Source: Penicillus capitatus (lineage: Eukaryota; Plantae; Chlorophyta). From it: DNA of 64,000 bases. Shown piece after piece: positions 1-64,000 of this stretch. A program made the translations under genes and the position numbers. The notes beneath the pieces were generated by a model, which worked only from the letters and a program-made list of their open reading frames with translations, was not told where the DNA came from and did no database searches. Within the stretch, counting starts at the first letter, position 1. Each line of letters opens with the position of its first letter. The stretch spans positions 930,001 to 994,000 of the forward strand of contig OZ287700.1 of the NCBI GenBank assembly GCA_965649825.1, in the 5' to 3' direction.

Positions 1-1291
1 CCAGGTCATGGCCTGTCGGGCGGCGTTCTTCATGTTTGGACGACGCTTTGATGCTAACGTGGTGCGTTGATTGGCGTCGTGGAGCTGGAACGAACACAGA
101 GAAACGTGTCGTGTCTTTTGACAGTTGAACGCCGAGAACAAAAAGTGTGACGTCGAATACAGCGACGCAGTTGTGAAAATGATAGGCGTAAAGTCAGACC
201 GCCTACTGTTTGTCCCCTTTCATCTCTAATCGTTCGTTCTATGATGACCCGATAAACGATGATGAGGCAGCGAATCTAAGTGATTAAAATACTCGCTTTG
301 TTTGGAGATATCGAGTGCTCATCGTGATAAGTGACAGCCGATCTCTTCTCTGTCCATATAACGATCTCGATCACAAATGGCTACAGAATGAGGAAATACA
401 TTCATTGCTTAAGGCGCGTTTATGTAGACGGCCAGAGTAGTAGGTGCTTTTGGAGTGCAGCATAATCTTCGGCGGTGACAATGGTCATCGCGGGAGGCAC
501 CAATACGCGCTTTGCCAACAACGCCGATGAAGATCTTCAAAGCGCTGAGTGAGTCCTTTCACCAGCGATGCGGAGAAGTGCCAAGTGCGATTGGCGGCAT
601 CGAGGTAGCTTCTCTACTCTGTTCTGTCAGGAAGCATTCGTAATCTAGACAGCAACCAATGATAACCTTCTTGTATGATCCTGTTTCTCCGTAAGACCTT
701 CATCTTCTGGGTCCAAATCTACTGTAACCGTCATCCGCGTCTTCCTCTTCTCTTTGGATTAAACGTCGACGTGTCTAGGATTGTTTACGGACAGCGGAGT
801 GTAAGCGCGTCTTGCGCGAACGTCTATAAGAGGAAGCCTACAGGCGAATCCATCCTTCCTGGGTCATTCCCATTTTTTGTTGTCGCGATTGTCCCGTGTG
901 GCGCTTTCTTAATAGATATGATGTTGAGAACAGAGCCACAAGCAGAAAACACAGGAGCAGAAATAAACGAAACACTGCAGTCATGGTCTCGGTCGAAAAC
1001 AACATGAAGCTGCTTGTTCTGTATGACTCAGCTTTTCCTTGGAACTTCCGTAACCGTTGCAACAGATTAACAGAGGGCGTTATTCTGCGTGTCTTGAGGT
1101 TATTTCGTGTGTAATCCGTTTGTCGAAGAACTGACTAACGCTCTTTTGCGTGACGTCGTTTTACATTTACCGTTCACATTTTTACCAGAAAAACTGTCTG
1201 CGGTCGTCGACTCACGATGCATGGACCGCGCCGTCGAGACATAAAAAGACACAGAACTGCTGTGGCAACGAATAAAGGGACCGATACGATT

Positions 1292-4200
1292 ATGAACGAC
1301 AGTAAGACGAAAACACAATACGCATCTCAAAAAGCAAGGCTGTTTCACTGTTGTAGAATCGCTGAACGCAACGGACACAGAAACGGAATGGCAAGGAACG
1401 TACACAGTGAGCTAAAGGCTCTATGGAAAGTATACTCCAACGGGGTGCTTTCGTTCGCAGTGGCGCGTTGAGAACTTTTTGCGGTTCGGCCTGCGAGAAC
1501 ACTGCTCACCTGAATTCGATATCGGCACATACACATGGTACGGTCTGTCACTCGGTCACAGATGCTATAAAAGGATGAACTTAGGCGATTGCTTATCCTT
1601 CCAAGGGTCGGTGAAAGTGTGCGCTGGAGCGGCTTCCTGGCTGTCTACCTGGATTTCCCAGAAGCACGATTCACTCCATGCGGGCTCTGTCCTAATGCGC
1701 ATTTTGAAATATTGGCCGTCAATCAGAAACAAGAATCGAAGTCCATTAAACGCGGTTTGTAGTTTCTATCATTACGAGCTCTCAGTCTTCTGCGTCCAGA
1801 GGCGAGCCATGTGTTTGCAAGCAAGTTTACAGATTGTGGTTTTACTCAATTTCTGTCTCTGCGCGACAGGCAGAATCCATTAACCAATTTTGTGGTCAAC
1901 GACACGCTGATATTGATCGTCAACATTACAGTGCAGAAAGACATAATTTTGGACAGACTGACGCGCAGACAGACTGGATTTGTGGGTTTGGAAAGTGGGG
2001 GCGACAACAGCTGCATAAATTCACTCCTTCAGTATCTCTATCACGTTCACCACTTCAGAAGAGTGAGATGATGATGACGTGATCGATGCCAAGACAGAAA
2101 TGGTGAACGATGTAGGCGGTTTATCGCATGCCGACGCTGGAGACGAATGAGCCGGAGGGATCCGTTCCCCTGGCACTGCAGAAGCTCTTCTACAAGGTGA
2201 GTCGAGAAATGTGACGTCGCTGTGTGAAGCGTATGTTGCTGTTTTAGTTACAATACCAAAATTCGGTAGTTAGCACAAAGAAGTTAATAGATTCCTTCTT
2301 ATGGGAAAGGGAAAGTGCTCTATTACGGTGCGGCATCAAAGAAATGCAATTGATCTTGTTTCAGAAGCTGGAGGACAAGATGAAGGTCGCACTCGCTCCG
2401 TGCTCAGTGTATTGACATTCTTTTTTTCAGGGGACGGAAATGGAGACTGCCATCCCTGACCTCTTCGTCGGGCACTACTCAACTTATGTGGAGTGTCTAA
2501 ATGTTCCATACACCTCATCACGCAGACAGTCGTACATGGACATCGAGTTGGATGTGTTGGAATGCAGGAACGTCTATGAATCCCTGGAGAGATTCTGCGC
2601 AGAGGAGATGCTGGAAGGGCCATACAAATACAATACAGGCAAACACGGACTCCAGGTCAGATCTCACTCTTTGAATCGCCACGCATTGCTCGAATGAGCA
2701 AGACCTCTCCTGCTAGGATGCTCGATGCCATGTACGGTTTGAAAGCTTCCCTCCTGTTCTGCAGTTGCGTCTGAAGCGATTTGAATATGACGACCTCATT
2801 CGTGTTCGCGTTGCCAAAGTATGTGACACTTGGTTTTGTTTTCTGCGGCCGTGATGGATCTGTGGCTTTTCGCGCAGATCAATGCTCACTACGAGTTCTA
2901 CAACGAACTGAATCTGGACTGCAACGATCGCGCGTTGCTTTCCGAAACGACTGACAAGACAGTCGTCAACAAGTATAGACTGCACAGTGTGATCGTGCAC
3001 AATGGAGATGCAGACGAAGATAGTTTCTCCGTTTTCGTAAGATCGAACGATAAATGGTTTAGTTTCGACGATGGAGTCGTCAATGAAACGACCGAGAGCC
3101 AAGCGATCACCGCACAATTTGGTCAAGCCATGTTCCTACGTTAGAATTCGTATGTGATGTGACAGCACAGGCGACGAACACGATATTGTTGCGTGGTATT
3201 TTGACAGAAGCTACAAAGGTCCAACACAGTCCACTGCTTGCATGCTGGTGTACATTCGGACATCGGATTGGGATTGGGTCATGCGTGAGACTGACAAAGA
3301 GGACATCTCAGAACCCGTCTGCAGAATACTCGAAGTAAGAGACTGCTCGTGGTGCTGCTTACCTGATAAAATGACATACCGTCAGGCGGGGCAGGCGAGA
3401 AAAGAGAGGCGACGGGAACAGAAAAGAGAGGGACATTTGTACGTGGTGATCAAGGTGGCATGCGAAAAGCATTTCGTTGAACAGTTGGGACAGAACTGCT
3501 ACTTTGGTTTGGCGGATTTTGACAGCGTCCAGCAATACAGAGTGCACAAGAGGACACCGTTCGAAGATTTCAAAGAGATGATCAGCCGAGACTTTGGCAT
3601 TGCCAAACATCTCCAGCGCTTCTGGTCATGGACCCAACGTCAAGACGGGACCACGAGAATCGAAAAGTCTTTGGAGACTGGGTCCGGCGAGATCAAAACC
3701 GTCTTGGACCTCGCAGCCTTCAGAGAGAGGAATCTCCCACCAGCCTCCGAGAAGACTGCCTTGATGACTGTCAAGCTCTTCCTGGGAACGCCGGACGTCG
3801 GCAATCTGCCGCGACCCTTGCAGCAGACAGAATTTCTCATCTTCTTCAAGCAATATGAATCAAAATTTGACAAACTCTCGTACGTCGGACATCTCTTCGT
3901 TGAGAACTCGATGCAGATTCGAAAAATTTTGGACACGGCGAAGGAATTGGCAGGTCTTTCGCAGAATGCTGATATCGTCGGTGTCAAAGAAGAGAAGTTT
4001 TATCCCCGTGTCACTTGTACACATTTGCAGCCTGATTACACAGCATTACAGGTGAGGGCTCATCATGTTCTACTGGATCTTACCTTTCTACCACCGCCCA
4101 TCGCAGTGTCAACTTATCCAAGGTGACATTATCATTATCCAGGAACGCGTCACCATGGCAGAGACGATCGAGCAGTCCATTCCCCATCCGACCGTTGAGT

Positions 4201-5264
4201 TGTTTCTGGAGTTCGTTAGGAGCCGCAGAGTAGTGAGTTTCAGGCCGCTTGAGAATCCAAAGGTCATCTCCTCTATGTCTCACATGTCACATTATGTCAC
4301 AGTGTCTGCAGGACGGCGGCTTCGAGTTGGAACTGTTGGAGACGATGAGTTACGAGCAGGTGACGATTGAAGTGGCCAATCATCTGAAGGTGGAAGATCC
4401 CAAGAAGATTCGACTGACACAGCACAATCATCGTCGTCATTTGCCGCACAGAAATCCCATCAAATACAATGGACCCGAGCGTTTGGAATCCATGCTTCTG
4501 GACTCCAATGAGTACACAGACACCCTTTACTATGAGATCCTCGACATACAGCTTCCTACTCTGGAAAAGATGAAATGTCTTCCTGTCTTCTTCCACGACC
4601 AGAAATCTGAACTGCAGTCGGTGCATATGATTCGACTACCACAAGAGTTGACAGTAGGTGACCTTATCGATCAGCTGAAACAAGAGCTTGGCGATGATCA
4701 TGCCTATTCCGACATACGAGTCATGCGGATTCGACACTCCAGGATCGACAAAGTAACATCTCACATCAGTTTACACCGCATGGATCGTTCTGCGATCAGG
4801 TGTTGGACCACGAGACATCGCTGAAGTCGCTACGTGGGAATGACTGGACCGTTCGAGCAGAAGTTATACCGGAAGATCAACAGTACCCGAAATCGGACGA
4901 GTATATGGTGCATTGTTGTCACTGCGAATCTCACAGCGACGAGTCGTTCTTCGGAGATCCTCTGTGGATTCGTGCAAAGAAAGGAGAAAAGTTTAGAGAG
5001 ATCAAGAAACGCATTCAGGCAACACTGGAGATACCGGACGAGGAATTCAAGCAATGGAGGTTTGCATATCATCCGATTCATCCGCAGCCTCTGGAATACT
5101 TGAGGGGAGATGACGAAATAGTTGCTAAATTTCGCAGAAGTGTTTCTCGTGTATCGACGAATGAAAAGTACCTTGGAGACAATGAATCCTTCATTGCGTT
5201 GCAACATGCAAACACCAAACCAAATCCAAAACTATGGCGGCACATTTTCGGGAATAATTACTGA
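1292..5264 (+). CDS. USP7/UBP12-like MATH-USP-UBL protein, copy 1; multi-exon, frame apparently intact, predicted catalytically inactive
   Basis: Manual splicing at GT-AG sites gives MATH (WRVENF...WRLLILPR...AVYLDFPEA...DCGFTQF...FVVNDTLI), USP (GFVGLESGGDNSCINSLLQ; FPPVLQLRLKRFEYD; YRLHSVIVHNG; WFSFDD; MLVYIR) and C-terminal UBL-like region (FGDPLWIRAKKGE...EIKKRIQ). An in-frame upstream ATG at 1217 is also possible. Confidence 0.9.
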
Positions 5265-6019
5265 CTTGACATTAAGATTTTCTCGGATTAAAAGAGGCAA
5301 CATCATTGGAAACATGAAAATGGACGGATGAGAGATCTACACGCGGAACACTGTCGCGTTGTCGGTTGAAGACGAAGGCTTATAGCTTACAGAAGACTGT
5401 TGAATCATTAACAATCCGGATTATATACGCGTCAAACGTACGCAAACGTCACATCAAAGCGTCTCCGTCGTCAGCTGCACGAAGGTAACTTCATCCTCGC
5501 GATCCACGTAGAAACTCTCCTCTGCCACACTGGGCTACAGTTTCAATGATCAAACCTACTATAGTCTATCTTGTCGCTCGTCTGAATATCGAGCACCGAG
5601 GCATACTGTTTCAACAAAGCAGCGTTGACAACATTATCGCACCGGGCACCAGCCATTCATTGTCATAAGGCACAGAAACACATGCTTCAGGAGTATTTAG
5701 TGACTTCTCTGTTACCCGTTTTTCTCAAGTGGCTTTTCTTTCTGAAGCCATTCGGCATGATGCAAGTATTTGGTCCGTCCTCAACTTGGGAGCGTGTGCT
5801 GTACATCTCAGTTATAAAAATTCTCCTCCAAACTGAGGCACGTCTATATCATGCAGAAGGTTGACGGCAGAGTCGACTGCACGCATATAAAGAGACGGCC
5901 ATTGATCGCAATCGCCTCCCATTTTTGATTTCAACGCGCTCTACACTATGCCGGCGTTTTTAGAGAGATGACCATGTTCTCAAATGAAAGCACGAAACAA
6001 TTCTATAGAATATAACACA

Positions 6020-7879
6020 CTAAGATCCCTTTGAGATGAGACTCTCCGAGGTCTGGCTGATTTCTTTGTTCAACATCGACAACTCCTGTCTCCACTTTCG
6101 CATTTCTTCGTCTTCTTCCGAAGATGATCCTCCCTCCATGTCTTCGAAAAGTTCCTGTTGATCATCATCTTTCGGAGTCAAGAGCAAATGTGGTTTAAAG
6201 CTCCGATCACTAGAATCGCCGTTCACTTCCTCTCTCTTTGAATCGAGGACTGCCAAGCCTGAGGAATCCTTGCGATCATCATCATCGTATCCCAACTCAT
6301 GGTTCTTTTCGAAAGACGGCTGCGACGGTGGCCTAGATGCTTCCAACTCCAAACAGGCATTGTAAAAGTCCTCGGAACAAAGCTTTCTTGAGAGACAAGG
6401 ACTCTGTTCCCCCTCATCGTGAACAGATATCTCATCCTGCGTTCTCTCTGCATTCTTGTGACGTTGTCGATCGCGCATCATAACGAGGCGGGCCATCTTG
6501 GGAATTCCGGGAGCATTGATTTGCCACGAATCATCTCCGGAGATCGTGATCTTCGGCAGCGCTTCTCTCCACTTCCGTTTCTCAGCCTTTGTCAGCTGTG
6601 GAGCCTCTAAAAAAGACCCCCTTAGAGACAGCAGACACATAGCGATCTCGACTCGTTTGGGGAGGTTGCTTCTTGGAAGTGCTGCTCCCTTTTGTTGCTA
6701 GACCAGTGATGCCTTGATGCACTTGACGGTGTGTTTGTGAGGTCACATTCCTCAACCACTTGCCCACGTCTGCATTGAACGTCATCTACAGCACACCGTT
6801 TGATGCTCTCATCCGGGGCTGAAATGATCATATGCATTACCAGATTCTTTGCATCGAGACTCTGGCCCAATTCCGAGGCAATCCATCGCTGCTGAAGGGA
6901 TGAATAGTCATCGCACATTCGTTCAAGATGGTCCACTCTGCTCAAATCCTGCCTAACACTGTCTCCACCACTCATCTGCCAGACAAGGTCGTTTACCTGC
7001 TGCGAGGTTCTCAGATGAAAAGCGAGCTCTCTGAGTGCCGCCGTCTCCGATGCAGATGACTCCAGCGGCAACGATAGGAAGCCTGGCGGCCGTCTCAATG
7101 CATCCACGACAAAGGCATTCTCTCTCATCAAATTCTGAAAGATATAGAGGCCATCCCAGATGCCATGTCTCCGCATCTGAAGCAGCAACTGTTGTAACAG
7201 CGGCAGAAGATCTGCCGGAAGATGAATGCAGACGAGAGGCTCCAAGCATTGCTCCTTGTAGACACAATAGAGAGTATAGATCACAGCCACACGCTCTTCG
7301 AATGATATCAACTGCTGCAGATCGGATTTCGGAAAATCTGGCGCCTCTCGGAAGGCATCACAAAACCGATCCTTCTCCTCCATCTTATCACTTTCTTCCT
7401 TAACATTCCCGCAGGGCCTGTTCGGAGGCGTTTGGTCTGAGGGAAGGATTTCGGTGAAGAGGGATGATCGTTCGATCGGTCCTTGACGACGGAGTCGCGG
7501 TTTATGCATCTCTCCAAAATGATGTCCGCATTTTAACGGACTTGGCACTTCCAATCGGTCCAATGCGCACATAAAGACGTCTTGAATGTGCCCTGCTATC
7601 TCATCTTCTGACCCGGCACTCTGCATCCACCTCTCCTTTCACCAATCACGAATGCTGGTAGGCGGTAACACGCACCACAAGGAGAAAGGCTATACGCAGA
7701 GACTTCCATACACTCTTGAACGTCCCAAACGTTAACGGTGCTCCATTCTGAACCTGTTCAGAGAATTGCTATGCGTGTCTATCATGTATGTTCGTTCGCT
7801 GGAGGACCTTGTCGGCAAATGCATCGATGAGGCGGGTGATATCGACCTCCAGTCCCTTGAGCAGTTCTTTGCTCGTCAT
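6020..7879 (-). CDS. SNAPC1: snRNA-activating protein complex subunit 1 (SNAP43/SRD2-like), multi-exon
   Basis: Spliced N-terminus MTSKELLKGLEVDITRLIDAFADK...TFGTFKSVWKSL and core ERVAVIYTLYCVYKEQCLEPLVCIHLP...IFQNLMRENAFVV resemble the SNAPC1 N-terminal domain; acidic/coiled-coil tail. Confidence 0.75.
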
Positions 7880-7978
7880 TGTTTACGCAAAATGGAATGA
7901 ACGCACTGCGTTATGCTCATTGTCGCGTCGTGGCGTGGTGCAAATGATTGGGTATATTGCAAGGAGCGAAGGGCAGAG

Positions 7979-9296
7979 ATGGGTGTCTTTCTCCATCACG
8001 CCCGCACCACACCTCACAGCTTCGCGTCAGCTTCTTCCATTGCGATTTCCCTCCCACGCCGGCGGAAGACGAAGAGTCGGGTGTAGACGAAACGTAAGAG
8101 ACGAAGCAGAGGAGAGGGAAATGCGGAACACATTGTAGGCGCTGACGCTCTGTGCGTCGACGAACGACGATCCCGTTGCCACAGCGTCTCCTCCGACGAT
8201 CGCCACTGCAGAGCTCCCGACTGTCTTCGAACGTCTCGCCTCAGCTCTGATGTTTCTGCTGCCTCTGTCGGAGGGGGCCTTTCGGTATGAGACCATGTCC
8301 AGGCCTTTGCTGAGATGTGTGATTCTGTCAGCATGTCCCTCTCCTTTGTGCATTTCTGTAAACAACAGGCGTTGGAGTTCTTGTACTGGTGTCATCATCA
8401 ACACCGACAGATGTCTGTGGCACTGGCGGCGCGGACGATCACAGAGGTCAGCAAAGATGACGTGGTGCGTGCCCCGGTATGCGATGGAGGGGCGAGAATA
8501 AGGATGGAGCGTGTTAGGTTTCAATGCAGACGTTGATGCAGATGTCGGAGAATCTGCATCAATGGTTTAGTAATTGGTCTGTCCAGCTGACCAACTTCTC
8601 ACGCCCTCTACAGCAGTTTCGAGACACGGCACTGGGATCTGGATGGCTATCTGTCACGATCGGCACTCCGGAAGCCATCTGGCAGTTGGGTTGCCTGCTC
8701 TACATGTCTGTCTTGGCTGCACTAGCTGCCTTCAAGATTAACAGACTAGCCAATGGACAACAACCTTCCAACCGATTCACCCTCTTCTTCAGGTTTGATC
8801 TCGGAGAGCGTGGCTGCCTGACGTTTGCAGTGACAGGAAACCTCAAGTGGTGACGGTGAGCTACTTTTGTGCGCTCTTAATGCGGATGTCATGGGCACCG
8901 ATGGAAGGAATGAGTGACCTCTCTTTGGGTATGTACTGGATCCCAGCCACACTGTTGACCGTTATCACCACGGCCGTAGCTGCCGCACAGATGCATACGG
9001 TAAGCATTTACTCCGCACAGGAACTCCCCCTAGGAATTCTGTTCCCAGTTGCTGTTTGCACGTCTGCCAAAATTCGCACAGTTTCTCGAAAACATGGCCC
9101 GCGAAGTGACAATGGTGGCACAGTTGCATCGGACATTTCTTTTGGGAGATTGGCTACTTTGTCTCTTCAGTTCGGTCTCCTTCGACGGCAAATGTCTCCG
9201 TTCCGTTCTGCTGCTGATCTACTGGAGAACCGTCAGTGCCCTAGAAAGCTCTGCTCAATCTGCCAGGCAATCCAGCCCCACGTAGCACAGGACTGA
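7979..9296 (+). CDS. Unknown multi-exon protein with plastid transit-peptide-like N-terminus and hydrophobic segments
   Basis: Ser/Arg-rich start MGVFLHHARTTPHSFASASSIAISLPRRRK; about 50-nt GT-AG introns that join in frame; TM-like stretches (IWQLGCLLYMSVLAALAAF; YWIPATLLTVITTAVAAA). The 3' exon structure is uncertain. Confidence 0.5.
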
Positions 9297-9360
9297 GCTG
9301 TACATTAGCCAAATGCTTTCGTAAACTGCTCATCTTTTAAAGAACGGAACAGAAAGAATG

Positions 9361-10606
9361 TCAAATGTGTACGGATGTATTGGAATGTTGCTGGATAAAG
9401 CGTCGAATGAGAGGGTTGACGATCTCACTCTTTTCACACATGACGCAATGACCTCCATCTGGAATCTCAACAAATTCCTGGACAGACGGTAAAGAGGCAA
9501 AACGCCGTCCCTCTTCGACTTTCTCCCAGGGATCTTTGGATCCCCAAAGAATACTCACAGGCTTCGTGATCTCTGCGAGGAGTTCGTGGGGTAAGGGACC
9601 TCCCGAATAAGAAATGAAAGCGAGAAACACATCAACGGCACCCGGTTCCAGTCCTGGTCTAAGAATGAGATCCACCAGTTCATCTGTAACGGCCTCGGGA
9701 TCGTTGTACGCCTGTTTCAGGATTTTCCGAACTGTCTCCGGCTTGGCAACCTGACGAAAGAACAGCTCACCCACCACAGTGTCCCTAAGCAGTGTCTACG
9801 GACACCATCCATCTCCAGTCTGCAATTTCTGTTCGGTGGAGGAGACCCACTTGAAACGCTTTGATGAATGGACGCATGAAAGGGGATTGGTTTCGTACAT
9901 GGAGTTGTCGCATAGAGATGTTCAAGAGCTGCACAGCCTGGACCATCTCTGGATAGGCTACACCTGTTTGCAGACCGGCCACGCCTACCGAACGCATCGG
10001 CATGTTTCCAGCAGACGATAGCGAAGTGCATCACCTCCTATGGAATTGCACACCAAGAAAGAAGGCTCCTGAACGACCTCCTCTGCAAAGTCGGCAATTT
10101 GCTTAGCCCACGTGTCAAAAGAATAGATCGATGCATTCTCTTCCAGTCTTCACACATTATGAGCATTTCTGTGTGCAGCACGAGAGACGGACTTGGGATT
10201 TGGTTTGTCACTGTATCCAAAGCCAAGCAGATCCATTGAGTACGCCCTGCAGTCGTTGCCCAAGTATGGCATGTTCTTTCTCCAGTGATCACTACAGTCC
10301 ACAGCGCCGCCCCATCTGTTACGCTATGCTTAGGTGATTTGGGTCTGTGCGACCAGTTGCCGCCAAATCCGTGGATCAGTATCACAGGTGGGCCCGCATC
10401 TCCTGAGCTCTGGTACCGAATCTTGTGGCCGTTCCAGTTCCACGTCCTGCAGTCCGGGCCTGTCCTTTCAGTTGACGCGTCTGAAGTGTCCACCTGTCGA
10501 CGACGGGTACGGAAGAGTGACGTGCGACTGGACGTGTGTGCGAGGCACTGCACCGAGTCGCCGAGGCTCGGCGGCAACCGTGGAGCGACGCCTGCTTAAG
10601 GGACAT
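9361..10606 (-). CDS. Alpha/beta-fold hydrolase, probably plastid-targeted, multi-exon
   Basis: TWNWNGHKIRYQSSGDAGPPVILIHGFGGN and C-terminal ILWGSKDPWE...EIPDGGHC motifs. Start position is approximate. Confidence 0.85.
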
Positions 10607-10766
10607 GGACAGCGACGATGCGTCGATCTTCTGCTGATCCAACCGTTATGATGACGTAACCTGGTTTCTTCCTTAGGCGAGGAATCGTATAAGTGCAGGT
10701 TTCCGGTCCGAGGCAGAACGAACTTCTTTCGAAAAGGGAGACGTTTCCGACCAAAGCGCCTGTGTT

Positions 10767-12866
10767 ATGGCACATCTCGTCTGGAAGGATTTGACAGTGA
10801 GAGTCAAGACCAACGGCACTCAGAAAGGACCGAAACTGCTGCACTCTATCGATGGATGTGTTGGACCCAATGATCTCTTGGCACTCATGGGACCATCCGG
10901 CAGTGGAAAAGTAAGGACGTACGCCCGACCACACGAATTCGGTGCATGACCTGCTGCGCTTGTTAGACGACTTTGCTCGATGTCCTCGCCGGTCGTATTT
11001 CTAAAAATCTCTCCCGTACTGGATCGATCTTGCTCAATGGACATAAGAGCAATCTATCTTACGGCGTTGCTGCCTACGTCAAGCAAGAAGACGTGCACAT
11101 TGGAACACTGACCGTCAGAGAGACGTTGAGTTTTGTCGCCCGTTTTCGTCTGCCGTCTGTCATCAACGGCATCACACGTCAGCAACGCATCGAGGAAGTC
11201 ATTGCCGAACTTGGCCTCAAGGTATACCGACCTCTCGGATACACAACATAGGACACAGATCATGATGTGACAGGACGCTGCGGATGTGTTCGTCGGCAAC
11301 TGGTTTCTGAAAGGCATCAGTGGCGGACAGAAGCGTCGACTGTCGATCGGATGCGAACTCTTAACCTCTCCAACATTGCTCTTCCTCGATGAACCGACGT
11401 CCGGACTCGATGCGGCGAGCGCCTACTTTGTGATGAAAGGCATCCGATCACTGGCCGAAGGCGGCAGAACAGTGATCTCTGTCATTCACCAACCGTCGTC
11501 TGAGGTTTTTGAACTCTTCGATAAGCTCTGCCTTCTATCGAGCGGCAAAACAGGTCAGCGCATTCGTCACGTGCTCCTCTCTGGTCTTATACGGCTAAGT
11601 GTAGTGTACTTTGGCGATGCGATTCGTGCCATTGATATGTTTCAAGCGGCAGGTTTGCCTTGCCCCGATCACCGTAATCCGGCTGATCATTTTCTCCAGT
11701 GCACGAATCGAGACTTTGATTTGATCGATAACGACGTCTTCGATTCCGTGGATTCTCAGATTCAAGCGCTGACAGATGTGTACGAGAACTCCAAATACAG
11801 TCAGGACTTGCAAGAGCAGTGCAATCTCTTCTCTGTGGAGGGAGAGCGTTACCGTGGTCCATCCAAACGATCTCGTTATCTAGAACGACTTGGTGCACTC
11901 ACCTGGAGAACCTTTTTGGATTATATTCGCAATCTGGGAGTGTTTTGGATGCGCGTGGGTATGTATGTGCTCATCTCCATCTGCGTTGGCACCGTATACA
12001 ATGACATGGACAGAACCTGGATCGGGATTCAGTCCAGAGCAGCAACCCTGTTTTTTGTCACGGCCTTCCTCACATTTATGGCTATTGCTGCCTTTCCAGC
12101 TTACATCGAAGAACTTCAAGTGAGATGCAACGGAAGGATGGCGGCGTTCACCATCGTGATGTGTGCAGGTCTATTCAAAGGAGGTTCTGAATGGTTACTA
12201 TCCTACCTCTGCTTATGTTATGGCATCAACGGTTGCTTCATCGCCATTCCTATTTCTGATTTCCATTTCCAGCAGCGTCTGTGCATACTTCCTGGCTGGA
12301 TTGAACGACAGCGGAGAGGCCTTCGTCTACTTTGTCATAAATCTCTTCGTCGCTCTGCTGGTGAGCCATTGCTCTATGTGCAAAACATGAATCGGTAACA
12401 AAAGGGAAACGTGTTTTAGGTGACGGAAGGTCTCATGTTGACAATCGCTGTCATTGTTCCGCATTATCTGATGGGCATTGCAGGAGGCAGCGGCGCCATG
12501 GGCCTCTACATGCTCGTCGGCGGTTTTTTCCAAGCAAAGAACGAATTGCCAAATTTCGTATGGAAGTATCCCCTGCACTACATTTCTTTACAGACCTATG
12601 CGTTCACCGGATTGATCAATAACGAGTTCGGTGACACAGGGGACGTCTGGCAATGTCCTTGCATTCCAGGATCTTTAGGATCAAACTCCTCTTCGGCATG
12701 TTCCGATACCTGCACCGTAACTGGCGAAGATGTTATCCGATCTTTCTCGGTAGAGGTGAGAAATAAGTGGACGGATGTTGGCATCCTGGCTGGGATGTTC
12801 GTACTTTACAGAATTCTTTTTCTTATTTTGCTCAGCATCAAGGAGCGTAGACAGAAGTCGCGTTAG
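10767..12866 (+). CDS. ABCG (White/WBC) half-size ABC transporter, multi-exon
   Basis: Walker A GPSGSGK|T, signature ISGGQKRR, Walker B LFLDEPTSGLD, IHQP, followed by an ABC2 membrane domain. Confidence 0.95.
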
Positions 12867-12871
12867 ACATT

Positions 12872-15800
12872 TCATTCATTCAATAACTGCTGTTGAGGGC
12901 AGTTTGTATTCTTGTGTTTATTTTTTCGCGGTGTGAGGGTTCTGCACTGAAGGATACGTTGCAGGAAAATCTGCAAGGTCTTGTGTAGAGGGGCTGTTGT
13001 GCTTTGTAACGATGTCTGTTGTTCTGTCCATTTCTCAAAACGCGAAGGAATGCCGAAGTAGTGCTGCAATGCGTACTGCAGTGACCACTGTGTGACTTCT
13101 TCCCATCCCGTCTCGATCTCATACACGCTGTCCGATACCAACAGGCTCTCCAACAGTCCGAACTCCTCTTCCGGCAGATCCACTCGCAATCTGAGAAGAA
13201 GCTTGTGCGTTGTTCGCGAGGATGCTATGCGTTTCGTTACCGAACAAGGTGAACGTACAGCTTTGAGGTCTGCTTAAGGTCCTCACTCGATTGTCGAAAG
13301 CGATCGAGCTCGGACTCCATCTGATCTGTCAGATCCATGAGTTTGTGGAAGGTCGTCTGAAGCAGAGCATTCAGATGATCGACGTTTTGGGATCGAGTAT
13401 CCTGCAGGGAGACAATACTGAGCATGGATTGCTTCGCGTGGTAGTAAGGATGCCTTGTATTTCGTGAGGAGTCTCTTCTGTACGGCTCGATACAGTTCCA
13501 CCACGTGCTGCATTCGCATATCGAGTGAGCTGATACGTCGCCTCAGCCGAAAGTGATCTTCGATGACTTCGAGGTAAGGATCGGCAGGTGGATCATCCTA
13601 ATGTCACATCGCTGTGCAATTTCTCTCGTGAATCGTGCCACTTTGAGTCTCAACGTCGGCGGCGGCATGGAATGGACACGTTGCAGAAAGAGTGAGAGTC
13701 TTTGCTCGAAGTCCGCCAAGATGGGTAAGATGGATGGCAGATGGTCGGACTGAATTCGGTACCGACTACCAGATTTCGATGCAATAACCGTCACACGATG
13801 GCCATTCGGTGCCTCAAATGTCAAGACATTAGATTCCAAAGGATGGTGGAAACGTTGCAGCTCTGCGAGATCATCAAAAAGCTCTCTCAACGAAACGGCC
13901 TCGCCTTCTGTTTCCAGCACAAATCTGTGCTCTAGACAAATATCCCATTAGCGAATAATGATCCTACGGTTAGAGAAAACGCACTGGCTTCTTTGACAGG
14001 AGCGACGAGTCGGTAGAATCTCAGTAGAGGAATTCGTGCCTCCGATTGTACGACACAGGCACAGCCTTTGGCATTTCTGTAGGAAAGGACCAATCGGCAT
14101 GGATGATGGTCTACTGTTCCGAGGTGCGAGAATCTCAGCGGAATCAATGCTCGACCTTCTTCGCCGCATTCGACGATGGATATTGTCCAGGCATCCTACA
14201 AGAACTGCCCCTAGCGCATTCTCAGCTCTTCGGGATATTGACCTCATCGACGGACGTGCACGTTGGCGGCACCACCAGTAGATCGCAGTCGGTGATCGGC
14301 GCTTCGCCGACGCAGATCACTTCGATCTGCACTTCTACGGAATCGTCGGTGACGGAGGCTTCGTGTCGTAATCCGAATACGAGCGGCTGTTTTTGCGCAT
14401 CCGGGTAGAGAACACGGATAAGGACGTCGTCAGGTGAGGTGTTTGCCTCTCTCTGTGCCTGTTCCTCCTGGAGAGCTTTCTTCAGAGTCTTGTATTCAGC
14501 CTGAATCTTCTCCTGATCCATTCGGTCTCCCTTCGTAGTACATAAGGGCACAGGAGGCTCAGATACGATATCCTACAGTTGAGAATAGAGGGAGTTCCGT
14601 GTTGGGCTCTGTCCCGAGGTAATTGAGCGAAAGATGTCCTCTTTCATCGAGTGCCAAGATAACGCCTTCGAGTCCATCCACTTTGAGAACTGCCAGTGCG
14701 ATGGGTACCGTTTCGGCTTTTGCTGTCCATAGTAGCTGAGTTCCTCTGTATACCATCCAATGGCCTGTCTGTGTCGCAATGAGAGCGTGTGTCTCGGCAG
14801 AAGGACGGGACTGCGCCACCGAGTACGCACAGAGTGCCATTGGCGTGAAGTCAAATCGTTTTTGCAGCAGCAGAGATCCGTCGAGCGCTACATAGAAGAG
14901 TGACGTCTCCCCAATGCAGAGTAGAACGGGTTCACGCTCTACAGGCCAGCTTCAGAATTTGAAGAAGGCGATCGTCTCACCTTTGCCTGGACGAATAGAG
15001 AGATACCCTGGCGCGACATACGACACGATTTCGCCCATCTGGAGTTCCCACATGCGCTCGAGGGAGGATGAAGCTCGCTGCTCTACAAAACACAATTTCA
15101 TCAAATAGCAATACCCACCCAATCTGGATACGTGTGCTGCGGTGTGCTGTCTTTGGACTGCAGGCATAACAGACCAGGGTGAACGTTGAAGTAGAAGTGA
15201 CCAGAGCGTTCTCTTTGGGGAGATAAACCAAAGGTCCGGCAATGAGATGGTCACTCCAGTTTCCACTCACTTCTACCATTCCATTGCACATCCGATAAAG
15301 CTCACCGTCCAGGGATTGGACCCAGATGTTTGCCGCATCTAAGCAAAGGAAGTATGGGTCATACGTGTATTGCAAAGGGACGGACACGGCGTCGATTTTG
15401 CACCTTTGCCTGGTGTGTGTTCACTGACCATGTTGGCGACGGATCTCGGCAGCGAAAGACATTGAATCTCTCGGTGGGCGACGACGTCCGACGTCACGCG
15501 GAATGCGAGGAGTCTCACGCTCGTCGGGTGCAGGACTGCACAGGTTTTGCCTGTTCCACTGTCCGCGCATACGGTTAGGCTCAATTCGTACTGAGTAGTG
15601 CGTACGGTGTGAAGTAGCCTGCTTCGACTTGGAGGATCGGAAAGCGCAGGTCGAGCACGCAGAGTTGATCTTCCAGCCGATAGGCTCGAGTATGTGGACG
15701 GAAGATCCGAAGGACGCCGTTTAGACTGCCGATGACAACGAGCACTGTGAAAGTGTTTTCTTTGTTGCAAACAGCTCGTGCAGCGAAAACAGACCTTCGT

Positions 15801-15897
15801 TTGTGTCGAAGCTGTCTATACAGAGACATCCGTCGGCGAACTCCTCTGCATCGCCGACGCGTGTAGTCCAAAGAGGTTTGACTCGAAACAACGACAT
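12872..15897 (-). CDS. BBS9: BBSome subunit BBS9 (PTHB1), multi-exon
   Basis: Spliced start MSLFRVKPLWTTRVGDAEEFADGCLC...VIGSLNGVLRIF; YRGTQLLWTAK; LSLNYLGTEP; RYRIQSD; YRAVQKRLLTKYK; GWEEVT. All are typical PTHB1 motifs. Confidence 0.9.
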
Positions 15898-16898
15898 TCA
15901 ACGAGATGACCTGTTCACTGCTACCAGCAATCGACGATTGTCCTCTCATCCCTTGCGTTCTGTTGAGTAGTAGTGCTTGAGGCTGTTTTGATGCTCGATT
16001 GACGACGATAGCTAAGAACCGCGAATTCGACTGAATGCATATATAGACAAGGTCGAGATGCAATCGTGCAGCACAATAAACACCTCCGCAGAAAAGCTGG
16101 AGTCCGATATCACGGATAGAAAAAGGTATCTCTGATCGTCATTCGCGCATCAGGATGCATCATACTTGCTTTACACATTTTTGTCAAACAAACGTCGGTT
16201 ATTGACGAATCTTTTGTAAACTCGAGGTATCCTTTTAGCGAGATACTGATAGACGCGTTTTCGGATACTTGTGCAATGTATCAGCGATTTTGCTTCGCTT
16301 TTAAAAGGTTAATCGTTAATAGATTGCACATCCGGATTGGATTCTGTTTTGAGGAAGATATCCCACATCAGATGGCGAGATCATCGCGTAAGATGATTTT
16401 AAAAAAGTCGAGATAGTGCAGCTAAATAGTAAATGGTCTAGCTGCTTGCCTATTGAGCACATGGGGTCTATTGCACGCGAAGTCAAAACTCGATCGTTGC
16501 CAAGATATACTCCTTTCTTCGAGATGGATCGCCGGTGCGGTATTGTTCGCAGCTCTTAAGCCGATCGCCGACTTCGATCGAAGTTATGCACCCGATGAAG
16601 GCGAATGGTCGAGGAGAGCATTATATGGCTCTTTGTTTCAATCTGTAGACAATCGACAAAAGAGTATCCATTACGTAAACATGAGCAACACATTTTCATC
16701 AAACGGACGTCATGTTAACGAACGGCATCATGAAAATCGATTTGTCAGCGCCGCTCGCCACAGCTTCGGATACTCTTGATTCGCAATATCGCGTTCTCTT
16801 AATAGACCGTAACATAACAAAGATCTCCGTCTGATGTGCGGTTTCTTATACTTGATGACGCTCATCATTGTCGGTCGTTCTTTTCCGATTGGATGATC

Positions 16899-17099
16899 AC
16901 ACCCGATTGTCGATCGACCATCTCGATGGACACCCGATTGTCGATCGACCATCTCGATGGACACCCGATTGTCGATCGACCATCTCGATGGACACCCGAT
17001 TGTCGATCGACCATCTCGATGGACACCCGATTGTCGATCGACCATCTCGATGGACACCCGATTGTCGATCGACCATCTCGATGGACACCCGATTGTCGA
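16899..17099. repeat. Perfect tandem array, 31-bp unit x about 6.5
   Basis: Unit ACACCCGATTGTCGATCGACCATCTCGATGG, repeated without mismatch and without spacers. Confidence 0.97.
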
Positions 17100-17911
17100 G
17101 AGGTCACCACTCGCCAATCCCTTTCGACGACAATCAATTGTTTTTAAGCTGATGAAGTCAGTTGAATCTGGATTGTACTCGGTAGACAAAAACGCTTAGG
17201 GTACACGATCGCCGTATGATAGCGTCGTTGAGTCACTTTCTTACGAGATAAACACTAGGCGAAGTTTGGGTTAGCGCAACGTTGAGTCCAAAACGTGCCA
17301 AGACACAGAGACGGTGTGAATAAACCAGAACCAGAAATCCGAATAGCACTGAAGAATTTGACTGCCGATTATCGTACACCAAAACAGACGAGAATCGTCC
17401 GACTCGGCTCTAGATTGATGTCATTCTGCATTATTGGGTGGTCCTGACCTTGCGAATGAGTAAGACGAATCCGTTTATTGTTTGACAATCATCTATTCCT
17501 TCACTTTGGGATAACCGAGCGGTAAACCATCTCAGAAACCAATCGACATCTCTTCAACAACAACAATAGTCAACCTGCAGAGGAAGACAGCGAGATGACT
17601 GCCGCCGCCAATTCATTATGGGACAGCTCTGAAAACGAACTCATCTTTTCTAGTCAGGTGGACGATGTGCAATCGTTTGTTTGCGATTCTTTATGTTGTC
17701 GACGCAGATGAGATGTCATTTCACAAGCAGAACTCATACGAAAGACGAACATTAAAACGAAGCGAGGTATTCGACAGCATCAACAAGAGCGTCATCGATA
17801 GCAGCATGTATTAAACAATCGTGATTTCTGTTCCGCACGTAATTCTCATCTATCCATTTTATGTGTTGAATGTTGTCGCCTCTTTTAAGACGAGCAAATC
17901 TTGATGTCATT

Positions 17912-19330
17912 TCAGTAGGCATCGCGGAAAACACGCTGCCATGGTTTTGGATTTGGTTTGGTGTTTTCATGCTCCAAAGCAATGAAGGATTCATTGTGTC
18001 CAAGGTACTTTTTATTCGTCGATACACGAGAAACACTTCTGCGAAATTTAGTAACGATTTCGTCATCTCCCCTCAAGTATTCCAGAGACTCTCCCTGTCT
18101 TCGATGAAATGTAAATCTCTGTTGTTTGAAGTCCTCGTCTGGAATCTCCAGTGTTGCCTGAATGCGTTTCTTGATCTCTCTCAATTCTTCTCCTTTCTTC
18201 GCTCGGATCCAGAAAGGATTTCCGAAGGTCGACGACCTGCCATCAGATTCCCAGTGACAGCAATGAACCATGTACTCGTCTGATTTTAAGTACTGTTGAT
18301 CCTCTGGTATAACTTCTGCTCGAAGGGTCCAGTAAGTCTCGTCCAGAGACTCCAGTGATGTCTCTTGGTCCAACACCTGATCGAAAAACGATCCATGCGG
18401 TGTAAACTGATGTGAGATGTTACTTTGTCGATCCTGGAGTGTCGAATCCGCATGACTCGTATGTCGGAGCAGGCATAACCATCGCCAAGCTCTTGTTTCA
18501 GCTGTTCGATGAGATCACCTACTGTCGACTCTTGTGACAGTTGAAGCACGTGCACCGACTGCAGTTCAGATTGCAGGTTGTGGAAGAAGATAGGCAGACA
18601 TTTCATCTTTTCCAGAGTAGGAAGCTGTATGTTGAGAATCTCATAGTAGAGGGTGTCTATGTACCGATTGGATTCCAGAAGCATGGTTTTCAAACGGTCG
18701 GGTCCATTGTACTTGATGGGACTTGTGCGCGGCAAATTGTCATAATGATTCTGCTGTGTCAGACGAATCTTCTTGTAATCTTCCACTTTCAGGTGATTGG
18801 CCACTTCAATGGTCACCTGCTCGTAGCTCATCGTCTTCAGCAGATCCAACTTGAAGCCGTCATCCTATAGATATTGTGACATGATGTGACATGCGAGACA
18901 AAGAGAGGACCTTCGGATTCTTGAGCGGTCTGAAATGCACCACTTTTCGATTCCAAACGAACTCCAGAAATGACTCAACGGTCGGATAGGGACAGATCTG
19001 CTCAATCGCCTCAGATTCTGTGACGCGTTCTTGGATAATGATGATGTCACCTTGGATGAGTCGACACTGCGGTGGGAGAAGAGTGAGATTCTGTAGAGCA
19101 GGATGAGCACCTCACCTGCAATGCTGTATGATCAGGGTGCAAATGTGGACAGGTGACGTGGGGATAAGACTTCTCTTCTTTGAATCCGATGATATCTGCA
19201 TTCTGCGGAAGACCAGCTTGTTCCTTCGCCTCGTCTAGAATTCTTTGAATCTGCGTCGACTCCTCGACATAGAAGCATCCGACGTACGAGAGTCTTTTGG
19301 GTTTTAGATCAAAATGCTTGATGAAAGATG
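17912..19330 (-). pseudogene. USP7/UBP12-like copy 2; 5'-truncated fragment (UBL region and last exons only)
   Basis: Colinear with the 3' third of copies 1, 3 and 4, introns included. Homology ends abruptly at about 19330, where the HEAT ORF begins. Confidence 0.9.
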
Positions 19331-20071
19331 CACTGACAGTGTCTATTTTGTGCGTTGGGCCGCGATTGACGTCGTCGGCAAGGTCGTCGGAGCAGCACCA
19401 CACCTTGCGGAAAGACTTCTGCCAATGCTTGACAGAGGCCACCTTGACAAAGATTGCTTTGTCCGTCTGAAAACAATAGAGGCTGTCAGCTTGGCCCTCA
19501 AGGTAGCGCCACATCTCGTCGGTGAACTCATGCCGATGCTTGAGAGAGGGTGCACCGACGAACACATTGACGTGCGTTTGAAGCCGTTGAAGGCCGTAAA
19601 GACAGTGGCGGATCTTATCGGCAACCTTGTGCCGGTGCTTGAGAAAAGATGCATCGACGAACACAGCGACGTGCGCTCGAATGCCTTGAAGGCTATCAAA
19701 GGAATCGCTAAGACGGCTCTACATCTCGTGGGCGAACTGTTGCCAATGCTTCAGAAACTAAGTGGAAACGAGTACTTCTACGTTCATCGAAACCCAATTA
19801 CCACACCAAGGGCATTGCCACTTTATTGGGTTACTCCTCTATCAATTATCTCTGGCTTAAAGTACAACATTTTGCTATTCTTCCTCCAAAATACGTTTAC
19901 ACTGGATCCCCCACAGAAGATGAGAAAATTACACTTGTGCTGAATGCAACATCATCACATGAGGTTAAAAGGTGGGACGGGAAAACACTCGATAAGTATC
20001 TTATGCAGTCGAAAAAAGAGTTTAAGGAGGAGTTTCCGGGTTTGTTGAAGAAGCTTTTCATAAACGAATGA
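19314..20071 (+). pseudogene. Intronless HEAT-repeat protein fragment with a probable frameshift near 19835
   Basis: About four 35-39 aa repeats (MLERGCTDEHIDVRLKPLKAV...PHLVGELLP). A protein-like continuation lies in another frame (SINYLWLKVQHFAIL...LFINE*, ending 20071). Confidence 0.75.
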
Positions 20072-21368
20072 ACGAATGGGCACTTTCAAAATAAACGTTC
20101 AAAGAGCTCGGGCAATCGAGGCACGTCGACATTTGTTATGATTTGCGGATTCTCCTAGCAATTATTTCGATGACGGAGCGCATGACTTCCGTACTGATGT
20201 GTTAGTCCGTCGAAGAAGATTTATCGTGTCTTTTGGGCGGTGTCTCTTGATCAATACATTGAACCCAAAGTCTGTAGCGCGTTCGGCGTGTTTCATCATT
20301 GGGTGGATGTGTTGGTCATGCGCTTTACTTAATGCATGAAACTCTACAATCGATGGCACTTGGGTATGTATGGGTACGCTGGATGTCGTCGAATGTGGGT
20401 TTACATTTGTAAGAGGAGGGTTGTCTTGCAATTAACGAATGGGCCAGAAATTACCGAGGCTCTCGGCATCTTACAGTGTGTTAAGGATACGATAGCGCGT
20501 GAGAGCCGATTCTCCCAGCAGACGACGAGATCAGAACAAGTTCGCGAGTTTAACAATTCTCGAATTCAACTCACAGACAAATGTACTATCGGGCTCATCA
20601 GTCACATCAGGGAGGTCGCGCTGCCACATAGTGCAACGAATGACGGAAGTAAAAGGCCGAGACATTCAGGGCGTGTCGAGAACGGAAGGTTGTTTTACGA
20701 GCAAAGATTCTTGCGCACAGAATCTCAACATCCCATGTCGATGATGACACGCCTTCGTGGCAAACCTGAATGGCTATTGTCCACTTCTAGCACTAGACTT
20801 GCCTAAAACAAGGAAGGTGCGTCTTTCACTTGTACTTAAAGAAAGCCAGACACACGTCTGTATATGTTCTTTTCACGTGCAACACACAAGGAGCTAAACA
20901 GCATAAACCATCAGTGGATATTTAGAACGCCGAATGGGGCGTACTTAAGAAAAAGGACATGAGCACAACAATCTCAGCTGAAACAATCAATTAAGCTAGC
21001 AGGCTAACGAGGGTTCAACAAGAAGACACTTTGTAGTTAGAGCGGAAAGCCTATGAGGTCAGATAAGATGCAGGTGTCTAGGAAAGTTCAGATAAAGATG
21101 CTAAAGCCATAGCTGCATTTCACCTAGGTTGCTAACTGCTGAAAAATGCTTGCTAAACAGAAGAACGGCGAGCTAAAAATGCCAAAGAAAGGAGGAAAAG
21201 CTGCAAGTCAGCATGTTCGCTGTCTTTCTCGCCTTGAAGATCGCCGATGAAACAACTTTGTTAGGACGTTCTGATAGATAGCCCAAGGAATGCAAAAATT
21301 GAAGCGACGGTAGGTCTCCGCGTCAAAGAGGATTTCTAACAACTCTGGTACTTCGCATAGGTAAGAGG

Positions 21369-21483
21369 TCACCGTTGCAGACGCAGTCCTTCGGAGGGAG
21401 ATCACCGTTGCAGACGCAGTCCTTCGGAGGGAGATCACCGTTGCAGACGCAGTCCTTCGGAGGGAGATCACCGTTGCAGACGC
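21369..21483. repeat. Tandem repeat, 33-bp unit x 3.5
   Basis: TCACCGTTGCAGACGCAGTCCTTCGGAGGGAGA units start at 21369, 21402, 21435 and 21468. Confidence 0.95.
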
Positions 21484-23203
21484 GGAGTTCCTGGCATGGC
21501 AGAGGCAGGACCTCGAACCGCAGGACGATGGCATGCACGTAGAGTGGAAGGATCTGCAACAACAGGTGGTCATCGCGTTCCCATTGACCGCTTCTTTTAT
21601 TGTCTGCTGTGAAAGCAGATCAAGAAATCAGGGTTGGAGTGCGATGAAGTCAAGACCAGATCCCTCACACACAAGAAGAAGATGAAGCCGGAGGCAGATC
21701 TGGTCTCCAAGGGTAAAGAACTGGCATCCGACACAAGCTATGCACCTTCCAGAATAATCGATGGAACGAGGGGTGTGAAGAGTTCTCTGGATGAACGCGA
21801 CAACGTCCAACGCTTGACGGCCAGTCGGACTCTGCCAAAGAGAACGTTGCCTACGCTGTCGAAGAAATACATGGCGCGTACGATGATGGCGAAAGTAGGA
21901 AGAAATGTCGGGATGAGAAGAACTCCGACTGGGGCAACTGACGCGATCTTTGGCACGTCGACTCCACGGGCCCTCCGTTCAGGTCACCGTGGGTCAGGGA
22001 AAGCGCCTCCAAAGAATCTAACATGCCCAACCTTGCAAAACGCAAAAGGCTGAAGAGGTGTTACCAATTGAGGGTACGACTAAGAGACGTTGGACATAAC
22101 ATGAGTGATTGCGACTGGTTGTAGTAGACTGAAAGCTGTGAAGAGTGGGTATACATGCTTCAGCATTCTGTCAATGCACAACAGTCCTAGTATGCTAATG
22201 TCAAGCCGTGTTTCGGCAAAGATTGAGATGAACAAGACGATTGTCGAGATTGCCATCACTGGCGAGAGTATGGTGAGCATCTGCAAGCAAGCATCTTGAC
22301 CTGCGACTGTGATGGCTGGTCGCATCACACTTAGGCTACACCTAGAAACCAATTCGAACGTCCCTTGCCTCGTTCTGCCTTTTTGTGGCCACAGGCGCTA
22401 GATTGTCTCTTCCGCATTGGCATGTAAGATGTGGTTATTCATGTAAGATGTGGTTATATCTCCCATGGCGATTCAATCATCTCGATACCCCGCCGTCTAC
22501 TGTAGCCTCGAAAACAGCTTTGGTACTCGCATTTGCAATGAGCAATAAGTAGTAAGTTAAACGGCGGATCTGTTAACATTCATGCATAAAAAGCTCCATC
22601 CTCATTCTTTGACAAGCGGAATTGTTCCCGGAACAGAGATGTGTGCAGGTGCCATGAACACAGCATACAGGAGTTCGCAATGTCTTCACAGTGATCCTCA
22701 TTGGCGTTCGCCACAGTCGAAGTCACCATTCTATTCACTGCTCTTCCACAGCGCGTCTAGTACATAATCATCACAACAAAGTGGAAACTACACAGAGCGA
22801 TCAAACTGGCGCGGACAAAATCCTCAGCGTAAATAGACCCTGGGTGGGCGGAGACTTGTTAAGGTTCTCTTTAGATCAAAGCCCATGCTGTATCTCTACC
22901 GAAGTTCACAGAAATAGATGGTACAGCGCACAGTGTCCACAAAGTCCTCAGGAAAATCGAAAAGCAAAAAACAGGCCACGGAATCGCTGATGTAAAGAAC
23001 TCCAAATCGTCGTCCAGCGCATCTCCACTGGTGCCTTTAGTAGTCTCTCCTGCATACGAGAATTGAGAACCATCGATTGAGAGGAAGTAAACTTACTCGA
23101 TAGACAGTGAAGAGCTCGCTGCAACAAAGGAGGCCTGTGCCAGTGGCACGTCAACGTGACATCCGCACAGGGAGTGTGGGAGAGTTTTGAGAGGGTGAGT
23201 GGG

Positions 23204-23746
23204 CTAAATTGTGTCCAGTGCGGCTTTCGGATCCGACGCGCTGCGCGGACATGCAGTTAGATGGTCCAAGAAGGGACCAGTAGTGAAAAACAGAATGCAA
23301 AATGAGAAAACTAACAAGAAGCAGAAACATAGAATAGGTAAAACAGAGAGACACAGACAGAAAAAAATGAAAGATTTCTCACAAATTCAATAAGAGACAG
23401 CGCAGGTTCAGACAGAAGACAGAGAATAGGAATAGAATGAGATTCATTCAGACTACAGAGCAGACTCAGAAAGAGCCGCAAGGTAACAAAAACTCGCAGG
23501 AAACGGGTGCAAGAAACTCAGACAGGCGTTCACAGGAAAACATAAGTGATGCAAGCTCGGTAAATGAGCTCAAAGAAAAAACACAGAAAACAAAGAGACG
23601 GGCACATATCACACATCAAAAACAAAAGAGAGGCTCCGTGGCATAACGAGGAAGACTGGCATCCAGGGGAAAGAGAGAAAAAGAGAAACATAGAAAAAGA
23701 CGGCCTGGATGCCGATCCGAAAGCCATGGCCGGAACACAGCCGCAC
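23204..23746 (-). other. Structured GT-AG-bounded insert A (long-range terminal stem, conserved hairpins, low-complexity linker)
   Basis: GGCTTTCGGATC (23222-23233) is the exact reverse complement of GATCCGAAAGCC (23714-23725). Hairpin GGCATCCAGG/CCTGGATGCC (23658-23713). 23-nt block 23234-23256 is identical to the one in insert B. Confidence 0.7.
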
Positions 23747-24102
23747 TCCGAGTCTTTGCCACTCCACTGTGGACGTCCAAGCAGATCATCTGCTATCCAG
23801 TTCTTGCGTGCCTGGCAATCCTCCTAAGGACATCGCTGCAGTCGAATGCAAACAAAGACATCTGGATTCGGTTACCTCTATGGTGAACGTTGCAGGAGAT
23901 CGTTTCTGTAGGCCTCTCGTTTGGATTCAGCATCAGACCCCAATCTACAAGAATAAAAGTGAGGTATAACATTTGAGTGACAGAGGGAACATACCTCTGG
24001 CTAGCGGCGCCGCACATTGAAACCTGGCAGAGCACCAGTGACCTCTCCCGAAAAGCAGCCCTGGGAAGAGTAAGAATTCCCAGTGTGATCGGCGAATCAT
24101 CC

Positions 24103-24703
24103 CTGGAATCGTCCTCTGGATCCGACGCGCTGCGCGGACATGCAGGCAGGAGGTCCAAAAAGGGACCAAGTACAGACACATGAAGGCACACCATACGCAG
24201 AGAGAGAGAGAGAGGAAACATGGATAAGAAAGACATGAGAACAGAGACATGAAGGTTTCACAGTAAAACTCAGGCCACACAGAACAAAGAGAGAGCAAAA
24301 GGCGTATAAAACGGAAAAAACATGCAGTCAGGGGACAACGGAATCGGTGGTCGGCACAGAAAGAATAAAGACTCACATAAAGTAGAACATGCAAAACGGA
24401 GATGATGAAGGACTAACTGAGGCACTTGAAAAGGCGAGCCAGAAAAAAGCAAAAAAGCAGTTATACAACGAGGGAAAACTCGAAAACAGTAAACGGGCAA
24501 ATCGGGAAGGATGAGTCTTATCCATAATACGAGCTCGAAAACAGGATCGCACAAGAACTGCAATCAAAGAAAGAAGAAAGAATCACAAGCAAAGTAAGCA
24601 CCGATTCCGTTGCCCAGATCGAAGAAGACGGGCATCCAGGGGGGAAGAGAGAGAAAAGGGAACAGAAGAGACGGCCCTGGATGCCGATCCAAAGGACTCT
24701 TAC
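24103..24703 (-). other. Structured GT-AG-bounded insert B, homologous to A
   Basis: GTCCTCTGGATC (24111-24122) pairs with GATCCAAAGGAC (24686-24697) at 11/12. Hairpin 24631-24685. On the minus strand it begins GAG|GTAAGA and ends TTCCAG|G. Confidence 0.7.
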
Positions 24704-24749
24704 CTCAGGTCATCGACCGAATCACGCGGCCGCCCAATGTCACGGTCTC

Positions 24750-27700
24750 TGCTCTCCCTGTCGCCCAGCCATCCTCCCTGACAATAGCGGCTGCCGCTGC
24801 CGGGGGTGTGGGTGGAGTGGATCATTGATTGCAATGAAACTGTGATCCTAGATTGAGCTGGTCTCGAAGTACGAGAAGGACGCGAAGTTCTCCAAGAAAT
24901 CCTTTCCCTCTGTCTTCGGCAGCTGACGAATGCGTTCTCCACAATGTTCAATGGCTGAAAGGTCATCGGCTTCTGAGGTGTCTGTTCCCGATCCAGTCGA
25001 CACCCGCCCTCAGAGAATTAAGGAAGAGCCTCTTCAGGACAAAGGCTCCTGGAGACTCCTGTCTTTCTGGACCCGACGCTTTTCAACTTTCTCATCTCTC
25101 CTGATCAGACGACCTTGAGCTTGGACGAGTATGTGGAATTCTTTACCTGATGAGGGTCGGTGATGCGGCGGACACGTGACCATTCTGTTCTGTCTTTTCT
25201 TCTTTGCCGTGGGCGATGAGTGCATCGGTCCTTTTATTGCTCCGTGGAAGAGTGTCTGTCACTCTGCTCGACCTCTCGAAGCCAGATCTGTGCCTTGAAG
25301 GCACATCTAGAATGTCCGCCGAGCATTCGGATGGAGGGGTTGCTTCCGAGCTGTAGCTTGAGGATTCGTCCAGTCCATGTTCGAAAAGCACACGATCCAA
25401 ACCGATTTCGCAAAGCCCCGAAAGATCTCGATGGAGCATTTTCAGAAATCCCTATCCAGAGCTGTGCTGCCAGTCGAGATTGGCCTGCAACAGTGGAGCT
25501 TGAATCGGCGATTGGTCTGCAGGAGTGTGCCTTACTGTCGCGTCTGGAAATTGCCCTCCATCTCTAGACACGTGTCGTCCTCTGTCAAACTGGATTCGGC
25601 ATCGTTTTCTGTCGACTGATTCATCTGTTGATACGAGTAGACTGTCCTTCTTCCGAGAAAGAGATGGAGAGAGACAGCACAGTTTCATCCAAAGTCTAGT
25701 CTGGCGTCAAGGAGTGTTCATGCCGTGATCGTCCTTTCCAGCGCCGCTCCGATTCTGTCAGGTGCATCCTCACTCAGTGCCAAGGGGACTGTAGACACAC
25801 CTGAGATGCGTGCATGCCCACTTTGTCGAAGCCGGAGAGGTTTCCGGATCATGGCTAAACTGTAGTAACTCGGACGGATCGACTGTCGAAGGGATTTGAT
25901 GTCCATTCCAGCATCGGGGATTTCATGTTCCTGGAAGTCCTGCCACCCGGCTTGTTATTCGTGTCTCTGAAGTGCAGCTGCCAAAACGCAGAGTCTCTGA
26001 TGTCTTTGAATCCGATCCAGAGAGATTCAGTAGCCGTGGCAGAAGGTGGACCCCTCATTACTCTATGTCGCACCTTGTCTTCTGCAAAACCACTGGCTGC
26101 CTGTAGATGTACCATCGTCGTCTGATAATGCGTCCATCCAGGTTTATGGACCAGATCTCTTTGTTTAATGAGTGCTTTCCGAGTGCTCCGTTCCTCTTCC
26201 GCCTGTCAAGACACTGAGTCCCCCATGACGTCAGTTTTATTCCTTTTGTGCGTTATGGCCTACCGAAGAGATCATTGTCGCTTCTACTCCTTTCTGAAAG
26301 AGTGACTCTCACTCTTACAATCTTCCTGTTGCCCGAGTCGGATTCCAGAAGAGAATCCACAAGTCTCAGTCGCCGGACGATTCGGATGAACTGCTTCTAA
26401 GCCGACCTACAGAAGTCCGGCTTGTCCATCTTCCAGAAGCACGGCCTTCGCACCATTCTAACAGTGGAGCTCTGGAGGAAGCTGATGCAGCAGGCCAGAA
26501 ATGCTCTCTCGACTAAATCATGCCGTTGTCAGTGAAACTGGCGCCAAAACGACTCGATGAACTGCCTGCAAGAGTGTGTCTCGAAGGCTCATCAAAATGT
26601 TGCCTTTTAACTCCTCGCTCCTGACATGTCCTCTTTCGTCAGGCCTGGACGCAATCTCCTTTACCAACTGCTTTCTTCTTCCTTTGGCAGGATGTACCTT
26701 CTGTGCAAGTGAAATGCTTTAGATAGTCGATGTTTATTCGACTCAGACTCGGTCTTGCGGACGAACATTCACTCCATGCTCATCCTTCTTCAATGCAGCA
26801 TTGATCCTGTGAAATGTAGACTCATTTTGCGCTGAGGAGAGAGCAAACATACCTGGAATCAATTGATTTACTATTCGTCAAAGCAAACAGGTCCCTCTGA
26901 TCCCTGCTCCAATTTCATGCATAAGCCATCGATTGAATGGCCCCAAAGAACGTTTAACGTTCCCTCGAGGCACCAAAACTTCTTCTAGTTCTTCCTGCCG
27001 GTCTGCATCCAACAAGAGCTTCTTTCCATGTGAAAGGCATAAGAAATGCATGCGACCTGATCCCTTGTCATCTCGTCAAGCGTGGTATTCTGTAGACCGA
27101 AGACAAAGGGGCAAACTCCGATATTCCTCCATAGCAATCCTGTCTTCTTCAGAGCCAATGACCACTGACGGATGTATCAGTGTCTGATACTGCTGTCATG
27201 CAATCATTCTCATTATTCTCTTCTAGATCTCTCCCTCTCCAACATAGAGGATGTTGCCACTCGATGTCATTGTTCAGGTTTCTTGTCTGTCAAGGTCTGT
27301 GATGATCAAGACCCAACGATGTCGTCGAATCCAGAGTTTCTGTTCCGTTGCATCTCTTCTGCCGTCATGATCACCGCATGTTTGCAAATCCACCATCGTA
27401 TGAGTAGATGGACTGAATCTCCAGGAAAGGACATGATTCTGACAATACTTTCGACCAGAGATCCTTTCTAGATGCAGCCAGACTGCTGTGGATGATTCCT
27501 CCCTTCTTCAGAATCACTCATCTAGAATGCCATGCCTCCCACATCGATTCTATAGGAGACCAGGAGCCTGCAGGTTACCATTCGAGTTTGGATTTCGAGG
27601 GAGTTGATTCTACATTGTTGTTCATGTCGAAGGGCCGTTTGGTCAAGGACATGCTCATATGTCGAAGATGAATCCACAATCCAACTGAAGTTCGGGACTG

Positions 27701-28085
27701 GTTCAAATGGGTCCAACAGGATGGAAACTGCGGTATGTGCTGCAGGCTCGCTTCACAAAGTCCTCCTGCAGAAAAGAACGCTCTCAGCATGATATGTCAT
27801 AGTGAAAGGCGTGCTCCGGGGACCTTACACATTCTCTGACGGATAGGAAATATCAAAAAGGATGCCAATAAGCCTTGCAGAACGGATCGTCGAGCTAGAT
27901 CCTTTGTCCGGTACATCAGAGCTGCGTCTTTTTTCTTCAGCAGATCTCTCTGCCAGCAGTCGAGTCTTCCAGCACAAAAATCGCTGTCACTGTCACGTAT
28001 TCACTGCGTCTGGGTGTCTCCTTACCGTGTCAGATAGCGATGCTGTTTTACTGAACATTCCATGAAATCACCTCATCGGAGTGGA
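24750..28085 (-). mobile_element. Heavily decayed APE-endonuclease/RT (LINE ORF2-like) remnant
   Basis: Ordered motif remnants across frames: ISWNV (28054-28068), IFVLED, IGILF, SR|IN (split at 26807-26852), RPIS (25475-25486), PLS, EADDL...LENFASFS (24959-24973 onward). The RPIS-to-ADD distance of about 510 bp fits a LINE RT. Many stops and frameshifts. Confidence 0.45.
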
Positions 28086-29319
28086 TGAACATGCTTCGAT
28101 CTCCTCTTAGTAGCTGTCCTTGAAATGCAGGCATTAGACAGCGTTGGAAGTACGGCTGTACCTTACCGATGCACATGACGACTGTCAAGCTCATTCTTGC
28201 CTCATCTAACTGGTCGGAGATAACAGAGGATTTCATCCACTGCTCTGGCATGGGCATATCCAACACACAATCCACTTCTTGCAGATCACCAGCCACTTCA
28301 TCCTCTGCTCCAAGAACCAGTCCATCACTCAATCCACCTGTCCACAGAATCCCGTTTTGACCGGATCGACATTCTCTGCCTTCTTCATGTAGTCTGTTCT
28401 GAAACACAGATGTGGAACGAGCAAACGAGCATGCATCTATCTGTACCTTGTTGTTGCTCATTGCGTCGGTCAAGCTGGCTTTCATGTCATCAACGAGTAC
28501 TGCAACACTTCTTCTGCGTCTTCATATGTGTGCTCTGTAAGCGAATCTGGCATGTCGCCTCATGTTCCAGAAAACCAGTCCATCAATCAATCCACCTCCT
28601 CGCAGACCAGAAAGACACCTCCTCGCCTTCTGCTCCAGGAAAATAAACCAATCCAGCACTCCATCCACCTCACACGAATCCGGACACCTCGCTGTCCACT
28701 ACCGACTCAACAGTCCAGCACGTCGTCCACCACATCGCAGATCCAGCTCCGCCTCATCCTCCGCTCCGAGCCATCCAGTATGACAGCCACCAAACCAGTG
28801 GTACCGTACATCTCGGTGTCCTCTACCTACTCTGAGTCCGATCCAGCACATCTTCCGCCCCATCACAAGAACCGGACATCACACAAGCCTCGCTTCCAGG
28901 AATGATCGAATACGACTGACTGCCACTTCCTCTCAGATCCTGAACCCGCTGCATTCATTGCTTCCATGAACGATCCAAACAACAACCAGCCTTTCCGGCA
29001 AATCCAGGCGTCTCACCAACCACTGTCGCCGCAATCGTTGATTGCATTTCAAAATCCATCCATCCTTCCCAGAACAAGGATGCAACACATGAAGAACAAC
29101 ATCAGAAACCAAAGACACAGACACCAGCCGCCACACGCCACATAGAAACTTGCAGATCAAACTAGATTCCATAGAAAAAGCCACCAGAAACAAGCCCTCA
29201 GCCCGAAAAATGTCAGAGATGACGGAACTATACAAACAATCAGATCGACAATGACTTTCCAGACTTGTCAAAAACAGCAGAAAAAGCAAAACAGTTGGCA
29301 GAAACCAGCACATTGTCAA

Positions 29320-29580
29320 AACACAGATTACTGGTTCTATTCATCACACTTTCAAATGTGTGAGATTTATATTTTTTTGAATTTTTGATTTTTTTATTTT
29401 TTATTTTTTTCAGAACAGATTACTGGTTCTATTCATCACACTTTCAAATGTGTGAGATTTGTAATTTTTTTTAGAATTTTTGTTTTTTTATTTTTTTTTT
29501 TTTTCAAAACAGAATATTATTTATTCTATTCATCACACTTTAAAAAGTGTGAGATTTGTGATTTTTTATTTTTTGTGACT
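29320..29580. repeat. Three about 46-bp hairpin-containing repeats separated by poly-T tracts (left arm)
   Basis: ACAGATTACTGGTTCTATTCATCACACTTTCAAATGTGTGAGATTT at 29323 and 29415 (identical), with a variant near 29524. Confidence 0.9.
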
Positions 29581-29690
29581 ACAAAGAAAACACTAGTAAA
29601 ACAAAGGCGATGAGGGCGCGTTAACTGGCGGAATTTCCCACCCTACGAACTACACACAGATACGAAAGAGTTAGAAGAAGAAAAACAAAA

Positions 29691-30503
29691 CTAAAATGCA
29701 GAACTTACGAAATTTAAAGTGTTGCAGTACATCAGGGTATCCGATCCAGCATACCCTGATGTTGACGTCCGCGAACATGGACTAGGAGTTTCCTCCCAGT
29801 CCATGGCATCGTCGTCGCACGTGGGTTCGGAGAACCCGCATGTGGCAGCTCGTGGCGGTGGCTGCGGTGCAAATGGCGGCAGTGAAGTAGCCTGTGAAAA
29901 CAATACAAGTCTTAGAGGGAGATTAACAACGGATGGATGTCTTACCTCGAAGCCGTGATTTGAAACTTCAGACTGCCTTGCGGTCAGTCGTTCGCTCCTT
30001 TCTTGTGCAGAAAGGCGGCGAGGGCGCCTGCTAGCAGATGGATGCCCGGTCTGATCTGCAGGCTGGCCAAACCGGGCACGTGTCTCCTCTTCCCTCGCCG
30101 CCATCTGAGCGGGCGTCTTTGCTCTTAGGCCCCGGTAGAAAGCTTCTTTTTCGGCCGGAGACATATGTCTGAAGCCGTAAAACGTGTTTAGGGCTTCGCT
30201 AAACCTGTTTCGAAGAAGCACACAACACAAAACAGTCAGTAAGCGTTGACAGATGAGGCGGCGGTCGCAGGCAACGACCCATGGAACGAGATGTCGCATG
30301 CAGAACGACAGGAAAGGCGGCCCCGTTTCCGTGCATGCGACGGCCAGAACGGCCAGCGACTCGCACAGAATGCGCGGGAACACGGAAAAGCGACGCGCGG
30401 CTGAGATACCGCAGTGGCGCGTTGCGTCGGCGGCGGCAACGAGGAGAATGACTTACTTGTCCCATGGGTTAGCGCCGCCTTGGTTGTTGGAGCGGGAATC
30501 CAT
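29691..30503 (-). CDS. Three-exon orphan gene, about 168 aa (left-arm copy)
   Basis: Mirror of 60644-61456, with the same splice sites and apparently the same protein. Confidence 0.65.
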
Positions 30504-31538
30504 CTTCTTGAACTTGGTCGCTGAAGGAAACGAGAACCTGGAAACGGGAACGCGAATAAACGCAATGGGCAGATCAACTGGAAGCCGCCTCGGTTGCCGT
30601 TAAACGGTCTGGAGATGCCTGGGATGGGGTCTCTGACCGGTTGCATGACGGACGCATCGGCCAACAGATCCGGGGAACCGTGTGCCGAATCGTCACGACA
30701 CGGAGCAGTCCTGCTGACGTCGTCTGCGCATCCAGACGAACGTCTGCGGAGACCAAGTGAGTTTTGCATCCGGGCCGCAGAACTCTCTTGCGAGGTTCGC
30801 ATCCCTGAGTCGCCCTTGATGAGCATGCCGCAGCCAGAGAGAGAGGAATCGGCTGACAGTTCGGACTCTCGAGAAGAATTCCGAAGATGCCTTGGCGACT
30901 AGGGGGTGTCAACGACAGCACCGGCAAGGCATACGCCACACTCGCCGTCGCTGAGGCCGGAAGTTCCGCTTTCCTGACGAGAGAAGTCTGCCGTGAGGGC
31001 ATGAAAACCGTGAAGTAGCTATCGTTTTGAGGCAGATTCTGGGCGTCTAAGGTGCCTGTGTGTTCTCGGGACTGCGGATGATTCCAGAAGTGATTTGGAA
31101 CGTGGCATGCTGCTCGGACGTGTGCGCGGTACACGATAGAAGATGTGCGAGAGTAATCGTTTACAGATCAGTGTTCTGTCATTCAAGGTTCGGGTCGATG
31201 GCGTGGTGTTTGCCCGATGAAGACTGTGTTTCAGCATCGTGTAGCGATCTCGGCAAATAGATGTATTACCTCCGAGCATCCTTTTATCCGAGATCTAACG
31301 TCCTAGAAGAGTTAAGCTGTGGTAAAACACTTTAAAAAGAAAGTGGCATGGCAATGTTGATATCCCCTAAATGAATCGTTGCGGCTGACACCTGCCTTCA
31401 TTTCGACACGGTAGCTGCGAAGGAGAAAGACGAGGATTGTAAGTGTGAATGTAATAGATCTTACAGGACATTGATGTTCATCTGTGTCACGCGTGTGATA
31501 TTTCAGGATACATTTGTTTAGAGGGTGGTCTCATACTA

Positions 31539-32620
31539 GTGCCACTTCCTCACTGGATAAAGTGCAGAGCTTCTCGAACATCGATCAGTGATGGATGCAC
31601 ACATGAAGAGAAATCGTCTCGATGTGCAATTCTTAGGAAACTGAGGATAACGAAGCATCGCATTTCAGATTTCCTCGTCGATCTGCATTTCGAGACAACG
31701 ATTCCGTCATCCATACGTGTTGCTGTCTCACAGAGAATGGATGCTGCCTTAAACAACCACTGCGTTTTCCTGCTGGATGTGGTGCATCTGCTGAGATACC
31801 ATGATATATTCCTTCATCCATCCGGGGACGAAAACTTTGCCATTTCTAAGAAAGGTGACAGTTTCGGTAGCCACAGAGGCTTGAAGGTGTTAAGTGTCAT
31901 GAGAAGAGAGATGCTGTTGTATCCACGGCAGACGGCACGCTATTCGCATGGTAACAAAAGAACTTCGAACGGCTGTCAGAACTGGATGGAGAGAGGTCAT
32001 ACGAGGAGACCAAGAAACGGGATAACGGATTGGCTCCTTCGATTCCTCCGAAGCGGCGAGCGAGATTTGCGGGAGTACGCTGGAATGGGTCAGTCACCAC
32101 CTCTTCAGAGGTCGTTGACGGCAAAGCCTACGGAATCGGTATATGGAACCGTGAATTCCAGAGACCGTTGATATATTTGTCCCTCGTTCCCGTACGACAA
32201 GGGCCACGATGAACATGAGTTACACCTTAAGACACGCAGCGCGACCGTCGACTTCATACTCAAGGAGGCATTGGACGTTTCAGCGACTCGGAGGACTGCT
32301 TTCACCAGGGGACGGAGTGCTTTGGTCTTGCAAAGAAGTCAAACAGAAGGTATTCGTTGCCTTTTCGGACGCTGGGTCAGTCTGGAACCTTTCGAGAAGC
32401 TGAGTTCTGTCCGTTTCTGTTTATTCATGAAGCTTGGACTGTATTCGTACCTGTTTGTCGATTGACGGAGGATTGACATCCCTAAAAAAAGTGTGCCCTT
32501 GACGCCAGCGAAGGTCGCTGAGTTTCCCTCTAACACTCTTGCCTTCTCTATGGCTGATGGACACTGAAAACGAAAGTGTGAGATGCCGTGAGTGATTGGA
32601 TGCTGAAATGCCAGCGGGTT
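31539..32620 (+). pseudogene. Decayed member of an unknown dispersed gene family
   Basis: Homologous to 46500-47290 and to about 58560-59607 (reverse). Shared frame PSFPYDKGHDEHELHLKTRSATVDFILKE; in-frame TGA and frameshifts. Confidence 0.5.
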
Positions 32621-35600
32621 GCAAGGATGCACTTCGTGACAATGGGCAAGCAGAGCTGGACGGTAGATAGGTGGAACAAAGAGGACAATCGAATCACCCA
32701 TCTGCGTAATGTCGAACGCTCGTGATGTGTGGCGAAGAGTGATAGATCGTGGCGATCGTCCATCTCCGTGTAATAACCCCTTTGACTATCCAAAGTGCTA
32801 TTCGAGAACTTTACAACTGTCTCACTTTACAGCTGTGCTGCAGACAGTAACTGACACAGTTCTAGATCGATGTCGATGCAAAAAAGCAAGTGGAGATCTA
32901 TTCCTTCCGGTGTCAAGACAAATCCAAGTGTGAAGGTCGTGCCTCAGTTAGTGGTTCTCACTGGGGCTCTGAACTTCTTCTGCACATTTTCAACAGGCTC
33001 AGTTTCGCTGAAGGAATTTCAAGCTGCTGGTCATCAGGCGGATGGGTTGCCAGACAGCCAGTCGCAAAGATTTCATGCGGTTCGATCCTTGTTTCTTGAG
33101 ATTCGATCTTTCTCTGCGAACCCGTTTCAACTTCTTACAGTCCTTCGTCTCTGTAAACGATTTCTGTTCGGGGAGTAAGTGGATACAGTCAATCAACTCA
33201 GCAGACATGACTTCAATCCACAATTCATCCGTTCAGAATGAAACACATCAACGAGACAGACGTTCTGAGCAGTACTCCCTTCACCATTGATCATGAAAAG
33301 ATCATTAGGCGTGGTCCGGACAAGACTTGGATTGCACCAAGAACTCTTTGAGCAGGAGTCTACGCGTTATCTTAGAGAAATCTACACGACCGGCGGCGAT
33401 CAGATACGAGAACGAACTGTTTGGTAGAATAGCCCTGTGACCTTTTAGTTACAAGAAGATCGTTTACTTTCCAGACCCCGACGGACGTGAGCGCTCCTTG
33501 AACACGGTTCAACCTATCTTCACAACGAGCTCTGGCACTTAAAGCAACAGTCCTGCCTTGGAGCTTCAGTCGAAAAAGAACTTCAAGACGGCACTGGACA
33601 ACGCATCTCGACCAAGTAGACTGCCCGTTCGGCACCAGCAAAGAGAAACGTTGTTTCTTTGGCAGACACGTCGCCGAGAACCTCGATGCGGTAAGCAAAG
33701 GCAACGTTCTGAGTAAACAATCCGTCACTCTGTTTCTGCAAACCCAATCGATGCCTACAGTGTAGTGTCAGAAATCACCACGAGTGTCATACGTCAGATA
33801 CTTTGGAAATAGATTGAATCCGTAGCTTGTTTCGAAATCTGCGATGTGCTTGTTGACCAGAGAGTACCCACCACTACGAATGTAGGCCTGCTCTCGCAAA
33901 GAGAATGTAAAGATGCATGCAGCCCATAATATGTGACGGAATGGTCCCGCTAACCTGACGCCTCGACTGTTAATTCAAGAGATGGACAAATCAAAGAGAA
34001 GTAGGACTGCCCCTCTCTCAATTAGCTGCCAGCTTTACTCTTCTGATGAGTGTAAACAGTGAATCTGCTTCTCTTGGACTTCAACCCCTATGCTCGCGCA
34101 GCACTCGCTTTGGCCCTCACAGTAAGTGGCATTCCCAGCCTCGCCGAGAAAACCCGTGAGTGGGTGCTCCGAGAACTGCGACCTTCTGTCACTTATTCGG
34201 CACGATGAGACCAGAACCTGGAACTCGATCAGACGGAAGTGGCGGCTCTGATACCCCTTAGAGCGGGTTATGATGCTCTTTAATTCGCGGCAGCAGATGA
34301 GCTACTTCCGCGATCGCGCGCCCAGACAGCGTCTCGGTTTCGAATTCGTCCCGCATCGCACGGGGTCCATCTCGAATGAGCGTTTCGCTGACGGTAAAGG
34401 GTAAGTCATCACAAACCGGTGAAGGCACTTTCAGCCCAAACGCCGAGCACGCTGACGAACGTCACATCACGCCATATCCTTCCAGCGTCTCCGACGTGTC
34501 GCCGTTTTCGCCAGGCCGGGTTTTCTACCTCTTCCTGGTCTCTCCGACGCTCAAGGCGACCATGTCCTTAAATGCAATTGCCTTTGCCGTTGTCACTCTT
34601 TTCTGCCTCCATTCGGTGACATCGTGTTCTCTGTCGATGATGGCCCCTACCGTTTTCTCACTTCTTGACAGGTCGTTGCCTACCGTCCGGCGCAAGAAAG
34701 TGTTGTCTATGGACACGGAAACGTTTTCAGCGAACCACTTGCGAATCATATCCCCGTCAACATTCGTACCAGCTATTCCAAATGCGCGCTCAAGTTTGCT
34801 CAGCCGTCCTCGCAGGGTTCTTCCCAGGTCGGATGTGGATTGCATACAGCTATGCGTCGTATAAGGCGTCCACGATAGAGCAATGTGCAACCATGTGCTG
34901 TTCAGGCAAGATTTTATGACTTAGGGGCCTTCAACAACGTTATTTGCGTAGCGGGTGGATCCATTCCCTGTATGGCATTTGATTTGAACGGAAATAACGA
35001 TTGCCGACTGATCGGATATATACCCACCTCCTATTTCTATTCACCCATCGTAAGCAGTGGAGTCTGTTAGAAACGACGACGTCCGAAGAGGTGGGCACAC
35101 AGACCAATGCCAATTCGAACTCATTCGCAGAGAGTTTTGCATATCCTCTCTGAAACGGATTCAAATATGATACGCACACATGTAATGAGCAGACTCTCTG
35201 TTTCTTGAATTCGATTCTCTTATCAGCGTGTCTCCTGTTGGCTACTGAGCAGAGAGAAGATCGCATCACTCTTTGTTTTTTGTAAATATCTTGTTGATCT
35301 TCAGCCTTTTCTGAGATTCCACTGGACTTTCGCCTTCGTGAGTTTGGCACTAATCCCGAGGCAGTAGATTGATGGATTCCATGGGTCCATGCAGTAGAAT
35401 CCTGCAAAACCAAAGGAAATGCAAAACAGAAGGCGGCGTGCTAAGGGTGCATCGAAATCAAGGTTGGCCTTATCTGCATCCATATCCACAAGACAAGAAC
35501 TACTGCATACAGAAACTTGAAATGCCTGAAGAATAGTGACTGACGATCATCTTACGCCAAAACAGATACGAATCTATCAAGTTGCGTAGGAATTGATGTT

Positions 35601-36076
35601 TTTCTGCTTTCTTGAACGGTGGGTGATGACCTTGCAAAGGTGCAAGGGCGAATTCGTTGATTGCTGACTCAATTGGCTATTCATTTACTTTCAGAAAAAA
35701 GAAGCCACTACAGAAATTGTTCAACACCTTTTCGACAACAACACTCGGCCTGCAGAAGAAGAGCATGCATGAGTTGGCTGCTGCCGCCTTGCAATGGAAC
35801 CATTCTGCAAAACGAATCTATCCTTTCTATTCAGGAGAACGTTCATTCGCGTTTCTTTTATGTGACACAGCTGAGATGTCATTGCACAAACCTATCTCGA
35901 ACGAACGGACGAACATCAAAACGAAGCCAGGTGTTCGACAGCATCAACAAGAACGCCATCGATAGCAGTATGCGTTAAATGATCGTGATTTGTGTTCCGC
36001 ACGTAGTGCTCATCCATCCTCTTTCATGTGCCCAATGTTGTCGGCTCTTCTAAGATGAATAGATCTTGATGTCAAA

Positions 36077-39000
36077 TCAGCGGTAGATATCCCAAAAAGT
36101 GCGCTGCCATTTCTCTGGATTCCGTTCGGTGGTTCCCCATCTCAAGGCAATAAAGTATCTGTCGTCTCCAAGGTACCTTTCATCATTCCTCTGTACAGCA
36201 GGAAAACTTTTGAGAAATTTGGAAACGATTTCGTCATCGTCCCTCAGGTCCACTGGAGGACGACGCCTCTCCCTCGGATGATATGCAAATCTCAAGTACT
36301 TGAATTCTTCGTCTGGCATCTCCAGTGTTGCCTGAATGCGTCTCTTAATCTCTCTCAATTCTTCTCCTTTCTTCGCTCGGATCCAGAAAGGATCTCCGAA
36401 GGTTGACGACCCGCCATCAGATTCCCAGTGACAGCAAGGAACCATGTACTCATCCGATTCTAAGTACTGTTGATCCTCTGGTATAACTTCTGCTCGAAAG
36501 GTCCAGTTATCCACATGCAGCGACTCGAGCGATGTCTCGTGGTCCAGCACCTGACGGCAGAACGATCCATGAGGTGTGAATTGATACGACATGTTACTTT
36601 GTCGATCCTGGAGTGCCGAATCCGCATGACTCGTATGTCGGAATAGGCATAATCATCGCCAAGCTCTTGCTTCAGCTGTTCGATGAGGTCAGCGATTGTC
36701 GACTCTTGTGACAGTTGAAGCATGTGCACCGACTGCAGTTCAGATTTCTGGTCGTGAAAGAAGATAGGCAGACATTTCATCTTTTCCAGAGTAGGAAGCT
36801 GTATGTTGAGAATCTCATAGTAGAGGGTGTCTATGTACCGATTGGATTCCAGAAGCATGGTTTTCAAACGGTCGGGTCCATTGTACTTGATGGGACTTGT
36901 GCGCGGCAAATTGTCATAATGATTCTGCTGTGTCAGACGAATCTTCTTGTAATCTTCCACTTTCAGGTGATTGGCCACTTCGATCGTCACCTGCTCGTAA
37001 CTCATCGTCTCTATCAGTTCCAACTTGAAGCCGTCATCCTATAGATATTGTGACATGATGTGACACGCGAGACAAAGAGAGGACCTTCGGATTCTTGAAC
37101 GGTCTGAAATGCACCACTTTCCGATTCCAAACGAACTCCAGAAATGACTCAACGGTCGGATAGGGACAGATCTGCTCGATCGTCTGTGTCATGGTGACGC
37201 GTTCTTGGATAATGATGATGTCACCTTGGACGAGTTGACACTGCGGTGGGAGAAGAGTGAGATTCTGTAGAGCAGGATGAGCACCTCACCTGCAATGCTG
37301 TATGATCAGGGTGCAAATGTGGACAGGTGACGTGGGGATAAGATTTCTCTTCTTTGAATCCGATGATATCTGCATTCTGCGGAAGACCAGCTTGCTCCTT
37401 CGCCTCGTCCAGAATTCTTTGAATCTGCGTCGACTCCTCAATGTAGAGACGTCCGGCGTACGAGAGCCTTCCGAATCTTGGATCGTAGTGCTTAACGGAG
37501 ATGAGAAATTCTGTTTGCTGTAAGGGACGTGGCACATCGCTCACATCCGGCGTTTCGAGGAAGAGGTTGACTGTCATGAAGGCAGTCATCTCGTAGACCG
37601 TTGAGGGATCCCTCTCTCTGAAGGCCTTGAGATCCAGGACAGTTTTGATCTCGCCAGACCCCGTCTCCAAAGGCTTTTCAATTCTACTGGTCCCGTTCTG
37701 ACGAAGTGTCCATGACCAGAAGCGCTGGAGATGTTTGTCAACGCCAAAGTTTCGGCTGACCATCTCTTTGAAATCTTCAAACGGCGTCCTCTTGTGCACT
37801 CTGTAGTGATGGACGCCGTCGAAATCTGTCAAATCAAAGCAGCAGTTCTGTCCCAACTGTTCAGCGAACTGCTTTTCGTATGCCAACTTGATCACCATGT
37901 ATAGGTGTCTCTCCCTTTTCTCCTCCTGTCGCCTCTCCTTCCTCGCCTGCTCCGCCTGACGGTATCACATTTCATCAGGGGATCATCACCTTCAGTGAGC
38001 AGTCTCTTACTTCGAGCACTCGGCGGACGGGCTCTGAGATGTCTTCTTTGTCAGTTTCGCACATGACCCAGTCCCAATCCGACGTTCGAATGTACACCAG
38101 CATGAAAGCACTGGGATCCATGCAATTGTCGTAGTTCCTCTCGATATCCGATTCGACAATATCGAGTTCATCACCTGTGCCGTCACATCATTCCCGAATT
38201 CTAACGGAAGAACGTGCCTTGACCGAATTGCTCGGCGATCGCTTGGCTTTCGGTTGCTTCTTCGACGACTCCATCGTCGAACTTGTACCATTTGTTGTTC
38301 GATCTGATGAAGACGAAGTAGCTGATTTCTCCTGGATCTCCACTGTGTACAAACACGCTGTGTAGTCGATACCTGTTCACCACTGTCTTGTTAGCGGTTT
38401 CGGAAAGCAGAGCGCGATCGTTGCAGTCGAGATCCAATTCATCGTAGAACTCGTAGTGAGCATTGATCTGCGCGAAAAGCCACAAATCAGCACGGCTGCA
38501 GAAAACAGAACCAAGTGTCACGTACTTTGACAAAAAGCTCATAACAGGATTCATATTTAAATCGCTTCAGATGCAACTGCAGAACAGGAGGGAAGCTTTC
38601 AAACCGTACATGGCATCGAGCATCCTGACAGGAGAGGTCTCGCTCATTCGAGCAATGCATAGCAATTCAAAGAGTGAGATCTGACCTGGAGACCGTGTTT
38701 GCCTGTATTGTACTTGTATGGCCCTTCCAGCATCTCCTCTGCGCAGAATCTCTCCAGGGATTCGTAGACGTCCTTGCACCCCGCCACATCCAACTCGATG
38801 TTCATATACGACAGTCTACGTGATGAGGTGTGCGGGACATTTAGACACTCCACATAAGTTGAGTAGTGTCCGACGAAGAGATCAGGGATGACAGTCTCCA
38901 TCTCCGTCCCCTGAAAAAACCTGTAAGTTGATGCGACTGAGCATAGAGCGCGTCTGACCTTCATCTTCTCCTCCAGCTTCTGGCACAAGATTGTTTGCAA

Positions 39001-40123
39001 TTCATGGATGTCATACTGTAAGATGACATCCTCTGATGTTAATCCGAGTGATTCTCTCACAACTTTGGTGCTGACTCCTGAGTTTTGGTATTGCAGCTAA
39101 ACAGCAGTTGCAGAGCTACCCTTCGCAGACTGACATCCATTTCCTGACTCACCTTGTAAAAGATGTTTTGGAGTGCCAAGGGAACAGATCGCTCTGGCTC
39201 ATCTGTCTCCAACGTCGGCATGCGATAGACCGCCTGAATCGTTCATCATTTCCTTGTTAGCATCCATGACACCAAGTAACCGACTTCTCACTCTTCTAAA
39301 GCGGCGAAGGTGATAGAGACATTGAAGGAGTGAATTCAAGTGGACATCGTCTTCCCTATTCTTTAAGCTGACGAATCCACACTGTCTTCCCATTATTCTG
39401 TGCGGATACAGTCTCTCCAGATACGCTGTAATTTTGACCGTTATAATCATCGTGTCATTGACTACAAATCCGGTTTTTGGATTCTGCGTATCGCGCAGAG
39501 GCAGGAATTGAGTGAAACCCCAACTCTCTCCCTTGTCCGTAAACCAATAACTGTCCTCTGGACACAGAAGAGTGAGAACTCGTCACGAGAGAGATGGCAA
39601 ACCGTGTCTAATGGACATCGATTCTTGTTCCTGATTCACGGCCACTAGTTCAAAACGCGTTCTGGGGTGTAGCCGGTTTGGAGTGAATGGTGCCTCCGGG
39701 AAATCCAGATAGACACTCACAAAGTCGCTTTCGTTATAGTATTTGTTACCCCTTGGAAAGAGTAACAATCGCCTGAGAGCATCCTCTTCAAAACATCTGT
39801 GACCAAAGAGTGACCTACCAGGTGTATATGCCGACATCAAATTCAGGCGAGCAGTATTCTTGTTCTTCAATGCGCGAAAAGTTCTCGATGCGCCACTGCG
39901 AACGAACACACGGAGTTGGAGTACATCTTTACTTTTCAAGCTCACTGTGTATGTTCCGTGCCATTCCAACGGTTCTTGCGTCGCCGTGCCCGCTGCGCTC
40001 ACCGAATCTACAACAGTGACACAGCCTCGTCTTGTGCGATTCGTATTGTGTCCCTGTCTTACTGTTGTCCGTCGCCATATCGGTCTCTTGATTTGTCGGC
40101 GCAACAGTTCCTTGTCTTTTCAT
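36077..40123 (-). CDS. USP7/UBP12-like copy 3; multi-exon, frame apparently intact, predicted catalytically inactive
   Basis: Same exon structure as copy 1: WRIENFS...WRLLLFPRGN; GFVSLKNREDDVHLNSLLQ; YRLHSVFVHSGDPGEISY; WYKFDD; MLVYIR. Start may be 40123 or the next in-frame ATG. Confidence 0.88.
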
Positions 40124-41316
40124 GCCAACGGCGCAGTCATGTATCGTGACTCACACACTGCCGTCAACTTCGTCTTGAAAAAAGTGAACACGAGTGTGAA
40201 AACAAACGACGGACGCCAGCAAGTGAGCGTCAGTCAGTTATTCGTCGAGTAGATGACACAGGAAATAATCGCACGACACGCAGAATAACTCCCACTTGTT
40301 AACTTGACATAACAGTCGCAGAAGTCGGTTCCACGGAGGAAGCTATGCACAAAGAATGAACCGTTTCGTGTTTATTCGACTGACCATGTTCGTCCTATTT
40401 CGTCCATTTCTGCTCCTGTCTTTCTTACTTCATAGCTCTGTTCTCCACATCGTCGTCACGGAGAAAACGCCGCACAATGGAATCGCAGCAAAACCCGAGA
40501 ATGTCCGAGTAAGGATAGATGCTGCTGTAGGTTTCCTGTTCTTGGCGTTCCCTTAGGAACGTGTTTCGCTCCGCTATCCCCTAAACGATCCTAGGCACGA
40601 CGTTTAATGCAAAGAGAAGAAGAAGACGCGCAGATGGCTTTTCGCCAGACCTAAACCCAGAAGACAAAGAAATTATTGGAGAGAAGCAGGGACAGACGGG
40701 AAGGATATCACTGGTTGCTTTTAGGCTACAAATTCTCCCTGATGAGAACAGAGAAGCTGTCCGCATCTCTGACGAAAGTACTCACCTTGCCTTCAAGATC
40801 ATCACCGAGATTGTTGGCGAAAGCACACGTTCGTGCCTCTCCCGATGACCATTGTCGCCGCAGGAGATTATGCTGCACTTTGAAAGGCACCTGCTATTCG
40901 GACTGTTAACATAAACGCGCCTGAAGCAGCGAATCTATTTCCTTGCTTCCAGCCATGTGAGAAGATCAAGCCAGCTATCTGGATAGTACTCTCCACTTCG
41001 CAACCGCAAGTCCGAAAAGAGAACTGCGAGAATGAACAACAAAGAGTGTGTGCGTCTGTCGATGTACACGGAAATGCTCAAAGATTGGGCGAAGCGGCCG
41101 ATGGAAAAAAGGTTGGTGCAAGAGCGGGAACGCTACGCGACCTTATGCATCACCTCTCTTCTGCTCAGGAAGAAACCGGCGTCTCTTCCCAGAGATTCTA
41201 CTATGTTTGCCGCTATGATGTTGTAACGCGTGAATGTGTTTTTAAAACGAACAGATGTTTTTCGTGCAAAAAGATATCGAGTGTCTCAGAACCCCCTTTG
41301 TCTATTCTTCGCATCG

Positions 41317-43041
41317 ATGCAAACATCTATGCCGCCAAATCCGACGCCGGAGGACTCGAACCCTTCGAACGCGCCACCCCGTCCAGAACCGCCAGATACC
41401 CACGGCGGTGACTCGGAGCAACCCCTCCAGCCACCGCGACAGTCCTGGGCAGACTCAGTGGAAGCGGAAGAGAGACGAGCGAGTCTAACACAGCCTCGAG
41501 CCGGAGATTACAAGATCACGCTTCGCCGCGTCTACGAAAAGCTTGTCACGATCAACAGTGACGATACTACTCGCCCAGCACTGGAATCGGCCAAACTACT
41601 GGTTGAGGGTCTACTCTCCGGTGCGGAAATGGCAGACGCCATGCGCCCCGCAACCGTCCCATCGCAGCATGCCGATGCCTATCCAACACTACGACAAAGT
41701 ACCCTAACCGGACTGTCCTCCGGTCGCCCACCGCAATCGACCTACCTAAGCATTGCCCGCTCGAACTTGAGACCTGCCTCCAGACGTCCGCCCGAAGCGC
41801 TTCGGACTGGGACTGCCCCTATGACAGGAGTTCGTCGTGCTCCCTTCTCAGCAGCTGCCCGCGACAAACAAACAGCGTTGGACCGCCTACGCCGACTCCG
41901 CCCCCTAGCCCCGAATGCAAGCTGCCAGTTCTTTCTGTCGCCCGTTGTGGAGGACGCATGCCGACCAGTCCCTAGCTACTTCCGGTTCAGAGAAGCGTGG
42001 GAAGCATGGGCAGCAGAAATTGGTGGTCGTATCGAGATGCTCCGCTCGATGCCGAGCGGTGACTACTTGGTACAAGGCGACGATAATGTCATTCAGTGGA
42101 TGCGTACGCACTATTACCCAGAAGTCAACTTTGTGGACTTTGGCTCCTGGCAGCCACGTCCACGACCGACTGATCCTTCCCCCTCCGTGGTATTGGAAGG
42201 TGTTGATCTGGGCATGTCTCACAGAGAAATCATCAGAGAAATAAAGAAGAATGCGGCAATCCTTGAGATACCCGAATCGCAACTACAATCAGCAACACTC
42301 ACCTTTTCCCGTTTCTTTCGGAAGCCTTTTGTGGGTTCGGGTGCTGAGCCCACCCTGAATGGACGACTGGTTGGCCCGGTATCGATCATTAGCGCTCTCA
42401 GACAGCGTCAAGGTTGCTTTCTGGGCACGATGCCGATATATGCCAGAGCGTATTCAAGACCCACGAACAATACCACCGCGTACCAGCATGACAACGCAGG
42501 CACACCCAATGAAGACCATCGCGACAACCGTGACAAACGCACATCAACAGCCCGAGAGAATGAAGAACAAGATCTCATGGCAACAGAGGAAAGAGAAGGT
42601 TATGAACAAGCGCTCCCACCTTCGGTGCGCCAGAAAACAACAGCGGACAATGAAACACGGCTACTCTCTCCCAGGAGGGACGACCCCTCCCGCAGAGAAT
42701 GGCTGCAATCATTAGCACTTCCCCCTCCGAATCTCTTAGCGTCGGCACCGCCGGCCACCGGAAAAGAAACACCAGAAGAGACGATAGAGGAGACGCCCGA
42801 TACTGCAGGACTCAGAGCCCAAGATACACTGCCAGACTCTGAAAACCCCTTCGAGGCTCTTTCGGCTGAGATTCAACAAGGACTGGACGACCTCTCCGAT
42901 TTGCAGAGACGTCAAGCGGCGACTCCTAGCTTGACGCCACGAGACGTCCGATCCAAAGAACCCCCGCCGTCCGGCCCTCGACGCAGCGAACGCCTTCGTC
43001 GACAGCGCGAGCGACAAGAACAAGACAAACAACAACAATGA
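41317..43041 (+). CDS. LINE ORF1, about 574 aa, no CCHC zinc knuckles seen
   Basis: First in-frame ATG inside the TSD boundary; Pro-rich and basic; VVLEGVDLGMSHREIIREIKKN segment; its stop overlaps the ORF2 start (ATGA). Confidence 0.8.
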   Translation: MQTSMPPNPTPEDSNPSNAPPRPEPPDTHGGDSEQPLQPPRQSWADSVEAEERRASLTQPRAGDYKITLRRVYEKLVTINSDDTTRPALESAKLLVEGLLSGAEMADAMRPATVPSQHADAYPTLRQSTLTGLSSGRPPQSTYLSIARSNLRPASRRPPEALRTGTAPMTGVRRAPFSAAARDKQTALDRLRRLRPLAPNASCQFFLSPVVEDACRPVPSYFRFREAWEAWAAEIGGRIEMLRSMPSGDYLVQGDDNVIQWMRTHYYPEVNFVDFGSWQPRPRPTDPSPSVVLEGVDLGMSHREIIREIKKNAAILEIPESQLQSATLTFSRFFRKPFVGSGAEPTLNGRLVGPVSIISALRQRQGCFLGTMPIYARAYSRPTNNTTAYQHDNAGTPNEDHRDNRDKRTSTARENEEQDLMATEEREGYEQALPPSVRQKTTADNETRLLSPRRDDPSRREWLQSLALPPPNLLASAPPATGKETPEETIEETPDTAGLRAQDTLPDSENPFEALSAEIQQGLDDLSDLQRRQAATPSLTPRDVRSKEPPPSGPRRSERLRRQRERQEQDKQQQ

Positions 43042-46000
43042 CGGAGCACATATCACCGCGATCACTCACGCACAAGCAATCTGCCACGCACCACTTCACC
43101 TGTGACCAATGTAACCTGGCTGGAAGACAAATCAGCATGGACGCACTTCAACTCTGGCTCCTGGAACAAAACCCAGACGTATTCATCTGCAGTGACCCCC
43201 CGTGGTTTCTGAGAACTCATGAATTCACATCGATGCGACACGCCTGGATTCGCTGTTCCAAAGACAAGGATGCCCTTGCGGGCATCTTCATTCGATCAAA
43301 CATTAGTCATCAACTCCTACCCCTTCCGACCCCCTCCGATAGGGTCTTGGCCATTTCACTGAACACAAAGATAGGTGAAATGGTAATCATTGCATGCTAC
43401 ATACAGCACACAAGTGGCGCGGGTCTCGAAGCTCTGGATAGCGCTATCCGAATGGCAAAAAGTCGAACCTCACTGGTGCTCATAGGTGGCGACCTCAATG
43501 GACATTCGCCACTTTGGGGAGACCAAAACACAAACCCATTGGGAGCCCAGATAGAGGATCTAATCGGGGCCTTAGGGCTGATAGTTCTCAACATGCCGGA
43601 CAGCATCGCAACCTTTCAGAACAGCAGAGGACACAGCAGCTGGATAGATGTCACCCTGGGCACCCAGCACCTAGCCGAACTACTAGAAGCTCATGAAGTG
43701 CTACCGGATGCTCTTCCTTCGGACTACAACCTCCTTCGCACAACACTCAACCTCGAAAGCAAACATATCCCAACGCGGGGAGTATGGACCTGGGACCAGA
43801 CGGATTGGCCAACCTTCGCAGTCCGCCTCGAAGAACGCCTCCCGAACTGGCTGAAGACTCAGAGTCTTGACTCTCCGAAGCTGATAGAAGAGAGTGTCAC
43901 ACTCCTTTCAAAAGCCATCAGACAAACACGCTCTGAGCTGGTGACTTACCGACACCTCCGCTCTAAGCCAAAACCGTGGTTTACACCTGCAGTGAGGATA
44001 CAGCACCGGGCCCTCCGGAAAGCCAAAAATGCACTGCACAAGGCACAGAGAAGAGCAGTCAATGGACAAGCGCCACCACAAGTCGCCACAACATATAAAA
44101 AAGCACGGCTCAAGTTTGAAGTCACGGTCAAAAATGCGAAGGATCAATGTTTCACAGACTTCTGCAAGCAAATTCGCCCACATGTGGACATGTGGGATAA
44201 ATTCCGACAAATCTGTGGCACACGCCGCATCGAGTCAGTCCCGGCTCTCAGCACCGACGAACAAACGGTCAGTGATCCAGGAGACAAAGCCGACCTTCTG
44301 CTCCACACCTTCTTTCCTGGAGCCACTACAACATCTCCTGGCACACCCGAGGTGTCCCAACCATGGGAACGTCCAATCCTCAACTCCCCTGTGGAACTCA
44401 TCACCTCACAAGAAGTGCAAAACACGATCTCCTATGCACGCCGCACGGCACCTGGAAGCGATGAAATACCAGTGATCTGCTGGCAGGCCTGCTCCTCGTT
44501 CCTGGTCCCGATACTACAGCGAATCTACAATGCCTGCCTGCAGTGTAACTACTATCCCAGTCAGTGGCGTCACGCACAAGTCCTTCCCTTACCCAAAGGA
44601 ACGAAGAATCGCTCGCATCTAAGCTCCTGGAGACCGATTAGTCTGCTGTGTAATGCAGGCAAGTTCATGGAAAAGATTATCCAACGTCGGCTTTCGCTAT
44701 TCCTGGAACGCACAAAGGCACTTAGCGAGGCACAACACGGCTTCCGACGGAATCACTCCACTGAATCGGCCCTCTCGGTCCTCGCCGAAGACACCACTCG
44801 AGCCTTCAGTCGACGGAAACAAATCGTCGCTGTCAGCCTGGACATATCCAAAGCCTTCGACTCAGTCTCGCACTCACTACTTCTACAACGCATGTCAGAC
44901 CTGGCAGCACCGCAGTATATAACAAAGTTCCTTTGCTCGTTCTTGACACAGCGAAGCGCCACATTGACATTGGATGGAACCTCAAGACACGTCACTGTCC
45001 CGCAAGGAGTACCCCAAGGCTCCAGCCTATCGCCGACCATCTTCTCGATCTACATGGACACGCTCGCAAACGTTATTCGACCTCCGGTGCGACTACTGAT
45101 GTATGCCGATGACTGCTTGCTGTATCAAGAAATCGGCCGTGAGCAGACAGACTGTGCGCCTTTGCAAACAGCACTAGCTCATACGATCCACTGGGGCGTC
45201 ACTTGGAGCCTGTCCTTCAATCCGACAAAATCCCAACTCTGCCGCTTCAGCAGACTGCGTCGCACGAATCCCGTCGAACTGCACCAAGGCCCCCGCCTCC
45301 TCCGTGAACAACCAATAATCAGATATCTCGGGCTAGACATTGATACAGCATGGACATTCATCGGACATCGCAAGAACAAGAAAACTATCTGTCAACGACG
45401 ACTAGCCCAGATACGTCGTCTCAGTCATAGCCTCTGGGGTTCCTCTCCGTGGGTAACAAAGAGACTGATGGACGCATGCATCCTCCCAGTATGCCTATAC
45501 GGCTCTTCGATCTATGACCCGATTTCCCGAGGTCGCTCATCACGCCTCCAAATCCTTCGCTCCGTCTATAGGACCGGAGGCATTTACATCACTGGAGCAC
45601 ACCGCACAACGCCCACGTGCTCGGTACTGCAGCTTGCTGGACTTCATCCACCCGAGGTCGACATCTTAGACCGTCTCACAAACTCCAAACATCTGTGGCC
45701 CTCACCCACAAGGCCTGCAGGGAGCAAACCGCGCTACATCTCGCCAGCAGAGCACCATGCTACGACCTTCGCACGCATAGCCGCTCAGGACTGGATATCA
45801 GCGGACGTGCAACGTCTACTCCGAGAAAACATCGAACAAGGAAGACGCAGTCAGCTAGTCCAAGCCGCCCGCAAAGCTTACCTCACGACGCTCGTTTGCG
45901 ACATCTGGAATACAGACTCCAAAGGACAAGCGCTGAAGAAAACGGGATGGTCTACAATGTCAAGCCTGGAGCAATCTTGGTTGAAACAGTTTTCAAGACC

Positions 46001-46265
46001 CAGTGTCACACGGCTCACACGCTTCCTCTCAGGACACTTTCCCATGAAGACATACCTAGCACGATTTCACTGCCTAGAAGAAAGCACCTCGTTATGCTGT
46101 CGGTTTGGATGTGACCAAGAAGAAACGCGAGAACATCTTCTTAGCTGCCCGCAGCTGACCAACCTTAGAAACAAGACAATCGGGGCTGCGAATTTTCCCC
46201 AAACATTGTCAATTAACTATCTTTTGCAACTTGACAATTACCTGGCAGAATCCAAAATTACCTGA
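43038..46265 (+). CDS. LINE ORF2: APE endonuclease + reverse transcriptase + C-terminal CCHC
   Basis: GGDLNGHSPLW, SWIDVT, APGSDEI, WRPISLL, QHGFR, LDISKAFDSV, GVPQGSSLSP, YADD, YLG, GAHRTTP, CRFGC...EHLLSCP. Confidence 0.97.
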   Translation: MTEHISPRSLTHKQSATHHFTCDQCNLAGRQISMDALQLWLLEQNPDVFICSDPPWFLRTHEFTSMRHAWIRCSKDKDALAGIFIRSNISHQLLPLPTPSDRVLAISLNTKIGEMVIIACYIQHTSGAGLEALDSAIRMAKSRTSLVLIGGDLNGHSPLWGDQNTNPLGAQIEDLIGALGLIVLNMPDSIATFQNSRGHSSWIDVTLGTQHLAELLEAHEVLPDALPSDYNLLRTTLNLESKHIPTRGVWTWDQTDWPTFAVRLEERLPNWLKTQSLDSPKLIEESVTLLSKAIRQTRSELVTYRHLRSKPKPWFTPAVRIQHRALRKAKNALHKAQRRAVNGQAPPQVATTYKKARLKFEVTVKNAKDQCFTDFCKQIRPHVDMWDKFRQICGTRRIESVPALSTDEQTVSDPGDKADLLLHTFFPGATTTSPGTPEVSQPWERPILNSPVELITSQEVQNTISYARRTAPGSDEIPVICWQACSSFLVPILQRIYNACLQCNYYPSQWRHAQVLPLPKGTKNRSHLSSWRPISLLCNAGKFMEKIIQRRLSLFLERTKALSEAQHGFRRNHSTESALSVLAEDTTRAFSRRKQIVAVSLDISKAFDSVSHSLLLQRMSDLAAPQYITKFLCSFLTQRSATLTLDGTSRHVTVPQGVPQGSSLSPTIFSIYMDTLANVIRPPVRLLMYADDCLLYQEIGREQTDCAPLQTALAHTIHWGVTWSLSFNPTKSQLCRFSRLRRTNPVELHQGPRLLREQPIIRYLGLDIDTAWTFIGHRKNKKTICQRRLAQIRRLSHSLWGSSPWVTKRLMDACILPVCLYGSSIYDPISRGRSSRLQILRSVYRTGGIYITGAHRTTPTCSVLQLAGLHPPEVDILDRLTNSKHLWPSPTRPAGSKPRYISPAEHHATTFARIAAQDWISADVQRLLRENIEQGRRSQLVQAARKAYLTTLVCDIWNTDSKGQALKKTGWSTMSSLEQSWLKQFSRPSVTRLTRFLSGHFPMKTYLARFHCLEESTSLCCRFGCDQEETREHLLSCPQLTNLRNKTIGAANFPQTLSINYLLQLDNYLAESKIT

Positions 46266-46499
46266 ATTCCCCTTTCTCTGTAGTCAGTAAGAACCATGGG
46301 ATATACCTCAGTGTGAACCCCATGTAAAAATCACAATTAGAGAGAGAACCCCCTTTGTATACGTTTTCACAGCATGACGTTATGATCGCGTCATGCTTCA
46401 TGTCATGATATCATCTTCTTCTTCAGTTCTTCTTCCTTCTTCAGTTTCTTGGTAGTGACAATGTATCGCAGGCATTTGCCTTGGAACAGTCGCTATGTT

Positions 46500-47290
46500 G
46501 TCTGCCACATCAGGCAAATCCATTCGGCCATCGGATCCTTCATCACAGGAAGAAGGCATTGTCATACCCAAGAAGGCAAACAAATACTCCGACAGTGCAT
46601 GGAACCGCTGAGACACACTGGAAGGCTGTTAGACGTCGTACGCAGCACACACGCTCCGAATTCTGCCTGTGGCCACAGAAAGGCAAACGGACGTTAGAGT
46701 CGGCTGAAGAGAGTTCATGCGACGAGACAAGAAAAGGGACAAGTGAGTGACCCGTTCGATGCCTCCAAGGCAGTGACTGAGCACAGTTTGCTGGAATAAG
46801 GCGGAGTGGGTCAGTCGTCATCTCCACAGAGATCGTCGAAGGATAAGCATACGTATTCGGTATATGGAAACCTGAATTCCATAGACCGTTGGTAGACTTG
46901 TCCCTCGCTCTCGTACGACAAAGGCCAAGATGAATATGAGTTGCACTTGAAGACACGGGGCTCGACAGTCGACTTCATACTCAACGAGACATGGGCGTTT
47001 CAGCGACTCGGAGGACTGCTTTCACGGGGCGATGAAGTGAAGTGCATTGGTCCGGCATCGAAGCCCAGCAAAAGGTATTCGTTGCCCATTCGGACAATGG
47101 ACCCAAACTGGTCTGGAACCGTTCGGCAAGCTGAGTTCTGTCCGTTTCTGTTTATTCATGAAGCTCGGACTCTATTCGTACCTGCCTTGTCGGTTTATGG
47201 AGTATTGGGATCAGCATTAAAGTGTGACCTTGATGCCAGCGAATTCAGTGATCTTTTCCTCGAGGGTCCCTGCCTTCATGGTTGATCTGA
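46500..47290 (+). pseudogene. Diverged third copy of the unknown family at 31.5-32.6 kb
   Basis: PSLSYDKGQDEYELHLKTRGSTVDFILNETWAFQRLGGLLS aligns with the arm copies; contains a stop and frameshifts. Confidence 0.5.
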
Positions 47291-48586
47291 CACTGAAGAG
47301 AAAAACTCGAGACGCTATGAGAGATTGGATGCTGAGATGACTGACCGATTTCGAAGCAGCCCTCCGTTTGGCAGTGCCAAAGCAGAAGTGGATGTAGAGA
47401 CAAAGATGATATGCAGATCGCTCGTTTGTTCGCTGTCATGCCTCTCTACCAGAGAGCTTCAATCCGCCAGCTGCCAAGTGGTCTCTCCGTTTGGTATTCG
47501 AGGACAAAGATTCAAGAAACGAAACCGACCAGACCAACCCTTACAGCTAACTGTCATTTGTCCGCTAGCAGGCAGACATGACATTTCCTGTCAACCATGA
47601 AGTAGCTGCTTTATTGGACGGTGCGTTCTGTAAAGGAACAAACAAGGACCAATACAATATGCAGGCCAGAGCGGTGTTATTAAGAGGACGTAGATACCAA
47701 GGCATCAACAAAGTTCGTAAGTCCAGACAGTCAGCAATGTCCACGATTAAGGTTTCAAAAGTTCAAATCCGTTTATATGCGCACAGCGTTAGGGACCAAA
47801 GATCGCACGCAGCTTTGATAGACCTAACAACACGGTGGAAAAACCAAAATTAAAACACAGATGGAAGTCTCTCCGTCGATTTCCTCAGTGCATCGGTTTT
47901 GATATCACACGAGGAGCTAGTGCAGGCGTACATGTGCCATTCGAGGTACAATGTCTTTCGAGTCCTGCGCTGTTTGCTCGAGGGAAATCCTTTCGAGTAA
48001 CGGAGTAATTAAGCCTGGTGGCGGATCATCAGGTATCTATGAATCCTTGAGTACACAGTGAGCAAGCAACACTAACCTTCTGTGTCTTGCTGTGAGAACA
48101 GCAGATGATTATGGCAGCAATGTTCATTTTTTCGATGCACTTGTGAGTTGTTCCTCCCAGCCGCTCATCTGGCCAGGCAGAGGGTATGAAAAACAGAAAA
48201 CAAGTTTGGTGGAAGTCTACAATCAGTGTACAAATAGAATAAGCTTTGACACGAAGGAACGGAGAAATGTTGATTCGGAAAACTGGTCGCCATGGACAAC
48301 AATGCTTACAGAGCTGTACCGCTCCATTAAACATCAACGGACGCTAAAAGCAATGTACGATGAATAGGAATGCGTGCGAGTGATTGAATTTATCAGTAAA
48401 GATGTTATCCCAGCGAGAACATCAAACTTCCACTCTATAAGCGTTGGGTAGGTGTTTCAGCAAAACATGGTTCATTCGCTAACGCGTCTAGAGCAAACAT
48501 AAATTGACCTTTGCTCTGTCCAACCAAAAAAAAAAAGAAATCTTCTGAGGGAGCTTGTGCTTGATAATAATCAACACTTGAATGTG

Positions 48587-51100
48587 TCACATGGAAGGTG
48601 GACCAGTCACATCCAGCCTTTGAAGGATGCGGTCCATGGCAGTCTCCATTCTGTCCATTCTTTCCTTCACGTGATGCCTCCAGTTCTCCTCCTGCAGTTT
48701 GTTTTCTGTCGTTTCTTTTTCAAGCTTCGAACAATGCGCTGTCAGTTCATTCATCTTCTCGTCTACGAGTACGAGTTGCTCTTTCAAGTTTCTCTCGGCC
48801 TTTTGAACTTCAGACTTGACAGTTCTTTCCGTTGCCACCTGTTTGCCCTGCCATTCAGCGTCATGCGATTCTAGTCCATTGACTTCGGGAACGAGAAAAT
48901 GGAAGTAGGCTCCCTCCAATGCGTTTACAATAACTTCATTCGTCGTCCTTGTACGTCGTCCTGGTCGAAGGCATCGACAACAGCACCGGAACAAGAAGCG
49001 ACAAAACCGCACATATAAGAGTCTGCAGCACCATCAATTATCAACAGTGGGCCTCAAATTCCAAGCATGCTCCAACGACTTACTGTTCAGCTCTGTCAGA
49101 AGCATTCACAGACTGAAATTTTGCAACTATCCGGAGTCGCAGTCTTCGCAGTTCTGCTTTCTCCTTTGATCGCACTCTATCGTAGATATCTTGCACAGTG
49201 GCGATCAGCACACTGATCAATACGATCGGTAAAATGTAGATGAATGAAGCAAGTAGCAAAGTGGACCAAATCGCAAGAAAGCCGCTCGAAATAGGAAACA
49301 TCTGTATCGGCATATCGGATCTATCATCAAAGACATTCGAAGAAGTGAATGATGGCATACTTCCACTTCGAAGTTCCCAAGGCAGACGCAGAGGAGGGTT
49401 TCGATTGCATGCCGAAGAGAATCGAATTTGTCTTCGTCATCTCCGATGGGCTCGTTTTTATGGAGCGCCACAAATGCTGAAGAGTACCCAACGATGAACA
49501 GCGTCATCAGTGGCAGAAAACGCCAAGAGTCTGAGACGGCTGATCTCACCATCGAGACGAAGGTGCCGATTCGTTCAAACGGCTGCCACAAAGCAAACAT
49601 CTAAGATGCAAGAACAAACTCAGTGGGAGACAGAAACGATTTGGCAATACCGCGATCCATTGAAGGATGCAGATGAGAGATATGAGAAAGGTGTAGTATT
49701 TGTTGTAACGATCACTGGTGTCAATAGTGCAAACAATCAGCACTAACAGTATACATTCAATCAACGAGATGCTTGCCCTACACGCAACCATCTCAGAGAC
49801 TGGCTGAAGGAGCAAGTAGGCAAATGATGGCCGACCTTCGAAAAGACCGGAGGTAAAACGTTCCATACGATCGTAAAAGGGTGGAAGCATATATCGGGTA
49901 TACCGAGTATCCGAAACGTAACTCTCCGTACTCATTTGGTCCAAACCCAAGGGAGCAGATTGTAAAAGCCAATGCGGCTAAGACATCTAGGATGACGGTG
50001 GATTGATAGATGTGGCGGTAAACCTGAAACCAGTGGTCAATAAAGCTCACCAGTGTCTTAGATTCGAAGACTTCCACTGACAGGTGCAGATCGTGAAGGA
50101 ACTCACAAAAATGCTCCCCTCTGCGGTTAACGATGCTGGGCAGCAGACGCGAGACAATCGATAGCAAGGCGTTCGGGTTCTTCCGACGTACCGGAAAACC
50201 GATGCAGAAGACCTTTGCAACGACCCCAATTTGCGCATCTAAGGTGCCGCTGATTGAGTGGGCATCCTCTTCCCAGTGTTCGATCCATAGACCCTTTCCC
50301 CGTTCGCCGTTCATCGCTCTCCAGTTGTCCGGTATCGTCCTTGTGATCATGGTTTTCGGAATCTTGCTGCTGGTGTCCAGAACAGCCTTTGGTACCTGAA
50401 ATCTGGCGTACTCGATGGTAAGCTTATCATTTTTGAGGAGATCTCCCAAGATTTGGGGACATCTTTCTCCAATGAGGCGTAGATGTTTTGACAGGAGATC
50501 GCTCGTTTCTTCCACAGAAGCGCATTTCTCAGTGAGCTTTTCCAGAATGAATCTGACACTCCCATATGCATCGTTCTCGATTTCCCGCAACAGTAAATCT
50601 TCATCCTCTTTCCGAAATGTCACAGTGATTCCTTCGTTCTTTGCATAATCGAGCAGCATCTCTGCGCAGTTGTATTGGCCTTTCTGAATGGCATCCCAGA
50701 GAATAGGTTGTCCGTTTGCGTCAGTCGCGTCGAAGACATGCATTCCGTGCTCGGAGATGAGCCTATCCGACAGGCAGAGCGAGCACTAACCCCCTCTGTC
50801 AAAACGTGCAAGGGTACTTGCTCACCGGTTCACTTCTTCCGGCTTCCATTCCAACGGCAATTCGACAACGCGTCGTCGAGGTTCGTTTGAAGAACCGCCG
50901 CCGTCTTGTCCTAGAGGAACGCGGCGTTGTTCATTCCTCGGTCGAGAGACAAAGAAGTCATGAGTGGTTGCACACACCTACGGTCGCAATTTGCGTTGTC
51001 TGTAGAGGCATCATCTCCTGACCCTGTTCCTCCGTCCTTCGCCGCGAGAGAGACAGCCTCAGTTCGACATTTTCTTCGTTTGAAGCGTTTTCGGCCGTTC
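48587..51100 (-). CDS. Ankyrin-containing TRP-like cation channel, multi-exon (5' end approximate)
   Basis: Ankyrin-like DANGQPILWDAIQKGQYNCAEMLL; S4-S5 linker IGTFVSMVRSAVSDSWRFLPLMTLFIVGYSSAF; pore FDSLRHAIETLLCVCLGNFE; S6 IVLISVLIATVQDIYDRVR; C-terminal coiled coil. Confidence 0.8.
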
Positions 51101-52310
51101 TCGAAAGTATTGAACCCATCGCAATGGTTACGAAAAGGGAAGCTCAAATGATGCTCAAAATAACGTATACATGTATCCACAGACACACGCACTGACTGTA
51201 TTTAGGAACCAGCCGCGTATTTCGTCATGCAGCTGCGTCATTGCCATTTGATGCTTGATGACGTCTATCGAAATGTATCTCAAGATGGAATGAGCTCGGG
51301 CAAAAGACAAGACCAGCAACCCCATGACACGCGTCCGTCAGTTGAAGTCGCTTCTCAAGATACCCAAAACATCTTACAGCTCTGATTAAGCAGATGCAGA
51401 CGAAGAATCATCATCCTCACACACGTCGAAGGAAAACCACCCGACGTTACTCAGTTCAACAAACGCACCTGATTTGCCTCCATGTCTGCTATGAGTTAGA
51501 TGTTCACCTGAGGAAAGGACAATCTACGTTTCTGATCCAAGAGCTATATTTTCTGATATGACCGGATTCAGCGGTATACTGGAATCTGCCAGAGGCACTC
51601 TCCGGCAACAGAAGTCCAGAAAGACACGTCTTGGGATCATATCAGCACGTGATTGTATAATCTTTTCAAATCATGCCATCGATCCTACAAACAGAAATGA
51701 ATTCCTACGTTGTCGCGGTCAATACAGTCCAGCTCCTCCTGTAAGATGCACAAGCAAGAATCTCACAGTCTTGTAATCAAGTGAGATGCACGCGTTCGAG
51801 GCTTTCTAATATCACACTTTATCAAAACCATTCATTAGACGCATGAGGAATTTTGTGTTTCTGGGTCTCCATTGCTCTGTACGATCAAACAACACCTTTA
51901 ACGACGCAAAGGAGAAAGCGCAACGTCTGTCATGGAGCACTGCTGAACAGTGTGAGAAAGAATATGATTCATACAGCGTTCAACGATAACGGTGGAATCA
52001 ACTTTCGTGGCGGTCACATCAGAATAACAGAGGGCGTTAAACTGTCTCATGAGGATGTTTCGTGTGGCCCGTTCGACAAAGAGCTGACTGACGCTCGTCT
52101 GCGTGGCGTCTTCTTACATTCGTCGTTATTCTTTATCAAAAAGAAGTTGGTTGTGGTGGTTGAGTCACGTTGTAACGACCGTTCCGGCGCAGTAGGCATC
52201 AAAATACAAAGAACTGTTGCATTAACAAATGGAAAGACCGATACGAAGATAAACAACAGTAAGAGAGATCACCGCAAAAGACGAGGCTGTGTTATTGTGT
52301 CGCAGACTAA

Positions 52311-55300
52311 ATGAGCACAACAGATACGACAACGACGACGGAAGAACCGTCGGAATGGCACGGAACATACACAGTGAGCTTGAAAAGTGAAGATGTACTC
52401 CAACTCCGTGTGTTCGTTCGCAGTGGCGCATCGAGAACTTCTCACAGATCGACCCGCGAAAGCATTGCTCACCTGAATTTGATATCGGTACATACACTTG
52501 GTGGGTGACTCTTTGGTCGCAAATGCTTCGAGAGGATGCACTTAGGCGATTATTACTCTTTCCAAGGGGCGATAAGAGTGTGCACAAGAGAGACTTCGTG
52601 AGCGTCTATCTGGATTTCCTAGAAGCACCGTTCACTCCACGCCGGCTCTGTCCGAAAGCGCAATTCGAACTAGTGGCCGTCAATCAGAAACAAGAATCGA
52701 ATTCCATTAGACGCGGTTTGGGATCTCTTTCATTCCGAACTCTTACTCTTCCGTGTCTAGAGGACACTCATGTGTTTACGAGCCAAGAAAGGGATTGAGG
52801 TTTTGCTCAATTCCTGCTTCTGCGCGACACGCAGAATCCAAAAGCCGGTTTTGTGGTCAATGACACGCTAATCTTGATGGTCGACATTAAAGTGCAGAGT
52901 GACATGATTTTGGACAGACAGACGCGGAGACTGACTGGATTTGTGGGTCTAACAAGTACGAGAAACGACATCTACATGAACTCACTCCTTCAGTGCCTCT
53001 ATCACCTTCGCCGTTTAAGAAGAGTAAGAATTCGGGTACTTGATGTGACGGAACCAAAAATGGAATGATGAACGCTCTAGGCGGTCTATCGCATGCCAAC
53101 GCTGGAGGCGGATAAAAAAGTGTTAAGTGTTCCCTTTGCACTGCAGAAGATCTTCTACAATGTGCGTCAAGAAATGTGTGGTTAATCTGTGGAAGGCAGC
53201 TTTGCTGCTGTTTTCTGTTTAGCTGCAATACGAGAACTCGGTAGTCAACGCCACAGATGTGACAAAATCCCTAGGATGGGAAACGAAGAATGCTCTATTG
53301 CGGTGCGGCGTCCAAGAAATGCAAGTGATCTTGTTCCAGAAGCTGGAGGAGAAGATGAAGGTCAGACGCGCTCTGTGCTCAGTCGCATCAACTTACAGGT
53401 CTTTCCAGGGGACGGAGATGGAGACTGCCATCCCTGATCTCTTCGTCGGGCACTACTCAACCTATGTGGAGTGTCTAAATGTTCCATACACCTCATCACG
53501 CAGACAGTCGTACATAGAGATCGAGTTGGATGTGTCGGGGTGCAAGGACGTCTACGAATCCCTGGAGAGATTCTGCGCAGAGGAGATGCTGCAAGGGCCA
53601 TACAAGTACAATACAGGCAAACACGGACTCCAGGTCAGATCTCAACTCTTTGACTGCCACGCCTCTATCGAATTCTGTCTTGTCAGGATGCTCGATGCCA
53701 CGTACGGTTTGAAAGCTTCCCTCCTGTACTGCAGTTGCGTTTGAAGCAATTTGATTATGACTCTTTTCATAATCGCGTCGTCAAAGTATGCGACACTTGG
53801 TTTTGTTTTCTGCGTACATGATGGACCTGTGGCTCGTGCAGACCAATGGACGTTACGAGCTCTATGACGAATTGGACCTCGACTTAAATGATCGCGCTCT
53901 GCTTTCCGAAACCGCTGACAACGCAGTCGAAAACAAGTATCGACTGCACAGTGTGATCGTGCAGAATGGAGAGCCAAATCGAGGGCGTTACTCTGCCTTC
54001 ATAAGACCAAACAACAAATGGTACGAGTTCCACAATGGAGTCGTTGAAGAAGCAACCGAGAGCCAGGCGATTACCGCGCAATTCGGTCAAGCCACGTTCC
54101 TTTGTTGAAATTCTCTAGTTATGTAATGTGACTGCACAGGCAGCGATACAAGCACATCGCATCCAGCGAGACTCTTCGGGCAAATACCACAGTCCACTGC
54201 TTGCATGCTGGTGTACATTCGGATATCGGATTGGGATTGGGTTATGTGCGAGACTGACAAAGACGACATCGCAGAGCCCGTCCGCACAATGCTCGAAGTA
54301 CGACATGACTCGCGGTGGTGCTCGCCCGATGAAATGAGATACTGTCAGGCACGGCAGACAAAGAAGGAGAGGCTCTAGGAGAAGAAAAGAGAGGGGCATC
54401 TGTACGTCATGATCAAGTTGGCGTGCGAAAAGCACTTCGCTGAACAGTTGGGGGAGAGCTGTTGCTTTGGTCTGGTGGATTCTGACGGCGTCCAGCACTA
54501 CAGAGTGCACAAGAGGACGACGTTCGAAGAGTTCAAAGAGATGGTTAGCCGAGACTTTGGCATTGCCAAACACCTCCAGCGTTTCTGTTCATGGACCAAA
54601 CGTCAGAACAGGATCACGAGAATTGAAAAGCCTTTGGAGACGGGGTCCGGCGAGATCAAAACCGTCCTGGATCTCGCAGCCTTCAGAGATAGGATTCTTC
54701 CATCGGCCGCCGAGAAGACTGCCTTGATGACAGTCAAGCTCTTCCTGGAAACGCCGGACGTCGGCAACGTGCTGCGCTCCTTGCAGGAGACAGAATTTCT
54801 CATCTTCATCAAGCATTTTGATCTAAAACCCAAAAGACTCTCGTACGTCGGATGCTTCTATGTCGAGGGGACAACGGAGATTCAGAGAATTCTGGACAAA
54901 GCTAAGGAACTGGCAGGTATTCCGCAGAATGTGGATATCATCGGATTCAAAGAAAAGAAATCTTATCCCCACGTCACCTCTCCACATTTGCACCCTGATC
55001 ATACAGCATTGCAGGTGAGGTGCTCATCGTCTTCTACCTAATCTCACTTTTTCCAACGCAGTGTCAACTCGTCCAAGGTGACATCATCATTATCCAAGAA
55101 CGCGTCACCATGACACAGACGATCGAGCAGATCTGTCCCTATCCGACCGTTGAGTCATTTCTGGAGTTCGTTTGGAATCGAAAAGTGGTGCATTTCAGAC
55201 CGCTCAAGAATCCGAAGGTCCTCTCTTTGTCTCGCATGTCACATCATGTCACAATATCTATAGGATGACGGCTTCGAGTTGGATCTGCTGAAGACGATGA

Positions 55301-55311
55301 GCTACGAGCAG
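52311..55311 (+). pseudogene. USP7/UBP12-like copy 4; nonsense codon in MATH and 3' end deleted
   Basis: D*GF (TGA at 52796-52798) where copy 3 has SWGF. Coding homology stops after ...MSYEQ at 55311 and jumps to 3'-flank sequence. Confidence 0.9.
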
Positions 55312-58300
55312 ATGAACGATCACCTGTCCTCCCCTGAATAGAAAGGATGGATGCGTTTCGCAGAATGGTTCATTTCCGAGTTGGAACAATCACCTCATGC
55401 ATTTCCTCTACAAGTCGACCGTCATTGACGAAAAGATGTCGATCGGTTATCTGAGAGTGAAGAACCGCTGATCTGGTCAAACGATCGACAGACTGACTAT
55501 GCCACACGATTCGCAAGATCATGACCATACAAGAATGCAGAATGGCATCAATCCAGAGGCAGCTCGATAAATTCTCGTCTGCTTTGGTCTACGATGATCG
55601 TCAGTCGGTGTTCTTCAGGGATTCCAAGTCTCCTTCTACACGAGTTTTTTGGTTGTATACATGGACACAGTAGATCCTTCATGATTTCGATTCGCCCTTA
55701 GCACGCCGCCTTAGGTTTTGCATTTCCTTTGGTTTTGCAGGATTCTACTGCATGGACCCATGGAATCCATCATTCTACTGCCTCGGGATAGGCACCAAAC
55801 TCACAAAGGTCGAAAATCCAGTAGAATCTCAGAAAAGGCTGAAGATCGACAAGATGTTTACAAAAACAAAGAGTGATGCGATTCTCTGCTCAGTGACTAA
55901 CAGAAGACACGCTGATAAGAGAATCGAATTCAAGAAACAGGCTGTTTGCTCATTACATGTGCTTGTATCTTTTTTGAATCCGTTTCAGAGAGGTCGGCCA
56001 GAATTATCTGCGAATGAGTAAGGAATGATGTTGGTCTGCGTGTCCACCTCTTCGGGCGTCGTCGTTTCTAACAGACTCCACTGCTTACGATGGGTGAATA
56101 GAAATAGGAGGTGGGTATATATCCGATCAGTCGGCAATCGTTATTTCCGTTCAAATCAAATGCCATACAGGGAATGGATCCACCCGCTACGCAAATAACG
56201 TTGTCAAAGACCCCTAAGTCATAAAATCTTGCCTGAACAGCACATGGTTGCACATTGCTCTATCGTGGACGCCTTACGCGACGCATAGCTGTATGCAATC
56301 CACATCCGACCTGGGAAGAACCCTGCGAGAACGCTTGAGCGAATTTGAGCATTTGACATAGCTGATACGAATGTTGACGGGGATATGATTCGCAAGTGGT
56401 TCGCTGAAAACGTTTCCGTGTCCATAGACAACACTTTCTTGCGCCGGACGGTAGGCAACGACCTGTCAAGAAATGAGAAAACGGTAGGGGCCATCATCGA
56501 CAGAGAACATGATGTCACCGAATGGAGGCAGAGAAGAGTGACAACGGCAAAGGCAATTGCATTTAAGGACATGGTCGCCTTGAGCGTCGGAGAGACCAGG
56601 AAGAGGCAGAAACTCGGCCTGAAAAAAGGCGACGCGTCGGAGACGCTGGAAGGATATGGCGTGATGTGACGTTCGTCAGCGTGCTTGGCGTTTGGGCTGA
56701 AAGTGCCTTCACCGGTTTGTGATGTCTTACCCTTTACCGTCAGCGAATCTCCCCGTGAAACGCTCATTCGAGATGGACCTCGTGCGATGCGGGACGAATT
56801 CGAAACCGAGACGCTGTCTGGGCGCGCAATCGCCGAAGTAGCTCATCTGCTGCAGAAACTGAAGAGCATCATAACCCGCTCTAAGGGGTATCAGAGCCGC
56901 CACTTCCGTCTGATCGAGTTCCAGGTTCTGGTCTCATCGTGCCGAATAAGTGACAGAAGGTTGCAGTTCTCGGAGCACCCACTCACGGGTTTTCTCGGCG
57001 AGGCTGGGAATGCCACTTACTGTGAGGGCCAGAGCGAGTGCTGCGCGAGCATAGGGGTTGAAGTCCAGGAGAAGCAGATTCACTGTTTAAACTCATCAGA
57101 AGGGTAAAGCTGGCAGCTAATCGAGAGAGGGGCAGTCCTACTTCTCTTTGATTTGTCCATCTCTTGAATTAACAGTCGAGGCGTCAGGTTAGCGGGATCA
57201 TTCCGTCACATATTATGGGCTGCATGCATCTTTACACTCTTCTTGCGAGAGCAGGCCCACATTCGTATAGGAGGGTACTCTCTGGTCAACAATCACATCG
57301 CAGATTTCGAAACAAGCTACGGACTCAAAATCTATTTCCAAAGTATCTGACGTATGACACTCGTGGTGTTGTCTGACACTACACTGTAGGCATCGATTGG
57401 GTTTGGAACAACAGAGTGACGGATTGTTTACTCAGAACGTTGCCTTTGCTTACCGCATCGAGGTTCTCGGCGACGTGTCTGCCAAAGAAACAACGTTTCT
57501 CTTTGCTGGTGCCGAACGGGCAGTCTACTTGGTCGCGATGCGTTGTCCAGTGCCGTCTTGAAGTTCTTTGTCGACTGAAGCTCCAAGGCAGGACTGTTGC
57601 TTTAAGTGCCAGAGCTCGTTGTGAAGATAGGTTGAACCGTGTTCAAGGAGCGCTCACGTCCGTCGGGGTCTGGAAAGGAAACGATCTTCTTGTAACTAAA
57701 AGGTCACAGGGCTATTCTACCCAGCAGTTCGTTCTCGTATCTGATCGCCGCTGGTCGTGTAGATTTCTCTAAGATAAAGCGTAGACTCCTGCTCAAAGAG
57801 TTCTTGGTGCAATCCAAGTCTTGTCCCGACCACGCCTAATGATCTTTTCATGATCAATGGTGAAGGGAGTACTGCTCAGAACGTCTGTCTCGTTGATGTG
57901 TTTCATTCTGAACGGATGAATTGTGGATTGAAGTCATGTCTGCTGAGTTGATTGACTGCATCCACTTACTCCCCGAACAGAAATCGTTTACAGAGACGAA
58001 GGACTGTAAGAAGTTGAAACGGGTTCGCAGAGAAAGATCGAATCTCAAGAAACAAGGATCGAACGGCATGAAATCTTTGCGACTGGCTGTCTGGCAACCC
58101 ATCCGCCTGATGACCAGCAGCTTGAAATTCCTTCAGCGAAACTGAGCCTGTTGAAAATGTGCAGAAGTTAAGAGCCCCAGTGAGAACCACTAACTGAGGC
58201 ACGACCTTCACACTTGGATTTGTCTTGACACCGGAAGGAATAGATCTCCACTTGCTTTTTTGCATCGACATCGATCTAGAACTGTGTCAGTTACTGTCTG

Positions 58301-60643
58301 CAGCACAGCTGTAAAGTGAGACAGTTGTAAAGTTCTCGAATAGCACTTTGGATAATCAAAGGGGTTATTACACGGAGATGGACGATCGCACAAACTGTCA
58401 CTCTTCGCCACACATCACGAGCGTTCGACATTACGCAGATGGGTGATTCGATTGTCCTCTTTGTTCCACCTATCTACCGTCCAGCTCTGCTTGCCCATTG
58501 TCACGAAGTGCATCCTTGCAACCCGCTGGCATTTCAGCATCCAATCACTCACGGCGTCTCACACTTTCGTTTTCAGTGTCGGATCAGCCACAGAGAAGGC
58601 AAGAGTGTTAGAGGGAAACTCAGCGACCTTCGCTGGCGTCAAGGTCACACTTTTTTCATGGATGTCAATCCTCCGTCAATCGACAAACAGGTACGAATAC
58701 AGTCCAAGCTTCATGAATAAACGGAAACGGACAGAACTCAGCTTCTAGAAAGGTTCCGTACAGGTTAGGGTCTACCGTCCGAAAGGGCAACGAATACCTT
58801 TTGCTGGGCTTCGATGTCGGACCAAAGCACTCCGTCCCCCGGTGAAAGCAGTCCTCCGAGTCGCTGAAACGTCCACGTCTCCTTGAGTATGAAGTCGACG
58901 GTCGCGCTGCGTGTCTTAAGGTGTAACTCATGTTCATCGTGGCCCTTGTCGTACGGGAACGAGGGACAAAATATATCAACGGTCTCTGGAATTCACGGTT
59001 CCATATACCGATTCCGTACGCTTTGCCGTCAACGACCTCTGAAGAGGTGGTGGCTGACCCATTCCAGTGACTCCAATAAATCGCGCTCGCCGCTTTGGAG
59101 GAATCGAAGGAGCCATTCCGTTATCCCGTTTCTTGGTCTCCTCGCATGACCTCTCTCCATCCAGTTCTGACAGCCGTTCGAAGTTCTTTTGTTACCATGC
59201 GAATAGCGTGCCGTCTTTAGTGGATAAAGCCGCATCACTCTTCTCATGACACTTAACACCTTCAAGCCTCTGTGGCTACCGAAACTGTCACCTTTCTTAG
59301 AAATGGCAAAGTTTTCGTCCCCGGATGGATGAAGGAATATATCATGGTATCTCAGCAGATGCACCACATCCAGCAGGAAAACGCAGTGGTTGTTTAAGGC
59401 AGCATCCATTCTCTGTGAGACAGCAACACGTATGGATGAAGGAATCGTTGTCTCGAAATGCAGATCGACGAGGAAATCTGAAATGCGATGCTTCGTTATC
59501 CTCAGTTTCCTAAGAATTGCACATCGAGACGATTTCTCTTCATGTGTGCATCCATCACTGATCGATGTTCGAGAAGCTCTGCACTTTATCCAGTGAGGAA
59601 GTGGCACTAGTATGAGACCACCCTCTAAACAAATGTATCCTGAAATATCACACGCGTGACACAGATGAACATCAATGTCCTGTAAGATCTATTACATTCA
59701 CACTTACAATCCTCGTCTTTCTCCTTCGCAGCTACCGTGTCGAAATGAAGGCAGGTGTCAGCCGCAACGATTCATTTAGGGGATATCAACATTGCCATGC
59801 CACTTTCTTATTAAAGTGTTCTACTACAGCTTAACTCTTCTAGGACGTTAGATCTCGGATAAAAGGATGCTCGGAGGTAATACATCTATTTGCCGAGATC
59901 GCTGCGCGATGCTGAAACACAGACTTCATCGGGCAAACACCACGCCATCGACCCGAACCTTGAATGACAGAACACTGATCTGTAAACGATTACTCTCGCA
60001 CATCTTCTATCGTGTACCGCGCACACGTCCGAGCAGCATGCCACGTTCCAAATCACTTCTGGAATCATCCGCAGTCCCGAGAACACACAGGCACCTTAGA
60101 CGCCCAGAATCTGCCTCACAAAGATGGATACTTCACGGTTTTCATGCCCTTCACGGCAGACTTCTCTCGGCCAGGAAAGCGGAACTTCCGGCCTCTGCGA
60201 TGACGAGTGCGGCGCATGCCTTGCCGGTGCTGTCGTTGACACCCCCTAGTCGCCAAGGCATCTTCGGAATTCTCCTCCGGACTCCGAACTGTCAGCCGAT
60301 TCCTCTCTCTGGCGGCGGCATGCTCATCAAGGGCGACTCAGAGATGCGAACCTCGCAAGAGAGTTCTGCGGCCCGGATGCAAAACGCCACTTACTCTCCG
60401 CAGACGTTCGTCTGGATGCGCAGACGACGTCAGCAGGACTGCTCCGTGTCGTGACGATTCGGCACACGGTTCCCCTGATCTGTTGGCCGATGCGTCCGTC
60501 ATGCAACCGGTCAGAGACCCCATCCCAGGCATCTCCTGACCGTTTAACTGCAACCGAGGCGGCCTCCAGTCGATCTGCCCATTGCGTTTATTCGCGTTCC
60601 CGTTTCCAGGTTCTCGTTTCCTTCAGCGACCAAGTTCAGGAAG

Positions 60644-61456
60644 ATGGATTCCCGCTCCAACAACCAAGGCGGCGCTAACCCATGGGACAAGTAAGTCATT
60701 CTCCTCGTTGCCGCCGCCGACGCAACGCGCCACTGCGGTCTCTCAGCCGCGCGTCGCTTTTCCGTGTTCCCGCGCGTTCTGTGCGAGTCGCTGGCCGTTC
60801 TGGCCGTCGCATGCACGGAAACGGGGCCGCCTTTCCTGTCGTTCTGCATGCGACATCTCGTTCCATGGGTCGTTGCCTGCGGCCGCCGCCTCATCTGTCA
60901 ACGCTTACTGACTGTTTTGTGTTGTGTGCTTCTTCGAAACAGGTTTAGCGAAGCCCTAAACACGTTTTACGGCTTCAGACATATGTCTCCGGCCGAAAAA
61001 GAAGCTTTCTACCGGGGCCTCAGAGCAAAGACGCCCGCTCAGATGGCGGCGAGGGAAGAGGAGACACGTGCCCGGTTTGGCCAGCCTGCAGATCAGACCG
61101 GGCATCCATCCGCTAGCAGGCGCCCTCGCCGCCTTTCTGCACAAGAAAGGAGCGAACGACTGACCGCAAGGCAGTCTGAAGTTTCAAATCACGGCTTCGA
61201 GGTAAGACATCCATCCGTTGTTAATCTCCCTCTAAGACTTGTATTGTTTTCACAGGCTACTTCACTGCCGCCATTTGCACCGCAGCCACCGCCACGAGCT
61301 GCCACATGCGGGTTCTCCGAACCCACGTGCGACGACGACGCCATGGACTGGGAGGAAACTCCTAGTCCATGTTCGCGGACGTCAACATCAGGGTATGCTG
61401 GATCGGATACCCTGATGTACTGCAACACTTTAAATTTCGTAAGTTCTGCATTTTAG
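60644..61456 (+). CDS. Three-exon orphan gene, about 168 aa (right-arm copy)
   Basis: Exons 60644-60690, 60943-61201 and 61256-61456 total 507 nt in frame. Introns GTAAGT...TACTGAC...CAG (252 nt) and GTAAGA...CAG (54 nt). Protein begins MDSRSNNQGGANPWDKFSEALNTFYGFRHMSPAEKEAFYRGLRAKTP. Confidence 0.65.
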
Positions 61457-61564
61457 TTTTGTTTTTCTTCTTCTAACTCTTTCGTCTCTGTATGTAGTTC
61501 GTAGGGTGGGAAATTCCGCCAGTTAACGCGCCCTCATCGCCTTTGTTTTACTAGTGTTTTCTTT

Positions 61565-61820
61565 GTAGTCACAAAAAATAAAAAATCACAAATCTCACAC
61601 TTTTTAAAGTGTGATGAATAGAATAAATAATCTGTTCTGAAAAAAAATAAAAAAACAAAAATTCAAAAAAAAAACAAAAATTACAAATCTCACACATTTA
61701 AAAGTGTGATGAATAGAACCAGTAATCTGTTCTGAAAAAAAATAAAAAATAAAAAAAAATCAAAAAAATATAAATCCCACACATTTGAAAGTGTGATGAA
61801 TAGAACCAGTAATCTGTGTT
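61565..61820. repeat. Mirror copy of the hairpin/poly-A triple repeat
   Basis: AAATC(T/C)CACAC..AAAGTGTGATGAATAGAA x3, separated by A-tracts. Confidence 0.9.
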
Positions 61821-63064
61821 TTGACAATGTGCTGGTTTCTGCCAACTGTTTTGCTTTTTCTGCTGTTTTTGACAAGTCTGGAAAGTCATTGTCGATCTGA
61901 TTGTTTGTATAGTTCCGTCATCTCTGACATTTTTCGGGCTGAGGGCTTGTTTCTGGTGGCTTTTTCTATGGAATCTAGTTTGATCTGCAAGTTTCTATGT
62001 GGCGTGTGGCGGCTGGTGTCTGTGTCTTTGGTTTCTGATGTTGTTCTTCATGTGTTGCATCCTTGTTCTGGGAAGGATGGATGGATTTTGAAATGCAATC
62101 AACGATTGCGGCGACAGTGGTTGGTGAGACGCCTGGATTTGCCGGAAAGGCTGGTTGTTGTTTGGATCGTTCATGGAAGCAATGAATGCAGCGGGTTCAG
62201 GATCTGAGAGGAAGTGGCAGTCAGTCGTATTCGATCATTCCTGGAAGCGAGGCTTGTGTGATGTCCGGTTCTTGTGATGGGGAGGAAGATGTGCTGGATC
62301 GGACTCAGAGTAGGTAGAGGACACCGAGATGTACGGTACCACTGGTTTGGTGGCTGTCATACTGGATGGCTCGGAGCGGAGGATGAGGCGGAGCTGGATC
62401 TGTGATGTGGCGGACAACGTGCTGGACTGTTGAGTCGGTAGTGGACAGCGAGGTGTCCGGATTCGTGTGAGGTGGATGGAGTGCTGGATTGGTATCTTTT
62501 CCTGGTGCAGAGGGCGAGGAGGTATCTTTCTGGTCTGCGAGGAGGTGGATTGATTGATGGACTGGTTTTCTGGAACATGAGGCGACATGCCAGATTCGCT
62601 TACAGAGCACACACTACGACGCAGAAGAATTGTTGCAGTACTCGTTGATGAAATGAAAGCCAGCTTGACCGACGCAATGAGCAACAACAAGGTACAGAAA
62701 GATGTATGCTTCTTTGCTCGTACCACATCTGCGTTTCAGAACAGACTACATGAAGAAGGCAGAGCATGTCGATCCGGTCACACCGGATCCTGTGGACAGG
62801 TGGACTGAGTGATGGCCTGGTCCTTGGAGCAGAGGATGAAGTGGCTGGTGATCTGCAAGAAGTGGATTGTGTGTTGGATATGCCCATGCCCCAGAGCAGA
62901 GGATGAAATCCTCTGTTATCTCCGACCGGGTAGATGAGGCAAGAATGAGCTTGACAGTCGTCATGTGCATCGGTAAGGTACAGCCGTACTTCCAACGCTG
63001 TCTAATGCCTGCATTTCAAGGACAGCTACTAAGAGGAGATCGAAGCATGTTCATCCACTCCGAT

Positions 63065-64000
63065 GAGGTGATTTCATGGAATGTTCAGTAAAACAGCATC
63101 GCTATCTGACACGGTAAGGAGACACCCAGACGCAGTGAATACGTGACAGTGACAGCGATTTTTGTGCTGGAAGACTCGACTGCTGGCAGAGAGATCTGCT
63201 GAAGAAAAAAGACGCATCTCTGATGTACCGGACAAGAGATGCAGCTCGACTATCCGTTCTGCAAGGCTTATTGGCATCCTTTTTGATATTTCCTATCCGT
63301 CAGAGAATGTGTAAGGTCCCCGGAGCACGCCTTTCACTATGACATATCATGCTGAGAGCGTTCTTTTCTGCAGGAGGACTTTGTGAAGCGAGCCTGCAGC
63401 ACATACCGCAGTTTCCATCCTGTTGGACCCATTTGAACCAGTCCCGAACTTCAGTTGGATTGTGGATTCATCTTCGACATATGAGCATGTCCTTGACCAA
63501 ACGGCCCTTCGACATGAACAACAATGTAGAATCAACTCCCTCGAAATCCAAACTCGAATGGTAACCTGCAGGCTCCTGGTCTCCTATAGAATCGATGTGG
63601 GAGGCATGGCATTCTAGATGAGTGATTCTGAAGAAGGGAGGAATCATCCACAGCAGTCTGGCTGCATCTAGAAAGGATCTCTGGTCGAAAGTATTGTCAG
63701 AATCATGTCCTTTCCTGGAGATTCAGTCCATCTACTCATACGATGGTGGATTTGCAAACATGCGGTGATCATGACGGCAGAAGAGATGCAACGGAACAGA
63801 AACTCTGGATTCGACGACATCGTTGGGTCTTGATCATCACAGACCTTGACAGACAAGAAACCTGAACAATGACATCGAGTGGCAACATCCTCTATGTTGG
63901 AGAGGGAGAGATCTGGAACAGAATAATGAGAATGCTTGCATGACAGCAGTATCAGACAATGATGCATTCGTCAGTTGTTATTGGCTCTGAAGAAGACAGG
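63065..64000 (+). mobile_element. Mirror copy of the 5' (APE) part of the decayed LINE-like ORF2
   Basis: EVISWNVQ* at 63065-63091, then IFVLED and IGILF; reverse complement of about 27139-28075. Confidence 0.4.

Follow-up and report, generated by a model that had tools for sequence, protein, structure and literature searches.

Two inserts, A and B, lie on the minus strand of the 64,000-nt stretch of DNA analysed here (the window), whose introns elsewhere are about 50 nt long. The bounds of both inserts are those of the original prediction and were found at the expected coordinates and lengths. The unit to which they belong recurs at seven homologous loci, the window included (described below), and comprises the following features, given in the sense direction.

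24704–24830, minus strand: purine-rich conserved flank ("exon") that immediately precedes B; no other stretch of the unit is as well conserved, yet it has 1-, 4- and 7-nt indels among homologs
24103–24703, minus strand: insert B, 601 nt, upstream of A in the sense direction; 5′ GUAAGA at 24703–24698, 3′ AG at 24104–24103, the latter not kept in homologs
24060–24076, minus strand: alternative candidate 3′ splice region of B, the better conserved of the two, UUCUUAC-N9-CAG|G, with AG at 24062–24061 and exon start at 24060, in 6 of 7 loci
23747–24102, minus strand: spacer between B and A, 356 nt, containing a conserved ordinary 50-nt intron (23994–23945)
23945–23994, minus strand: that ordinary tiny intron, GUAUG...UUGUAG, with GT and AG in 7 of 7 loci and a CUCAC-like branch site in six (not L003)
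23204–23746, minus strand: insert A, 543 nt, downstream of B in the sense direction; 5′ GUGCGG at 23746, 3′ AG at 23205–23204, the latter restricted to the window and the locus that is its 95% duplicate
23050–23096, minus strand: ordinary tiny intron GUAAGU...AUGCAG, 47 nt, with 5′ GUAA(G/A) in 7 of 7 loci and AG plus a CTRAY-like branch site in 6 of 7

The 23-nt core by which the two inserts had been linked occurs exactly twice in the window, against zero occurrences expected from shuffles. The identity between A and B actually extends to 28 nt (GGATCCGACGCGCTGCGCGGACATGCAG), within a 51-nt block of 90% identity. Their middles, about 400 nt each, are unalignable with one another, as had been reported, and are alike in composition. 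With 43% A, 25% G and 12% T on the plus strand, these interiors are pyrimidine-rich on the minus strand. A tandem-repeat origin of the interiors was rejected, since they contain only short low-complexity runs.

Both inserts share one architecture. A terminal helix, P1 (with an additional helix, P0, in A), closes each of them, P2 is stacked directly on P1, and P3 is formed over a long range. There follow a pyrimidine-rich, fast-evolving interior, the hairpin P4 and an almost invariant 28-nt 3′ core that holds the small hairpin P5.

24686–24697, minus strand: 5′ arm of P1 of B, GUCCUUUGGAUC, pairing with 24111–24122
24111–24122, minus strand: 3′ arm of P1 of B, GAUCCAGAGGAC, pairing with 24686–24697
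23714–23725, minus strand: 5′ arm of P1 of A, GGCUUUCGGAUC, pairing with 23222–23233
23222–23233, minus strand: 3′ arm of P1 of A, GAUCCGAAAGCC, forming 12 of 12 pairs with 23714–23725
23743–23746, minus strand: 5′ strand of P0 of A, GUGC, the four nucleotides that open the insert, pairing with GCAC at 23218–23221
23218–23221, minus strand: 3′ strand of P0 of A, GCAC, pairing with GUGC at 23743–23746
24631–24685, minus strand: P2 hairpin of B, 11-bp stem GGCAUCCAGGG/CCCUGGAUGCC with a 33-nt pyrimidine loop starting CCGUCU
23658–23713, minus strand: P2 hairpin of A, 10-bp stem with a 36-nt pyrimidine loop
24599–24615, minus strand: 5′ strand of P3 of B, GGGCAACGGAAUCGGUG, pairing with 24333–24349 (17 bp around 249 nt)
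24333–24349, minus strand: 3′ strand of P3 of B, CACCGAUUCCGUUGUCC, pairing with 24599–24615
24152–24167, minus strand: P4 hairpin of B, GGUCC-loop-GGACC
23263–23278, minus strand: P4 hairpin of A
24118–24145, minus strand: 3′ core of B, nearly invariant, CUGCAUGUCCGCGCAGCGCGUCGGAUCC, including P5
23229–23256, minus strand: 3′ core of A, the identical 28 nt

P1 of B consists of 11 Watson-Crick pairs and one position that is G·U on the minus strand and C·A on the plus strand. The outer 7 bp of the 12-bp closing stem differ between A and B with pairing kept, as originally described, and the proposed extension of the stem in A is real, being the pairing GUGC/GCAC beyond a 17-nt bulge. Both hairpins that had been assigned to the two inserts are likewise present in each, GGTCC-loop-GGACC at 23263–23278 and 24152–24167, and GGCATCCAGG...CCTGGATGCC at 23658–23667/23704–23713 and 24631–24641/24675–24685. 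P5 has the form CGCG-NNN-CGCG, with a loop that varies among copies. P1 starts 0–6 nt from the 5′ GU in B and ∼21–30 nt from it in A. P1 is part of the minimum-free-energy fold in each of A, B and C. The folding Z-scores are −3.3, −5.8, −1.6 and −2.8.

A search for further copies used a 34-column profile against a representative library of 1.84 billion proteins, and its matches were open reading frames of these loci only. In total there are 14 copies at the seven loci, all in the metagenome assembly ENA ERZ25074695. Every locus has the order B, a spacer of ∼360 nt, then A, so that a single family of homologous loci, at two fixed positions, accounts for all 14 copies. One locus (L051) is a 95% duplicate of the window, and another (L003) is not syntenic with it. 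Across these diverged loci the interiors fall to 12–50% column identity and the shared blocks are kept. The search for the core beyond the window that the original prediction proposed thus yielded 12 further copies at six loci, and none outside the locus family in the sequence examined.

Other searches point the same way. No additional copy was found by nhmmer in the window, L001–L006 or L044–L051 (∼165 kb of ERZ25074695 and 135 kb of a related assembly). The latter portion, the related genome ENA ERZ26696514 (L004–L006 and L044–L046), had been reached through reverse-transcriptase homologs and contains no copy in its 135 kb. The exact 23-nt core had zero matches among JGI metagenome contigs, and a degenerate core gave 37 matches there, all due to chance, in bacterial contigs of 57–74% GC from which the other blocks are absent. 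A chimeric peptide covering all reading frames of the conserved blocks retrieved nothing at E ≤ 10 from 5.8 billion proteins, as the blocks are too short for that approach. A 43-residue profile of eight sequences retrieved P0021 alone among 37 candidates from a word-indexed protein database, whose index is lossy, so that this outcome gives weak support for a low copy number.

Covariation was assessed in 13 distinct sequences over the 31 pairs of P1, P2, P4 and P5. Of the cells, 97% are paired, versus 23–53% in slid controls. Changes on both sides occur at seven pairs, which was equalled in 1 of 500 shuffles, and the covariation score (0.184 versus 0.117) was reached by 0 of 500. For example, P2 pair 23/66 displays the series A-U to G·U to G-C. 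RNAalifold predicts the same helices de novo. P0 also covaries among homologs (GUGC/GCAC, GUGU/ACAC, GUGU/GCGC and GUGU/AUGC), as does P3 (GGGCAAC/GUUGCCC, GGAUAAC/GUUAUCC, GGGCGAC/GUCGCCC and ACAG/CUGU). Three B-type copies, those of L050, L047 and L048, have internal loops that weaken the closing stem. The compensatory changes in P1, P2, P4 and P5 above controls, together with the covariation of P0 and P3, support the original proposal that the fold is under selection.

The minus strand is the transcribed strand, because two conserved GT-AG introns of 47–50 nt lie on it, and this agrees with the strand originally chosen. An excess of G·U pairs fits the same orientation. When read on the minus strand, the non-Watson-Crick cells of P1–P5 are 13 G·U versus 2 A·C, and P0 and P3 contribute nine more G·U cells. 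A mutation bias linked to transcription could account for part of this excess (C>U in 3 events, A>G in 4). Folding energy is uninformative on the question, since both strands fold better than shuffles.

The inserts had been described as bounded by GT...AG on the minus strand, which is true of the window, and the 5′ half of this description extends to the homologs. A conserved 5′ GU in a consensus-like context, a feature of U2-type introns, is present at both positions. At B it reads AG|GUAAG in 6 of 7 loci (B-type copies start GUAAG or GUCCU), and at A it reads GA|GUGYGG in six of the seven and UG|GUGAGU in L003. The 3′ AGs first proposed are not conserved, that of B being absent in L047, L048 and L049 and that of A occurring in the window and L051 only. 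Exact GT-AG boundaries therefore hold at the 5′ ends only, and the 3′ borders of A and B are uncertain. At the other five loci A instead carries (C/G)AG|A at a site 9 nt upstream, which reads CUACAG|A in L003 and UGGAG|A in the remaining four. A candidate branch site, CUAAC, occurs in A-type copies at four of the seven loci, and (C/G)AG|A follows ∼45 nt downstream in 5/7. About 40 nt past P1 of B, six of seven loci carry a branch-like UUCUYAY and CCAG|G.

The nature of the flanking transcript bears on these assignments. Removal of B does join two open reading frames in the window, as had been observed, but the frame is not conserved. Flank indels of 1, 2, 4 and 7 nt among homologous loci make the in-frame join peculiar to the window. 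None of 20 open reading frames around the unit has a Pfam match, and no frame-specific conservation was found between the window and L050, where all three frames are equally conserved. On these grounds a protein-coding host gene was dropped as a candidate. Because the flanks are not demonstrably coding, it is the conservation of splice signals that carries the status of A and B as introns. Sequence conservation continues across the supposed exon-intron borders.

We judge it somewhat probable (roughly 55%) that A and B are two homologous, unusually long (∼540–640 nt) structured spliceosomal introns in a spliced, apparently non-protein-coding (or fast-decaying) minus-strand transcript, from which both would be excised. 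P1 would loop out ∼580 nt and leave the 5′ splice site ∼45 nt along the chain from the region of the branch site and 3′ splice site. Of the two linkers in B, the 5′ one would be 6 nt long and the other, which leads to a putative branch A at 24071, 39 nt. A spliceosome adapted to tiny introns might then treat a long intron like a short one. Such a geometry, and the tiny introns seen, fit the earlier suggestion of a stem that draws the splice sites close to each other in a genome whose introns are ∼50 nt long. The invariant core and inner helices may have a further role, such as binding a factor or giving rise to an intron-derived RNA. Both introns may go back to a single event that preceded the divergence of the loci, in which one intron was duplicated or copied inside the gene.

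A simple zipper of this kind leaves the conservation of P2–P5 and of the 28-nt core unexplained. Moreover, P0 in A pairs the GU itself and P1 in the B-type copy of L003 begins at the GU, and pairing so close to the GU, inside the 10-nt minimum of yeast zipper stems (PMC12350175), could hinder U1 binding rather than help it. We tentatively entertain, as a possibility of modest weight, that A and B are members of an undescribed class of large (∼550 nt) intron-resident structured RNA, which would have six or more helices as well as an invariant 28-nt core and whose fold would do more than aid splicing. Its members might serve in structure-guided excision, as stable or circular intron-derived RNAs, or as protein-sequestering scaffolds on a pyrimidine-rich body. 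The likeness of both copies in one transcript would then be due to selection or gene conversion.

Rather unlikely, yet to be taken seriously, is that A and B are not excised at all. They would instead belong to a long non-coding RNA as structured domains, or be an independent structured RNA of ∼550 nt in two tandem copies, with the nearby GU and AG incidental. Six covarying helices and an invariant core exceed the needs of any splicing aid, and the non-coding look of the flanks, with their indels and equally conserved frames, would be expected of such an RNA, as would the unconserved 3′ AGs and the conservation that crosses the supposed borders. However, in nearly all loci both positions have a consensus-like 5′ splice site that lies at the outermost helix or directly precedes it, and the same transcript holds conserved ordinary introns. 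In addition, ∼400 nt per element are free in sequence and length, like intron interiors, and a match to any Rfam family is absent.

It is improbable that A and B are nonconventional, non-spliceosomal introns defined by structure, in which a terminal helix joining the exon ends guides excision as in euglenids (PMC4770533) and in the introners of Amoebophrya (PMC7789003). With these precedents they share a helix right at the ends, varying in sequence with pairing kept, and an AG whose position varies relative to that helix. Their 5′ signals are nevertheless canonical (GUAAG and GUGAGU), and the euglenid CAG/CUG pairing of +4 to +6 with −8 to −6 is absent, as is the pyrimidine/purine rule at junctions. 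No 3–5-nt direct repeats span the borders save a trivial AGG in B, dinoflagellate spliced-leader relics were looked for and none were found, and there are two intron positions only, rather than a genome-wide class.

An origin as decayed or domesticated foldback or MITE-like DNA transposons, or as introners, with inverted ends kept at the DNA level, is very improbable. Complementary ends, the occurrence of two homologous copies in non-homologous immediate contexts within one gene, and the lack of synteny between L003 and the window could be so explained. Against this, the terminal sequence (the outer 7 bp) differs between A-type and B-type copies, the nested internal helices P2–P5 are unlike terminal inverted repeats, G·U is tolerated on one strand only, and the shared GGAUC...GAUCC has inverted rather than direct flanks. 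The mobile family, introner-like or retrozyme-like, that had been offered as an alternative finds no support, given the two fixed positions, the searches of the protein library and of ∼165 kb of the same assembly and 135 kb of a related one, which led to these loci only, and the lack of target-site duplications, conserved terminal inverted repeats and any ribozyme or Rfam match. Mobility of A and B is not supported. That the shared blocks are leftover similarity of a functionless, decayed local duplication is scarcely credible: A and B are 356 nt apart with unalignable middles, but the blocks are kept in seven loci with highly diverged interiors, five or six helices are held paired by compensatory changes, and not a letter of the 28-nt core differs between A and B, whose flanks are unrelated.

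Comparison with known systems places A and B outside the described families. Rfam 15 gave zero matches at gathering scores over the whole window and zero at E ≤ 5 on both strands of 22400–25100, in keeping with the initial failure to recognize a group I/II, hammerhead, HDV or snoRNA signature. Covariance models assign the inserts to none of the group I and group II introns, hammerhead, HDV and twister ribozymes, retrozymes or snoRNAs. The GUGYG start of A resembles group II introns, yet B-type copies start GUAAG or GUCCU, and a domain V-like hairpin was not seen.

Neither many similar copies as introns of unrelated genes, as in introners, nor target-site duplications with conserved terminal inverted repeats, as in MITE-derived introns, were found in the sequence searched. 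Introner-like elements of Dothideomycete fungi and MITE-derived introners, reportedly described by van der Burgt et al. in 2012 and Gozashti et al. in 2022, form families whose near-identical copies range in number from tens to thousands and are spread over unrelated genes. Both kinds of element resemble A and B as longer-than-usual introns with stable predicted structure in short-intron genomes, and as sequence-related introns at different positions, whereas A and B show no such multiplicity or mobility signature. The introners of Amoebophrya (Syndiniales) carry 8–20-nt inverted repeats at the intron ends that form a hairpin joining the exon borders, and they number thousands in unrelated genes, with mostly non-canonical borders and 3–5-nt direct repeats (PMC7789003). 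A and B are similar in their end-pairing hairpin, whose repeat sequence is not family-specific, and possibly in their host, as the Amoebophrya host genes are fast-evolving and mostly lack annotation (PMC7789003). They differ in being confined to two positions of one locus family and in their canonical 5′ GU, lack of direct repeats and elaborate internal fold. Sequence-related introns with paired ends need not be introners, and a pair of copies that one gene has passed on through duplication of its locus mimics introners at first sight.

Euglenid nonconventional introns pair positions +4, +5 and +6 with −8, −7 and −6, mostly as CAG/CUG, and their junctions are preceded by a pyrimidine and followed by a purine (PMC4770533, PMC3935182). 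In these and in intermediate introns, as in A and B, a stable helix joins the ends, compensatory changes distinguish homologous introns, and some 5′ ends are GU. The CAG/CUG motif or register is absent at either end in all 14 copies of A and B, and euglenid structures are weakly conserved beyond the ends. Yeast ribosomal-protein gene introns and intronic snoRNAs (PMC12350175) likewise have intron-resident structure backed by covariation, and, as in other regulatory or RNA-encoding introns, the invariant sequence of A and B suggests a bound factor or a processed RNA. Unlike these, A and B have no snoRNA boxes or Rfam match, and their host is no recognizable protein gene.

A close parallel to P1 is the zipper stem of long Saccharomyces cerevisiae introns such as RPS17B and RPL7B (PMC2536676, PMC12311795, PMC12350175), which requires a 5′ linker of at least 10 nt and a total linker within 42–85 nt (PMC12350175). 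The linkers of B, with the branch site as predicted here, total ∼45 nt and so lie within the yeast range, but the 6-nt 5′ linker is below the yeast rule. Furthermore, the stem of A and B closes almost the entire intron, not a segment, is conserved with covariation where yeast stems are 20–30% conserved, and occurs alongside an invariant core and four or five additional conserved helices. Known zipper stems are far less elaborate and less well conserved than this fold, which matches no described RNA family and may represent a new functional intronic RNA. If A and B are excised as introns, they would provide a natural case of a short-intron-tuned spliceosome coping with a long intron, a question usually confined to yeast, with the answer recorded in compensatory mutations in a eukaryote unrelated to yeast.

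Both inserts predicted from the sequence were recovered at their original positions, with B upstream of A in the sense orientation:

Insert B: 24103-24703, minus-strand sense, 601 nt
Insert A: 23204-23746, minus-strand sense, 543 nt

On the plus strand, their left ends share a 51-nt block of 90% identity, the first 28 nt of which are identical and include the 23-nt core noticed originally (two occurrences in the window versus zero expected by chance), and their right ends share a second block of about 90 nt. The interiors, described as unalignable, indeed give no alignment; they are alike in their biased base content (plus strand: 43% A, 12% T), are pyrimidine-rich on the minus strand and are not tandem repeats. 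The 12-bp closing stems had been said to differ in sequence yet pair, which is the case for their outer 7 bp, the inner 5 bp (GGAUC/GAUCC) being common to both.

No third copy was found within the window, which belongs to a eukaryotic contig of 1.17 Mb (ctg340500, 39x coverage) of the ENA metagenome assembly ERZ25074695. Another locus of this assembly, L003, was found through a 92%-identical copy of the reverse transcriptase of the window's L1-like element; it has a further pair of copies, ordered and spaced alike, and shares with the window only the unit that holds both inserts. Because the assembly's gene caller had placed an ORF across the core, running into it from the pyrimidine-rich interior of B, the core could be searched as a peptide: its 34-column profile (GPFLD.L.ACPRSASDP) was compared with 1.84 billion representative proteins. 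Seven hits were obtained, including the window's own ORF and four ORFs of further copies, whose contigs yielded loci L047, L048/L049, L050 and L051. Profiles of the two end blocks, applied with nhmmer, placed exactly two elements in each locus, on a single strand and in the order B-type copy, spacer of about 360 nt, A-type copy. These searches added 12 copies in six other loci, bringing the total to 14 copies at seven loci, all in ERZ25074695.

One of these loci, L051, belongs to a duplication that starts within the window:

Inverted segmental duplication: arms at 27139-35620 and 55524-64000 (95.8% identity within the window), the second extending beyond the window into L051

The L051 duplicate (95% identical; 94.8% over 12.6 kb) runs beyond the window end, and therefore a second, inverted copy of the whole unit lies about 3 kb outside. 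Partial synteny with the window, at 65-88% identity, is seen in L050 and L048/L049. Two contigs, L048 (ctg340196_31x) and L049 (ctg340197_32x), have near-identical copies of the unit. Between them, the conserved leader shows a 1-nt indel, the first P1 pair of A a G-to-A change and the upstream region an indel of about 750 bp; haplotypes or recent duplicates could account for the two. Contig coverages of the copy-bearing loci are mixed (39x, 42x, 31-32x, 15x and 3x), so the set comprises both paralogs of one genome and homologs that belong to related strains or species.

The window also holds several other features:

L1-like non-LTR retrotransposon: 41230-46265, plus strand, ORF1 of 603 aa and ORF2 of 1075 aa, the latter with endonuclease (Exo_endo_phos_2) and RVT_1 domains
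USP7-like deubiquitinase gene copies: 614-5351 (plus), 17829-19330 (minus), 35992-40756 (minus), 52332-55321 (plus), with UCH, USP7_ICP0_bdg and USP7_C2 domains
Tandem array of 31-bp units: 16899-17099, each unit holding the palindromic GATTGTCGATCGACCATC
PTHB1/BBS9 (BBSome) gene fragments: about 13800-15830, minus strand; also in locus L002 at 18408-20444

The L1-like element has a 93%-identical copy in L003, and a second assembly, ERZ26696514, contains relatives with 58-67% amino-acid identity. The USP7-like copies, four or more in both orientations, have diverged to 78-92% DNA identity. The PTHB1/BBS9 fragments point to an organism that probably bears cilia or flagella; a search for dinoflagellate spliced-leader relics found none.

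In sense orientation (window minus strand), the parts of the shared fold are as follows:

P0: A-type copies only; the first four nt (GUGY) pair with the four nt after P1
P1: closing stem, every copy
P2: hairpin of 10-11 bp following P1 without a gap; pyrimidine-rich loop of 21-36 nt starting CCGUCU
P3: long-range helix, 9-17 bp long and present in most copies, enclosing 47-253 nt; 5' strand GGGCAACGGA..., about 20 nt after P2
Variable pyrimidine-rich stretch: between P3 and P4
P4: GGUCC/GGACC
Core: 23229-23256 and 24118-24145, minus strand, CUGCAUGUCCGCGCAGCGCGUCGGAUCC, nearly invariant; holds P5
P5: small hairpin CGCG-NNN-CGCG inside the core, its loop differing among copies
P1 3' arm: after the core

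UGCAUG lies within the core of 13 copies; the fourteenth, the B-type copy of L003, has UGAAUG in its place. A perfect CUAAC lies just upstream of the core in the A-type copies of four of the seven loci and in none of the B-type copies.

Covariation was assessed on 13 distinct sequences whose 5' and 3' parts were joined by an artificial A8 linker replacing the interior. Standard pairs occupy 97% of 397 cells at 31 named pairs, both sides change at seven pairs (reached by 1 of 500 shuffles), and the covariation score is 0.184 versus 0.117 (0 of 500 shuffles). Sliding the 3' partners by one to three columns lowers pairing to 23-53%, and RNAalifold, given no structure, predicts the same four helices. 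Double changes at three P1 pairs split A-type from B-type copies; others arose within a type, namely G-C to A-U in P1 of the L047 A-type copy, and U-A to C-G in P1 of the B-type and P2 of the A-type copy of L003. One P2 pair passes from A-U through G.U to G-C across L048 and L003. Paired variants likewise occur in P0 (GUGC/GCAC, GUGU/ACAC, GUGU/GCGC, GUGU/AUGC) and P3 (GGGCAAC/GUUGCCC, GGAUAAC/GUUAUCC, GGGCGAC/GUCGCCC; ACGG/CCGU versus ACAG/CUGU). Folding whole A, whole B and the whole A-type copy of L003 to minimum free energy recovers P1; the Z-scores are -3.3, -5.8, -1.6 and -2.8. The fold shared by A and B is real and under selection, as originally proposed.

Folding energy does not discriminate between the strands. 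Read on the minus strand, the non-Watson-Crick cells of P1-P5 number 13 G.U versus 2 A.C, with nine further G.U cells in P0 and P3, or roughly 8-10 independent G.U events versus one or two for A.C. Seen from the plus strand, each minus-strand G.U would be a C.A mismatch. Three ordinary tiny introns were also recognized, each with a CTRAY-like branch motif 10-17 nt before its AG:

Tiny intron: 23994-23945, minus strand, 50 nt; GU and AG each in seven of seven loci
Tiny intron: 23096-23050, minus strand, 47 nt; GU in seven of seven loci, AG and branch motif in six of seven
Tiny intron of an ABC-transporter gene: 11553-11603, plus strand, about 51 nt

The G.U excess, of which transcription-linked mutation bias could be a partial source, and the two conserved minus-strand introns argue that the unit is a spliced transcript of that strand. 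The intron in the ABC-transporter gene indicates that about 50 nt is the usual size here, in line with the original view of this genome.

We favor, with a probability of about 0.55, the reading that A and B represent two long spliceosomal introns, homologous and structured, in which the terminal helix P1 would draw the distant splice sites together. A consensus-like 5' splice site is kept at both positions, where it immediately precedes the outermost helix or coincides with its start: AG|GUAAG for B in six of seven loci, and GA|GUGYGG for A in six of seven (GUGAGU in L003). The conserved inner architecture and the core are left unaccounted for by this reading.

It is fairly unlikely that A and B are instead structured non-coding RNA domains that are never excised, a reading in favor of which the flanks speak. 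The case for coding flanks is not convincing: no Pfam domains were found in them, conservation between the window and L050 is equal in all three frames, and indels of 1, 2, 4 and 7 nt separate homologs in the best-conserved flank and the spacer, with the window and its 95%-identical duplicate no exception. Removal of B does join two ORFs in frame, as first reported, but because of these indels only in the window copy. The best-conserved part of the unit is non-coding constraint:

Purine-rich stretch: 24704-24830, minus strand, about 115 nt, immediately preceding B; mean pairwise identity about 0.8 over five loci, with 1-, 4- and 7-nt indels among homologs

The GT-AG boundaries first assigned held at the 5' GT of both inserts but not at the 3' AG. 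B's assigned AG (24104-24103) is missing from L047, L048 and L049; that of A (23205-23204) is confined to the window and its duplicate, and in the remaining five loci (C/G)AG|A stands 9 nt farther upstream (CUACAG|A in L003, UGGAG|A in the rest). Non-spliceosomal excision defined by structure, by analogy with euglenids or Amoebophrya, would be an unlikely alternative beside the kept 5' sites.

Nothing favors mobility of these elements, and the proposed introner-like or retrozyme-like element was not borne out. A foldback or introner element at the DNA level is quite improbable: all 14 copies occupy two fixed positions in one locus family, terminal sequences differ between A-type and B-type, and there is no target-site duplication beside the shared GGAUC...GAUCC, because the sequences flanking it are inverted rather than direct. 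No copies were found in 135 kb of a related species or in JGI metagenomes, nor was the core found in called ORFs outside these loci. Rfam yielded no ribozyme or other family, whether gathering scores or a cutoff of E<=5 were applied, consistent with the original failure to recognize any known signature. A functionless remnant of duplication is very improbable for a fold that covaries.

Homology of A and B is limited to the region inside P1, so the pair goes back either to the copying of one intron into another site of this gene or to the duplication of a segment, an event that we infer preceded the divergence of the loci. The two introns of a locus are sometimes more alike than positional homologs (the identical 28-nt core of A and B; three P2 changes in common between the two L003 copies), which suggests strong constraint or some gene conversion.

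For spliceosomal introns, B has a better-conserved alternative 3' site, UUCUYAY-N9-CAG|G (AG at 24062-24061), about 40 nt after P1 in six of seven loci. Using this site, P1 would loop out about 580 nt and leave a path of about 45 nt, nearly as long as an entire normal intron of this genome. Such a path would fall within the 42-85-nt window defined for the zipper stems of yeast (PMC12350175).
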